Positions 1 to 64,000 of a stretch of DNA of 64,000 nt are shown in pieces. Both the position numbers and the translations under genes were made by a program. This stretch comes from Macrostomum lignano (Eukaryota): positions 124,001 to 188,000 of the forward strand of contig NIVC01000237.1 of assembly GCA_002269645.1 (NCBI GenBank). The letters run 5' to 3'. Position 1 is the stretch's first letter. The number at the start of each line of letters is the position of its first letter. Under the pieces are notes generated by a model that had not been told where the DNA came from, searched no databases, and saw only the letters and a list, made by a program, of their open reading frames with translations.

Positions 1-372
1 TCAGTCAGTGGTGTGTCAGAGTCATAAGTCTGGTTTTATTACGGGCTCTTATCACCTTGTTAGCAAGCGCGTCAACTATTCATGCCGCCGAGACGAGAGC
101 ATTTTAGTAACAACTCTGAGATGCTGTGGCCGCGATGCTTGGAGGCAGAGAGGAAGGCCGGAAGGGAGCCAGAGATTCATATAGATGCGCTATTATTTGC
201 TGATTGTTCGTGACAAATAAATCCAAATACATCTAACTGCGTGAGCTGCTATCGATTATAATTCAACTACTGATAGTAGATGTGTTGCGTATTTTGATGT
301 TTGACTTGCCAAGTAGCACGGGTTTCTATGTACAACTTTGGCAAAAAGTCATTAGAGTGAGTAGCAATAGGA

Positions 373-482
373 CAGGTTTGTCCCAGGTTTGTCCCAGGTT
401 TGTCCCAGGTTTGTCCCAGCCAGGTTTGTCCCCAGGTTTGTCCCCCAGGTTTGTGCCCAGGTTCTTCCCCCAGGTTTGTCCA
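373..482. repeat. Minisatellite, ~11-bp unit CAGGTTTGTCC
   Basis: About 10 tandem, slightly variable copies are visible; the array explains ORF 282..539. Confidence 0.9.
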
Positions 483-861
483 AGGAAATCTAATTTAGGC
501 GGCACAAGAATAGTGGTGCAAATCTGTAAGCCCCTTTAAAACAAGGTCATAACAAACAAGGCAGATGTATAAAAACGCAACTTTTTATGCTGTACTTTAG
601 TCTGTAAATATTGTACAGGTCAGCTATGCCGTTTGTATTGCGCTAAGATAAGCGACAAAAAATTCAGGTTGAAAAGTTTGCAAACAGTTGATTGGGAGAA
701 GCACGCCTGTTGAAGTCTGAAGTCTGATCGCCGCGACTTCCTGGCTTGTTGAGTTGCTGAGAAATCTTTTGAGAAGGTTCATAACTTGTCTAGAGGGTTT
801 CGAAAAATGTAAGTGAATTTTTAGCTTAAATATCATTTTTAGAGACACTACTGCATCTATT

Positions 862-1110
862 GAGTGTCTGGACACTGCATCTAGAGTGTCTGGACACTGC
901 ATCTAGAGTGTCTGGACACTGCATCTAGAGTGTCTGGACACTGCATCTAGAGTGTCTGGACACTGCATCTAGAGTGTCTGGATACTGCATCTACAATGTC
1001 TGGACACTGCATCTACAATGTCTGGACACTGCATCTACAATGTCTGGACACTGCGTCTACAATGTCTGGACACTGCATCTACAATGTCTGGACACTGCGT
1101 CTAGAGAGTG
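862..1110. repeat. Minisatellite, 22-bp unit CTGGACACTGCATCTA(GAG/CAA)TGT
   Basis: About 11 tandem copies in two unit variants. Confidence 0.92.
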
Positions 1111-1485
1111 TCTGGACACTATATCTATATACAATATATAGATGCATCTTGAGAATCAAGGGACAGATTATGTGTAGAGATTTAAATGTTGAAGACATTC
1201 GTTAAGATAATCTTTAAAAATACCTTGACAATTAGGGAAGAACGCCTAAGCAGCATGGCCCAAACTTCTGAGTCAGTTTTCGTCGAAGAGTGATCAGGGA
1301 TCAATGGATTTTTCCCAGACCATTCCTATTCCGGCGGCGATAAAACCCGACCATAATCCAACTTTTCGTTGCTATGCTCCAGAGACTTTTTCAGGCGGCT
1401 TGGATGGGGAATCTCGGGATACGGGCAGGTATTTTTGTGTACAAACAATTCAAGAAATTCAATAGTCCGCCAGTCAGTCGAGTTG

Positions 1486-2370
1486 CTAGGCGGGCCAGTG
1501 CGGCAGATGTGCGCGCTCTCGACAGCTGGGGCAGTTTAGCCTCCTCAAATAGCCACTCAGAGAATCTGAGTCAGCTCCTTCCGACACCTCCAGGGCGAGG
1601 CGGCGTCGGCTGCCTGACCTTCGCCCTCGACCACTGCCTCGATGTCGGTCTCGCCGACTTCTCCGCCAGCGGCTTGGCCTTCGTTCATCATTGTTGCAGT
1701 TGTTCAGGCTGGCGCTGTCCGTGGCCTCCGTGGTGGTCATGCGCAGTCGCAGGACGCAGTCGCTGACAAGGCTGTTGGTCTCGTCTCCGTTGTCACCGTC
1801 GGAGCTGTCGCATGACGAAGTCGTCGCTTTCAACGAGAGACTCTCCATCTTGGACGCCGAGACTGACGACAGCTCGGCGGTCTCCGTGTCGGTGGCGTCG
1901 TCTACCAGCGGGTTGCAGTCGGTGCGCACTGGCGTCAGGAGGCGGCGCTGGCGCACGCGATGCACCGTCGGGGCAGCCGTCCGAAGCTGATGCGGCCGCA
2001 ATGGCGACGGCGGACGGAGCAGCATCGCCGACTCAGATGGCACGGGACAGGCCTCGGCTAGGGGCAGCGGAGCCACGACGCTGAGCTGCTGCTTCTGCTG
2101 CTTCGGCTGCTGTGGCTGCCGCGGTGCAGCCTGATTCGTCCGACGACGCGCCGTGGACGCCAGACGGCCGGTCAGCCGCCTCAAGAGGCCGGCTCCGCCT
2201 TGGTGCCGCTTTTCTGACCCGCTGCCACCGCTGTTCACGGAGCAGTTGTCGCCTTCAAACTGAACAGCTGCTGACGCCTGTTGGCGCTGAAATTTCAATG
2301 ATCGGTTCAAGAACTTTGGTGTTCTTTGAAACTTTGGCTTTGCACCTTTGCAAAGTGCTACAAGCATCAA
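1486..2370 (-). CDS. Possible terminal exon(s) of an uncharacterised low-complexity (Ser/Arg/Gln/Asp-rich) protein
   Basis: A 294-codon GC-rich ORF with composition like the genuine exons in this window. No domain recognised, and the upstream exons could not be assigned with confidence. Confidence 0.35.
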   Translation of the reverse strand: MMLVALCKGAKPKFQRTPKFLNRSLKFQRQQASAAVQFEGDNCSVNSGGSGSEKRHQGGAGLLRRLTGRLASTARRRTNQAAPRQPQQPKQQKQQLSVVAPLPLAEACPVPSESAMLLRPPSPLRPHQLRTAAPTVHRVRQRRLLTPVRTDCNPLVDDATDTETAELSSVSASKMESLSLKATTSSCDSSDGDNGDETNSLVSDCVLRLRMTTTEATDSASLNNCNNDERRPSRWRRSRRDRHRGSGRGRRSGSRRRLALEVSEGADSDSLSGYLRRLNCPSCRERAHLPHWPA

Positions 2371-2443
2371 CTGATACTGACGCTTCCGTCGATTTTTTAA
2401 TCATCTTGAAGACAGTGCCGTACGCGAATAGGGGGCAGGAGGG

Positions 2444-2960
2444 ATGCCCACCAAGAGACAGGGGCGCCCACCTAAGAGACAGGGGCGCTCACCTAGAGAC
2501 AGGAGCACCAACCTAGGAGACAGGGGCACCAACCTAGGAGACAGGGACACCAACCTAGGAGACAGGGGCACCAACCTAGGAGACAGGGGCGTCCACCAAG
2601 AGACAGGGGAGCCCGCCAAGAGACAGGGGCGTCTACCAAGAGACATGGGCGCCCACCAAGAGACAGGGGCGTCTACCAAGAGACATGGGCGCCCACCAAG
2701 AGATAAGGGCGCCCGCCAAGAAACAGGGGGCGCCCAACAAGAGACAGGGGCACCCACCTAAAAAACAGGGGCACCCACCTACAGGAGACAAGGGGCGCCC
2801 GCCAAGAGACATGGGCGCCCACCAAGAGAAAAGGGCGCCCACCAAGAGACAAGGGGCGCCCAACAAGAGACAGGGGCACCCACCTAAAAAACAGGGGCAC
2901 CCACCTACAGAAGACAAGGGGCGCCCGTCAAGAGACATGGGCACCCCCAAAGACACCAAG
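2444..2960. repeat. GC-rich degenerate minisatellite (CAAGAGACAGGGGCGCCCAC-like units with higher-order duplication)
   Basis: The AGAGACAGGGGC(G/A)CCC core recurs; it generates several repetitive ORFs (2401-3016). Confidence 0.9.
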
Positions 2961-3439
2961 TATTGATGCCCCATGGGGTTACACGCCCCTCCAATTAAAA
3001 CTTCTGTCCACGCCACTGCTTCAAGAGACCTACCGTCGTATCGCCCGTCTTCCCCTGCAAGCTGTTGCCACTGTCAACTCTGCGACCTTTTCGCAGAAGC
3101 AGGCGCGAAATTTTTCCTGGCATGCCAATCGGAAATCCGGCTGACCTCGATCAAAGCCGTTGCTTCGATGCAATTTTTATTACGCCACCGCTGATGCCAG
3201 GACAGCTCAGCTGCTGTAAGCTGCAGTACTTTGCACTTGACGCTAAGCGTTAGGCAAATATATGTAATGATTGCTGCATGCTGGTCTCAAAGGATGCAGA
3301 CCCTATGAATTCAATTGAATGTCTATGGCTCTGTGTAGCGAACGTCTAATTTTAATTCTTCCCACAGCTATATGAAAGTGAATACGATCACTGTCTTAGC
3401 CAATACGAAGCATTAACCTACAACGAAAAGATTACTATA

Positions 3440-3918
3440 GCAACAACAAAACCAACAACAACAATTAGGTACACCTCGTGTCGTCCAAGCAAGTGAGAGG
3501 TGTCAAAATGCGCGTCTTTGGGCTGCACTTCTTTAAAAGTCAGCTCCCCAGTCAAAGTCAGAACGGAGGTTTGCGCATTCCTCAGCTCGGGGTAGCGCGT
3601 CGTTCGCCCTTGGCCTCGTCTCCGCGGACCCAGCGTCGCCGTCCACAACAGCAGGTCATGTAACGGGCATGGGCCGCAGCGCGCACACCGAACGCAGAGC
3701 GCAGCATCGCAGACTGTGCGGCGTCCAGCTGCTTCTCCGGGGCATCCTTCACAGTCAAGGTCTCGGCGTTGCAGAGCAGAACAGTCTCAACAGCTCCCCG
3801 AAACAGCTGAGTCCTGCTCACGTCATCCCGACCCTCAGATTGTTGCACTGAGTGCACGGAGCGTAAGGCGGTTCAGGCCAGCCTGCGTCTCCTATGCAAT
3901 GGCTTCGGGGAAACCACT
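3440..3918 (-). mobile_element. 5'-truncated, degraded RTE-clade non-LTR retrotransposon (3' end of RT ORF plus microsatellite tail)
   Basis: The minus strand reads RRRLA*...QLFRGAVETVLLCNAETLTVKDAPEKQLDAAQSAMLRSAFG...GPRRRGQGRTTRYP, matching the RTE post-RT pattern (LFRAxVESVLLY-E-W...LDG-YTRMLR...RRRGRP-T-Y). It ends in a (GTT)n-like tail at ~3441-3465. Confidence 0.7.
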
Positions 3919-4560
3919 GTAAAAATCCTTGTAATAAACAAGTAAGAAACTTTTTTCTTGTCTTTCCTTTGTTCGCCTTCGTTTTGCTGTCGTTTCTTAC
4001 GTATACGAGTTCGTAGCCCCGAAATTGTGATTGTAGACAAGAGCCACAGAATTCAGACTGCATTCACAAAATAATTTGTGATAAAGATGAACTTCATTTA
4101 TATAAATCACTTGATTTAATGAACCTATAGCAATAGCCCATGCTCAATGGCTCCATCAAGGTGAGAGCAGACGCTCTTTCAAACTGGGCGGGTCCCAGAC
4201 TTGCCAAGTTCGTCGACCTTTCGTGAGCCTTGTGCACGTGTGCAAGCATGCTTAATCTATTGTTGAAGAGTTTTGAGTTGCTGGTGTTATGGCGGGCGCA
4301 CACCAGTGCTTAGGGGGGTAATTTACTCGTAAAGTACGCTATGCGTCACCCATTTAGTTGTCACTCACTCAGTCTGATTGCGTCATCCACCGACTCATCT
4401 CTCATCGTACAGCAGTGGGTTTATTTCTATCGTACGCGATTCCACCGTGCTAACTTGTTAACGTGCAGTACGCTAGCATAAATATATAGCAAATCGCGAG
4501 CAACTCAAATCGCTACTTTCTACTAACAAATCATTGAAGCTCAATTCAAACACAACATAT

Positions 4561-4570
4561 TGGCGACGAG
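4561..4570 (+). other. Primer-binding site TGGCGACGAG (complementary to the 3' end of tRNA-Ser(GCU)-type tRNA)
   Basis: Lies 3 nt after the LTR end. Animal tRNA-Ser(GCU) ends in ...CUCGUCG-CCA (established knowledge). Confidence 0.75.
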
Positions 4571-5228
4571 AATGGCAGACTTTAGTCTGAGCCCACCAAC
4601 TCCGTACCTGGCCAGCCCGAGCGAGCCAAGCTGCCCGTGGCCAAGATGGAAGAGTCAGTTCGCGACCTATTCAGCGGCAACAGAACTGGACAAAACATCG
4701 GAGGCGAGACAAATGGCCGTCCTCCGACACTGTCTTGGGCCAGGTCAACGGCAGGCGGAAAGCGTGAAGGTGGACGACGTAAAGACATTGATTGAGGAGC
4801 TGGACAAGCTCTTCAAGCCGAACCAGAGCGTCATCGCAGCGCGATACAGATTCCGCTGCAGGGACCAGAGACCAGGTGAACCAGTGCAGATGTACGTCAG
4901 AGAACTGCAGCAACTCGCGGCCGACTGTGCGTTCAAAGACGCAAATGGTGCGGGACCGAAAAGACCTGCGTGCCCCACATTCGAGAGCGACTGCTGATGG
5001 AGTCGGATGACCTAACACTGGAAAAATCTCTTAAACTCGCCATCCAAATCGAGACTGCCATCAAGGAAGCCAAGGCCATCGCTGATGCCCCCAGCGCGCC
5101 CTCCAGTCAGAAAAGCGCGGTGCAGGCCGTCACCAAGCCCAAGGCGGGGACCAGGCCAAAGAAACCACATGAGGGAGTGAAGTGCCGATGCTGTGGAGGC
5201 CAATACAGCAAGGAGCAGAAATGCCCAG

Positions 5229-8200
5229 TGTGATGCTCTGATGGCAACTCTAGTGCTTGATGAATAACGAAGCTCGTATCTTGCTTTGCTTGTTTATTTG
5301 GCTTTAGGACCACATTAATGTTAGCGGGGCTTGTAACAAGATTAATTATGAAGCTAGGACACTTATATATTAGGAAGGGATGAGGGAGGCGGCATTTGGG
5401 CGCAGCGGCCATAGACTATTGCACGAGCGTATGTCATGTCTCCCTCCAGAAGGAAAGAGTTGAACTGTCTCCGAACAATGTAAACTTTATGTTGGGAACT
5501 CAACAGATAACTAATTCAAATTCAGCGTGTCAGATTTCATTTTGGTTACTCGTAATGTGTAGCTAATGCGGTTTTTAGCAGTCACGAGGAGTAGCGGTCT
5601 GGTTGGCGACGCATCCGGGTGCTACGGCGAATTCCACCTGCTTTTTGTTCTTGCGCGCCTTGGGTCGAATTGTCGCTGGCCTTCCCTGCCTCCGTGTCTG
5701 TGGGATCTCCTGCCATTGATTCTTCATCGTCGTGTGGCAGTGGAGCAAGTTGGTTGTCGCTTGCCAAACGCAGTTCGCTCCCGTCCAACACGAAGGCCGT
5801 GTTGCGTCCTCGGTTCATCACGTATTCGACAGTGGAGGGTGGAACGTCCGAAGTTGGATGATACAGAACGCGCTCGCCTTGGTTGAACGTGGAGACTACA
5901 GGAGCGCGTAGTTGGCGTCCAAAAACAATCTCAGCTGGTGTCTTGCCCCTACACGTGGATGAGTTTCGGTGATGAAACAGCAATCGCTGTAGATGGGAAC
6001 AAATTCAGCGTGGGTGGTTCGTTCGTTCCAGGCCCGCAGAGCTCGTTTGACTGTCTGGACTGCTCGCTCAGCCGATCCATTGGCCTGGGGATAATAAGTT
6101 GGTGATTCCATCTTCTTTATGCCATTTTGGTGCAGCCAGCTCCTCAGTGAATCGCTGACGAACTCCGGAGCATTGTCCGAAACTAAAAGTTCAGGCACGC
6201 CAAAGCGTGTGAAAACAGTTCTGAGGCATTTAATGATCTGATCTGTGGATCGATCTTTACAGGGAAAGGCCTCGATCCAACCAGAGTGAGAGTCGACTGC
6301 TATCAGGATGTTTCCAACATTCTTTACGTACGCCCAGTCAACGTGAAGCTTTTGAAACGGGTATTCAGTCGATGGCCAGGTGTCTCTGGTCTTCCCCAAT
6401 CTGGGCCGCAGCCTGTTGCATACATCACACTGGCTGACAAATCGCTCGATGTCAGCGCGCATTCCAGGCCACCAGCAGGACAAGCTCATGAAGTTGAGTG
6501 TCGCCAAAGACCCAGAGTGAGTGTCATGCGCTGCACGAAAAGCTTCTTTCCGCAGTCTTGGCGGAATGTAGACCTGGCGACCCTTGAACAGTAAGCCGTC
6601 CTCGATAGTTAGGCATTGCGATACGGCCTGGAATGGTTTCTCAGCCTGAGAACAGCCAGCCCAGTTTCCCGAGCGAATTCGGTGCATCACTTTTTTTATG
6701 AGCTCATCCAACTCTAGCTCTGCGGCAACCCGGTTCCTGGAAATGACAGACGGCTCGAAGGCAACGTAATCAATGGCTTCGCAGACTTCCGCCGAATCGT
6801 TAGATGAGTCAGTGAAGCGTAGGCGAGAAAGCGCATCGGCATGTGGAATCTTCTCTCCCGGTATATAGCGTATGGTCAAGGTCAAGGTGGTCAAGGTGCA
6901 TCATCGCGAGTGCCCATCTGCTAATGCGAGCGGAGGTGTTCAGCGGCACCCCGCGAGACTGGCCGAAGAGCTGTTCGAGAGGCTTATGATCCGTCTGTAT
7001 TGTAAAGTGGCGGCCCAGTAAATAGTGCTTCAGCCGGCTGACTGCCCAAAAAACGGCAAGGGCTTCTCGCTCTATATTCGAATAGTTTTGTTCGGCAGTA
7101 GAAAGACACCGAGAAATATAGATCACAGGATGGCCATCTTGCGTGACCACTCCTGCAAGCGCTCCCTTGGAGGCATCTGTGGTAAGAGTGAGTTCCTTTT
7201 CTAATGAGTATGGCTGGACTATGGGTTGAGAGGCAATCTCCGTCTTGAGTTGCCTGAAGGCTCGGTCACACTCAGCTGTCCACTGAAAGTTGGCGTCCGT
7301 TCTGCGCAGTCGATTTAGCGGCTGGATCTTTCCAGAGAAGTTGGGTACTAGCCTTCCAAAGAAGTTTATTAGACCAACAAATCGTTCCAGCTCCTTCTTG
7401 TCTTTGGGTTGTGCGATGCTGCGGATTTTCTCAACCAATCGATCATCGGGTTGGATGCCAGCAGCAGAAATTTTAAATCCCAGAAATGATATTTCATCAG
7501 TCGCCTCGATGCATTTGCTTTCGTTGATGGTGACATGCTTTTCTGCCAGCCTAGTCTTCACAGCACGAAGTCTTTTCTGTAGTGAATCACTGTTTTCGGC
7601 GAAAACTAATACGTCGTCTTGGTAGATGAGAACGCCCTTTAGGTCTGACAGAATACTTTCCATCGCGCGCTGAAAAATAAAAGATGCATTCTTCATCCCC
7701 ATCTGAAGTCTTTTCACGCGAAATAATCCTTTGGATGTGTTAATTATCGAGAGATCCTGAGCAGCCTCGTCCAATTCGATCTGCCAGTAGGCCCACCTCA
7801 GGTCTACTTTGGCGAACTTCTTGGCGTTTTTTAGTTTGGAAAATAGGTGCTCCACGCTAGGGATGGGATAGTCCTCTGACTTGATCTTTGCGTTGACGTG
7901 AACGCTGTAGTCAGCGCACATCCTTAGGGTTCCATCTTTCTTTTTGACCCAGACGACAGGAGAAGCATTGCTCACCGGGCCGTCAACTGGTTCTATCACG
8001 CCCAGCTGCTGCAGCCTGTCCAATTCAGCGTTGATGGAGGATTCCAGGGCGACAGGCACGGGACGCGCACGGCAAAACCTCGGAGTGGCACCAGCGATGG
8101 TCTCCATTTTGGCCTTGATGCCTTTAATCACGGGTAGGGCATCCACGCTGTTACCGATGCTAGTGGGGCATGTGCTGTGGACTTGCGCTGAGTCCAATAA

Positions 8201-9572
8201 GTCACGGCCTAACAGACCGAATGTCTTAGAGGCCTGTACAACGATCAGTTCAGCAGGGTGAAACTTGCCGCGAAGTTCAATGGCGGTTGATAACTTGCCG
8301 AGGACTTTAAGCGTGTGGCCATCGTAGGCTTGAAGACGGCGATGACACTTCTGGAGGGCCGGGCGGCGGAATGACTCCCAGAGAGTGCTTGAGATGACGC
8401 TCACCGCAGCACCGGTGTCTACTTGCATTGGGATTTGAGCACCATTGATGACTATGTTTTCCAGTGTCGAGTCGATAGCGTGAATCGTGTCCGCGTCCCC
8501 AAGGTGAAGAAGGGACGTGATATCTGGTTGCGGCGTGTCTGCGTTTGAGAGCTCCTCGACGTTGTGGAGCTGGCGTGGTCGGGAGGATCGACATACCGAT
8601 GCAAAGTGGTTTGGTTTTGAGCATTTGCTGCAGGTTTTTCCAAACGCTGGGCACTTTCCAGGAACATGGACTTGACCGCAGTAACCACACTGTCCAGTCC
8701 GTGGTCCAATCTTGCGAGTGGTAAAGTTGTTCTTTGTAGCCAAAGAGCCATGGTGAATCTCCGGAACAGTTTCCTTTGGTGGGGAGGTCGTGAACGGCGT
8801 ATAGGCTTGTTTGGACACGAACTCTTTCACTTGCTGGGCAACGAAATCTACGATTTCCTCGACCGACAGCTCCTTGATCTGCATAGCTTCTAGAACTTTT
8901 TGCTGTGTTGTGGGACAGTGCATGCCAGCGACTAACGCCAATTGAATCATGACCTCTTCTGGGCTTTCTGCCTCTTTCAGCGAATCGAATTTGCAATGTT
9001 GGGCGGCCTTTCTTAGGCGCGAGAGGTAATCCGGAAGAGACTCGTCGTGCTGTTGCCGGATGGTGTAGAAGCGAGTTCGCTCGGCAATGGTGATGCGCGT
9101 CTTTGGTTGAAGGTAACTTTGAATGGCGGCCTCGATTGCAGAAAACTCCAATTCATCGATCTTCTTTGGGGCCACCAGAGATGTTAGCTTTTCAAGTGCT
9201 GGCAATCCGCATAGTGCCAGAAAGTTATCAGCAATTTCTCTGTTGGTGCCTTCATCTTTCCATTTCTTGGCTCGAGCGAGCGCACGGAATGCTGTTAGCC
9301 ACGTCAGGGCGCGCTCAGGTTCTGAAAGTTCGATGCGTCCAAGTGCTTGCGACGCCATTGTGATGCTCTGATGGCAACTCTAGTGCTTGATGAATAACGA
9401 AGCTCGTATCTTGCTTTGCTTGTTTATTTGGCTTTAGGACCACATTAATGTTAGCGGGGCTTGTAACAAGATTAATTATGAAGCTAAGACGCTTATATAC
9501 GAGTATTAGGAAGGGATGAGGGAGGCGGCATTTGGGCGCAGCGACCATAGACTATTGCACGAGCGTATGTCA
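5229..9572 (-). mobile_element. Nested Ty3/Gypsy (Mag-like) LTR retrotransposon
   Basis: LTRs at 9359-9572 and 5229-5436 (TGAC...CACA on the minus strand) differ by 3 substitutions and a 6-bp indel. The 5-bp TSD CCCAG is at 5224-5228 and 9573-9577. PBS TGGCGTCG at 9357 downward; PPT GGAGGGAGA just before the 3' LTR. Confidence 0.96.
5582..9358 (-). pseudogene. gag-pol: gag-pol of the nested Gypsy (Gag, 2x CCHC, protease, RT, RNase H, integrase) with two frameshifts
   Basis: ORF 9358-6809: CGYCGQVHVPGKCP/CSKCSKPNHFASVC, VDTGA, YQDD, TDASK. ORF 6894-5896: HDTHSG...CDVC, VDWA, SDNA, AERAV. The C-terminus is in 5983-5582. Frameshifts are a 10-bp local duplication (~6880-6900) and a 1-nt loss (~5990). 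Confidence 0.93.
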
Positions 9573-12500
9573 CCCAGCAATTGGCAAGAACTGCAACAAG
9601 TGCAACAAAGCCAACCACTTCGCGGTCGTGTGCAAGAGCAAGACCGTGGCGACCGTCAGCGAAGGCCCAAGCACCGTCCTCCACATCAAGGACCAGGAAG
9701 CGATGCCAGCGCACGTCATCAAGTGCACCATCGTCGGCAAGCCGTTGACACTGACGTTGGACAGCGGCGCAGCGGTTTCAGTGATCAGCCTCTCAGACTT
9801 CCAGCGGGTGCTGCACCACGCGGTCAGCAAGGGAGAGCCGGCAACTTCGCTGATATCATACGGCGGGTCCCGCATCAAGACGCACGGCACAGCAACGCTT
9901 CCGGTGACATTCAAGGACAAGACAAGCGCAGTGACCTTCCATGTGGCAGAGGGCACGTCAGCCGTTCGGAGTGACCCTTAGTGTCAGTCAGCTGCAAGAA
10001 GGCGAACTACAGCTGCATGACAGCTTCAAGAGCCTGTTCGGACCAATCTGGCTGGCCAAAGCCATCGTGCACAAACCGAAGCTCAAGCCGGAGGCTAATC
10101 CAGTCGTCCAAGCACGCCGCAAGATTCCGCTAGCGATGAAAGAAGCGGTTAAGGCAGATCTCGAACGGCTGGAGGCTGAGCAAATTATCGAGAAAGCCAG
10201 CGCAAGTGCCTGGGTGAGCAACATGGTCATCGCGCCAAAGAGCGACGGAGGATCCTATTATGCGTTGACCTGCCCACCCGACGCCGGCCATCGACGAGCT
10301 GGCAGCAGAGTTCAGGGAGTCAAAGGTCTTCTCGAAGCTCGACATGAAGACGGGCTACCTTCAGTTTGAACTACACGAAGGCAGCCGACACCTGACAGCG
10401 TTCATAACGGACGAGGGGCTGTATCAGTTTCGCCGCGTCCCGTTCGGCCTCAGCAGCGCGGCAGGATTCTTCGACTTCCACGGCTTCCGGATATCAGGTA
10501 TCGGCATCCAGACGATCGCAGGTCGTCCTGCGGGTCTTTGGCATCCGATCGCCTACAGCTCGCGCTCTCTAACCCCGGCCGAATACAACTACTCGGTCGG
10601 CGAAAAGGAGGCGCTCGCAGTCGTCTGGTTGGTCGAGAAATGGCATCTGTTCACTTACGGCAGGCCAGTAACAGTCTTCACGGACCACAGCACGCTGAGC
10701 ACGCTGCTGACGGCAGGAAGCCAAGGGGTGCGGCCGCTGTGCATCCTACTCTGGACCGAACGGCTGCGCGCGTACCCGCTGGTCAACATCCGCTACGCCC
10801 GCGGCAGCGACAACACGGTCGCCGATCTACTGCCAAGGCAGCATCCAAATACGCACAGCGGAAACGAGCAGGACAGCAATGCAGATGAGTTCGAAGTAGA
10901 TCCTGATGACTCAACTCGCACCGATAGTCAGCCTCAACGAAGTCCGCGAAGAGACCACGAGGGACACGACCTCACAAACCGTCACGCGCTTCAAGGAGGG
11001 ATGGCCCGCAGGAAAGCAGCTGCCCCAGAGCTTCAGGAGTTTCACCGCGCCAGAGACGAGTTGTACCTGTGGGGAGACGGCTGCATCGCCCGAGGCCCAG
11101 CGACGGTGATCCCAGCAGAGCTTCGTCATCGCGTCATCAGCATGGCTCACGAAGGGCATCACGGCATCGTGCGGTCCAAGCAGCAATGCCGAACAGCCGC
11201 CTGGTGGCCTGGAATCAGCAAGGACATCGAGACGGCGGTGAGGAACTGCATGGCCTGCGCACAGGCTGGCGAATCCACGCGACCGAGCGTTCCGCCGATG
11301 ATCATCACGAGCACCCCGGCGGCAGCCTGGGAAGATCTGCAGCTCGACATATGCGGCGAGTTCAAACGGGCACCAAGGCACCAACGATTCGCGATCGTCC
11401 TGGTTGACAAATTTAGCCGGTGGCCGGAGGTCGCGCTGGAGGAAACTGTCACCACGAAGTCCATCATCAACTTCCTCGAGATCATCTGGACGAGATGGGG
11501 CACTCCGAAGAGCATTACGACAGACAACGGACCCCAGTTCGGGCGTAAGTTCGACGACTACGTAGACGGCAGAGCGGTCGAGCACAAGCGAACAGCGGTC
11601 TACTGCCCAGAGCAAAACGGCAACGTCGAGCGCTTCAACAAGACGCTAGGCGAGGGCATCGACGCACATCTGACCGCGGGCTGAAGCTTCAGCGACGTCG
11701 TCCGAGAGGTCATCGCCGCCTACAGAGCAACAAAGAGCGACGTCACGGGTTCGAGCCCACACGAGCTGATGACCGGCCGAGTCATGAGGACGTCACTACG
11801 CGCGCTCCAGCCGCCCACCGACGCCGAGACAGCAACGGCAACTCAGGACCGGATCAACGCCTACAAGCAGCGATCTAAGAGCAACACCGATCGTCGGCGA
11901 AGGGCTACAGCGGCGCGGGCAGCGGCAATCCAAGACGGTGCATGGGTGCACATCCGCCGGCCCGTTCCTCCCGGCAAGCTCGAGCCAATTAACGTCGGGC
12001 CTTTCCGGGTGCGGAAACGTCTCAAGACAACCGTGCTACTCGAGAACGGCAAGCGGTGGCATCTGCGTCGCTGCATCCTGACTGAGCGAGAGGGTCGCGA
12101 CACCCGCAAGCGGCGACGACGAAGGCCTGGGGACCACCATGGACCTAACCGAACTGGCCGGGCAGAACGCTGGTCCCGCCGCCGAGCCGCCGGACGCCCG
12201 GCCGATGCAGCGGAGATCGAACCGCGTGCGTCGGCCGCCAACGCGATGCCCGGATTGAGGCAGGAGTCGACGACTGAGCTTGAATTAACTTTTGAACATG
12301 ACATGCGATTCGGAATCCCATGTAGGGGGATGTTAGGAGGGCGCACACCAGTGCTTAGGGGGTTAATTTAAAGTACGCTATGCATCACCCATTTAATTGT
12401 CACTCACTCAGTCTGATTGCGTCATCCACCGACTCATCTCTCATCGTACAGCAGTGGGTTATTTCTATCGTACGCGATTCCACCGTGCTAACTTGTTAAC

Positions 12501-14099
12501 GTGCAGTAACAAAGTAAAGTAATTAAATATTTTTACTCCTTGGGTAAAACAGAAACTAAGATCTCTAGTTTTACAAACTTTCTTAACCCAAAAAGATAAT
12601 TATTTCACCTTTAAAAAGACTGTGCTTTAAAATATTATTTGTTGTATCTACAAGCACCAATTTAAGCGCGTAATTGCCCCAAGGACGACTTAAGTCGTTC
12701 TTGATGCGAATTTGACCGTACATAGCGCAGGCGACAAGACCTACGATCATGGAATGCCCGTCAAAACGGCCACACGACAAAACGGCCACATAAAACAAAA
12801 TCTTACAGCGTCTATCGAATTTTGTACTGTTAGGACAACAGATGTAATAATTGTAATAGAAGTGTAAAATATCTTTAAGGCAGTTAGAGTAACAGTTATC
12901 TCTGATGTGAAATTTTGATCCAGGCATGGAGCCGATTTCAGGAGACCACCCTCCTGCGCCTAGCTGCTAGCTGCTAGGCTTGTATTATATTAGCTCTCCT
13001 AGCTGCTGGAGATGATTGCAATTGGATTTTTTAGTGCAGCTTCGAGAGTGACATTCAGCTCTAATACTGCAGTGCACTGCGAAAATTTAAAACCATGCAA
13101 GTACATTTGTGGGATTATTTCTACTTTTGCGATCAATTTATATGGAACATCGGCTAGGCATGTACATAGAAGCATAATTCACGCAAAAGGGGCATAACGT
13201 GGGGCGGCATTAAACACATAGAATAAAACAAAATTAACGGCTCTCGTCCAGCGTCAGGTAAGCGAGAAGCATAATGCAGGAAACATGCAAATTCACCGGC
13301 GGAAGTGATGTCATCCCAAGTAATGGAAAAGAAACACGAAATTTCGACACTAGCATGCAAAAAAATTAAAAATGAAAGTTAGTCAAATTATTGCTTTGTG
13401 GCAACTTGCCTGCCACAATATCCTAATCCTAGGTCTACTTGCTATAGGCCCTTAGTCCCATTAGGCCTATATATTAAAATATGCCATATTATTGTGTTGG
13501 CCCATTTAACTATATAATAAGAGAACTAGGCCTAGGTGGTCTTTTATCAGGTTATATTGGCAAATGACAATGCTATATAGGGTAAGACCAAGTCAACCAA
13601 CATTTCTAAAAATATGATTCTTTAGGTTACAAGTATTTTGTTGCATTTTTATTTGTGACTTAATTGACATAGTTTATTATAGACTAATTTCCTTTTACAG
13701 TTCTTTCTTGCACTCAAGTTTTATTGCCCCAATCCTTTTCTTTGTTAACTAATAAAATATATACTTGCAATTCAGCTCTAATAAGTTTAATTGTAGGCCT
13801 AGTTTTATTACAAGGTATTATAAATTCATGAATAGGCCTAATAGATTATCAATATGACAAAAAATTATATTTTCTAGCTATTACAGTATTATTATATTGT
13901 ATTGTATTACATTAGAAATTCATTGCTTTAGTTGCCAAATTGACTAAGCCTATTTACACTGTCAATCATATTTTTAAGCAATCGATATGATGTAAAAAAT
14001 ATATTTTTCTACAATCAATTATAAACTTACCTAAATAGTTTAAATATCTCTTTTTTAGTGTAACAGGGCTATTAGGGCCTACCTCCTACTTTATCAATT

Positions 14100-14410
14100 T
14101 TAATCCCACTAAATGCCACCAAAGTTGTAATAGTGGTTCTTGTTCTCTCTAGGCCTATTTAAATCTCAACTGCTAACACCAAAGTTGTGGTAGGCCTTTC
14201 AGCTCTCTCTAAAAAATCCCACCGCTGGTATCAAAGTTGTAACAGGCCTTTTGACACCCTATGAGAATTCTAACGTTATGCTACCAAAGTTGTCGCAGGG
14301 GAGACTTCCTTCTTAATTATATCCCACCGCTGAGTCACCAAAGTTGTGGTAGGGGGTTTTCCTATATGATATTAGATCCTACTTCTGACACCAAAGTTGT
14401 TACAGGGGTT
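14100..14410. repeat. Old degenerate tandem repeat, ~53-60-bp unit with conserved core (C)ACCAAAGTTGT
   Basis: Six cores at ~14117, 14177, 14231, 14282, 14336 and 14389. The intervening sequences are mutually related (TCCCAC... before the core, ...AGG(G/C) after). Confidence 0.75.
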
Positions 14411-14878
14411 ATTCTTCTGTCTCTATAAATGTCTCAATGTTGGTAGCTGCCACTAGGATTATCCTATTAATAAATTATAAGTTTATCAATCTTAGAATAA
14501 TCCAAGAAATGTTTCTTAGAATTGATCTGAGTATATATCCTAGTATTTAGTCTGAGTATTTAGTCTGAGTATTTAGTCTGAGTATTATTCTTAGAAAATT
14601 ATTAGCCCTTTAAGATTTTATTCCTCTGTTATTTTGGTAGCATTCTGTTATTCTGGTAGCGTTCTGTTATTCTGGTAGCGTTCTATTTAATAATTTGGCC
14701 TGAGCGGTATTTTGGCTTACTGGCATATGTATTTCATGTACTTTGCAAGTTCTTGGGTGTTACCAAGATCAGAGGGTCATAGCCTCCGGTTATTCTTACA
14801 CTTATTACTTCGGAACTACTTTGTATTTCTTACTACTCAATGCTGCTGTTCTCAATAGTATATACTGTATATGCTTCA

Positions 14879-15664
14879 GGCTCATTCCATATAAGATAGA
14901 CATATTTGGAAAATAGAAAAAAGTCAATATTTTTGCTTGCCATTGCCTAATTAGCCTATTTTTTTACCAAATGTTTATATTGTGCAATATATACAATCTA
15001 AGAATAAAGGAATGGTAAAATGTTGGATTAGTATGTTATCAATTGGCAAAAAGTCATTTTTGTAAAAATTTGGACATTTTTCGAAGCAAAAGACATCATT
15101 AAGATTTTGTACCTTTTAAAAACAAATAGAAAGCTTTTGAAGGTTGAAACAAACTATAGATAAAAGTATAGTACTTGTATCATCAGATAAAAGCATTGGT
15201 GACCAAATAATCTATTATATTTTTAATGTATTAGTACCTCAAAGTTACTGAATTGACAGAAAAAAATATGTTACGACCATAATGTTACGACCATAAGGCT
15301 GCCTTTTCTTTTGTATCTTTGTTGCCTTTTGAGTTTATATATTCTAATAAAAGAGTATGATTTCTAAAGATGTTCTTAGTCAAATTTTAAAAATGTATTG
15401 CAAAATATCAAAAATGAAAAATGTTATAAGACTTTTACCTTTTAGTTTCTATATGTCAAAAATCCTGTCGTTACGACCATAAGTGTCATTTAAGGTTTAA
15501 TATCATCTATACTAATGATGATATCTATATGAAACTCTATATATATATTCTAGACAAAATAATCTTTCATTTATAATATTGGTTTAGTATATTCTATTAT
15601 TAGATTTCATTTTATAAGTAAAAATAACCTGTCATGTTACGACCATGCTTATATGGAATGAGCC
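14879..15664. mobile_element. Non-autonomous DNA transposon (MITE), 786 bp, 17-bp perfect TIRs, 4-bp TSD TTCA
   Basis: GGCTCATTCCATATAAG at 14879-14895 and its reverse complement at 15648-15664; TTCA at 14875-14878 and 15665-15668. Four internal GTTACGACCAT motifs (15270, 15284, 15470, 15636). AT-rich, no ORF. Confidence 0.85.
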
Positions 15665-17711
15665 TTCAGTCTATTTCGCTCTTATGTCTGCAAAAGAATG
15701 ACTCGGAAAACGGCTCCTCTTATATTTATTCGTAACACTCCTTTCTTTATATGCTTACTCCTTTCATAGGAACTGCACAAAGGCAAGTTGCTCTCTCTTT
15801 GGCTTGGATCGCATCTATTTATACTAAATTATTTCGTAGTTTTAAACAAAAATTAATTCGCAAAAATATTTTGGAAAATACGTACAGTATAACAAATCGT
15901 TTGCTTAGTATTTTGGCACAAATTTAAAAGCATCAAATCGTAAAATTATAGATCGCCCTGCACATTAGCATAGACCCTACTAAAATTATGAGTAATATTT
16001 TGGCAGCTCACTGTATATATTTAGGGAGGCCAAGTTATAAAAAGATCAAGAGTGGTAGTGCAATATATTTATTATTTATAATGGGAGTGACTTAGCCCAA
16101 GGGTGAAATGTTGCCCAATCAGCATTAGTAAATAAATGGTGCAATTGCCAAACCTCTGGCTTAAAGTCCAACTGGCTAACTACATATACTTATCCCCTTA
16201 CGCATGCTAGGCAAGCTAGGGTGTTAAGTATGGGTGCACTTGCTTTCAACAATTGTGTGTAGAAATAGCCATCATAATATAATATTATTAATGATTTTTA
16301 ATAATATAATAATCATACCTTAAATAATCATAATAAAAAACATAAGATCAAATGTATCTTACCTATTATTATTTAGAAAGATTAATAACTTATTTAATAC
16401 AATATATAAGGCCTATATAGTTATAGAGAGTAAGACCAAGATAGATATTAGGGGTGTTGTTTTTATCTGTTTACCTACCAATTAAATATATGCTTACACT
16501 ACAGTCAGCAGCCGCTCTTGCCCTTCTCTCCCTTGTTGCTTTGCTTCTCACTCTAGGCTTGCAAACCCCTTAGCTATCCGGCCTCCTTGCCTCAATTCTT
16601 CCGCTGCCTACCTTGGCCTACTAATTAATTAATCAACTGATCCCAATCATAGCAATTTTCTATGTATCTAAATCTAAGCTGTCTTAAACAACACTATAAG
16701 ACTAAGGGTGGAAGCAACCTGCCGATCTGCTAAACTAAATTGTGAACTATCTAATTACCCATTACACAAAAATATCTTCCCACCTTTATTCGTCAGTCGT
16801 CATACAGTACTCATCTTTTCCTTCTCTGCAATGTTTTAGTGTTGAGAGGCAAATATGTGAATTATTTGGCTAGTCCTATTTTCAGCCAGACAACCCTCAT
16901 AGCTAGCTGGCTCCACTATTGTCAAACTTTTTTAAATTTCAAAAATTAGCTACAAGTTAAAAGCTTGTGACTAAGCCTTGCATTATATATTATAGGCCTA
17001 CTGAACATGCATCGGGGGAAACAAACAAATATATATAAGTGGCATTATACGCTCTAGGCCCACAAAACCTTTAGCTATCTAGCCTCTTTGCCTCAATTCT
17101 TCTGCTAGGCCCACAAACCCTTTAGCTATCTGGCCTCCTTGCCTCAATTCTTCAGCCACCTATATTTGATTTTATGCCTTGAGTATAAGGTTCATTATAT
17201 ATTTATAGATATTTATATAGATTATAGATACAGATAAGGTAAGATACAAATATTATATATATCGCAATATAATATCTCAGGTTGCTATGCACTATAATAT
17301 TCATGACAATCCTATATATTCCATGGCAGGTAGAAAGTTTAAACTAAATAGGGGCAAGGGGACTATACTCCTAGGATTGCCTAGCAAAATATATTGTGCC
17401 TTGTGCCTCTTTGCAGCTTCTTTTGCACCTTATGATGACAATGGCATCCCCAGTGAAAATGTTTCTTTAAAGATGTGGCCCAAAAACCAGCAGGTGTCTG
17501 GTTGAGATAATTGAGATAAACAGTTTGAGAACACATTTGCGAGCTCAAAATAAAAGAAAAATTTCAATTTCAGAAAATGAGCAACATAGTGGCAGAGAAA
17601 CATGCGATTATGAGACATGGGATATAAAATGCAAATGAATTTTTTAAGACATATAACAGACCTTTAAATATTGATTCATCATCTCCTAAACTGATTTATC
17701 CAAATTACATA

Positions 17712-17987
17712 TATACTCAGCAACATTGAAAAGTCGCCATCACAAAAGATTCCATCTGTGGTCGCCACTTTTGAGAGTGTAGGTAAAGTCTCTTAATCTT
17801 TGCAAGTGACGCAACTTAGCTATGCCGCGGCAGACTTGAGTTTAGGAATGAAATGGGGGAGCAGTGTGTGAGGCTTGGACAGATTAAAGCTATCCCAATC
17901 AGTTTTCTTGCATCTTTTATTTCAGAATAGTCCAAGAGAAATTTCTCACTGGTGCATAGTGGTGACTTTTCAATGTTGCTAAGTATA
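17712..17987. mobile_element. MITE, ~276 bp, ~28-bp imperfect TIRs ending in TA (Tc1/mariner-type TSD)
   Basis: TATACTCAGCAACATTGAAAAGTCGCCA (17712-17739) versus the reverse complement of 17960-17987: 2 mismatches in 28 bp, with TA at both outer ends. Confidence 0.75.
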
Positions 17988-20900
17988 CATGCATCAAATA
18001 TATTACATATATCAAACAAACAAATGAAATTTTAAAACGTAAGCAGAAAATTTAAGTTAGGTAAAGTTAGGTCCCAGACAAAGTGCAGCAGTCCTTTGGC
18101 AAGCGGCGCTTATAGGAGATTCCTATCTTCATCCAACTCAGAAACTCCATCTTCATCCAAGTTTCTGATGTCATCGTCAGATGCGGAAGCACTCTTGAAT
18201 AGTATTTGTTTGCCTAGAGCAGAAATTTGCATAAAGTGTTATGTATATATATAAACTTATACAAATCGTATATTGTTTGGCTCTGTAATAATATTTTTTT
18301 AGAATTGATAAAGTATTTGTAGCTAGTTAATATTGTTCATTTAAATTTAAGAGGAAAGAAGAGAGGAGTAAAGTGAATAGGAAAAGAAGGATTAGATTAA
18401 TTTTAGAGTTCAAGATATTTTGGGTTTCCCAGGTTTTCATTTATTTCCTGATTTTCCAGGTTTTTAGGTCATGGTTAAAATGAACAATGTGCTAGATAAT
18501 TTACTGTAGATGGCCATTAGGTTTTAAAAAAGAATGACAAGCTTATTGGTAGTAAGCTCCACACCATACGTGAGAAGATTTGACAGACACTGCCTTATGA
18601 TGGAAAGAGTGTGATGTGTTTTCGAATCAGGCGCTCAATTCCTATTGCTCTGAAGATGCGCAAGGTTGCAATTGACATCCCCATTGACAAATCAATGTCT
18701 ATTTGAGACCATTGCAGCGCACGGGCAAAAAAAGTAAAAAGCACGCCAAACTTCTTTGCGCACCAAATCTCTTTCCTCGATAATCTGCAAGTAAAACTGT
18801 AGAAGCTTAACACCTTGCCACTGCTATGCATGATCTCTGTTGCAACCTTCTATATCTGGTGTGCAAATCATTGCCAGATCAATCACAGCAGATGGAGCAC
18901 ACTTCTCATTATGCCTCTTTATAAGGGCTTCACCTTCCTCCGATTTGTGCTTTCTCTTCCTCCAATTTGTATAGCAATTTTTTCTGCCAAGATAACTCTG
19001 TACTCTGTTGCTCCCAATCTTGACAGGTTGCCAAGAATGTTGGGATGTCACCTAGCAATAGACAGCAAGGAATGGAAATAAAGGCTTTATGCAAATAAAA
19101 GCAGAAAAAACAGCAAGCATCAATGTTAAAATGCTTGAAGGGCCACAAACAATATTAATTACAGTTGTCAATAAACTTATAGTCCATTTTGTAAGTCAGG
19201 AAAAATTGATGGACTTTCAAATAAAACTGCTGAAGGCTTTGCTTCTCGACCTTGTCTCTTTGAAGCAACCAATAACCTGTAGTGTACAGTGTATACTAGC
19301 TGTTTTTAGTAATAAATCAATTAGAATTCAATGATGCATGCAGCTACTAATAAAGCTTACTACTGTTACTGAGCAAACTACTCAACAAGGCTACTTATAG
19401 CAAACCCAATGAACCTACTTATTGATGTTGTTGATTACATGAAAGTTGATAGAAGTCGCCCAATTATTGAGAAATTCATGCCAGTTGATATGCATCATTT
19501 CTTTCAGCTGCAAGCCAAAATGGCAGAATAGTGACCAAATGTGCTTGCAGCTTTTTCTACCAGTGAGACTAGCACCTGCTTTATATCTTATCCCTTACTT
19601 TGTCTGGCAAGCCTCTTTGTGGCCATACACATGAAAAGCTGGGATCACAAAATCTACTCTCAAGTTGCTGAAATGACTGGCTAGCTTACAACTGATATTG
19701 TAAGAGACAATCAATTTTTGGTCAGGCAGATTGTTTGCTAGAGCCTTTGTCACCATGGCTTTTGAGTAAGCTAGTCTGAAATGAAATTATAAAGCTGCAT
19801 TATGCATAGGCTAAATGTTTAAACATGACCGCACATTTTTGGAACATATATAAATTTTCCAATACCTTTCACCAGGAGTGACCATATCAGTGAGATAGAC
19901 TATAGAAAAGTGCCTACACGAGCCACAAAATAGGCCAAATATATCCAGTCTTTTTTGTTGGATGCCATTGTGAGTGCCTGGCTCTTGGCTCCTGAATCTT
20001 AGCTGGTTGCAAAGTCAACATCGACAAAAAAACAGATGCACTTGCATCTGGGGGAGAGTTCGCCTTTCTAGCCAGTTTTGGGTGTTTAAAACCAAAATAT
20101 CCATCCAGCATAAGGAATTTAGGAACATCTGGTCATTCACTGCTCACGGTCACATTGCTAACTGGCCTAGCATTGATGTCGTCAACTTCATTGACTTGTT
20201 CAACATCAGTATAAGGTACCTTTGAAAAATCAGACAGGAGCAAAAAGTAAAAATGATATTAGTAAAGAATAATTATAGAAAATATATAAGCAGTGCTAAC
20301 ATTGAAGCACGCTGGACAGGATGATTGTTGGCCCCATCGGACATCTTGCAAAAGTCATCAAAAGGCTCGAAAGCTTCCTGACGTGTTCAGGGTGCAAAAC
20401 ATATCAATCTGAAGTTAATATAGCAAATTTTATATATGCTCCCTTACTTTTTACTTTGAATTTGAACCCAGTGAGGATACATGCTTTTGCTTCGCTCAAT
20501 AATATGAGCACATATATGTACTTATTCATAGGTTGCTGCAAGTTGTGTGCACATAGTATACCAAATAAGTGAATATATAAAACACAAATTATTACTCGCA
20601 TAGGAGAGCCGAGCCACAAAGAACTTTTGATGTGCCTCCATGCATTGCATAATGATGATAGCAAGGCAATGCAATGAGACGAAATACAGTCAAGGGCAAG
20701 CAGCAAATTGAAGTTCACTGCTATGTCAGAGATATAGCCTCGATTAGCTTCTGCAATAAGCTCAAGGTGTTTTGAGGCTGCTCCGAGTCTGAGATTTTTA
20801 GCTTGGATTTTGGCTTGTATTTATTTAAATTTTGCAAGAATCAGGCTATTTTTAGTAAGTGACAATTTTGCATTTTGGAAATTTGACCTCTCAAAAATTA

Positions 20901-22174
20901 GATAGAATACAATAGATTTGAGCATTGAGTACCATATTTGGGATTCTAAATTTAGATGTTGCAAAAGATGATCACTTGTTGTTTTCGTGGTCTTTTAAAA
21001 ATAAAGTATGACAGCTCGGCATTTTAGGTTTGCATTTTCACATTTTTAAATTGCTAAGCAAGTGCTGAAGTGGAAGGCTATTGAACAGGAAGTTAGGAAT
21101 AGCCAGTGCCTGTCTCAGAGTGTCCTTCAAAAATGTTTAGAAATCAATGATCATGAAGTCTTGATGCTCATTTTTGTCCAAGGACATTTGCTGTTTGCTT
21201 TTTAGTTTGTGCAGGCCAAACTTTTATGAGTGATAAAGTACTGCCACAACAAGGATTGAACCTTGGTGCTGGAAAAAGAAGCAAAAACCATAAAAATATA
21301 GGTTTTCTATATACATATACATATATATAGTTAGCATGTTATTTAAACTAGTAAACAATGGGGCAATTTTTTTGTAAGGTGCAAAAAATGGCCCTTTGCC
21401 AATCACATGACATCACTGTTAGCAGAAAAGTTATATATTAAAGTAAACAATTGTATCTTCTTTTTGGGCTAAAAAAAAATTAAAAAAGTTTTTTTGTAAA
21501 AAGACAGCATTTACTAACTTTTGCTTGGAGCTCTATAAATAGATACTTGGAACTATATTTTTATTAAAACAGATGCATATACATATAACAGAACTCTTAG
21601 AAAGTGTAATAAAAAACTGTAACTATAATCAGTGTTGATATAGCTTATACTTTTAATATAATTTTGTCATTGATAAAAGACCATATTTATGAAGTTAGAT
21701 ATCTTAGCCTATAAGAACAGCTTGTGTCAAGTAAAAATTAGATCTTGATCTATAAAACTAGATCCCAATCAACCTCAAATTTTTAACTATCTGGGCTGCT
21801 AAGCCAATTTTGTTATAAATATCATTCATTTCAACAAATACTATTAATTCAAATTGTAATTTCTGATGTTTTATTATTATTTTTAATTTGCTTTGTACGC
21901 TTTGTTTTATATGCTATACAATAGTTATTATCCGATTTGTGATCAAATTCCTAGTTAGCGCATGTGAATGCTTATTTAAAGTTTAGAAAGTTATATAAAT
22001 TGAATATACTTTAAGTAATACATTGCACTACTAACTCTGGATCTATAACATATAGATCTATCAATCTATAACAAGCCAAATAGTATGAATAATATACTAA
22101 TAATAAACTCCAATTATTTAACTAAATCAGTCTCACTGTCAGAATCAAACCAGCATATTTGTGAATTGCATTGC

Positions 22175-25100
22175 ATGGATCCCAATAACAAGATGCAGAC
22201 GCCTGGATTTTTTCTGGACCTAACCGCGTCCACGTCAACAGTTCGCGAGGCTAACAGCGGTATGACATCATCGCAACCTCCGGCTTCAGGCTCCTCTGCA
22301 GCCAAGTCTCGGCAATCTCAATCCTCAACTTCAACATCGACATCATCAAGCAGCGATGACGAGTCAGACGATTGCGTAATCACCGGCGTCTCCTCTGATG
22401 GCGCGGCTGGCCCATCCCAGGCTGTGCAGCGAGCGCGCCGTTTCTTAGAATCGGCGCCAGTTGCCAACAGCGCCGCTGCAAACACCGCGCCGGCGCCGGC
22501 GCCACCTCCGTTGCTTCAACCTTCGCCGCCAAAGCCGAAGTGCTCTACTTTGTCAACTCAAACTGAACCAGAGTATGTGGTTCTGCTGACTGACAGTCAT
22601 AGCGACTACTTGCCGAATTCCCCGGTGCCGCCGGCTCCGCTGTCTCGATGCTCGCAGTCGCCGGCGCCTCAAATGGTGGACCAGCTGGCTATGGATTGCG
22701 TCCGTCAGCTGACTGACAGCGGGCGCTACCCTGAAAGCCGCCTAGTGCTGGAGCTGATGTCGCAGAGGCTGGGCCCCGGCCGCCTGTGGCAGTGGGGCAT
22801 CAACAACACAGACCGGGTGCCGCTTCTGCGCAGGCTGGATAGGGCCGGCGCTCAGGCCGCTCTGCACGTGCAGGTTGATCCATAGGGTATCCATAGCACT
22901 CTCCCATAGCAACCAGCCTATCTGAGGATGCGGAATATTGTTTATTAGGACACAGTTGCCCATAGCAACCAGCTGAGGTGTTTGTTGTTTACTAGGGCAT
23001 AGTTGACCATAGCAACCAGGTGATGTGTGTTGCTGTTTATTAGGACACAGTTGCCCATAGCAACCAGCTGATGTGTTTGTTGTTTATTAGACACCTTAGC
23101 AAATCAGCTGAGGTGTTTGTTGCTTATTAGGATACAGTTGCCCATAGCAACCAGCTGAGGTGTTGGTTGTTTATTAGGATACAGTTTCCCATAGCGACCA
23201 GGTAATGTGTCTGTTGTTTATTCGGATACAGTTTCCCATAGCAACCAGGTAATGTGTCTGTTGTTTATTCGGATACAGTTTCCCATAGCGACCAGGTAAT
23301 GTGTCTGTTGTTTATTCGGATACAGTTTCCCATAGCAACCAGGTAATGTGTCTGTTGTTTATTAGGATACAGTTTCCCATAGCAACCATGTAATGTGTCT
23401 GTTGTTTATTAGGATACAGTTTCCCATAGCAACCATGCAATGTGTCTGTTGTTTATTAGGATACAGTTTCCCATAGCGACCAGGTAATGTGTCTGTTGTT
23501 TATTCGGATACAGTTTCCCATAACAACCAGCTAAGAATGAGTTTGTCTTTAACTAAGATACCGTCGTTCATAGCAAGTAAATTTATAGTTACTCGTAAAC
23601 ATGTTTTTTGAAATATGGTATTCCATTATATACGAGTATCGTACAACTATGCTATGCAGTTTGATAGTGGTTTGTGCAATGCAATCCAGCTAAGCTGTTC
23701 GCCCCACGATTCTCAGGCCCTTATCCGCCAGCGCAACCTCATCACTCTGGCCGAGGTGGCCGCCTCCCTTAGCGGTTCGCGCGGCCTCACCAAAGACGTG
23801 GCTCTGCTGGGCAGCCCGCTGCGCTTTCCTTTTGTTAGGGAATATTTCTGGCCAGATCCCAGTGTGACTGCCGTGCCGCAGGTGCGTTTGTATTTGCTTG
23901 CAATTGTGCTTTTGCTCAGCTTTGCTTGTGTTGCATTTTTCTAAATCTTATATAGGTCCTTCCAAATCCTAATGTACGAGATTTTGGCTGCCAGCCTCCC
24001 AGATCCTTAGTTGCTGGGCCAGCCTTCCAGATCCTCAGTTGCTGGGCCAGCCTTCCAGATCCTCAGTTGCTGGGCCAGCCTTCCAGATCCTCAGTTGCTG
24101 GGCCAGACTCCCAGATCCTCAGCTGCTGGGCCAGCCTTCCAGATCCTCAGTTGCTGGGCCAGCCTCCCAGATCCCCAGTTGCTGGGCCAGCCTCCCAGAT
24201 CCCCAGTTGCTGGGCCAGCCTCCCAGAGTGTCAGTTGCTGTGCCAGCCCAGATCAGTTCATATATTAACTTCCCACCGCTCCGATCCGAGCAGATCAGCT
24301 CCCTAGACGTGCTTAACTATCTGGAGGTGTTCAGCTCCAGTCGGTGTCGCCGTGTCGAAGCCACCGACTGCGATGAATTTTTGGAGTACCTGTGCACTCA
24401 GCGCTGCGTGGCGTCTCCGCAGCACCTGTGCGTTCGGATTGCGAATTTCGGCGCTCTGCTCGGAGCGCTGTTTGGTACGAAAAAAACGGCGCAGAACTCG
24501 CCAGTGGTGTCCAGGTAAGACTGCTTTTACTGTAACGAAATTATTTAACACATGTAGGTTATTGTAAATAGAGGGGCAGATTCTATTTGCGGTGGGGCAG
24601 ACTATCAACAGAGGGGCGAATTCTATCAGCAGAGGGGCGAATTCTATCAGCAGAGGGGCGGATTCCATCAGCAGAGGGGCGGATTCCATCAGTAGAGGGG
24701 CGGATTCTATTAACGGAGGGGCGGATTTTAGCAATGGAAGGGCAGCAGATTCTAGCAGCAGAGGGGCGGATTCTATCAACAGAGGGGCGGATTCTATCAA
24801 CGGAGGGGCGGATTTTAGCAATGGAAGGGCAGCAGATTCTAGCAGCAGAGGGGCGGATTCTATCAACGGAGGGGCGGATTCTATCAGCAGAGGGGCGCAT
24901 TTCATCAGCAGAGGGGCGGATTCCATCAGCAGAGGGGCGGATTTCATCAGCAGAGGGGCGGATTCCATCAGCAGAGAGGCGGATTCCATCAGCAGAGGGG
25001 CGGATTCCATTAGCGGAGAGGCGGATTCCATCAGCAGAGGGGCGGATTCCATCAGCAGAGGGCGGATTCTATCAGCAGAGGGGCGGATTCTATTAGCGGA

Positions 25101-28100
25101 GAGGCGGATTTCATCAGCAGAGGGGCGGATTTCATCAGCAGAGGGCGGATTCTATCAGCAGAGGGGCGGATTCTATTAGCGGAGAGGCGGATTTCATCAG
25201 CAGAGGGGCGGATTCCATCAGCAGAGGGGCGGATTCCATCAGCAGAGGGGCGGATTTCATCAGCAGAGGGGCGGATTCTATTAGCGGAGAGGCGGATTTC
25301 ATCAGCAGAGGGGCGGATTCCATCAGCAGAGGGGCGGATTCTATCAACATAGATGGAGACCGGGTTGGACAGCAGGGCCAAATTCTTCCAGTAGAGACAG
25401 GTTACATTATGCACATGCACCAACGGAATAGTGGATTTCAACAGGCAGTCACGCAGAGTTGAATGTTGAAACTCCCGCATCTGCGCAACTCGCAGACACT
25501 TGGAAGCCGTTCGCCAGACAACCATCAACCGTATCCGATCCGCTTTCGAAACTTTGCTGTCCTCCTCGTTGCGGCGTCGCGGCTCCACCTGGAAGCTGCG
25601 CCGGCCCCTGTCCCGGATGCAGCCGCTGCAGTGCCTGCGCGAAGTGGCCGCCAACTACGCCTGCCTGGTCGACACCCTTCGCGAGGCCACCGACGGCCTC
25701 ACCGGTTTGGCTATGCAGGCCTCCGTCGCCGCATTCTTGCGCGCAGTTGAGTCCGAGGGACCGCTGGCCGCTCAGCTGCTGCACTTGGCCCTGTGCGCCA
25801 CGGCCGATAGCGACTCTAGGAAGCTGCGACGCGAAGCCGAAGCTCTGCGCAGGCGGATGTTCGGTTTGGACGATAGAGGATCGGCTGCTGCGGCTGGTCA
25901 GAATAATCAGAAGCATCCAGCCACTGCCGCACGATGCTCCAAGTGTCAGGGAGATCTGAGTAAGTCACTTGTGAACAGTGGCTCGGACTTTTAATATGAT
26001 GGCTGTTGATTGGTGTAATGGCTGTCAGATTGGTGTAATGGCTGTCAGATTGCTGTGATGGCTGTCAGATTGGTGTGATGGCTGTCAGATTGGTGTGGTG
26101 GCTGTCAGATTGGTGTGATGGCTGTCAGATTGGTGTGGTGGCTGTCAGATTGGTGTGGTGGCTGTCAGATTGGTGTGACGGCTGTCAGATTGGTGTGGTG
26201 GCTGTCAGATTGGTGTGATAGCTGTCAGATTGGTGTGATGGCTGTCAGATTGGTGTGGTGGCTGTCAGATTGGTGTGATAGCTGTCAGATTGGTGTGGTG
26301 GCTGTCAGATTGGTGTGATAGCTGTCAGATTGGTGTGATAGCTGTCAGATTGGTGTGGTGGCTGTCAGATTGGTGTGATAGCTGTCAGATTGGTGTGATA
26401 GCTGTCAGATTGGTGTGGTGGCTGTCAGATTGGTGTGACGGCTGTCAGATTGGTGTGGTGGCTGTCAGATTGGTGTGATAGCTGTCAGATTGGTGTGATG
26501 GCTGTCAGATTGGTGTGGTGGCTGTCAGATTGGTGTGATAGCTGTCAGATTGGTGTGATAGCTGTCAGATTGGTGTGGTGGCTGTCAGATTGGTGTGACG
26601 GCTGTCAGATTGGTGTGGTGGCTGTCAGATTGGTGTGATAGCTGTCAGATTGGTGTGATGGCTGTCAGATTGGTGTGGTGGCTGTCAGATTGGTGTGATA
26701 GCTGTCAGATTGGTGTGATAGCTGTCAGATTGGTGTGATAGCTGTCAGATTGGTGTGATAGCTGTCAGATTGGTGTGGTGGCTGTCAGATTGGTGTGATA
26801 GCTGTCAGATTGGTGTGATGGCTGTCAGATTGGTGTGGTGGCTGTCAGATTGGTGTGATAGCTGTCAGATTGGTGTGGTGGCTGTCAGATTGGTGTGACG
26901 GCTGTCAGATTGGTGTGGTGGCTGTCAGATTGGTGTGATAGCTGTCAGATTGGTGTGATGGCTGTCAGATTGGTGTGGTGGCTGTCAGATTGGTGTGGTG
27001 GCTGTCAGATTGGTGTGGTGGCTGTCAGATTGGTGTGATGGCTGTCAGATTGGTGTGATAGCTGTCAGATTGGTGTGATGGCTGTCAGATTGGTGTGGTG
27101 GCTGTCAGATTGGTGTGATAGCTGTCAGATTGGTGTGGTGGCTGTCAGATTGGTGTGATAGCTGTCAGATTGGTGTAAGCTGTCAGATTGGTGTAAGCTG
27201 TCAGATTGGTGTGATGGCTGTCAGATTGGTGCGATGGCTGTCAGATTGGTGTAAACTGTTAGATTGGTGTGATGGCTGTCAGATTGCTGTAAGCTGTCAG
27301 ATTGCTGTAAGCTGTCATTGCTGTAAGCTGTCAGATTGCTGTAAGCTGTCAGATTGGTGTGATGGCTGTCAGATTGCTGTAAGCCGTCAGATGCTGTAAC
27401 CTGTCAGATGGCTGTAAGCTGTGCAACAAATCAATCCCAACTATCGCAGACAAATCCAGCTCAGTTGTCATCATAGATGACGATAGCAGCAGCGATGACA
27501 GCAGCGACAATGGGGACATCGCTGACAGTCGCAAAGCGTCAATATCAGTCAGCGCTGAACAGAGCCATCAGAAGCGACTGCAAGCGACTGCTGAAGCTGC
27601 CAGATTTCTGTTGAATCGACTCGATAGTGCCAAGATCCAATCCAGTTCTGATCAGCGGCCTTTGCCTACAAATTCACTGACTGCCACTCTTGAAGAGCTA
27701 CAATCCGAGCTGCTTGAACGGTGCTGCCCAGACAGTGCTGAGGCTGCCGCTGCGCTGCTGCTAAACAGCCTGATTGCTGATGCGAGATTGGCCGCGGTGA
27801 GCTTTCCCCCTCTATCTTCCCCCCATTGCCTACTAACAAGTAGTAGGAGTAGCATATGACACGAATTTCTTTATTGTACATCTGTAACATGGGGTCAAAT
27901 TAATAAATTTACAGAATGCCACTCTATGGTATATAAAAGTACTGTCTCTCTTTCCATTCCCAGGCGCTGGACGCCACGTTCGTTCATTCGGCGTCTTTGA
28001 CAGCGAGGCCGGGTGGTGGCTCCGCTTTGATGCAACAACAGCCGCATTGCGCAGCAGTCATTGACGAAGCTGCCATGCTGCCCTCCAGTCTGCTGGCTAA

Positions 28101-31002
28101 AGCTAAGACTGCCGGCGATGTGTCGGCTGCTGAGGAGGCCCTGGCTGCTCTGGCTGACCTGCCACTGCTGACCGATGCCGAACGGAAGCTGGCCTGGGAT
28201 TTGCGATTCCGTCCTCGTCTGGGCTGCCTGGCCGAGTTTCTCAACGCCAATGCGGCTGCTGGTAGGTAGCTTTGCAGGCGTAGGGCGAGTGGTGTCCTGG
28301 AATCCCCGATCCCATGTCCTTGGATCCCTGATCCTAACCCACTGTGTCCTTGGATCCCTGATCCCAACACTGTGTGTCCTGGGATCCCTGATCCTAACCC
28401 ACTGTGTGTCCTAGGATCCATGATCCCAACCCAGTGTGTCCTGGGATCCCTGATCCCAATCCAGCGTGTCCTCGGATCCCTGATCCCAACACAGTGTGTC
28501 CTTGGATCCCTGATCCCAACCCACTGTGTGTCCTTGGATCCCTGATCCTAACCCACTGTGTGTCCTTGGATCCCTGATCCCAACCCACTGTGTGTCCTTG
28601 GATCCCTGATCCCAACACAGTGTGTCCTGGGATCCCTGATCCCAATCCAGCGTGTCCTCGGATCCCTGATCCCAATCCAGCGTGTCCTTGGTTCCCTTAT
28701 CCCAACCCACTGTGTCCTCGGATCCCTGACACCCCAACCCACTGTGTCCTTCGATCCCTGATCCCAACCCAGTATGTCCTTGAATCCCTGCAGATGCCAA
28801 AAAAGTTTGTAATTGACCTCCTGTTCTGGACTAAGTTTATTCTCACTCCCCAACCGTCCCGACCTGCACAGCCGCGGACCGCCACTCGCTGCTGTTTCTG
28901 CGCTCCGGCTCCGGCTGCCTTCGCCGTCTTGCCGCCGACGCCAATTTGGAGGCCTACCGCTGCGCCGTCTCGTCCGGCGACGCCCGCGCCGCTGCCGGAC
29001 TTTTAGCCTCACTGTGGGCCGTCCGACGTGCCGCCGCTGCCGCTGCCGTCGGGTCTGCCACCCCGATCGTCGGCGACGGAGACAACACCGACGTCGAGGC
29101 CGACGCCGACGATTTCCCTCGTGCCGCCGTTCGCCAGCTGGCCGTCGACGCCGCCGCCTCGGCCGGCTGGTCCCGACAGGCGCGCGTGGAGTTTGCCAGC
29201 CAGCTGGCCCGGCGCCTGCCTGCCTCCGCTGCCGCCGGCATTGGCTTCGACGCCTGCGTTGCCGGCTTCTTGACGGCTGGCGCAGACGATGCTGACGATC
29301 GCGGCGGCTTTGCTGCTTCGCTGCCAGACGACGCGCGTTGCCGATTGGCCGCCTGCTGGCCGCACCTTCGACTATCGCCGCCGCCGCCGCCGTTGTCGTC
29401 GTCAACATCGGCCACTAGTTCAGCCCTCGACGTCAAACCTACGTCGAAACAGAAGAACTTGTCGAAGTCCAAGCCAGCCGTTGATGTTTCCGCCTCCGCC
29501 GCTGTCCTCGCCACCGTAGACAACGATGAAGACTCCGTAGACTTGGACTCGGCTTCCTGTCGGGCCGTTATTGTCGATGGTATTCGACGCGGCGCCTTTG
29601 GCATCGACGTTGACTACGATGACGAGTCGGGCGGCGATGGAGACGCTGTCCCGGAGGCGTTGCGCGAGCATCACGAGCGTCTCGGTCGCAGTCTGGAACG
29701 GCTGTCGCGCGATCTGTACTCCGGCGAGGCTCACTTCCTGCTGGAGCTGCTGCAGAATGCCGATGATAACGCCTACCCGGAGGGAGCCACGCCTGCTGTT
29801 TGCTTTCAACTGTCGACTGGTAAGCTTTGGGGTGGGGTTAATTTCAGACGGGAGATTTTTGTCAGGTGTTTGAGTCTATTTGAAGATTACTGTCAAGAGT
29901 GTCAGGGGTTTGGGTCAGTATTCGAATATTACTGTCAGGGGATTACTGTCAGAGTGTCAGGGGTTTGAGTCAGTATTCGAATATTACTGTCAGGTGTTCG
30001 AGTCAGTATTCGAATATTACTGTCAGGGGTTCGAGTCAGTATTCGAATATTACTGTCAGGGGTTCGAGTCAGTATTCGAAGATTACTGTCAGGGGATTAC
30101 TGTCAGAGTGTCAGGGGTTTGAGTCAGTATTCGAATATTACTGTCAGGGGATTACTGTCAGAGTGTCAGGGGTTTGAGTCAGTATTCGAATATTACTGTC
30201 AGGGGTTTGAGTCAGTATTCGAATATTACTGTCAGGGGATTACTGTCAGAGTGTCAGGGGTTTGAGTCAGTATTCGAATATTACTGTCAGGGGTTTGAGT
30301 CAGTATTCGAATATTACTGTCAGGGGATTACTGTCAGAGTGTCAGGGGTTTGAGTCAGTATTCGGATATTACTGTCAGGGGTTTGAGTCAGTATTCGAAT
30401 ATTACTGTCAGGGGTTTGAGTCAGTATTCGAATATTACTGTCAGGGGTTCGAGTCAGTATTCGAATATTACTGTCAGGGGTTCGAGTCAGTAGTACCAAA
30501 ACGCACCAAACCAACACCCTCAGATGGATCCCAGCTCTCCGTCAGCTGCAACGAGCGCGGCTTCACTCCGCGCGCCGTTCGCGCCATTTGCGACGTCGGT
30601 CGGAGCACCAAATCGGCGCACGCCGCCGGCCGCATCGGGCACAAGGGCATCGGCTTCAAGGCCGTGTTCCGCGTGTCCGATGCGCCGGAAATTCATTCGG
30701 GAAATTTTCACTTCCGGTTCGATTTGACCAAAGCTGGGCCGTTGGGCTGCGTGCTGCCGCACTGGATACCCGGCCTGCGGACAGCCTGCGGTTTGTGTGG
30801 CTTTTGCTGACTGCTTTTGTTGTCCTTGTTGCTAATGAGATTGGCATTGTACTCGTAGCTTCAGAATTTTATGGCAAATAGACGGATAGGCAGACAGATA
30901 GACAGACAAACAGACAGACAGATAGACAGACAAGCAGGCAGGCAGGCAGACAGACAGGCAGACAGACAGACAGACAGACAGACAGACACGCAGACAGACA
31001 GT

Positions 31003-31047
<45 letters not shown>

Positions 31048-34000
31048 GACAGACAGACAGACAGACAGACAGTATAATGTTAGAAAGCGATAACTTTTTG
31101 CTATAAAAGAGGCACCAAATTGCATCTGCAGGCACGGAAATTCGAATTCCACTTCGCAATCCGGTCGGGCCGAATTCGCCGCTACTGGAGGAGCTCCGCC
31201 CGGAGCTTCTGCTGTTTCTCAACCGCCTGCGCCGCCTGCGCATCGTCTGCGCCGGCGACAATGAGGCCGACCTGCGCTGCACTGAGACGTCGCTCGTCTG
31301 CCTGGACGAGTCCGGCCACCAGACGGCGGACGACGTGGCTGTCCGATTGGAAACTCGAACTGGCGGCAGCAATGGCCGCCTGGTGTCCACCAGCGACTAC
31401 CTGCTGGTGTCGCAGTCTGTTGACGTTGGCGACGGTCGGGAGTCCAAGCTGACCGCGGCGATACCGCTTGACGATGTCGGCGAAGTCGACGGCGACATGG
31501 ACGGCGAAGAAGCTGACGGCGCGGTTGAAGAGGCCGAGTACCCGGTTTACGCCTACCTGCCTCTGAGGAGCTTCGGTTTCCGGTTTTTACTGCAGGTGGG
31601 TTGCCTATTATTATTATCAGATATTGCCTACTAATAAGTAGCAAGAAAAGAATATTTAGCGAAACTCTTATTTGCGTTCACCAAACGGTTACGTTAGTGA
31701 AGTACAAGTTTAGAACTTGAAGTAAGGCTCTCACTGTCTGCATCACAATGACTCGGGATGCCCGTCAACCCTTAGGGCGACTTCGAGATCCCCTCCTCGC
31801 GCGAGGACATTCGCCGAGATTCTGCATGGAACGAGCGACTCCGCGATCGCCTGCCGTCGCTGCTGCTGGCCGTGCATTCGGCGCTGAGTCGCCGATGCGG
31901 ACCTCTGATTGCCGCTTCTCGCTGCTTTGAACTGCTGCCGCTTGAGACTGAGCTGCAGGTAATGAATTGGCCGCTTATCTGAGTCACAGAGTCACCGAAT
32001 CGACCGCTCATTTGAGTCACTGAGTCACTGAATTAGTCGCTCATTTGAGTCACTGAATTAGTCGCTCATTTGAGTCACTGAATTGGCCGCTCATTTGAGT
32101 CACTGAATTGGCCGCTCATTTGAGTCACTGAATTGGCCGCTCATTTGAGTCACTGAATTGGCCGCTCATTTGAGTCACTGAATTGGTTGCTCATTTGAGT
32201 CACTGAATTGGCCGCTCATTTGAGTCACTGAATCACTGAATTGGCCGCTTATTTGAGTCACTGAATTGGCCGCTCATTTGAGTCACTGAATTGGCCGCTT
32301 ATTTGAGTCACTGAATTGGCCGCTCATTTGAGTCACTGAATTGGCCGCTCATTTGAGTCACTGAATTGGCCGCTTATTTGAGTCACCCTGCAATTTCAGG
32401 GCTTCTTCCGTCCATCCGGCCGGGCCATTCTGGCCGCCTTCCGACGCCTCGCCTGGCTGCCAGTGCTCAGCGGCGATGGGACCGGCGAATCTTTTCAGCG
32501 GGAGGGTCTTCAATTGCAGCCGCCTGGCAGCGTCCTGGCCGCTACCGACGATGTCGGTGACGACTGCGGCGAAGGCGTTGGAGGCGTCAGCTGTGGGCTG
32601 CTCGACACGCTCGGCCTGAGTCGGCCGGACGAGATTCGTCAGCTGCTGGGTGCCTGGCCGGCGCATCCGGAGCTGCTGCTGCGCCGAAAGCGCCAAACTA
32701 GGCACGGTCGGATAAGTCTGGCGCGCTGGCGCCAGCTGCAACAGGCGCTAGGTATGCCGGCGCCCTTGGCCGCATCCAGTGAGGCCGCCTCGGCCATGCT
32801 GAGGCGCCTGGTTGGCGCCGGCGATAAAAGCGACACCGGCGCTGCTGACTGGCGCGCCGCAGCCGCACTGCTCGATGCCGTCTGCTCGCAGGTTTGTGTC
32901 AGGCATCGCTCTCTGATCCCGTTCGAAACTGGCCCACTGATGTTGATAGAGACTTACCTCTTCTGGCCCAATAGTGAATCGTCCTGTCAGCCTCATGGAG
33001 ATGAACCAGAATCGCTCTCTGATTTCCTGTCAGAATCGCCCACCATAACTTCCTGTCAGAATCGCCCTCTGACTTCCTGTCAGAATCGCATCGCCCACTG
33101 ACTTCCTGTCAGAATTGCCCACTGACTTCCTGTCAGAATCGCCCTCTGACTTCCTGTCAGAATCGCCCACTGACTTCCTGTCAGAATCGCATCGCCCACT
33201 GACTTCCTGTCAGTATCGCATCGCCCACTGACTTCCTGTCAGAATCGCCCACTGACTTCCTTTCAGAATCGCCCACTGACTTCCTGTCAGAATCGCCCAC
33301 TAACTTTCTGTCAGAATCGCCCACTGACTTCCTGTCAGAATCGCCCACTGACTTCCTGTCAGAATCGCCCACTGACTTCCTGTCAGAATCGCCCACTAAC
33401 TTCCTGTCAGAATCGCCCACTGACTTCCTGTCAGAATCGCCCACTAACTTCCTGTCAGAATCGCCCACTGACTTCCTGTCAGAATCGCCCACTGACTTCC
33501 TGTCAGAATCGCCCACTGACTTCCTGTCAGAATCGCCCACTGACTTCCTGTCAGAATCGCCCTCTGACTTGCAGAGATAATCACCCTCTAAATGCTTATA
33601 AAAATCGCCCTTTGACTTTCACTCCCTCAGCCGTCGCTGTTTCGCCGAGCCCGCGCCAGCCTCCAGTCTCTGGCCTTCATCCCCGCTCTTCGCGGTCCTC
33701 ATCCGACCCGAGACCGGCTCACCGTCTGCCTGCGCGACAGCCTGCTGATCATGCCGCCGCCTCCGACATCGGCGGCAACATCAAAAGAAACAACCGACGC
33801 CGCCGTTTACGATTGGCCGAGCTGCTGTCGCTTATTGAACGAACTATTTCCCTGTCTGACTAAGCTGTGCATCCTGGATACGAAAGCCCTGAGTTCGATT
33901 CCCGGCGGCGATCAGGGATCTCTAGTTGCTAATCGATTGATGAAGCGATTTGAGCAGCTGGGCGCCCGCTATCCGGATCGCGACCTGCTGTTTGTTGAAT

Positions 34001-37000
34001 GCCTGCTGCCGGCGCTTCGAGCTGAAGCCGCCGCTCTGCCGTCGCTGGCTTGCCGAGCTTTGGGCGGCGCCGTGACACCTGCGGTTAAGGCGCGGCTCGT
34101 CCTGCTGGCCGACGCTGCCCGGCGACTCCGCCCAGCTGCGCCGCACCGAGTCGCCGAACTGGCCGACATTGTCCCCCTGCTGTTGGCCGACGGTCGAGCG
34201 GTCCTGCCGTTTCAGCACGCCGATGTTCACCTGCCAGAGCTGCTGGACACCTCCGGTTTTGCATTCGATCGGCTGAAATGGCAACGCAACGGCCGGCCCT
34301 GGAAGGTCGTGTCGGCGAGCCACTTTAGCGGCGCTGACAACGCACTGATCATCGACTGGCGCCGGTTCCTTGTTGATGACCTGGGCGTCCTTGACGGCCC
34401 CATGGAGTCGCCACCGGGTGACTTTCCCGAACTGGCCGACATTCTTGAAGAAGCTGACGCCGCCGTCAGCTCCGCTTGGGCGCTGATGTCGACTGGAAAT
34501 CCAGACGAAACTGTCGACGATGCCACTCTGCTGTCGCTGTTCGGCCACCTGTCGCAGGCTTGGCGGCGTCGCTACAGTCGACACCTGCCTGACGGTCGCT
34601 TCGGTCGCGCTGTCCGCTCTGTTGCCTGGCTGCCCACCGCCTGCCTTCTCCAGCCGTGTCTTGCGCGACTGCCGACACGCCTGGCGCCTGGCGCCGTTCA
34701 CCTGCCAGGCCCGGCCGTCGATTCGCTCGGCGCCGCTGACTTCCTGCCCGTGCTGAAGCCCGACACCGTGGCCGGAGCCGATCCGGACTTTCTGGCCGAC
34801 ATTGGAGTCCGCGCCGGCGGCCCGACACCTGCTGAAGTGGCCGACGCTCTGGTGGACTGGTCGGAGGCTGTCGGTGCGAATGGCCTGGTTCGAAGCTCAC
34901 TCAGCAGGATGACAGAGGTGTACAGGTTCTGCTGGCGCGGCTGGGATCAGCTGACGGAGCTTCAGCGATCACGACTGTCTGGGGGTCGCATTGTCTTCCT
35001 GCCCGACATCATCTCGCTGCATGATTCCGACAGCAGCTCCGGTCGAAGTTGTAGCCTAGTTGTCGACGGTCGATTCGTCGCTGGCTCCGGCGCAATCTGG
35101 TGCGGCGGCACCGACGGAGATGCCAACATAGAGATGTCGGCTGCTGCCGACTGGCCGTCGCCGATGCCGAGGCCGCTGCTGGAGGAGCTGCGCAGCCTGG
35201 CCAGCCTGCACTACCCGGCCGACCTGGCCGAATTTTTCATGAACTGCTGCGGTGTCCAGCGCCGGCCCTGCCTGGCCTGGTGCGAGCTTCGCCTGCGGCG
35301 CGCCTGTCGACTTAGTGGCGCCGAGGATTCCAGCAGCATCGACTCGGCGCTGGCCAGCCTGACCTCAATGCTCGCCGACATCGTTGTCGACGGCGCCGAC
35401 GACAACAAGGACAAGCGGCGCCAAGCAGCGGACATCCTCGACCGGCTGCGCCAGCTGGCCTGCCTGCCGCGGCTGTCCGGCGGCCGTTGCAGACCCTGCG
35501 ACCGGCCAGCCATCGTTTTAGACGAAGAAGACTTCGCTGACAGCGCTGCTCCTGCCGACGAACTCGATGATGACTTCCTTCGCCAGTTGGTCGACGCCGG
35601 TGCCCAGCTGGTCGACCTGCGGCGCCGTCGGTTTCCCTGTCGTAACTTGCGCCATCAGCTGCGCCATCTGTGCCAGTCGGAGTCGCTGCTCAACTTGCCA
35701 ACTCTTCAAGCCTGCCTGCGCTCCAGCCTGTTCCCCGATGATGCCGAGCAGAGGGACTCACCGATTCTTGAACGTCAGGCTGCTGACCTGCTCGACGGTG
35801 TACAGCGCTGGCTGTACTGCGTCTGGCCGGAGCGCTACGCTGCCGCTGTCGGGGCCGGCCTGCCGCAGCTGCTGGCCGCCACCCGGGTCGCCGCCGCGCC
35901 CTGTCTGGCCACCCGGCGCTACCTGGCTCAGAACCCCTTCGCCGCCGTGTCCACCCGTCGGCCGCACATGCTGCTGCCAACATCGCCATTGGAGTGTCGC
36001 CACCTCCTACTGGTGGACGCCGCAGACGCCAACGGCGACTCTTACGCGGCCGCCCGGCGCAGATGCGAGGCGCTGGTCTCGGCGTTGTTGCAGCTGGCCG
36101 GGCCGCTGCTGGCGCCTGTCAGCGAAGATCTGCGCGCATTGGCGCTCGACCTGAGCCTCTGCCGGCGCCCCGCTGGCGCTGTTGGGCCGGACGATGAGTC
36201 TGACCGACACCGCCGGCTCGAGGAACGCTTGCTGGCCCACGGCGGCGCCGTCTGGCATCCGGTCGGCTTTGAGAATTCCGGCGCAAGGTGGACAATTTTT
36301 CAGCGTCACCGACATCCTGCCGGTGGTTCGGCAAAGATGAGCCACCTGCCGGAGCCGCCGATGTCCGTTCAGCAGCAGCGGCAGCAGCTCAACGCGAGCG
36401 CCGATGATCAACCCGTTGCTAAGCGACCTCGAATGTCGATTCCACCGTCATCTTCGGTAGCGGCACCTGCGGGGACACCTTCAGCTGCACCTTCAGCGGC
36501 AACTTCAGCTGCACCTTCAGCGGCACCTTCAGCGGCTTCAGCTGCACCTTCAGCTGCACCTTCAGCTGCACCTTCAGCGGCAACTTCAGCTGCACCTTCA
36601 GCGGCACCTTCAGCGGCTTCAGCTGCACCTTCAGCTGCACCTTCAGCGGCAACTTCAGCTGCACCTTTAGCGGCACCTTCAGCGGCACCTTTAGCGGCAG
36701 CTTCGTCTGCAGCTGCCTCCAACGGTGCACGAACAAACGCTCTGCCTTTGTTTTTCCTGCGGCAGCAGCAGCAGCCGCCAGCTCTGACTGCCACCCTGGC
36801 TGAGCTGCCTGCTCCAACGCCTGAGCAGGTGCAGCGTCTGCTAGATTCGAACTCGCGACCTGCTGACAGTTCCGTAGACGAACTTGCCGGCCGAATCGGC
36901 GAACGCCTGGCCGCTGATTGGCTGCGCGGCCTGGCCAGCTTCGAGTCGCAGCCGGTTGCCGAGGTGGCCTGGCTGAACGAGTCAGCCGAGACCGGCCAGC

Positions 37001-37287
37001 CCTTCGACATAGAGCTGCGGCTTGGCGACGGCCGCTTGCTGCAGCTGGAGGTGAAGTCCAGCGCCGGCGAGGCGGCCGGATTCTATCTGAGCCTCGCCGA
37101 GCTGCGCCAGGCCCTGGCCGAGCCGGACAGCCACCGCCTGCTGCGGGTGCTCGGCCTGGCCAGCGGCCGGCCCCGCCTCGTGCTGGTGCCCGACCTGGTG
37201 GACCGCCTGCGACGCGGCCGCTACCGACTGCTGGTGCTGCCGTCTGCTGCCGACTGCGATGAAGCCGCATCTGCGACTGCTGACTGA
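22175..37287 (+). CDS. NOV: NO VEIN (NOV)-like protein, 12 exons, ~2,748 aa: N-terminal NOV region, sacsin-type GHKL (HATPase_c) ATPase, C-terminal DUF3883/NOV_C
   Basis: Exons: 22175-22873, 23717-23881, 24294-24514, 25496-25959, 27408(or 27450)-27796, 27964-28261, 28872-29819, 30524-30790, 31132-31595, 31776-31958, 32400-32891, 33631-37287. All introns are GT-AG, phases match, and the total of 8,247 nt is an open frame. Motifs: [16 protein letters not shown]; [22 protein letters not shown]; NERGF...DVGRSTK...[12 protein letters not shown]; [28 protein letters not shown]; GRIGE...[16 protein letters not shown]...LEVKSS...LSLAEL. Confidence 0.88.
22900..23530. repeat. Intron 1 minisatellite, ~47-bp unit (CCCATAGCAACCAGGTAATGTGTCTGTTGTTTATTAGGATACAGTTT)
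   Basis: About 13 tandem copies are visible. Confidence 0.9.
23985..24250. repeat. Intron 2 minisatellite, 28-bp unit (CAGATCCTCAGTTGCTGGGCCAGCCTTC)
   Basis: About 9 tandem copies. Confidence 0.9.
24590..25345. repeat. Intron 3 minisatellite, 21-bp unit (ATCAGCAGAGGGGCGGATTCT)
   Basis: About 35 copies. The unit is a multiple of 3, so it yields long spurious ORFs. Confidence 0.93.
25995..27407. repeat. Intron 4 minisatellite, 20-bp unit (GGCTGTCAGATTGGTGTGAT)
   Basis: About 70 copies with variants GAT/GGT/GAC/ATA; degenerate at both ends. Confidence 0.95.
28295..28790. repeat. Intron 6 minisatellite, ~31-34-bp unit (GGATCCCTGATCCCAACCCACTGTGTGTCCTT)
   Basis: About 15 copies. Confidence 0.92.
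29865..30490. repeat. Intron 7 minisatellite, 30-bp unit (GAGTCAGTATTCGAATATTACTGTCAGGGGTT-like) with 21-bp insert variants
   Basis: About 15 copies with interspersed GGATTACTGTCAGAGTGTCAG blocks. Confidence 0.92.
30876..31072. repeat. Intron 8 (GACA)n microsatellite
   Basis: Direct observation. Confidence 0.95.
31965..32385. repeat. Intron 10 minisatellite, 25-bp unit (GAGTCACTGAATTGGCCGCTCATTT)
   Basis: About 16 copies. Confidence 0.93.
33010..33570. repeat. Intron 11 minisatellite, 24-bp unit (CTTCCTGTCAGAATCGCCCACTGA)
   Basis: About 22 copies. Confidence 0.93.
36470..36715 (+). repeat. Coding 12-bp repeat (GCACCTTCAGCG/T) encoding a (SAAP)n linker
   Basis: In frame within exon 12: [18 protein letters not shown]... 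Confidence 0.9.
36880..37240 (+). other. DUF3883 / NOV_C domain (PD-(D/E)XK-like nuclease fold)
   Basis: G-x-x-G-E, V-x-W-x-N-E...G-x-P-F-D-I, L-E-V-K-S and F-x-L-S-x-x-E motifs in the correct order and spacing. Confidence 0.85.
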
Positions 37288-37307
37288 CTGCGTTCAGACT
37301 GTGTGTC

Positions 37308-37311
37308 AGCC

Positions 37312-37380
<69 letters not shown>

Positions 37381-37530
37381 GTCTGCTGTCTGTCTGTCTG
37401 TCTGTCTGTCTGCTGTCTGTCTGTCTGTGTGTCTGTCTGTCTATCTGTCTGTCTGTCTGTCTCTCTGTCTGTCTGTCTGTCTGTCTGCTGTCTGTCTGTC
37501 TGTCTGCTGTCTGTCTGTCTGTCTGTCTGC

Positions 37531-37561
<31 letters not shown>

Positions 37562-37625
37562 GTGTCTGTCTGTCTATCTGTCTGTATGTATGTCTGTCTG
37601 TCTGTCTGTCTTATTGTCTGTCAGC
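37308..37625. repeat. (CTGT)n microsatellite immediately 3' of the NOV stop codon
   Basis: Direct observation. Confidence 0.95.
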
Positions 37626-38694
37626 CTATCTGTATTTTTCTGTCTCTCTCTCTGCCTTTTTTGCATCTCATATCCGTTTGTTTTGGCTACTCTCTGCTAG
37701 GCTCCTGTTAAAAAAGTTACCGTGACAAGAATCGCTAGAGTCACTGCCAATGCAAACAACTCACTGGTGGCTCTGGTGACTCTGGTCCATTTTTAGCGAC
37801 TCAACCAACTGGAATGCGACGGAGAGGCGACTGTTGAGTCGCAAGCGCATCAAGTGAGTTGCATAATTGTCGTGAAAAAGTCGTCAGAGTCGTTGTGTTA
37901 GCGCTTAACTTGCTACTGACTTAAGTAGGCTAAACAGAGTTGTTATAAATGCGAAATGCGATTCAAATTCATCAAGTGACGCAGATGCGCTTCAGACGCA
38001 ACTCAGCGATTCTACGGCGACTCCGGCACGCCTCAGATCTGACTGTACGGCCCCAGAGTCGTTTCAGAGTTGCAGACAATCAAAACGCCTCAAATTGACT
38101 CTTTGACGACTTTTTAGCGATTTGTACTTTATTTGTACTTTGTCCTTTAGTTCTCCCTACACAAATCTCCCAGTACGAGTATGCCATGCGTATCGCCTCT
38201 GAGGTAGAAAATTCTCAGTGATTTCACACATGCCAAAATATGTACGCTATTAATCACTGCATGTGCCTCGAACTCAGAATGCAGTTATAATTTAATCATT
38301 GATGGCATTTCTGGTGTATTAAAATACCGAGTGGCACCGTAAACGCGTGGTTTGATTTTTGTTTCATTCTATTTTTTTCTAGCTTTTTTCTGCATTTTAT
38401 TTCAATATTAGTCGCTAAAATAATTTGATCTTGTCCTTGATTCTGCTAAGACTGCGATGATTTTCTAGTAATTTGTCACCTCTTGGATCATTTTTCTACA
38501 TTGCAAGACATAAATATAGCTATGCAGATGGTCCTGTTGCGGGATGGCTCTGTGAGGCTGAGGCGGTTAGAATAAAATCTTGTTGAATTTCATCAGTATT
38601 TCTGATTGACTCACGCCTGGCTTTGCGAGACTTGTTTGATGCTGTTTATTTGCTGTGAATGCATACAGGTAGCTAGGAGATAGATCGCTAGAGG

Positions 38695-38742
38695 TACGTA
38701 GATAAATAGATACATAGATAGATAGATAGATATATTGATAGG

Positions 38743-38814
<72 letters not shown>

Positions 38815-38824
38815 AGATAGATAG

Positions 38825-38867
<43 letters not shown>

Positions 38868-39012
38868 GTAGATAGGTAGTGTAGTGTAGGTAGATAGGTA
38901 GATAGATTGATAGGTAGGTAGATAGGTAGATAGATTGATAGATAGATAGATAGATAGATAGGTAGATAGGCAGTGTAGTGTAGGTAGATAGGTAGATAGA
39001 TTGATAGGTAGG
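38695..39012. repeat. (GATA)n microsatellite
   Basis: Direct observation. Confidence 0.95.
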
Positions 39013-39192
39013 TCGATAGCAGCACAATCAGGATTAAGAAAACAGATACTCTTTACACCTTTTATTAATCAACATGCATCGTTATATTGCGAAATTTTTA
39101 AAGAAGACTGCCAAGCTGTCTGCCGAAAGCATCTGGGAGGATATGCTGTTGCCAAGGGCCCATATGTACTTGGTTATATCGATGCAGCCATT

Positions 39193-39200
39193 GTCTATGG
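39193..39200 (+). promoter_or_regulatory. GTCTATGG motif upstream of WSC1 (also upstream of WSC2, WSC3, WSC4 and LicD in sense orientation)
   Basis: Lies 145 bp before the ATG and is followed by CCAAT (~39208) and TTTAAAA (~39243). Equivalent sites: 41015, 51574(-), 54335(-), 61327. Confidence 0.45.
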
Positions 39201-39337
39201 CCAGCCTTAGCCAATGAAGAGGACACAGATTAGTCTGGTTGTTTAAAAGCTCAGAGTAGCAGTTCAATATTTTATTTCAACCACGTGCGGTGTCGAACTA
39301 TTCTCGGCCAAAAGAAAAATCAATTAATAATTAATAA

Positions 39338-40647
39338 ATGCTCCGCGCCTCTTCTGTGTTTGTTGTTCTGTTAGCTCTCGTGAGCACCGCCCAGAGCTGC
39401 TATCATGGTGAGTGAGTCGTTTGGTCAGAGGTTCTGTGTTTAGCGCAACTCATCTGATATCCATATCATATCGAGGGATTTCGAGCTAATTAGCGAGCTT
39501 CGTTTCTTTGTGCTAGAGGTCCGGGTTCGAATTAAAGTATGGATATTGGGTTAACTTAAGAGCCGAATTGGGTATCAATAAGCGCCAAATTCGGTATCAA
39601 AAAGTGCCAAATCAAGTACCAATAAGCACCTAATTGGATGTAAATAAACGCCATGGATTGAGTATCAAAAGGTGCCATGTTTAGATTATCAATAAGCGCC
39701 AAATTGAGCATCAAGAAGCGCCAAATTTGAGTATCAAAAAGCGCTAAATTGGGTATCAATAAGAGCGCCAAATTAGGTATCAATAAAAGCGCCAAATTAG
39801 GTATCAATAAAAGCGCCAAATTGGGTATCAATTAGCGCCAAATCGAGTATCAATAAAAGCACCAAATTGAGTAACAATAAAAGCGCCAAATCGGGTACCA
39901 ATGAGCGCCAAATTAGGTATCAATAAAAGCGCCAAATTGGGTATCAATTAGCGCCAAATCGAGTATCAATAAAAGCACCAAATTGAGTAACAATAAAAGC
40001 GCCAAATCGGGTACCAATGAGCGCCAAATTAGGTATCAATAAAAGCGCCGAATTGGATATCAATTAGCGCCAAATCGAGTATCAAAAAAGCGCCAAATGT
40101 GTGGGCATCATCAATAAGCGTAAAAAATCGGGTATCAATATAAGCGCCAATTTGGGTATTTGGCAAACCCGATGGCGAAGGTGCGCCAACGAGGCGTGAA
40201 AGGCGCTGATATCGCATAGAATTTCCACATGTATAATTTGTCATTTGAGCATCGGCCGTCCCACTTTAAACCCCAGTCGGAGCCATAGTCTCCGGCGTCA
40301 AGAAGAAGCTGGCATTCGACTGGGGTAGTGAACGCATTGTGCACAAAGGCTGCTACAAGCTTCGCGAACCGGAGCACTATAAATCAGAAAAAGGCACTGT
40401 AAGCTCCCTGACTCAGCTCTCCTGGGAGAAATGCCGCGACTCCTGCTATGGCAGCCCCGACAAAGCCAAGAAAGAAGAACTGATTGGCTTGCACAGCTCC
40501 GAGTGCTGGTGCTTTCATAAATTCAACAAGACCGATCACGTCTCGGACTCGGAGTGCAACCTCATCTGCCATGGCAGCAAGTTGCAGAGCTGCGGCGGCA
40601 AGTCACACATTTCGGTGTACGGCGCCACAAAAGTGGGCAACTCGTGA
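39338..40647 (+). CDS. Secreted single-WSC-domain protein 1 (146 aa, 2 exons)
   Basis: Exon 1 at 39338-39407 encodes the signal peptide MLRASSVFVVLLALVSTAQS-CYH. A phase-1 GT-AG intron follows. Exon 2 at 40277-40647 has the WSC pattern KGCY...C...C...ECWC...ECNLICHG...CGG with 8 Cys. Confidence 0.85.
39556..40160. repeat. AT-rich minisatellite (~22-24 bp, AATTGGGTATCAATAAAAGCGCCA) in the WSC1 intron
   Basis: About 25 variable copies. Confidence 0.88.
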
Positions 40648-41152
40648 TCTCATTTTTAGTAGTCAGTTTTACTGAAAAATAGGTACGATATACAATACGC
40701 TTTCTATGCTGCCTACTTGTCATGCGTTCAGTAGTGCTATGAGAATATTTTTATTGTATCTTCTTGTAGCCCAAAAGTTTTATAAATAGTTTACTGTTCA
40801 TATTTTATTTCTTCTTTTTTCTAGTCAAACAGAAAAATCAATAGAAGCTGAATTTATTCATGCATTATTCCGAGTTTATGTTTTTTTATTGACATGTACG
40901 AGCTACATCGTATAATACGAGCGAATGCTTGCCTACTTCCTCACTGGACCTGCTGTCTTGATTTACTTGCAGGCTAACTGCATGTATAACGGGAGCATTC
41001 CTAGCATTTGAATTGTCTATGGCCTGACTCGATGGGTAGTTAGTAGGAGAGGCGATTTTTATTTTCGACTATAATTTCTGATACATTAAAATTAAGAGCG
41101 ATTACCTAACTAGCAAGCTATAATTATCATTATCAATATTAGCTCAGCTGGC

Positions 41153-41924
41153 ATGCAGACCGGCTGCCACATTGCTGCGGCTTCAGTGCTGCTGCTCCTA
41201 GCCACAATGGCCAGCTCGGCGGATGGCTGCTATCACGGTGAGTGTCAGGTCTTATATGAGATAGCAGTGACTGGAGCAGTATAATTAGGTGACAGGATGT
41301 GATATGAGTGACTAGAGCTGTACAGTTGGATGATAAGATGTGACAATGGCAGTGTCGAGGTGACAAGATAAGACCGGAGTGAGAAAAGCAGTGTCGGGGT
41401 GACAAGACGAGACAGAGGAGTGACAAGAGCAGTGTTGGGGTGACAAGACGAGACAGAGGAGTGACAAGAGCAGTGTCGGGTGACAGGACGAGACCGAGAA
41501 GTGACAAGAGCAGTGTCGGGATGACCCTCACCTGAACGCCGCAGTGGGCGCCATCGTCAGCGGAATCAAGAAGAAACTGACGTTCAGCAGCAATGAACGG
41601 CGCCAAGTGCACAAAGGCTGCTACAAGCTGCTCCAGCCGGACGAGTACAAATCTCAGATTGGGTCCGTGACTTCCATTGAGAAGAACAGCTGGGACAAGT
41701 GCCGCAAACATTGCTACGGTCCCAAACTCGCTGCCAAGCACAAGAACGATAAGATCGGACTGCAGGAGAAAAACTGCTGGTGCCACCATGTGTACCCGAT
41801 GTCCAGCAAGACCGTGGACTCGGACTGCACCTCAGCCTGTCCCGGCAACTCCAAGGAGACTTGCGGCAGCCCGAAACACATCTCGCTGTATTCAGCCGGA
41901 GCTGTCAAGGGCATGTCTGGTTGA
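41153..41924 (+). CDS. Secreted single-WSC-domain protein 2 (154 aa, 2 exons)
   Basis: Exon 1 at 41153-41237 (MQTGCHIAAASVLLLLATMASSADG-CYH); exon 2 at 41545-41924 (VGAIVSGIKKKL...KGCY...NCWC...DCTSACPG...CGS). Clear paralog of WSC1. AATAAA follows the stop codon. Confidence 0.85.
41330..41525. repeat. Minisatellite (GTGACAAGAGCAGTGTCGGG-like) in the WSC2 intron
   Basis: Recurrent GTGACAAGA core. Confidence 0.8.
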
Positions 41925-42197
41925 TAAATAAAAGCGCGCCAATTTGACTTTTATTTGTCACTTTCATTATTGCCTACTTGGTTTAGGCGAGTTTAGTAGC
42001 GTAGAAGTGAGGACAAGTGTATTTTTTCTTTTGCAAGTAAAAGGTATTGATTTTAAATAAACTCCAAATTTTAGGACTTGTATTGAGGTATTATAGTTGT
42101 CATTTTTTAATTTTCATACTGTCAGCCGTGACGTCTTTCGGTGAAAATCGTATTTGTAGTAAATATCTACGTCATTAATACGGGTGGACAGGTTTAC

Positions 42198-42540
42198 GTA
42201 GGGACAGGGTGACAGAAGGACAGGGTGACAAAGGGACAGGGTGACAGAGGGACAGGGTGACAAAGGGACAGGGTGACAAAGGGACAGGGTGACAGAGGGA
42301 CAGGGTGACAAAGGGACAGGGTGACAAAGGGACAGGGTGACAGAGGGACAGGGTGACAAAGGGACAGGGTGACAAAGGGACAGGGTGACAGAGGGACAGG
42401 GTGACAAAGGGACAGGGTGACAAAGGGACAGGGTGACAGAGGGACAGGGTGACAAAGGGACAGGGTGACAGAGGGACAGGGTGACAGAGGGACAGGGTGA
42501 CAGAGGGACAGGGTGACAAAAGGACAGGGTGACAGAGGGA
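42198..42540. repeat. G-rich minisatellite (GGGACAGGGTGACA(A/G)A) between the convergent WSC2 and WSC3 genes
   Basis: About 22 copies of a 15-16-bp unit. Confidence 0.93.
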
Positions 42541-42805
42541 TTGAAGAAGACTGAGCTACAGTGAACGAGCGACAGAGAAAGCCAGTTGCACCGGTTCAGT
42601 TATTGGCTGAGATCTACTCAAGCAATAACAAAGTAATTTTTATGCAGCTAGGCTCAGCTCACGACGCGCCGACGGACACTCTTTTGTGTTTTGGAAAAGC
42701 AAAAAATGAATTAGCTTTTTCAGAAACTTGAGTCCATTCTCTACGAGCGTATTTAGAAGTTGTCAAAAATAATGAGTTTAGTCTGCTGGCATCAGTGCCG
42801 ACCAG

Positions 42806-45800
42806 TCAGACCACGGTGTACACAGCATTAAGGAAGTAACCGCCGCAGGTCTCGCTGGGCTTGCCTGGGCACTGGATTTTGCACAGGTCGTCGTCAACTT
42901 TGCCGTACTTGCCGAACGCGTTGCCGCACCAGCAGTCGTAGTTTTGAACGCCGAAGAATCTGAGCTTCTTTAGCCGGCACATGGAATTGCAGCCCAGAAT
43001 GGTGAGCATGTTGCTCCTGCCGCCAAGGACAGGGAAGTCCTTCTTGACTGGGTCGTCCTTGTAGCAGCCATTGTAACCTGGCCTTGCCTCCATGGCTCTG
43101 TAGCCCATGTAGCCGTATTGCAGTACCTCCATTGATGTGCTGACAGCTGCGACAGCAGCGGCTGCAGAGATTGATTAGGGAGTTTTTTGCGGTGGCGGCT
43201 GGTGAAGGGTGACTTAAAGTTTAGATGCAGATAGTTGTTCTGGAGCTGCCACTGTTTTGCAATATTTATTGTACTTGTTCGTTGCAATCATTAATTGTAC
43301 GCTCAATTAGGCTAACATATTTATTTTGCTCATACGTACAGTCCCTAATTATTGATCGCACCACTTTCATTCTTCACTGATCGCCCCACCCCACATTACG
43401 CTCACGTGTATTGTACGCTTTCACTCAGCTCATTAAATATATCGACCCAGAGCATCTCGCTCAAAAGGCCTTTTCGTTTTTCATCGTTGCAATAGCGCAG
43501 CATATAGTTTGTCTTTCATCTCGAGTTATTCTAGCAACCATTTGGTAGCAGAGCGTGGTTACTCAAGCCACAGTACATCGTGTCCAATAGTCTGTTAGAT
43601 CAGTATGAGCGACGACGAAAAACAGAAGCAAGCGCCAGAGCCCGATGTTGCTTCTCTGAATGCTCTGAGGCGACAAAAGACCAAGTTCAAGTCTGCGCTG
43701 ACCAAGAATCGAAATAAACTGGCCTGGCTACTACAAGACGGTTCTGACAAGAGCGAAATTCAGCACCAGTGCGAAGCCGTAACCGAGATCTTCGAGGGAA
43801 CAATCGAGGCGCTGTACGAGTTGAGCGACGAGTTGCAACGAAACAACAGCGACGCAGCACAGCACTCTCGGCTGCTCGATGAAATAGAAACCGTCGAGGA
43901 GGACTACCGCGTCAGCATGCGAGAGGTCCAGCGTTTCCTGGCAACTCAGCAGTCACCATCTGCAGCGGCACAAGTTCCTCAGGAGACAGCGGCAGCGTCG
44001 GCAGCAGAGCCGGCGGCAGAGTCGGCGGCAGCGACAGCCCAATCGCTGGGTGCAGTCAATCTAGATCGGCAAATCGGATTCAGTGTTGCAGAGCCGGACT
44101 TCATGCGAGGACAGAGACAGCAGAGGCCCTACAGAGACCTTGGTGAGTTTGGCTACCTGCCTTCTTCAAATCAGCATGCGGGTTTCGAGATAAGAGCGGA
44201 GGATCGAACAAGCTCTTCTGAATCAGTAGACGAATGCAGGCTCGGCAACTCTTCGGAGCAAGAGCTGTCGAAGGATCTTTGGAAGATGTTGCGTCGAGTT
44301 GAAATTCCTACCTTCTACGGGGAAAAACAGCAGTACGAGGCGTGGAAGGCAGCGTTCATGGCTTGCATCGATAGGGCTCCAGCAACACCAGAGTTCAAAC
44401 TGCTGCAGTTGCGTCAGTATTTGCGTGGATCAGCGCTGAAGGTGATAGAGCACTTGGGTCATTCGGCTGCTGCCTATCAGGCGGCCAAGGAGAGATTGGA
44501 GCGTGAGTACGGCGGCAAGCGACGACAGTTGGCGCACTACTTGGAAGAGCTAGATAGTTTTCCACCCGTGAAGCAGAATAGTGCCGAGGAGCTGAAGAAA
44601 TTCGCAAACATCCTCGATGTGGCTGTAATTAATTTGGAAGAAGCTGGTAAGAACTCCGAACTTAGTGATGGACTGCTTTATGCTAGATTGCAAAAAAAGT
44701 TACCAGAGCCGATGGTCGCAGCATTTCGACGATGGATCTTCGAGAAGGCGAAAGCAGAAGGCGTTAGGACCCTTCGAGAGTGGGTTTTGCGTGAGGCAGA
44801 GTTCCGAACTGAGGCAGCAGAAATTGTGTACGGGGTGGCCGCATCGAGTCAGGAGCAACCAAGAAAGGACAGCAAGCAGAAGGCCTTCCATGTAGCGCAG
44901 CTAAGCAAGAGCTCAAGCAAGGGGAGCTACTCCTGTGTAGTCTGCAAGGAGGCGCACGATCTATGGAAGTGTCCCGCATTCGGGAAACTGTCGTCTGAGA
45001 ACAGATGGAAGGCTGCTCAGGAAGCCAAAGCCTGTTTCCGCTGTCTTGGCCATGGTCACACCGGTATGAACTGCCGACGAGGTCGAAAGTGCGGCGTTGA
45101 TGGATGCACCAAATCCCACCATCGTCTGCTGCATTCGACAGCAAGGTCGGAATCGAAAGAGAAGTCAGAAGTCAAAGCCGGTGCTGAGCAAGAAATGCAG
45201 TCGAAGCCGAAAGCTGCAACCGTGACAATGGTCGCTAGAGAAGCCAGTGCGGTTTCACTTCGAACGGTTCCGGTCATTCTTAAGGCGAATAGGCGAGCGG
45301 TGAAGGTCAATGCCTTACTTGATGACGCCAGCACAAAGACCTATTTGAATACGGCGATAGCATCCAAGCTTGGCCTGCACGGCAAACAGGAATCAATGCA
45401 GGTAAACGTGTTGAACGGACAGGTGGAAACCTTCATAACAGCACCAGTGTCATGCACCTTGGAGAGTACTGACGGCCAAATAAGCAAGGAGATTACTGCG
45501 CTGACGGTAGATAGAGTGACAGGGAACATGGAAGTAGTAGATTGGCAAGAATTGGCGTCGAAATGGTCGCACTTAGCAAACATTCCGTTTCCAAGAATGC
45601 AAACGCCAGCGGAGGTTGACTTGCTGATCGGAGTCGATCACCCAGACTTGCATGCATCACAGTTGGAAGTGACCGGCGACCCCGGAGATCCGCAAGCGCG
45701 GCTGACACCTTTAGGTTGGACTTGTATCGGTAGAGTTGATGGAGCTTCGGAGCACGCGTTGTTTGCAAACACGTTCTTCAGCCGAGGCGGGTCTGAGAAT

Positions 45801-48800
45801 CTAGCGCCACTGTTACGCCAGTTTTGGGAAGTAGAAGAGGTGAGAAGCATCGAACCATCTTCATTTACTAATGCAGAGCAGCTCGCTTTGGAAAGAACTC
45901 GATCATCGCTAAAGTTCGTCGATGGGCGATACCAAGTTGGCATTCCGTGGAAACCGGATGTCACGTTTAATGATAGCAACTTTGAAATGGCTATCAGGCG
46001 GCTTGCAAATACCGAGAAGAGGCTCCGCAAAGATCCGGATCTAGCAAAGCAGTATCAGGACGTCATCAGTCGCTACGAAAATGTTGGCTACATCAGAAGA
46101 GTACTGGAGCATGAGCAACAACCAGCGAACAGGTATCACCTTCCTCATTTCCCAGTGGTTCGAATGGATAAGGCAACTACCAAAGTGCGCATCGTCTTTG
46201 ATGCTTCAGCTGGCGGTGAGGAGTCGTTAAATAGCCTTATGCTGGCAGGACCGAAGCTTCAGAAAGATCTGGTTGATGTGCTCCTACGCTTCAGGAGGCA
46301 TCCAGTGGCGGTTGCTTGCGACATTTCTGAAATGTACTTGCAAATCGCGATCGCACCAGAAGATCGGGCAGCGCACAGCTTTCTGTGGCGGGACATGGAT
46401 CCGACAAAGGTACCACAGACATTCGAGTTCAACCGAGTGGTTTTTGGAGCAACGAGCTCACCATTTCTGGCGCAATTCGTGACTCAGGAGCACGCGAAGA
46501 AGCTGAAGCAGGAGTTTCCATCGGCCGCAGAAACAGTGCTCCAGTCAACTTACATGGATGACTGCCTGGATTCGAAGAAGACTGATTCAGAGGCTATTCA
46601 GTTGTATCAGGAGCTGGGCCAATTGTGGGAGCGAGCTGGCATGCGCGCTAGGAAGTGGATTTCAAACTCAAGAGCATTGCTTGCATGTGTAGCACCAGAG
46701 GATAGAGTCGCGGAGGTGAGCCTGGATGGTCAGCCGTTGCCAGTTTCGAAGACGCTTGGAGTAGTCTGGAAAAGTGAGGACGATGAATTCACCTTTGTTG
46801 CTGATAGCGAGCTGAGACCAGTCAAGTCAAAGAGGGATCTGCTAAAGAGATTGGCTTCAGTGTACGATCCTATCGGATTGATAGCACCTTTCACCGCGCA
46901 GGCAAAGATACTACTGCAGGAGCTCTGGTGCAGCGGCCTTGATTGGGATGAAGCGCCGGACGAGGCTCTGCAAAGGAGGATTCAAGCATGGTGTGCTGAC
47001 CTGACGAAGCTGAACTGCTTTCGAGTTTATCGCTGTCTGCAGTTCTCTTGCGTACCTACGCAGTCTCAGCTTCACTGCTTTGTCGATGCTTCGGAGAAGG
47101 CCTACGGAGCAGTGTGTTATCTACGATGCAAGTACACCGACGCCTCGATATCCGTTCGGCTCATCGCTGCCAAGTCTCGAGTTGCACCCATAGCAACTAT
47201 GAGCATTCCGAGGCTGGGCTGATGGCAGCGGTCATTGGGCTGAATCTAGCGGTCAAGATTGCCAAGGCACTAGTGATGAACAACAAAGATGCGGTATTCT
47301 GGTCGGACAGCATGAACGTTCTGTTTTGGATTCGTGGAAGAGGACGCTTCTTTAAACCGTTCGTTGCGAATCGCATCGGAGAAATCCAGCAGACAACTGA
47401 TCCGAACCAGTGGAGACACGTGCCAACGGCGTGCAATCCTGCTGATCTGCTGTCAAGAGGCGCAACGATAACTCAGCTGGCCGAGGATCAGAAATGGAAA
47501 AACGGTCCAGAGTTTTTACATCACGACGACTACAAGTGGCCAAGTACCAGGTTGGAGCGACCAGCAGACCTGGAGACGAAAGGTTCGGCGAAAGATTCAG
47601 TCCCGTCTGAAGCGGTCATGTGTGCAACAATGGTCACCAGCGAGCAAAGAAAGCATCAAGTAGAGCGGCTCGATCCGAGCAGGTTCTCCAGCTGGATGAA
47701 ATTCCTGAGGGTAAATGCCTGGATTAGCAGATTTGCCAACAATTGTCGCTTCGAACCACAGTACCAAACTCGAGGAGAGCTGCAGGCGTCGGAGCTGGAA
47801 GACGCGGAGTTAAGAATCATCAAGGATGTGCAGCAAGATGCATTCAGCACGGAGCTTTCCGCCTTGAGGAAGAACAAGAGCGTTTCTGAGAGCAGCAAGC
47901 TGGCTAGAATGCATCCCAGACTCGATCCTAGCGGCGTTCTTCGCTCAGAGAGTGGTCTACAGTTGGCCGAAGCATTGCCGGTTAGTATCAGATCACCAAT
48001 CATCTTGCCAAAGTGCCATCACGTGACAGAATTGATAATCAAGCACCATCACGAAAAAGCGTATCACGCGGGCACCAATCAAGTACTTGCTGCAGTGACT
48101 GCTCGATTTTGGATCCCAGCTGCCCGAGAGGCCATCCGAGCTTGGGAAGTCAAGTGTGCTGAGTGCAGGAGAAGAAAGGCACAGCCAGCTTCGCAGTTGA
48201 TGGCACCACTGCCTCCCAGTCGGCTAGAACCGTTGAGAGCATTTACGAAAGTATCAATAGATTTCGGAGGTCCATTCCTGACGAAGCAGGGTCGGGGACG
48301 TGTGCGTCAGAAGCGGTACCTTGCGCTCTTCACTTGTATGGCAACGCGTGCAGTTCATTTAGAAAGGGCGTACGGCCTTGATGCAAGCAGCTTCCTAAAC
48401 GTGTTGTTTCGCATGATCAATCGCCGAGGTCAAGTTCTGGAAATCTTCTCAGACAATGGAACTAATTTTGTTGGTGCGGATAGAGAACTAAAGGAGCTGT
48501 GCAAGTCGATGGACAAGAACGCATTGCAGTCACGCACATCTCATGTACCGATCAAGTGGCACTTTAATCCGCCCGCGGCTCCGCACTTCGGCGGCGTGCA
48601 TGAGTCAATGATAAAATCAGCAAAGAGAGCGATAAACGCGATCATGAGATCGGCAGAAGTCAGCGATGAGCAGCTTGTAACAGCATTTACCGGAGCAGAG
48701 TCGCTGCTGAACTCACGGCCTTTGACCTACCAGTCGTCCCATCCTGGTGATGATCCGGTCCTGACGCCAGCGCACTTCCTGTACGGGCACGTTGGCGGAC

Positions 48801-51438
48801 AGCTGGCACCGGAGATCTCGGCTGACGAGGTGTTCAACCCAACCAAGCGGTGGCGCTACGTGCAGCAGCTGGTGCAGTCGTTTTGGCGGCGATGGCTCCG
48901 AGAGTGGCTGCCCGGCCTCGGTGCGAGAACCAAATGGCGGCGAGAGCAGCCCGACCTCAAGCCCGGGGACGTCGTGCTGTATGTCTGTCCGGACAGCCCT
49001 CGGGGTCACTGGCCTCTGGCTCGAGTCCTGGAGGTGTACCCGGGTCGAGACGGCCATGTTCGAGTAGCAAAGGTGCAGCTAGCGGACAAGGTTCTGACGC
49101 GGCCAATCAACAGACTGTGCCCATTGATTACTGATTGAAGGCTGACTATGACTCACTGATCGATGGACTGTAACTGTTAATCCCCGTGTCGATTCGTATT
49201 TTCATTTTCGTCATTCTGTCATTATCATTTTTGTCGCTTTCTAGACAGTGTTTTTTTCGGTGTGCGAATGATTACTTAGTTTTAGTTTGTTTGTTTGTCG
49301 AATACGTTTATTTCGATCATGTTTAAATTTTGAGTTTGGTGTTTGCCTTCGTAATTTAGGTTGTTAATTTTTTTGAATCGATTATTATTTATATCGTAAT
49401 CCAAATTTAACCATGTTGCATCGCGATTTCACGTTGTCCTTTGTCTTGTAATCACATCACTCTCTGGTAATGGGTTGATTGTCTTAAAATCATTTTCCGT
49501 GAAATGCTATACAACTGCAGTTTATGTTTCGAACTCAAGCGCGTTTCTTTTCTTTTTCTACATTTTTTCGTTACTGTAACAGAGCCCAGCAAGACAATTT
49601 TGTTTAGTCACGTTTTGTACTAGTACGAAATGCGTAAGCAGTGCGTCATATTTATTTTGTTCTGCATCCGCTTATAGGTTTTGCTTCCACTGCCACTCGT
49701 TTTCGAAATTTAATTTTGCATCGTTTTTTTGTTTTTGCCATAGACATGTCAAGGTGGGGGGTATGTTCTGGAGCTGCCACTGTTTTGCAATATTTATTGT
49801 TCCCTTTTGTCTATGGTTTCCGGCATTCATACTTGCGGTAACAATTTAATTGTTTGTCGGCTTTTTTCGATTGTTGCCGGATTTCAGACGAATGTATTTG
49901 GCTATCAAAACAAGGAACAACAATAGCAACACGGCGAAAGTGCTTTCGAAGGGATGAATAGAAAAGCCTCAGATAATCGTTCAAAAATCGATCCGGAACA
50001 CGCTCAAACTCCTGGCAGAGCCCCTTCTCGTTGAGGAACTGTCGGAACCTTGCCACGTGAAGCTTCCGTTGCGTCTCGGTCGATTTCGGCACTGAGTCAC
50101 TCTCAAGTCGGTCCAACATTTCCAGATCTTCGCTACCTAGCTCAGGCAGCCCGTTGGAACTGGACGACGCATCCAGGTTGTCCATCTCCAGAACGTAGCG
50201 CGTGCTCGACTCTCGGGTGACAAAAGCCAACTCGTCCGTGGAGAGTCCACATATTTCTCCGCCAGGAATGTTTGCGTAGCGAATCATAGCTACTTTTCCT
50301 ATTTGCACTCCGAATAGGAGAATTAATTCAAGCTCAAAATCAACTTGAGAATTAACTCATGGCAGCCAGGCTAGCTGTCTTCACTGTCCTTTAAATTTGC
50401 CATAAACGATTAATTATCTCTACAACCCTTTCATTTAGAGAGCAACTAAATTTGCCATAGACGATTGATTATCTCTACAACCCTTTCAAAGCGCATTCCG
50501 GCAACAATCGCATTTCATACTCAGCATCCGCACTATGTCTGGGCCATAGACAAGGGAAGTCAAAAGGGTACAATAATGACATGTACCGATTTTTTTCGGC
50601 AGCAATTGCTCTACTAAGCTTCAGCAGCTACGCGGCTTCAGCTTACGCAATTGCTGCCGAAAAAAATCGATATATATCGTTACATTGTACTTGTTCGTTG
50701 CAATCATTAATTGTACGCTCAATTAGGCTAACATATTTATTTTGCTCATACATACAGTCCCTAATTATTGATCGCACCACTTTCATTCTTCACTGATCGC
50801 CCCACCCCACATTACGCTCACGTGTATTGTACGCTTTCACTCAGCTCATTAAATATATCGACCCAGAGCATCTCGCTCAAAAGGCCTTTTCGTTTTTCAT
50901 CGTTGCAATAGCGCAGCATATAGTTTGTCTTTCATCTCGAGTTATTCTAGCAACCAGATAGTTGATTGCTTTTATTGGGCTGTCGGCTGCGAATCACTGA
51001 TGCGTCAGGTCGTTGGTTAGGAGTTGTCAGGCTCTAATCTGCTAGGGGCCAGGTTCTAATCTACAACTACAAGGTGTCAAGTTCTAAACGGTGAGGTGTG
51101 TCAGGCTCTAATCGGTGAGGTGTGTCAGGCTCTAATCGGTGAGGTGTGTCAGGCTTTAATTGGAGAGGTGTGTCAGGCTCTAATCGGAGAGGCGTGTCAG
51201 GCTCTAATCAGTGAGGCGTGTCAGTCTCTAATCGGAGAGGCGTGTCAGGCTCTAATCGGTGAGACGTGTCAGTCTCTAATCGGAGAGGTGTCAGGCTCTA
51301 ATCGGTGATGCGTGTCAGGTTCTAATATATGTATGAGATATCAATGAGGTGTCAGGTCTCGAACTTACACGGACAAGCCTGAGCGGATGAAGTGAAGCAC
51401 GCAGCTATCAGGAGAAATGGAAGCAGAAAACTGAGCAT
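42806..51438 (-). CDS. Secreted single-WSC-domain protein 3 (141 aa, 2 exons; intron contains the BEL element)
   Basis: Exon 1 at 51438-51369 (MLSFLLPFLLIAACFTSSAQA-CP) with a GTAAGT donor. Acceptor CTCTGCAG precedes exon 2 at 43161-42806 (...GCYKDD...GCNSMC...DCWCG...LCKIQCPG...TCGG). The phase-1 junction restores the frame. Confidence 0.82.
43543..43560 (+). other. Primer-binding site TGGTAGCAGAGCGTGGTT (initiator tRNA-Met)
   Basis: Complementary to the ...CUCUGCUA-CCA 3' end of animal tRNAi-Met (established knowledge); lies 2 nt after the LTR. Confidence 0.88.
43605..49138 (+). CDS. gag-pol: BEL/Pao gag-pol polyprotein (DUF1759-type Gag, zinc knuckles, protease, RT, Pao RNase H, integrase) with one 1-nt frameshift
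   Basis: CVVCKEAH/CFRCLGHGH/CGVDGCTKSHHRLLH; LLDDAS; RIVFDAS, YMDD; HCFVDASEKAYG...AKSRVAP. SIPRL(E)L is broken by a 1-nt deletion at ~47217. Integrase: HHEKAYH...CAEC, IDFGG, SDNG, HESMI. Confidence 0.93.
49801..50688 (-). mobile_element. Non-autonomous Crypton-like (tyrosine-recombinase DNA transposon) derivative inserted in the BEL 3' LTR
   Basis: It is absent from the 5' LTR and flanked by a duplicated ATTGT. Minus ORF 50308-49811 contains VPKSTETQRKLHVARFRQFLNEKG...LNDYLRLFYSSLRK, matching the N-terminal region upstream of DUF3504 in Crypton/ZMYM/QRICH1/KCTD1-type proteins. The catalytic domain is deleted. Subterminal inverted repeats and a terminal hairpin are present. Confidence 0.72.
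51075..51320. repeat. 22-bp minisatellite (GTGTCAGGCTCTAATCGGTGAG) in the WSC3 intron
   Basis: About 11 copies; same family as 53765-54085. Confidence 0.9.
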
Positions 51439-52344
51439 GGTTCTCTGACAGAATTAATTTGCGTATCTTAGACACAAGAGTTGTATATTTTACTATCAAA
51501 CCTTAAAAAGTGGAGTTTGACTGAATGCCAAATTGGCAAAAGTTGTCTGGTTTTGCCAGCAGTTTACCATAGACATACTTCATAATTAGCTTTTTAACTG
51601 CTTTATTTAGCTGAATCTAATTGTCACGAGCATATTGAATCAGTTTAGATGGGTTTTCAGATGTACACCAACCTTTCAACCGCGCCTTTCCAACCCATCC
51701 GCCCTAAATTTTATTGCCTTTTTTGGAATTCCAGCCTAAAGCTGCCATGTACATTTCAGTGGACTGGCTAAATGTACATTATGGCTGAACCAATTAGCAA
51801 GCTGTTTACGCCTGCAAGCTTCGGCTTCTAAACTTATCAAAGTCATTTCAGCTGCCTTCATTTTTATAAAATAGCTTATGTATTCTTCTTTGCTACTGAA
51901 CTGAAAGTAGAAAGCTGTTTTACTAAGTATATGCGCCTAAGTAGCCCATCCAGTTTAATTTTAATTTGTAATCAAATTCGGACAGCTAAAGCGCATGTAA
52001 ACTAGACTAAAAGTACATAAATTTAGCTGCAAGTTTATGTCGCACTCTGTCGTCTTGGGGGTTGGCCCTTCATTAGCATGAATCAAATGACAAGCCCCAG
52101 ACCAATAGTGACTTGTCATTTGGCAGACAAAATTGTCCATGGGCTGATAAAATTGTCCATCAGGAGAAAAAAACGTCCGTGGGCGGATAAAATTGTCCAG
52201 TAGAATAATCTTCTCAGACGATATCCAGAGTCATCATCCAAACACCACCTGGACTCAAAAGACTGGACAAGGAAACCTTCTTCCTTTAAACGAGCCTAGA
52301 CTGCAATACCCCGGTCTACCTGAGAGACCATCTGGAGGCACATA

Positions 52345-52457
52345 TCGTACATCAAGTACATTAAGTACATCAAGTACATTAAGTACATTAAGTACATCAA
52401 GTACATCAAGTACATCAAGTACATTAAGTACATTAAGTACATCAAGTACATTAAGTA
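52345..52457. repeat. 9-bp tandem repeat (TACAT(C/T)AAG)n
   Basis: About 12 copies. Confidence 0.92.
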
Positions 52458-53059
52458 GCCTGTGTGGCTCTTCATTTCACTGAATTGCGGAATACAAATT
52501 GCGCGTTAAAGAGTTCCAATATCAGATAGGTCCGCTTAGGGCCAAGAAAATCCAAAATCAAGCATACATCATATTAAAGGTAAAATTTCTCTTTTGTGGA
52601 AGCTTCCCTTTCATTGATAAGAAAATATTCTTTTTACCCGTGGCATCAATTCAATCATATCTGTAGCTCTGATCCCCGCTTTTTGGAGAACGTATTTCCA
52701 AAAATATTTTTTTATAGTAGCTATAGAGAGCCATCCTTCTCTTGCATGTCGCTATATGCAAAACCGTCTTCATCTCGGTCTTAACCTGGATAAGTCATGC
52801 TTGTTGGCCTTGCATCTGCATGTTTCGACTGATGTTTGTGGAGAAATAAATAATATGATTATAAGACTGCAAACTGTTGTTCTTGTAAATAGTTTGAGTT
52901 GAAGTTTGCTACTCATCAGCACTTTACGCTCGCGGTTCAATTGTATGAACTCCGGTCAAAAGCAGAATTACCCGAAAACAGGCGTAAATGGATTTCGCAA
53001 CATCAGGCGGCGGCCGACCACTTGGCTCTGCCGCCGCCTGAAAAGACGATGGTTGCTTT

Positions 53060-53159
53060 CAGGATTCTCAAGTACACAACTCCTGGGAACTTCTTTCAGG
53101 GAACAAACTGTGGATTCGCGACTCACACTGAGAAGAACAGCTGGGACAGGTGCAGCTAA
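53060..53159 (+). pseudogene. Relic fragment of a WSC2-type exon
   Basis: ACTGAGAAGAACAGCTGGGACAGGTGC (EKNSWDRC*) resembles WSC2 ATTGAGAAGAACAGCTGGGACAAGTGC (EKNSWDKC); it stops immediately afterwards. Confidence 0.5.
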
Positions 53160-53296
53160 GGTCAGCTTAGGACGGACCGATAAACACATTTGTACTAGAA
53201 AAAAAATTCTAAACTTAAAATCCATCTTCTATCTACATGTATTCTAGAGGCTGTCAAAAATAATGAGTTTAGTCTCCTGACATCAGTGCCATCCAG

Positions 53297-54185
53297 TCAG
53301 ACCACGGTGTACACAGCATTAAGGAAGTAACCGCCGCAGGTCTCGCTGGGCTTGCCTGGGCACTGGATTTTGCACAGGTCGTCGTCAACTTTGCCGTACT
53401 TGCCGAACGCGTTGCCGCACCAGCAGTCGTAGTTTTGAACGCCGAAGAATCTGAGCTTCTTTAGCCGGCACATGGAATTGCAGCCCAGAATGGTGAGCAT
53501 GTTGCTCCTGCCGCCAAGGACAGGGAAGTCCTTCTTGACTGGGTCGTCCTTGTAGCAGCCATTGTAACCTGGCCTTGCTTCCATGGCTCTGTAGCCCATG
53601 TAGCCGTATTGCAGTACATCAAATGCTGCGCCAACAGCTGGATTGGGAAGTTTGCAGGGGGCGGCTGGTGAAGGATCTAGTTGGTTGCTTTATTGCGGTG
53701 TCGGTTGCTAATGGATGATGAGTCAGGGTGTTGTCTAAGAGGTGGTCAGACTCTAATTAACAAGTTTGTCAGGCTCTAATCGGTGAGGTGTCAGGCTTTA
53801 ATCGGTGAGTTGTGTCAGGCTCTAATCGGTGAGGTGTCAGGCTTTAATCGGTGAGTTGTGTCAGGCTCTAATCGATTGGGTGTGTCAGGCTCTAATCGTT
53901 TGGGTGTGTCAGACTCTAATCGGTGGGGTGTGTCAGACTCTAATCGGTGAGGTGTGTCAGTCTCTAATGAGGTGCGTCAGGCTCTAATCGGTGGGGTGTG
54001 TCAGACTCTAACCGGTGGGTGTGTCAGACTCTAATGAGGTGCGTCAGGCTCTAATCGGTGGGGTGTGTCAGACTCTAATTGGTGAGGCGTAAGGTCTCGA
54101 ACTCACCCTGACAGGCCTGAGCGGATAAAGTGAAGCACGCAGCCGTCAGGAGAAACGCAGAGAGAAAACCGACAGCCAAGCGCAT
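53297..54185 (-). CDS. Secreted single-WSC-domain protein 4 (139 aa, 2 exons)
   Basis: Exon 1 at 54185-54107 (MRLAVGFLSAFLLTAACFTLSAQA-CQ) with a GTGAGT donor; acceptor AATCCAG; exon 2 at 53637-53297. The WSC region is protein-identical to WSC3. Confidence 0.85.
53765..54085. repeat. 22-bp minisatellite in the WSC4 intron (homologous to the WSC3 intron array)
   Basis: About 15 copies of GTGTCAG(G/A)CTCTAATCGGTG. Confidence 0.9.
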
Positions 54186-56465
54186 GACGCTCTGACTTGG
54201 CTGAAATCGAATTTGTGTGCGTATCGCAAGAATAGCTTGCTGTTTATTTTAAAATCAATCCGTATGAAGCTGCTTCACAGAATGCCAATTGGCAAAGCAA
54301 TTATCTCGCTTTGGCAGAGCAGTTTTACCATAGACATACTTTTCATTAGTTTATTAATTTGCTAAATCTAATTGCTATGTTAAGAGGGCTCTAGGATGCG
54401 TACGGAGTCGCTAACTCGCACTGGGAGTACAACGGCCTGGCTTTCTCCGTCGTATTGTGCACACAATCGAGGAGAGCTAAAATGCATGTAAACAAGACGA
54501 AGGCAAAAAAAATTGGCTGTACGTTTACATCGCACGACAAGCTGCCCGAGACCAATCAATATTTGTGCATCGGGTCCCAAATTTATTTTTTGACGCCGCA
54601 CCAAATAGAACCCGCGACGGCTTTGGTGAGAAAGTCAGATGCGCGTTAGCTCTGAGCTGATCTGCTCCGAGTGGTAGGGGCGAAAGTTGGATATGAAAGT
54701 TAGGGAACCAGGAGTGAGTGGTCCTGAAACAACGTTGTCGTTGTCTGGTAGAGCGTTGTCTCTGATACAGTGTTATGTCTGGTAGAGCTAGAGTCTCTAA
54801 AACTGTCTCTTTCACTTCCTCCATAATACTCCAGAAATAGTATGATTAAGAGACTGAGTATTGAGACCAATGAAGAACATGACATCTGGTGTTCTTTCCC
54901 GCATGAAAAATTGAGCAACGCTGGAGACCTGCACATGCCAGAGAGTCTTCTATCGCACAGGCTGCAGCGACAAAAAGATGCAACGTGATGCGTCTGCTCA
55001 ATGATGCGAAAAAGCTTTTGTCAGTATGAGTTCCGTATGAGGATGCCGTCGCTGAAGGCCAAAACAATCGAAGCAGTTCAACAGACCTGCCTCGGTGTTG
55101 CCAGATCGAAGTTACAGATCCAGATCGAGGACGAAGTTCTGGTGGCCAGCCATAGATAAGGACATAGAGAGCACAATCAGAAAGTGTGGCAAATGGCAAA
55201 ATCGTCGAATAAAGTGTTTTTTTGTTCGTGGCCAGAAACTTCAAAACTTACCAGTATTTTAGGTTTGTCCTGTGCGTGTGTGCAACGGCCATTTTTGAAA
55301 AATAAAATTGATAAAAACATAAGAAGCGCGATCAGTTGCATATGAGTCTGCTGGTGTTAATTTTTTATTTAAAAATGCAAAGGCTTTAAAAGAGGACCAA
55401 AAAATTACCTAGCATCGAACAAAGACTTCGCATCTAGGTGCCTTTCTTCCGAAGTCTTGGCCAAGCTTTGCCGACATTGACGTACGAGCCAATGACCAAT
55501 TTCGTTGGACCGTCGTCACAGTCGACCAGGGCTTTCTGAATAGCCGGTGTGAAATCCATTGCTGGTCTAAAAGACCCTTTTGAAGGAAACCTTCTTAATG
55601 CCCACGAGTTTCTATGGGCACGAAGCGAGCTTCACAAACAAAAAAAGTAAGCATCTTCCTCAGACATGCCTGTGAGCTCGAGTACGCTTGTTTGGTCATG
55701 CCGAGTCTGCGTTTTCTTTTCCTGCTTTTCGCCGAAGGTTCGCCGTAGCTTAGGAACTTCTCATAGCGTTTGCGAAGAGCATCAGCTGACACGCTTGCCC
55801 AAGAGCTTCCTAGCTGATTGATGAGGCGTTCTCGGACTCGACTTTAGTCCACGCCGACTCGCCGAGGGCCTGTATCAGTGTGTTATGGGAAGGCTAAAGC
55901 GCAGACCTAAAACGCGATTTCACGTCCACGGAACTGACTATGGTTGCAACCCACATAGAGTTTGAAGCCTTCGTCTCCCTTGTATTCTCTCTCCGCCCTC
56001 AGAAAGTCTGTATGTCTATGGTTAAAAATGCATCCCGAAAAAGACCATCGCATAGATCTTCCTAGATAAGCCACTCTCAATGCATGCAATAGGAAAAGAC
56101 CGACCACCCAAATTTCAAGAAAAATTTAATTAAGCCGACAGCGTTTGAGACAAGTCTGAGGGCTTGAGGGCTTAACGTTTCTTGTATTTCGTTTTCATGG
56201 TTAACTTTTTTGTTTGAATAACAATTTTTCATTAGTTGATTTAAGTGAAATATACGACATCCTTTGCAAGCGTTATACTGAAAATAGCTAAAGATACCTT
56301 TAGAAATTTCTTAATACGCGCACAAGCTACTGACCTGATACCGTGTTTGCAAAAATTTTCAAGAAAGACGAAGGATCTATGGGGCATGCTGGTGGTCGCT
56401 GAGTGGCTTATCTAGGGAACATAAGATCTGTGGGACAATCGTAGGGATTTAAGTAGAAGACATAG

Positions 56466-59400
56466 TGTTGTGGGTTGATGGCTTTGCCATAGACATTTTT
56501 GTTACGCGACTGCGTTGATGAATTGAACCATGCTATTGAGTTATGAAATAAATAATAGACGCGTCAGAGGTCAGCAGACCGCTAGACTGACAATTGCTAA
56601 AGGCTAAAGCCAAAAGCACAACAGTGGCGTCGGCAAGCATAGGCTACGAAAATGCCTGGAAGTACGCCAGCATTGCCAACTAAAGGAGTTGGTAAAACGG
56701 TTTCGAGCGACAAAGCACCACCGCTTGCGATCTCGTCGAAATCAGTCCAAGCGACAAAGTCGGCAACAGCGACAGCGCAGAACCCAAGCGCACAAGTATC
56801 GAGAGGACAGCAAGTTGACATCGAAAAACTCGATGAAAGTTCGAACTTCCAGAGGTGTTTGGACCGATTCACACTGTGCAGTGAACTCAACGGCTGGCAG
56901 GACGACACGAAAAACAAGCTGCTGCTGATGAAGCTCAGCACCAAGCTGTACGACGCATTGGCAGATCGAGCCGCTCCCAAGAAGCCGGGAGAAAAGAGCT
57001 TCGATGAACTGACCAAACTACTGGCCAGCATCCTGGAACCAAAGACGTTCGTCATGGCTGAGAGATTCAATTTCCAGCACATCACTCGCACGGCATCAAT
57101 GAGCATTCGTGAGTATGCACAGCAACTCTGCATGCAGGCAGACAAGTGTCAGTTTGGCTTATCCAGAGATGAGAGACTGAGAGATCAGCTCGTATTCGGT
57201 TTGAATGACAAGGTGGCCATCAGAAAGTTATTGGAACAGGACTTCAGCACTCTCACGTTTGAGACAGCTATCAACATCGCTGAGGCGCACCAGAACATAT
57301 CACAAACGCAAATACTAAATGGTTGCACCAGTCAGCCGCAGTCTTCTGAAGTAATGAAAATTTCAGCATCGGTGGCCAGAGGCTCCCACTCTACAAGCTC
57401 CAAGTGTGGCAGATGTGGCACAATGCATGGCTCCAATGGAGGGTGTCCTGCGAAAGGAAAAACGTGCAACAAATGTGGCATGCAAAACTACTTCGCAACA
57501 GTTTGCAAAACGAAATCAACTGGTTTTGGCAAAGGCCGAAAATCGTTCAAAATCCCGTCAGCATCTGGTCAATTTAGGCGAGCTGCAGTGTGGCCAAGGA
57601 CCACAAGCTTTGTAGATGCAAGCGAAGCTGAACAGGAGGATTGTTTTCACATTCGACATCCCGTTGATAGCTACACCGTGCCTGTTAGGCTCAGACACAC
57701 GAGCGGGTCGATGCTTAGCGTGAACGCACAAATCGATACTGGGGCAGGAGTTTCGGTAATGTCAAAAACGATCTGGAAACGATTGGGTTGTCCAAAGCTG
57801 ACACCTACAGACACTGTTCTGACAACATACGCTGATACGCAGATGAAGGTCTTTGGAACACACGACACTGAGTTGGAGTACAATGACGAGTTCATTCCAA
57901 TCACATTCTTCATTGTGGAATCGCAGAGGAACTTTGTTCTGGTTGGCCGAGACAAGCTCAATTTCACGCTAAACGCTGTAGACAACAGCTGCACATCGGC
58001 AACCCAGTCATGCGAATTTCCACCAGTAACTCTTAAGATCAAGGAAGGAACCACTCCAATCCATTGCAAACCCAGGCCGCTACCCTTCGCACTCAGACAG
58101 GGAGTCAAGGATGAAATCGATCGGTTGCTTGAAGAAGACACCATCAAGCCCGTCAAGTTCAGTGAATGGGCCTCACCAATTGTCGTGGTCAAGAAACCTT
58201 CTGGAAAGCTCAGACTTTGCGTCGACTACAAGGTGACAATCAATTCTCATCTTATCAACTATTCATATCCGATGCCTGCACCTGACGAAGTGATTGCAAC
58301 TGCTGCTGGCAGCCGGATATACACTCGTCTGGACCTAGAGAAAGCTTATCACCAGATCCCACTAGATGAAGCTTCCAAAGAGCTGACAGTAATGTCAACA
58401 CCATTTGGGATGTTCGCTTTCAACAAGCTTCCGTTCGGAGTGAAAACAGCACCTGCGATCTTCCAGCGGCACATTAGCCAAGTCCTACAAGGAATTCCTG
58501 GCGTCATTGCCTACGTAGACGACATATTGAAATGCGGCAAAGGCGTAGAACAATTGGCAGTTCGTGAGACGGAAGTATTGCATCGACTAAACCAGCAAGG
58601 ATTGAAGATCAACACGGCGAAAAGTGAATTCCGCAAGACTTCGATCAAGTTTCTAGGCTACTTATTGGAAGGAGATCAGCTCAAGCCGGACCCAGCCAAA
58701 GTGAAGGCAATCCAGGACATGACACCACCGCAGAACGTTGGCGAGCTTGAATCCTTCCTGGGTCTCGTAAATTTTAGCGGCAAGTTCATCAGAAACCTAG
58801 CTGCACTGACCAAGCCTCTCAATCGACTAAGAAAGAAAAATGAGGACTTCGTGTGGACAAAGGAGTGTCAAATAGCATTTGAAGAAATCAAGGTCACTCT
58901 CTCTGATCAATCGAGTCTTCAAATATTTGATCCGGAGAAGCCCATTGAACTGGAATGCGACAGTTCTCAACGAGCTCTGGGCGGAGTGTTGACACAAAGC
59001 GGTCAAGTCGTGCTGTACATGAGCAAGACTCTGTCTGACTCCGAAACAAAATATTCGCAAATAGAGCGTGAAGGCCTGGCACTGGTTTGGTGCATTCAAA
59101 GATGCCATCGGTTCTTGTATGGCCGGAGGTTCACACTGATAACTGATCACCGGCCCCTCACATACATATTCGCGCCAGACAAACAGCTGCCCACCAGAGT
59201 TTCAGCTCGACTACAACGATGGGCAATCATGCTAGCTGCTTATGACTATGTCATACAGTATCGACCATCAAATCTAATGCTGTCGGATGCGCTATCTCGA
59301 CTGGTGCCCGCTAAGCCGAATGCACAGACAGCATCGATCGGACTCCTCGAAGCTGACAACCCCTGGGAGCGAGTGCACATTGATTTTGCCGGTCCGATAG

Positions 59401-60403
59401 AGGGCAAGTACCTACTCATCATTGTGGATGCGCACTCGAGCTACCCGGAAGTCTTCATCACGAGCGACATGAAGGCCGACACAGTCATTTCCAGACTTAG
59501 AAGATTGTTCTCACAACAGGGTCTCGTGTCAGACAACGGCCCTAGTTTTGTGAGCGAAGCGGTGACCGGCTGGCTCACCCAGATTGGCTGTTCGCACATC
59601 ACAACGCCCGCCTACCATCCACAGAGCAACGGCATTGCAGAGCGAATGGTGCGAACCGTCAAAGAGACAATCAAGACCAATGGTTTATCCCAAAGAAGTA
59701 TTGACAGATTTCTACTGTTCTACAGAGCTGCCAAAGGGAAGCAGCAAGCATCACCGTCCGAGTTGTTGAACGGCAGACAAATAAGACTCCCCATCTCGGA
59801 GAGCAGCACTCAGTCCAAGTGGATCCCAGGAGAATCACTCATCTACCGTGCATCGAGTTCTCATGAGCCACGAACTGTGAGATTCGCCAAAATGCTTGGC
59901 AGCAACACAGCAGTCGTTACCACAGAGACTGGACGAAATCTAAAGACCCACCTCGATCAACTACGAATCGGTGAGGTACCTGAGGCTCACGGAACTACGG
60001 AAATGGGGGATTCCAAGCCCGGTGGCAGCAGTCCAAGTGACGACGGCCAACAGACGCGTCCGTCATCGACAGACACTGAGATACTACCGGGAACAGAACA
60101 AGCTGAGAGAGCACAACAGCAACAGACTGAGGTTGGAGTTCAATCCAAGCCGTCACCCAGGCGAAGCGAACGCTTGGCCAAGAAAACTAGAATTTTTTAT
60201 CGCACCTGAGTGATAATTGTACACCTACCTATAGAAGAGGGAGGGTGTTGTGGGTTGATGGCTTTGCCATAGACATTTTTGTTACGCGACTGCGTTGATG
60301 AATTGAACTATGCTATTGAGTTATGAAATAAATAATAGACGCGTCAGAGGTCAGCAGACCGCTAGACTGACAATTGCTAAAGGCTAAAGCCAAAAGCACA
60401 ACA
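56466..60403 (+). mobile_element. Young Ty3/Gypsy (Mag-like) LTR retrotransposon, 3.94 kb
   Basis: 158-bp LTRs at 56466-56623 and 60246-60403 (TGTTGTG...CACAACA) with a single mismatch; PBS TGGCGTCGG at 56625; PPT AGAAGAGGGAGGG before the 3' LTR. Confidence 0.96.
56652..60209 (+). CDS. gag-pol: Uninterrupted gag-pol (1185 aa) lacking the integrase N-terminal HHCC region
   Basis: Gag ERFNF...LRDQLVFG; CGRCGTMH/CNKCGMQNY; IDTGA; YVDD; CDSS...EREG...TDH. DALSRL is followed after only 19 aa by PWERVHIDFAGP. SDNG and AERMV are retained. Confidence 0.92.
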   Translation: MPGSTPALPTKGVGKTVSSDKAPPLAISSKSVQATKSATATAQNPSAQVSRGQQVDIEKLDESSNFQRCLDRFTLCSELNGWQDDTKNKLLLMKLSTKLYDALADRAAPKKPGEKSFDELTKLLASILEPKTFVMAERFNFQHITRTASMSIREYAQQLCMQADKCQFGLSRDERLRDQLVFGLNDKVAIRKLLEQDFSTLTFETAINIAEAHQNISQTQILNGCTSQPQSSEVMKISASVARGSHSTSSKCGRCGTMHGSNGGCPAKGKTCNKCGMQNYFATVCKTKSTGFGKGRKSFKIPSASGQFRRAAVWPRTTSFVDASEAEQEDCFHIRHPVDSYTVPVRLRHTSGSMLSVNAQIDTGAGVSVMSKTIWKRLGCPKLTPTDTVLTTYADTQMKVFGTHDTELEYNDEFIPITFFIVESQRNFVLVGRDKLNFTLNAVDNSCTSATQSCEFPPVTLKIKEGTTPIHCKPRPLPFALRQGVKDEIDRLLEEDTIKPVKFSEWASPIVVVKKPSGKLRLCVDYKVTINSHLINYSYPMPAPDEVIATAAGSRIYTRLDLEKAYHQIPLDEASKELTVMSTPFGMFAFNKLPFGVKTAPAIFQRHISQVLQGIPGVIAYVDDILKCGKGVEQLAVRETEVLHRLNQQGLKINTAKSEFRKTSIKFLGYLLEGDQLKPDPAKVKAIQDMTPPQNVGELESFLGLVNFSGKFIRNLAALTKPLNRLRKKNEDFVWTKECQIAFEEIKVTLSDQSSLQIFDPEKPIELECDSSQRALGGVLTQSGQVVLYMSKTLSDSETKYSQIEREGLALVWCIQRCHRFLYGRRFTLITDHRPLTYIFAPDKQLPTRVSARLQRWAIMLAAYDYVIQYRPSNLMLSDALSRLVPAKPNAQTASIGLLEADNPWERVHIDFAGPIEGKYLLIIVDAHSSYPEVFITSDMKADTVISRLRRLFSQQGLVSDNGPSFVSEAVTGWLTQIGCSHITTPAYHPQSNGIAERMVRTVKETIKTNGLSQRSIDRFLLFYRAAKGKQQASPSELLNGRQIRLPISESSTQSKWIPGESLIYRASSSHEPRTVRFAKMLGSNTAVVTTETGRNLKTHLDQLRIGEVPEAHGTTEMGDSKPGGSSPSDDGQQTRPSSTDTEILPGTEQAERAQQQQTEVGVQSKPSPRRSERLAKKTRIFYRT

Positions 60404-61502
60404 TAGATTACAGCATAGATTAAGGCGCGTATATATTATTATTTAAAATAAAACTAATGAAATAACAGCCGCTTAAGTATACATTGAACCATCGCTGTGC
60501 GAAATTAATTCAATGACGTTGCTCAAAAGGCATGTTTAATCTTCTACGTAAAAATAAGGGGATTTCCGGGGTGAACGTGCTTATTACAACCAGAATAGAA
60601 ATATTGGGGACATAACCATAGACAAGTTTTATCAATAAAAATATCACTGCTCCATGCATTAATTCCTTAGCTCCTCAGCTGTATCACAATTTGATTTGAT
60701 TTGCCTGACTATACAAAATACCAGAAGAAAGACGCATCAATCAATAAATCTGGTGTAGAAGAATAGCAAATGATGCATGGAACGATTAGGCCACCGGCGT
60801 CTGGTTGTAGTCCGCACGTACAAGCGGACCATTTTTCAATCCTTCAATTACTTCAATTACATTGAACCAATCCTTTCAATACCAGACTACATTTAAGCTC
60901 GCATGAATCAAACAAAAGTCTGAGTCAAAACTTTAATTTGCATGTAATGCCCACAAATTTGCAAGTTTCGTTTTAATCAAATCTCTGATTATATTGAAAA
61001 ACTTTATTGAAAGACTACAGAGAATCCAAAAAATAATTCTTAAAATTTTATCCAACAACAGCGAACGGTAGATCATCTTTGAGGCAGACCCAAAGTCATG
61101 CAGCAACTTAAGGACGTGAGAGGGGCTTTACACTGCAAAAAGTGCAGAACACAACAGTCCGCCATCAGTTTCCGAAATAGAAGGGTATATCTATCACTAA
61201 CTCTTTCCCATGAAGAAGAACAGAGCACACAGTTTGTCTATGGCCATTAATCACTTACCCAATAAAGTCACTTTTTGCGCCTGCTAGCAAAACAAAGTGT
61301 TGTAGCGGGGTTGCACGGTGACTTCTGTCTATGGCGCAAACCAGCTTACAAAGAAAGGCGATCATTCTTTTAAGCTCTGAGCTTGTTCTTTAATTTAAAC
61401 AAGCCATTATTGAGCTAATTAGGTCAATCCGTTTGCTAAGCATCAAATATTATTTTATTGAACAGTTCTAAGTATTGCAGCAGAAGTCAGAAGTAAGCTA
61501 GT

Positions 61503-62727
61503 ATGATTTTTTTAGGAAAATGTTATGCATCTTCATGGAAAATAAGCCATCGCCAGCTGGCAATATTTACTATAGTTGCTACGCTGAGTCTCTACTATGT
61601 GTTCATCCTGTGGTCATGGAGTAGGAACGAAAAAGTGTGCAAGCAGATGAACATTGCTGCAAGGCCAAGACGTCAACTACCGAATCTGCCGTCTCCTGAA
61701 TTCTACATCCAGAAGCTGAGAAGACAGACGCCGCCTCGTGGTGACAAGTTCGATCCTCGAATAAACGAGACCGAGCTGAGAGCCGCTGTGAAACTGATAT
61801 GGGCGTTTCTGGACCTGTGCGAGAAGCACGGAATTCAGGTGATGTTGGATTCCGGAACTCTGCTGGGCTCCTACCGATACCACGGCTTCATGCCATGGGA
61901 TGACGATTTTGATGTGTTTCTCAAATGGGCTGACAACAAGCAGCTGTTAAAGGCGCTGAATGGGTGAGTCATCACTAAGTGCAAACTTTTTTATGGCCTG
62001 GTCCAATGAAACACGACGATTTTTCTTGGATAAAATTTGTCGCTACCAAAGATAATTCTTGCAATAGCTGTCCCATATCACCAGTTGCAAAGATTGAATA
62101 CTCTGCAACTTGTATTTGTTATCCGAGTGTCCGAGAAGATTGTGCCTACATTAAGAAATCATTTCAACTAATTAAGAATTTAGACCCTTCATGGATATTA
62201 GGTCATTTCGTAATAACTATATATTTATGACAAAATCCCTCAGACACCCGGATTTTAATCTAAAAGACGTCGGTTTGTGGAAAGTTTCGCTCAAGTCTGC
62301 TTGTCTACACGTGGACGTGAGCGGCTGCTGGCCCTTCATCGACGTGGCATTCTACGAGGTGCAGGGCAGCTGGATGGTGCAAAAGTTCGGCAGGTTTTAC
62401 GCGCCGACAAAGTACACGTTTCCGTTGCACAAGCGACCGTTCATGGGCCGCTGGGTGGACTCGCCCAGGGATACAGAAAAATTTCTTGAATACTTATATT
62501 TTGGATTTTGGCCACTCGACTGGTGCTTAACATCGCCGTATTCTCACAAATATGAAAAGTCAATTTATTCTCGCAGTTCCATAAAATGTTCGAAGCTCCA
62601 CGAGACCTACCCTTTTGTGATTCGTGTCCCGGACACGGAACCATGGTGTGCCGGCGTCGTGGAGACGTTGAAGCTTCCGAGCGGCGAAACGGTTTACACT
62701 GTGATGGTCGATGAACCGGTGGCTTGA
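61503..62727 (+). CDS. LicD/fukutin-family nucleotidyltransferase, type II membrane protein (314 aa, 2 exons)
   Basis: Exon 1 at 61503-61963 has an N-terminal TM (LAIFTIVATLSLYYVFILWSW) and the LicD signature LDSGTLLGSYRYHGFMPWDDDFDV. A phase-2 GT-AG intron spans 61964-62243. Exon 2 at 62244-62727 has WPFIDVAFY...FPLHKRPF. Confidence 0.88.
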
Positions 62728-64000
62728 TGAAACCTTTAGGAACTTTCTTCAAAGAGAATATTCTGCTACTAGTAATAATAAAGGTTACGAAAGATAGACC
62801 TGCCTATGCTACGTGAATGCAATTTAGTATTTCTACACTACCTGTTCTCTTTGGCGTGTCAATACCTCGAGAACACCAGTCTTTAAGAAATCTATTAATA
62901 ACAATAAGATTTGTATTGGTTTAACTTTTCCCTCTTATAATAAATTATCTTTTACAGTTATATATTTCTCAATATAGTATAGAAACAATTGCATTACATG
63001 TAGATGTAGTTTTAGGATATATGAGGGTAGAGCATGTATAATCCATAGAGGTACCTTAATATTCATGCCCTTTTTCTCCCCTAATGTTTATTTAATAGAT
63101 CATTACAGTGATTCAGCGTAGCTAACTAATACAAACTTATATTCGCTGTTTTCCTTTGTTGTCGTTAATTCCGTTAATTTATGTATATTGTATGTTGTAT
63201 GCCCTAATTTGTCAATCAAAGCTATGAATTACAGTCAATTGTGCGAATTTGACTCATGAAATACGTTTTTTTGTGTTTTCGTTAATACTGTTCTCTAGCC
63301 TCTGCTATACTCTTAATGAACATTCGACTCGCTTAAAGCTAATTATAATTCAGCTCATAGTCCTTTTTGAATTTAATATGCTAAGATTTAATGTTGAGAA
63401 TCCTGAAATCAAATCCTATCGACATACGGTCTGAACAGTAGATACATTTGTGCGTTTAATTTTTTAAAGAAGCGCAAGAGTCATTCAAAATTAGTATGGA
63501 ACACCCATGCCTGGATTCTTGTAATGCATTAAAGCAAGTCGAGGAAATATAAGTGGAAGTAAATAAGTACATCTACAGCCAACGTTTTGCGATCTTCCAA
63601 AATTGAAGGTTCTCTGGACAGGGACACAACTTCACTTGTTCATGGTTAACCTTATTACTTTGTCTATAGGCTAAGTTTAGCTTTCAAAACCTTGCCCAGG
63701 TTAGAATGTGCTGTTTTACTGGGATGCTTTCTATATCTTGGTGTTGTTAGTGATAATAACGCCAAGTGAGCAGCTAACCCTGTGGATTTGCACTAAATCA
63801 ATGGTCTTTTGGCCGTAGACACTCTCAGCCGGCGGGCAGCAGTGCATATCAAATTTTATTCATTTGTCAATAATGCAGCTTCCCAAACAGATTTGCCTAT
63901 TTTGATCAACTCGTGAAGGGACGAGTTCCCTGGAGGAATAAAAATATAGAAGAGAGCCTGAAGTAAGAAAGAAAACGGGATATAATTGTTCAATATATAT

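Follow-up and report, generated by a model that had tools for sequence, protein, structure and literature searches.

The open frame at positions 22175 to 37287, on the forward strand of the window (i.e., the entire 64,000-nucleotide stretch of Macrostomum lignano DNA analyzed here), raises the question of whether it is a genuine gene, to which protein family its product belongs, and whether this product may act against foreign or transposon nucleic acid.

Gene structure of the locus

The locus comprises 12 exons, which join into a coding sequence of 8,208 nt that encodes 2,735 aa in a frame free of internal stops; all 11 introns are of the GT-AG type and in phase. The preliminary description of the locus as a 12-exon open frame of approx. 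2,750 aa was thus borne out, as was the claim that this is an intact animal gene with introns (98-100% identity to Macrostomum lignano proteins). A 529-aa M. lignano protein (P0184; UniProt A0A1I8GNW5), which is 100% identical to aa 927-1455 of the model, confirmed splice junctions 7/8, 8/9, 9/10 and 10/11 exactly. The exons outside these junctions, those from 1 to 7 among them, were backed by colinear homology to proteins of approx. 2,700 aa from an acanthocephalan and two other assemblies. The start codon is predicted (22175, or an alternative in-frame ATG at 22085), as are the exact positions of the acceptors of introns 2 and 4. Public annotation carries the gene as fragments only, one of them misnamed, and the 12-exon model corrects this splitting of the gene. 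Within the window there is one locus; one copy or allele with approx. 98% identity was found in addition.

The predicted protein consists of five parts, i.e., an N-terminal region, a GHKL ATPase with its transducer domain, a central region, a low-complexity tract with KRPR, and a C-terminal NOV_C domain; all exons lie on the plus strand. Exon 1 (22175..22873; aa 1-233), identified by its open frame and GT donor, encodes a Ser/Pro-rich N-terminus and the beginning of the conserved N-terminal region; it is colinear with P0162, a protein of the acanthocephalan Pomphorhynchus laevis (aa 123-370, iE 3e-13), and with a three-sequence profile built from P0162, P0140 and L001, which matches M. lignano aa 149-554 (3e-19) and 688-778. 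Exon 2 (23717..23881; aa 234-288) was placed by a splice-site scan and by alignment with homologues (A4). Exon 3 (24291..24514; aa 289-362) contains the most conserved N-terminal block (SSLDVLNYL...EFLEYL...FGALLGAL); its acceptor at 24291 was favoured over 24252, and the junction is gapless against P0162, P0140 and L001. Exon 4 (25496..25959; aa 363-517) has strong GTAAGA/GTAAGT sites and lies within the profile match at 149-554, and exon 5 (27450..27796; aa 518-633; acceptor predicted) encodes an acidic/Ser tract that is also present in homologues. Exon 6 (27964..28261; aa 634-732) carries the conserved motif LADLPLLTD...W...LG.L..FL and is supported by the profile match at 688-778. Among the proteins compared here, only the long NOV-like ones have the N-terminal region of approx. 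950 aa, which the bacterial TmtA proteins lack, and no Pfam or PDB relative was found for its conserved block (approx. aa 150-550).

Exon 7 (28872..29819; aa 733-1048), whose acceptor at 28872 fits the homologue alignment without gaps, matches Pfam SACS and ends with GHKL motif I, ELLQNADD (29744-29767; E1024, N1028 and D1031). Exon 8 (30524..30790; aa 1049-1137; junctions from P0184) holds motif II, NERGF (30550-30564), and the G-loop GHKGIGFK (30637-30660), and exon 9 (31132..31595; aa 1138-1292; matched by P0184 and P0001) holds GTEI and the beta-rich, Hsp90 middle-like transducer domain. Exon 10 (31776..31958; aa 1293-1353; junctions from P0001 and P0184) carries a WN block with the family consensus ADF....SR........WN (A2). 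In exon 11 (32400..32891; aa 1354-1517; GT donor CAG|GTTTGT) the ATPase module ends and the divergent central region begins. Exon 12 (33631..37287; aa 1518-2735 and the stop codon) encodes the central region, PVAKRPR (36412-36432), an APSAA low-complexity tract (36463-36723) and NOV_C.

The central region, of approx. 1,050 aa, has diverged fast. In M. lignano it yielded no homologue in a direct search among 1.84 billion representatives, and its exon 12 portion matched none of the PADLOC profiles, that of TmtA included; hhalign gave a weak colinear signal over aa 1492-2101 (Prob 13%; P = 0.002, as compared to at least 0.46 for shuffles). This missing homologue is one of the points that might suggest that the gene is decaying into a pseudogene, or that an optimistic exon model has joined up a chance frame from GC-rich repeats; the GC-rich DNA here does yield long spurious open reading frames on both strands, and the fragmentary public gene models would fit the same reading. 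Against it, the frame of exon 12 contains no stop in 1,218 codons, the other two frames having 31 and 38, a coding-type GC1/GC2/GC3 pattern is maintained throughout (coding sequence GC 64%), the introns are uniformly GT-AG and in phase, exons 1-3, 5, 6, 7-11 and 12 hold conserved blocks that are colinear with homologues, and every catalytic motif is intact. Overall, we consider a pseudogene or chance frame highly improbable.

ATPase, nuclease domain and homologues

The ATPase and transducer span aa approx. 985-1380. Pfam SACS (PF25794) was matched as a single domain at aa 1015-1112 (E 1e-9; 39.1 bits against a cut-off of 32.8), and NCBIfam P_loop_sacsin was matched with E 3e-19. A profile search of the PDB found sacsin SR1 (5V44-5V47) as the best match (E 2e-19), followed by Hsp90, TRAP1 and HtpG, and an AF2 model of the region (pLDDT 82) retrieved the N-terminal plus middle domains of the same three proteins in Foldseek (E 1e-10 over approx. 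400 columns). Alignment A2 shows no variation at residues E1024, N1028, D1031 and G1087-K1094. In motif II, E1059 takes the place of the Asp carried by Hsp90, MutL and MORC, and the family-wide consensus is NNExGF (A2). Judged from these matches and from the model, the ATPase is of the Hsp90/sacsin type, with the Bergerat-fold motifs present. A MORC/MutL-type GHKL ATPase was rejected, as the Pfam search gave no HATPase_c_3, MORC S5, CW or MutL C-terminal match and the top PDB matches were sacsin and Hsp90; the preliminary comparison with MORC-related systems thus needs to be corrected.

The C-terminal NOV_C (DUF3883) domain, assigned to the PD-(D/E)XK type, lies at 36901..37176 on the plus strand (aa 2608-2699; Pfam NOV_C, PF13020; E 4e-9 to 9e-9, 35.7-37 bits against a cut-off of 22.1). 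Its putative active site consists of D2643 (37006-37008) and of E2657 and K2659 (37048-37056), which are the only invariant columns in the 23-sequence alignment A3, together with the also conserved E2608 and E2674; the putative active-site residues correspond to positions mutated in HmaA (PMC11232893). All GHKL motifs (ELLQNADD at aa 1024, NERGF at 1058, GHKGIGFK at 1087 and GTEI at 1138), the DUF3883 catalytic-type residues (GE at 2607-2608, PFD at 2641-2643 and EVK at 2657-2659) and the NLS-like patch PVAKRPR (2445-2451), which had been listed in the preliminary description, were recovered in the model. A PDB profile search with NOV_C found no sequence-related solved structure, and the AF2 model of the domain, built from a three-sequence alignment, reached a pLDDT of 39, with an unreliable helix/strand order that is compatible with PD-(D/E)XK. 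Because this model failed and no related structure was found, the nuclease fold is assigned from Pfam clan membership and from the literature, which places DUF3883 in PD-(D/E)XK (PMC3424549) and documents nuclease activity of the domain in bacteria (PMC3424549, PMC6765204, PMC11232893). The clan membership named in the preliminary description agrees with these papers and with the conservation of the catalytic residues in A3. In HmaA, NOV_C nicks supercoiled DNA with Mn2+, and the catalytic residues are required both for nicking and for phage defence (PMC11232893); in YenY4I, the DUF3883 domain is the catalytic endonuclease (PMC6765204).

Pfam SACS and NOV_C both score above their gathering thresholds. 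The proposed NO VEIN architecture (GHKL plus NOV_C/DUF3883) was upheld, and the locus is the M. lignano member of the known NO VEIN (NOV) family, with colinear N-terminal homology to other long NOV-like proteins outside the two Pfam domains. Three long homologues that share the layout of the M. lignano protein were found, i.e., P0162 (2,748 aa), P0140 (2,722 aa) and L001, a homologue in six open reading frame pieces (approx. 2,560 aa in total) on an animal-type contig, where it sits amid ordinary housekeeping genes.

The Tiamat anti-phage system consists of one protein, TmtA (Millman et al. 2022, as cited), whose profiles matched both the ATPase and the C-terminal nuclease domain. PADLOC profile PDLC03972 aligned with aa 959-1381 (E 2.7e-62; profile positions 22-345) and with the NOV_C region (E 2e-9; profile positions 1178-1285 of 1302). 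Among the relatives, P0162 matched the same profile with E 8e-109 over positions 6-911 of 1302, i.e., into the central region, and a Hydrogenophaga protein (WP_382323637.1) that is TmtA from end to end (E 3e-238) matched M. lignano aa 968-1367 with 209 bits. Full-length equivalence to TmtA is thus shown for relatives, and not for the M. lignano protein, because the hhalign signal in its central region is weak. These profile matches identify Tiamat TmtA as the prokaryotic counterpart, rather than a MORC-related restriction system.

Proposed mechanism and alternative roles

The best explanation of these data, which we hold with a probability of approx. 0.6, is a NOV-family protein that would function in the nucleus as an ATP-gated, metal-dependent DNA nickase or nuclease. 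ATP-regulated nicking or cutting of DNA is the most likely mechanism, and the protein probably acts in the nucleus. Like Hsp90, MutL and further GHKL enzymes, the ATPase module would dimerise or switch conformation upon binding and hydrolysing ATP, and this switch would allow the metal-dependent nuclease at the C-terminus to nick or cleave DNA; the NOV_C domain of HmaA, which has been studied by experiment, nicks DNA. The comparison with plant NOV suggests a conserved nuclear DNA or chromatin function, which we rank above a dedicated role in defence.

The Hsp90-type module might instead act on proteins, as in a sacsin-like chaperone or scaffold, with NOV_C serving as a nucleic-acid-binding or structural domain rather than as an active nuclease. 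Among solved structures, sacsin SR1 and the Hsp90 chaperones are indeed nearest to the ATPase, sacsin also ends in a nuclease-fold (HEPN) domain, for which a preprint reports RNA binding (10.64898/2025.12.18.694329), and PD-(D/E)XK folds have often been recruited to non-catalytic roles (PMC3424549). We nevertheless regard this alternative as rather improbable, since the catalytic positions of NOV_C (D, E-x-K and the flanking Glu) are all kept and invariant across the family, DnaJ, UBL, HEPN and repeated SRR modules were not found, and its bacterial homologues are nucleases of defence systems rather than chaperones. A Tiamat-like immune role, in which an ATP-gated nuclease of the flatworm would recognise and cut nucleic acid of foreign or transposon origin, is kept as a tentative reading, although an unlikely one. 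Both ends of the protein are homologous to anti-phage TmtA, NOV_C is the effector in HmaA phage defence, genes that combine GHKL with DUF3883 are found on plasmids of archaea and bacteria as well as in defence hotspots of Pseudomonas (PMC12629846), and the very fast divergence of the central region is of a kind frequent in conflict genes. On the other hand, this divergence may reflect strong GC and Ala/Arg compositional drift, the locus has a single near-identical copy or allele, distant animals hold proteins of approx. 2,700 aa with the same layout, the L001 homologue has housekeeping neighbours, and plant NOV, the one eukaryotic member that has been studied, is described as a nuclear factor in development (as cited in PMC12289216 and PMC11232893) and as an embryo-defective locus. 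The setting that had been described, i.e., a transposon-dense region beside lectin-like genes, was confirmed (WSC, lectin-like, open reading frames lie nearby); the proposed role against foreign or transposon nucleic acid found no direct support, and the adjoining LTR elements carry no information on function.

A broader conjecture, which we also consider improbable, is that all eukaryotic NOV proteins (those of plants, euglenids and several animal phyla) may represent a domesticated Tiamat/TmtA immune nuclease that gained an N-terminal region of approx. 950 aa. In animals, M. lignano included, this ATP-gated DNA nuclease would still act cell-autonomously on DNA that invades or moves. If so, Tiamat would join the few defence systems of bacteria that animal immunity has conserved, and a first handle on its mechanism would be gained. 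As RNAi can be applied in M. lignano, a practical model for regeneration and stem cells, the function of the gene in an animal can be tested.

Comparison with known systems

In layout, the protein resembles Arabidopsis NO VEIN (NOV / EMB2597) and the NO VEIN-like proteins, with one sacsin-type GHKL module that follows some 1,000 aa of N-terminal sequence and with NOV_C as the last domain, at the very C-terminus. Plant NOV has approx. 2,700 aa, a size near that of the 2,735-aa flatworm protein with its NLS-like patch. The comparison with plant NOV covers the two Pfam domains. The central region of approx. 1,050 aa has diverged past direct recognition. A single genetic study in plants has described NOV. 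In the literature, it is still termed plant-specific (as cited in PMC12289216); the flatworm gene and its relatives of approx. 2,700 aa extend the full-length family to animals, with the animal NOV-like proteins (acanthocephalan and other assemblies) being of full length and having intact catalytic residues.

Sacsin and Hsp90 share with the flatworm protein the Bergerat-fold E-x-x-x-N, the G-loop and the transducer domain. Sacsin, however, has three SRRs where the flatworm protein has one module, and ends in HEPN rather than in a PD-(D/E)XK domain; the Pfam search found no UBL, XPCB, DnaJ, HEPN or repeated SRR modules in the flatworm protein. MutL and MORC pairings follow the same general logic, i.e., a GHKL ATPase coupled to a DNA-cleaving module in one system, but the flatworm protein lacks a CW domain, a coiled coil and the endonuclease domain found at the C-terminus of MutL, and the top matches include no MutL or MORC structure.

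TmtA, which has been classed with the single-gene PD-(D/E)XK defence systems (10.1101/2024.10.26.620412), has the same order of parts, from a sacsin/Hsp90-type GHKL and transducer through a long middle to a C-terminal NOV_C. TmtA proteins are prokaryotic and intronless, have 1,060-1,780 aa and begin at the ATPase, whereas the flatworm protein has an extra N-terminal region of approx. 950 aa, an Ala/Pro/Ser tract and a central region without a TmtA profile match. By sequence, the flatworm gene is thus a TmtA homologue; it is not classed as a Tiamat system because it is eukaryotic, contains introns and carries the N-terminal extension. Within the library searched, we found no paper tying Tiamat to NOV or sacsin, and given the homology of the TmtA core, studies of one protein could be of use for the other. 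TmtA has been validated by experiment as an anti-phage protein, and both proteins pose the same questions, i.e., which signal the ATPase responds to and which substrate the nuclease cleaves. HmaA and restriction enzymes of the YenY4I/McaZI type are further NOV_C/DUF3883 nucleases; the M. lignano NOV_C did not reach E 0.01 against the HmaA profile in the PADLOC search. They differ in the partner of the nuclease domain, which is a Snf2 helicase in HmaA, PUA/DUF3427 in YenY4I and a GHKL ATPase in the flatworm protein.

Structure and support of the gene model

The window, from the free-living flatworm Macrostomum lignano, is eukaryotic, with twelve plus-strand open segments between 22 and 37.3 kb that alternate with repeat-filled spacers. 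By joining GT donors to phase-compatible AG acceptors, we built a NO VEIN (NOV)-family gene model with 12 plus-strand exons (22175-22873, 23717-23881, 24291-24514, 25496-25959, 27450-27796, 27964-28261, 28872-29819, 30524-30790, 31132-31595, 31776-31958, 32400-32891 and 33631-37287), the coding sequence of which (8,208 nt) translates into 2,735 aa with no internal stops. The coordinates and size reported in the preliminary description agree with this model, and all motifs listed there were found in it, i.e., ELLQNADD (aa 1024), NERGF (1058), GHKGIGFK (1087), GTEI (1138), PVAKRPR (2445), GE (2607), PFD (2641-2643) and EVK (2657-2659). The start codon (22175, or 22085 in the same frame) and the acceptors used for introns 2 and 4 are predictions. 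For intron 6, acceptor 29007 was rejected because a conserved block would be lost and acceptor 28836 because unaligned residues would come in, which was also the reason for rejecting acceptor 24252 of intron 2; with the acceptors chosen, junctions 2/3 and 6/7 align to homologues without gaps. Antisense ORFs of up to 286 aa within the gene were taken as GC-rich artefacts.

Over model aa 927-1455, the M. lignano UniProt entry A0A1I8GNW5 (529 aa) shows 100% identity and thus fixes junctions 7/8, 8/9, 9/10 and 10/11 exactly. Two further entries, A0A1I8GR25 (98.5% identical to the model) and A0A1I8GR18 (98.1%; its sequence continues into intron 8), stem from a second copy or allele with ~98% identity. 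Public annotation, as these three entries indicate, thus holds the gene (or its second copy) in fragments only; one public fragment carries the name "Sister chromatid cohesion protein DCC1", which misfits its sequence. From three further long NOV-like proteins we built a profile that matched the model colinearly at aa 149-554 (E = 3e-19), 688-778 (E = 1e-4), 944-1381 (E = 2e-100) and 2515-2717 (E = 9e-13), while 200 shuffled decoys all gave E values of 0.6 or worse; exons 1-7 are supported by homology. In exon 12, the chosen frame has 0 stops in 1,218 codons as compared to 31 and 38 in the other two frames, and a coding-type GC1/GC2/GC3 pattern is kept along the entire exon.

The coding sequence has a GC content of 64% (GC3 69%) and the introns 39-55%; directly upstream of the gene, an AT-rich block (12000-22000; GC 31-37%) forms a sharp compositional contrast. 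Large minisatellite or microsatellite arrays occupy 9 of the 11 introns (22938-33570), the only introns lacking one being two short ones (167 and 180 nt). These arrays include 13 copies of a 47 bp unit (22938-23534), 35 copies of a 21 bp unit (24604-25346), 70 copies of a 20 bp unit (25997-27380) and (AGAC)48 (30880-31072).

ATPase module and NOV_C domain

Only two Pfam domains scored above gathering thresholds in the model, i.e., the sacsin-type GHKL domain SACS (aa 1015-1112) and NOV_C, also termed DUF3883 (aa 2608-2699); the NCBIfam "sacsin N-terminal ATP-binding-like domain" also matched (3e-19). Neither Pfam nor a profile search of PDB gave a significant match for the conserved N-terminal region. 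An AlphaFold2 model of aa 959-1378 (39-sequence alignment; pLDDT 82, pTM 0.82) had as its top PDB fold matches the N-terminal plus middle domains of Hsp90-family proteins (HtpG, TRAP1 and Hsp90; E about 1e-10 over about 400 columns), and by sequence profile the nearest solved relatives were sacsin SR1 (E = 2e-19) and, next, Hsp90 proteins. Together, the fold and profile matches indicate an Hsp90/sacsin-type ATPase with a transducer domain. A MORC-type reading of the ATPase was therefore rejected on the Pfam, fold and PDB profile evidence, and the sacsin and Hsp90 matches likewise ruled out a MutL-type ATPase. Residues E1024, N1028 and D1031 and the G-loop show no variation among family members in the ATPase alignment; in motif II, NOV-like proteins have Glu (NNExGF), whereas classical GHKLs have Asp. 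A PDB profile search with the transducer segment found nothing significant. The SSRED motif (R1301) is reminiscent of the arginine in the catalytic loop of the Hsp90 middle domain; direct sequence search gave no link between these two segments.

Among 23 aligned NOV_C sequences, the sole invariant columns were D2643, E2657 and K2659, with further conserved positions at a W, a P, the "GE" and the following Glu. Mutating the positions that match these three residues in HmaA, a NOV_C-containing protein of the Hma defence system, abolishes both Mn2+-dependent nicking and phage defence (PMC11232893). Steczkiewicz et al. (PMC3424549) placed DUF3883 in the PD-(D/E)XK superfamily, and in the restriction enzyme YenY4I it serves as the catalytic domain (PMC6765204). 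A NOV_C profile found no significant relative by sequence in PDB, and AlphaFold with a 3-sequence alignment of this domain gave an unusable fold (pLDDT 39). An in-frame tandem repeat in exon 12 (36476-36704; 81 nt x 2.8, 95% matches) encodes an APSAA low-complexity tract, which sits just N-terminal of NOV_C and drew spurious database matches.

Eukaryotic relatives and genomic neighbourhood

Exon 12, whole or without the APSAA tract, gave no match in a word-indexed protein search; an exhaustive HMMER search of 1.84 billion representatives yielded only 70 weak matches to this exon, all of which fell in NOV_C or the low-complexity tract, leaving the central ~900 aa without a match. Layouts equal to that of the model were found in two homologues, a hypothetical protein from the acanthocephalan Pomphorhynchus laevis (2,748 aa) and P0140 (2,722 aa). 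A compact Logan contig (SRR30952579) carries a colinear NOV-like gene (7117-15706) split into six ORF pieces that add up to about 2,560 aa, with introns of about 100 nt; the adjoining genes (PDZ, ATP-synthase-delta, histone-fold and DEAD-helicase) have animal-type Pfam matches and form a housekeeping context. The ATPase region also matched sequences from Euglena, catfish, a rotifer, fungi and a morning-glory "NO VEIN-like" gene; the latter (Ipomoea), the sole plant match, is a short SACS-only gene and was rejected as canonical NOV. As these long homologues and ATPase matches show, the NOV-like family is widespread in eukaryotes, while NOV is still termed plant-specific (as cited in PMC12289216). 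A neighbour-joining tree from 140 aa of the ATPase did not resolve, bacterial and eukaryotic sequences being interleaved.

LTR-retrotransposon coding regions, identified by domain scan only, lie on both sides of the gene: gypsy-type elements with protease-RT-RNaseH-integrase (5896-9358, minus strand; 56652-60209, plus strand), a truncated RNaseH-integrase fragment (10344-11684, plus strand) and a BEL/Pao element (43605-49138, plus strand). The nearby genes initially described as lectin-like correspond to four ORFs with the carbohydrate-binding WSC domain, two on the plus strand (40270-40644 and 41505-41921) and two on the minus strand (42809-43174 and 53300-53689); the latter two are identical over a C-terminal part of ~100 aa, and the BEL/Pao element lies between them. 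A plus-strand ORF of the LicD family (phosphotransferase, fukutin-like; Pfam 3.5e-14) at 61497-61964 probably runs on into the next open segment (62176-62724).

Possible function and relation to Tiamat TmtA

On the basis of the established behaviour of the GHKL enzymes Hsp90, MutL and GyrB, we propose that ATP would cause the N-terminal module to close or dimerise; this change may in turn control NOV_C, which, by analogy with the HmaA nickase, would nick or cleave DNA in a metal-dependent manner. The KRPR patch, together with the nuclear localisation reported for plant NOV (as cited in PMC12289216 and PMC11232893), suggests that the protein may act in the nucleus. We rank a conserved role on DNA or chromatin in the nucleus highest, because the ~2,700-aa layout is retained across distant lineages, the homologue on the Logan contig lies in a housekeeping context and plant NOV has a developmental phenotype (as cited in the same two papers). 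That the protein would be a non-catalytic chaperone or scaffold seems quite improbable. The role in defence or transposon surveillance that had been proposed for this gene gains a better pedigree through homology to TmtA, the single protein of the Tiamat anti-phage system, but the nearby LTR retrotransposons and WSC-domain ORFs have no bearing on function, and we consider such a role unlikely; if true, a demonstrated immune or genome-defence role would raise the importance of the gene from moderate to high. What had been observed in the sequence was confirmed, while its interpretation was supported in part, with the ATPase type corrected.

In PADLOC, both ends of the model fall in TmtA (profile PDLC03972; 1302 positions), the ATPase region at positions 22-345 (E = 2.7e-62) and NOV_C at positions 1178-1285 (E = 2e-9). 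The P. laevis protein matches positions 6-911 (E = 8e-109), and family-level TmtA homology thus spans the central region. In M. lignano itself, this region has diverged: it gave no PADLOC match, and the hhalign signal, although colinear, was only weak (P = 0.002; the reversed sequence and eight shuffles all scored 0.46 or worse). A Hydrogenophaga protein that is a bona fide end-to-end TmtA (E = 3e-238) matches M. lignano aa 968-1367 with 209 bits, equal in strength to other NOV-like matches. Shorter GHKL plus NOV_C proteins (~600 aa) occur in Nocardia, and on haloarchaeal and bacterial plasmids (records H4, H6, H8, H9 and others) there are genes labelled "DUF3883 domain-containing" that match the M. 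lignano ATPase domain in their N-terminal part, with 35-42% identity over about 100-130 aa.

Tiamat has been catalogued as a single-gene system of the PD-(D/E)XK type, its mechanism being unknown (10.1101/2024.10.26.620412), and is found in defence hotspots (PMC12629846); in the literature searched, no paper connected it with NOV or sacsin. The gene is a new, formerly fragmented member of a known family, to which we add a complete gene model, a corrected ATPase type and a specific homology to Tiamat TmtA. At the level of sequence, one polypeptide is shown to combine an intact Hsp90-type ATPase module with an intact PD-(D/E)XK signature, in an arrangement like that of TmtA.
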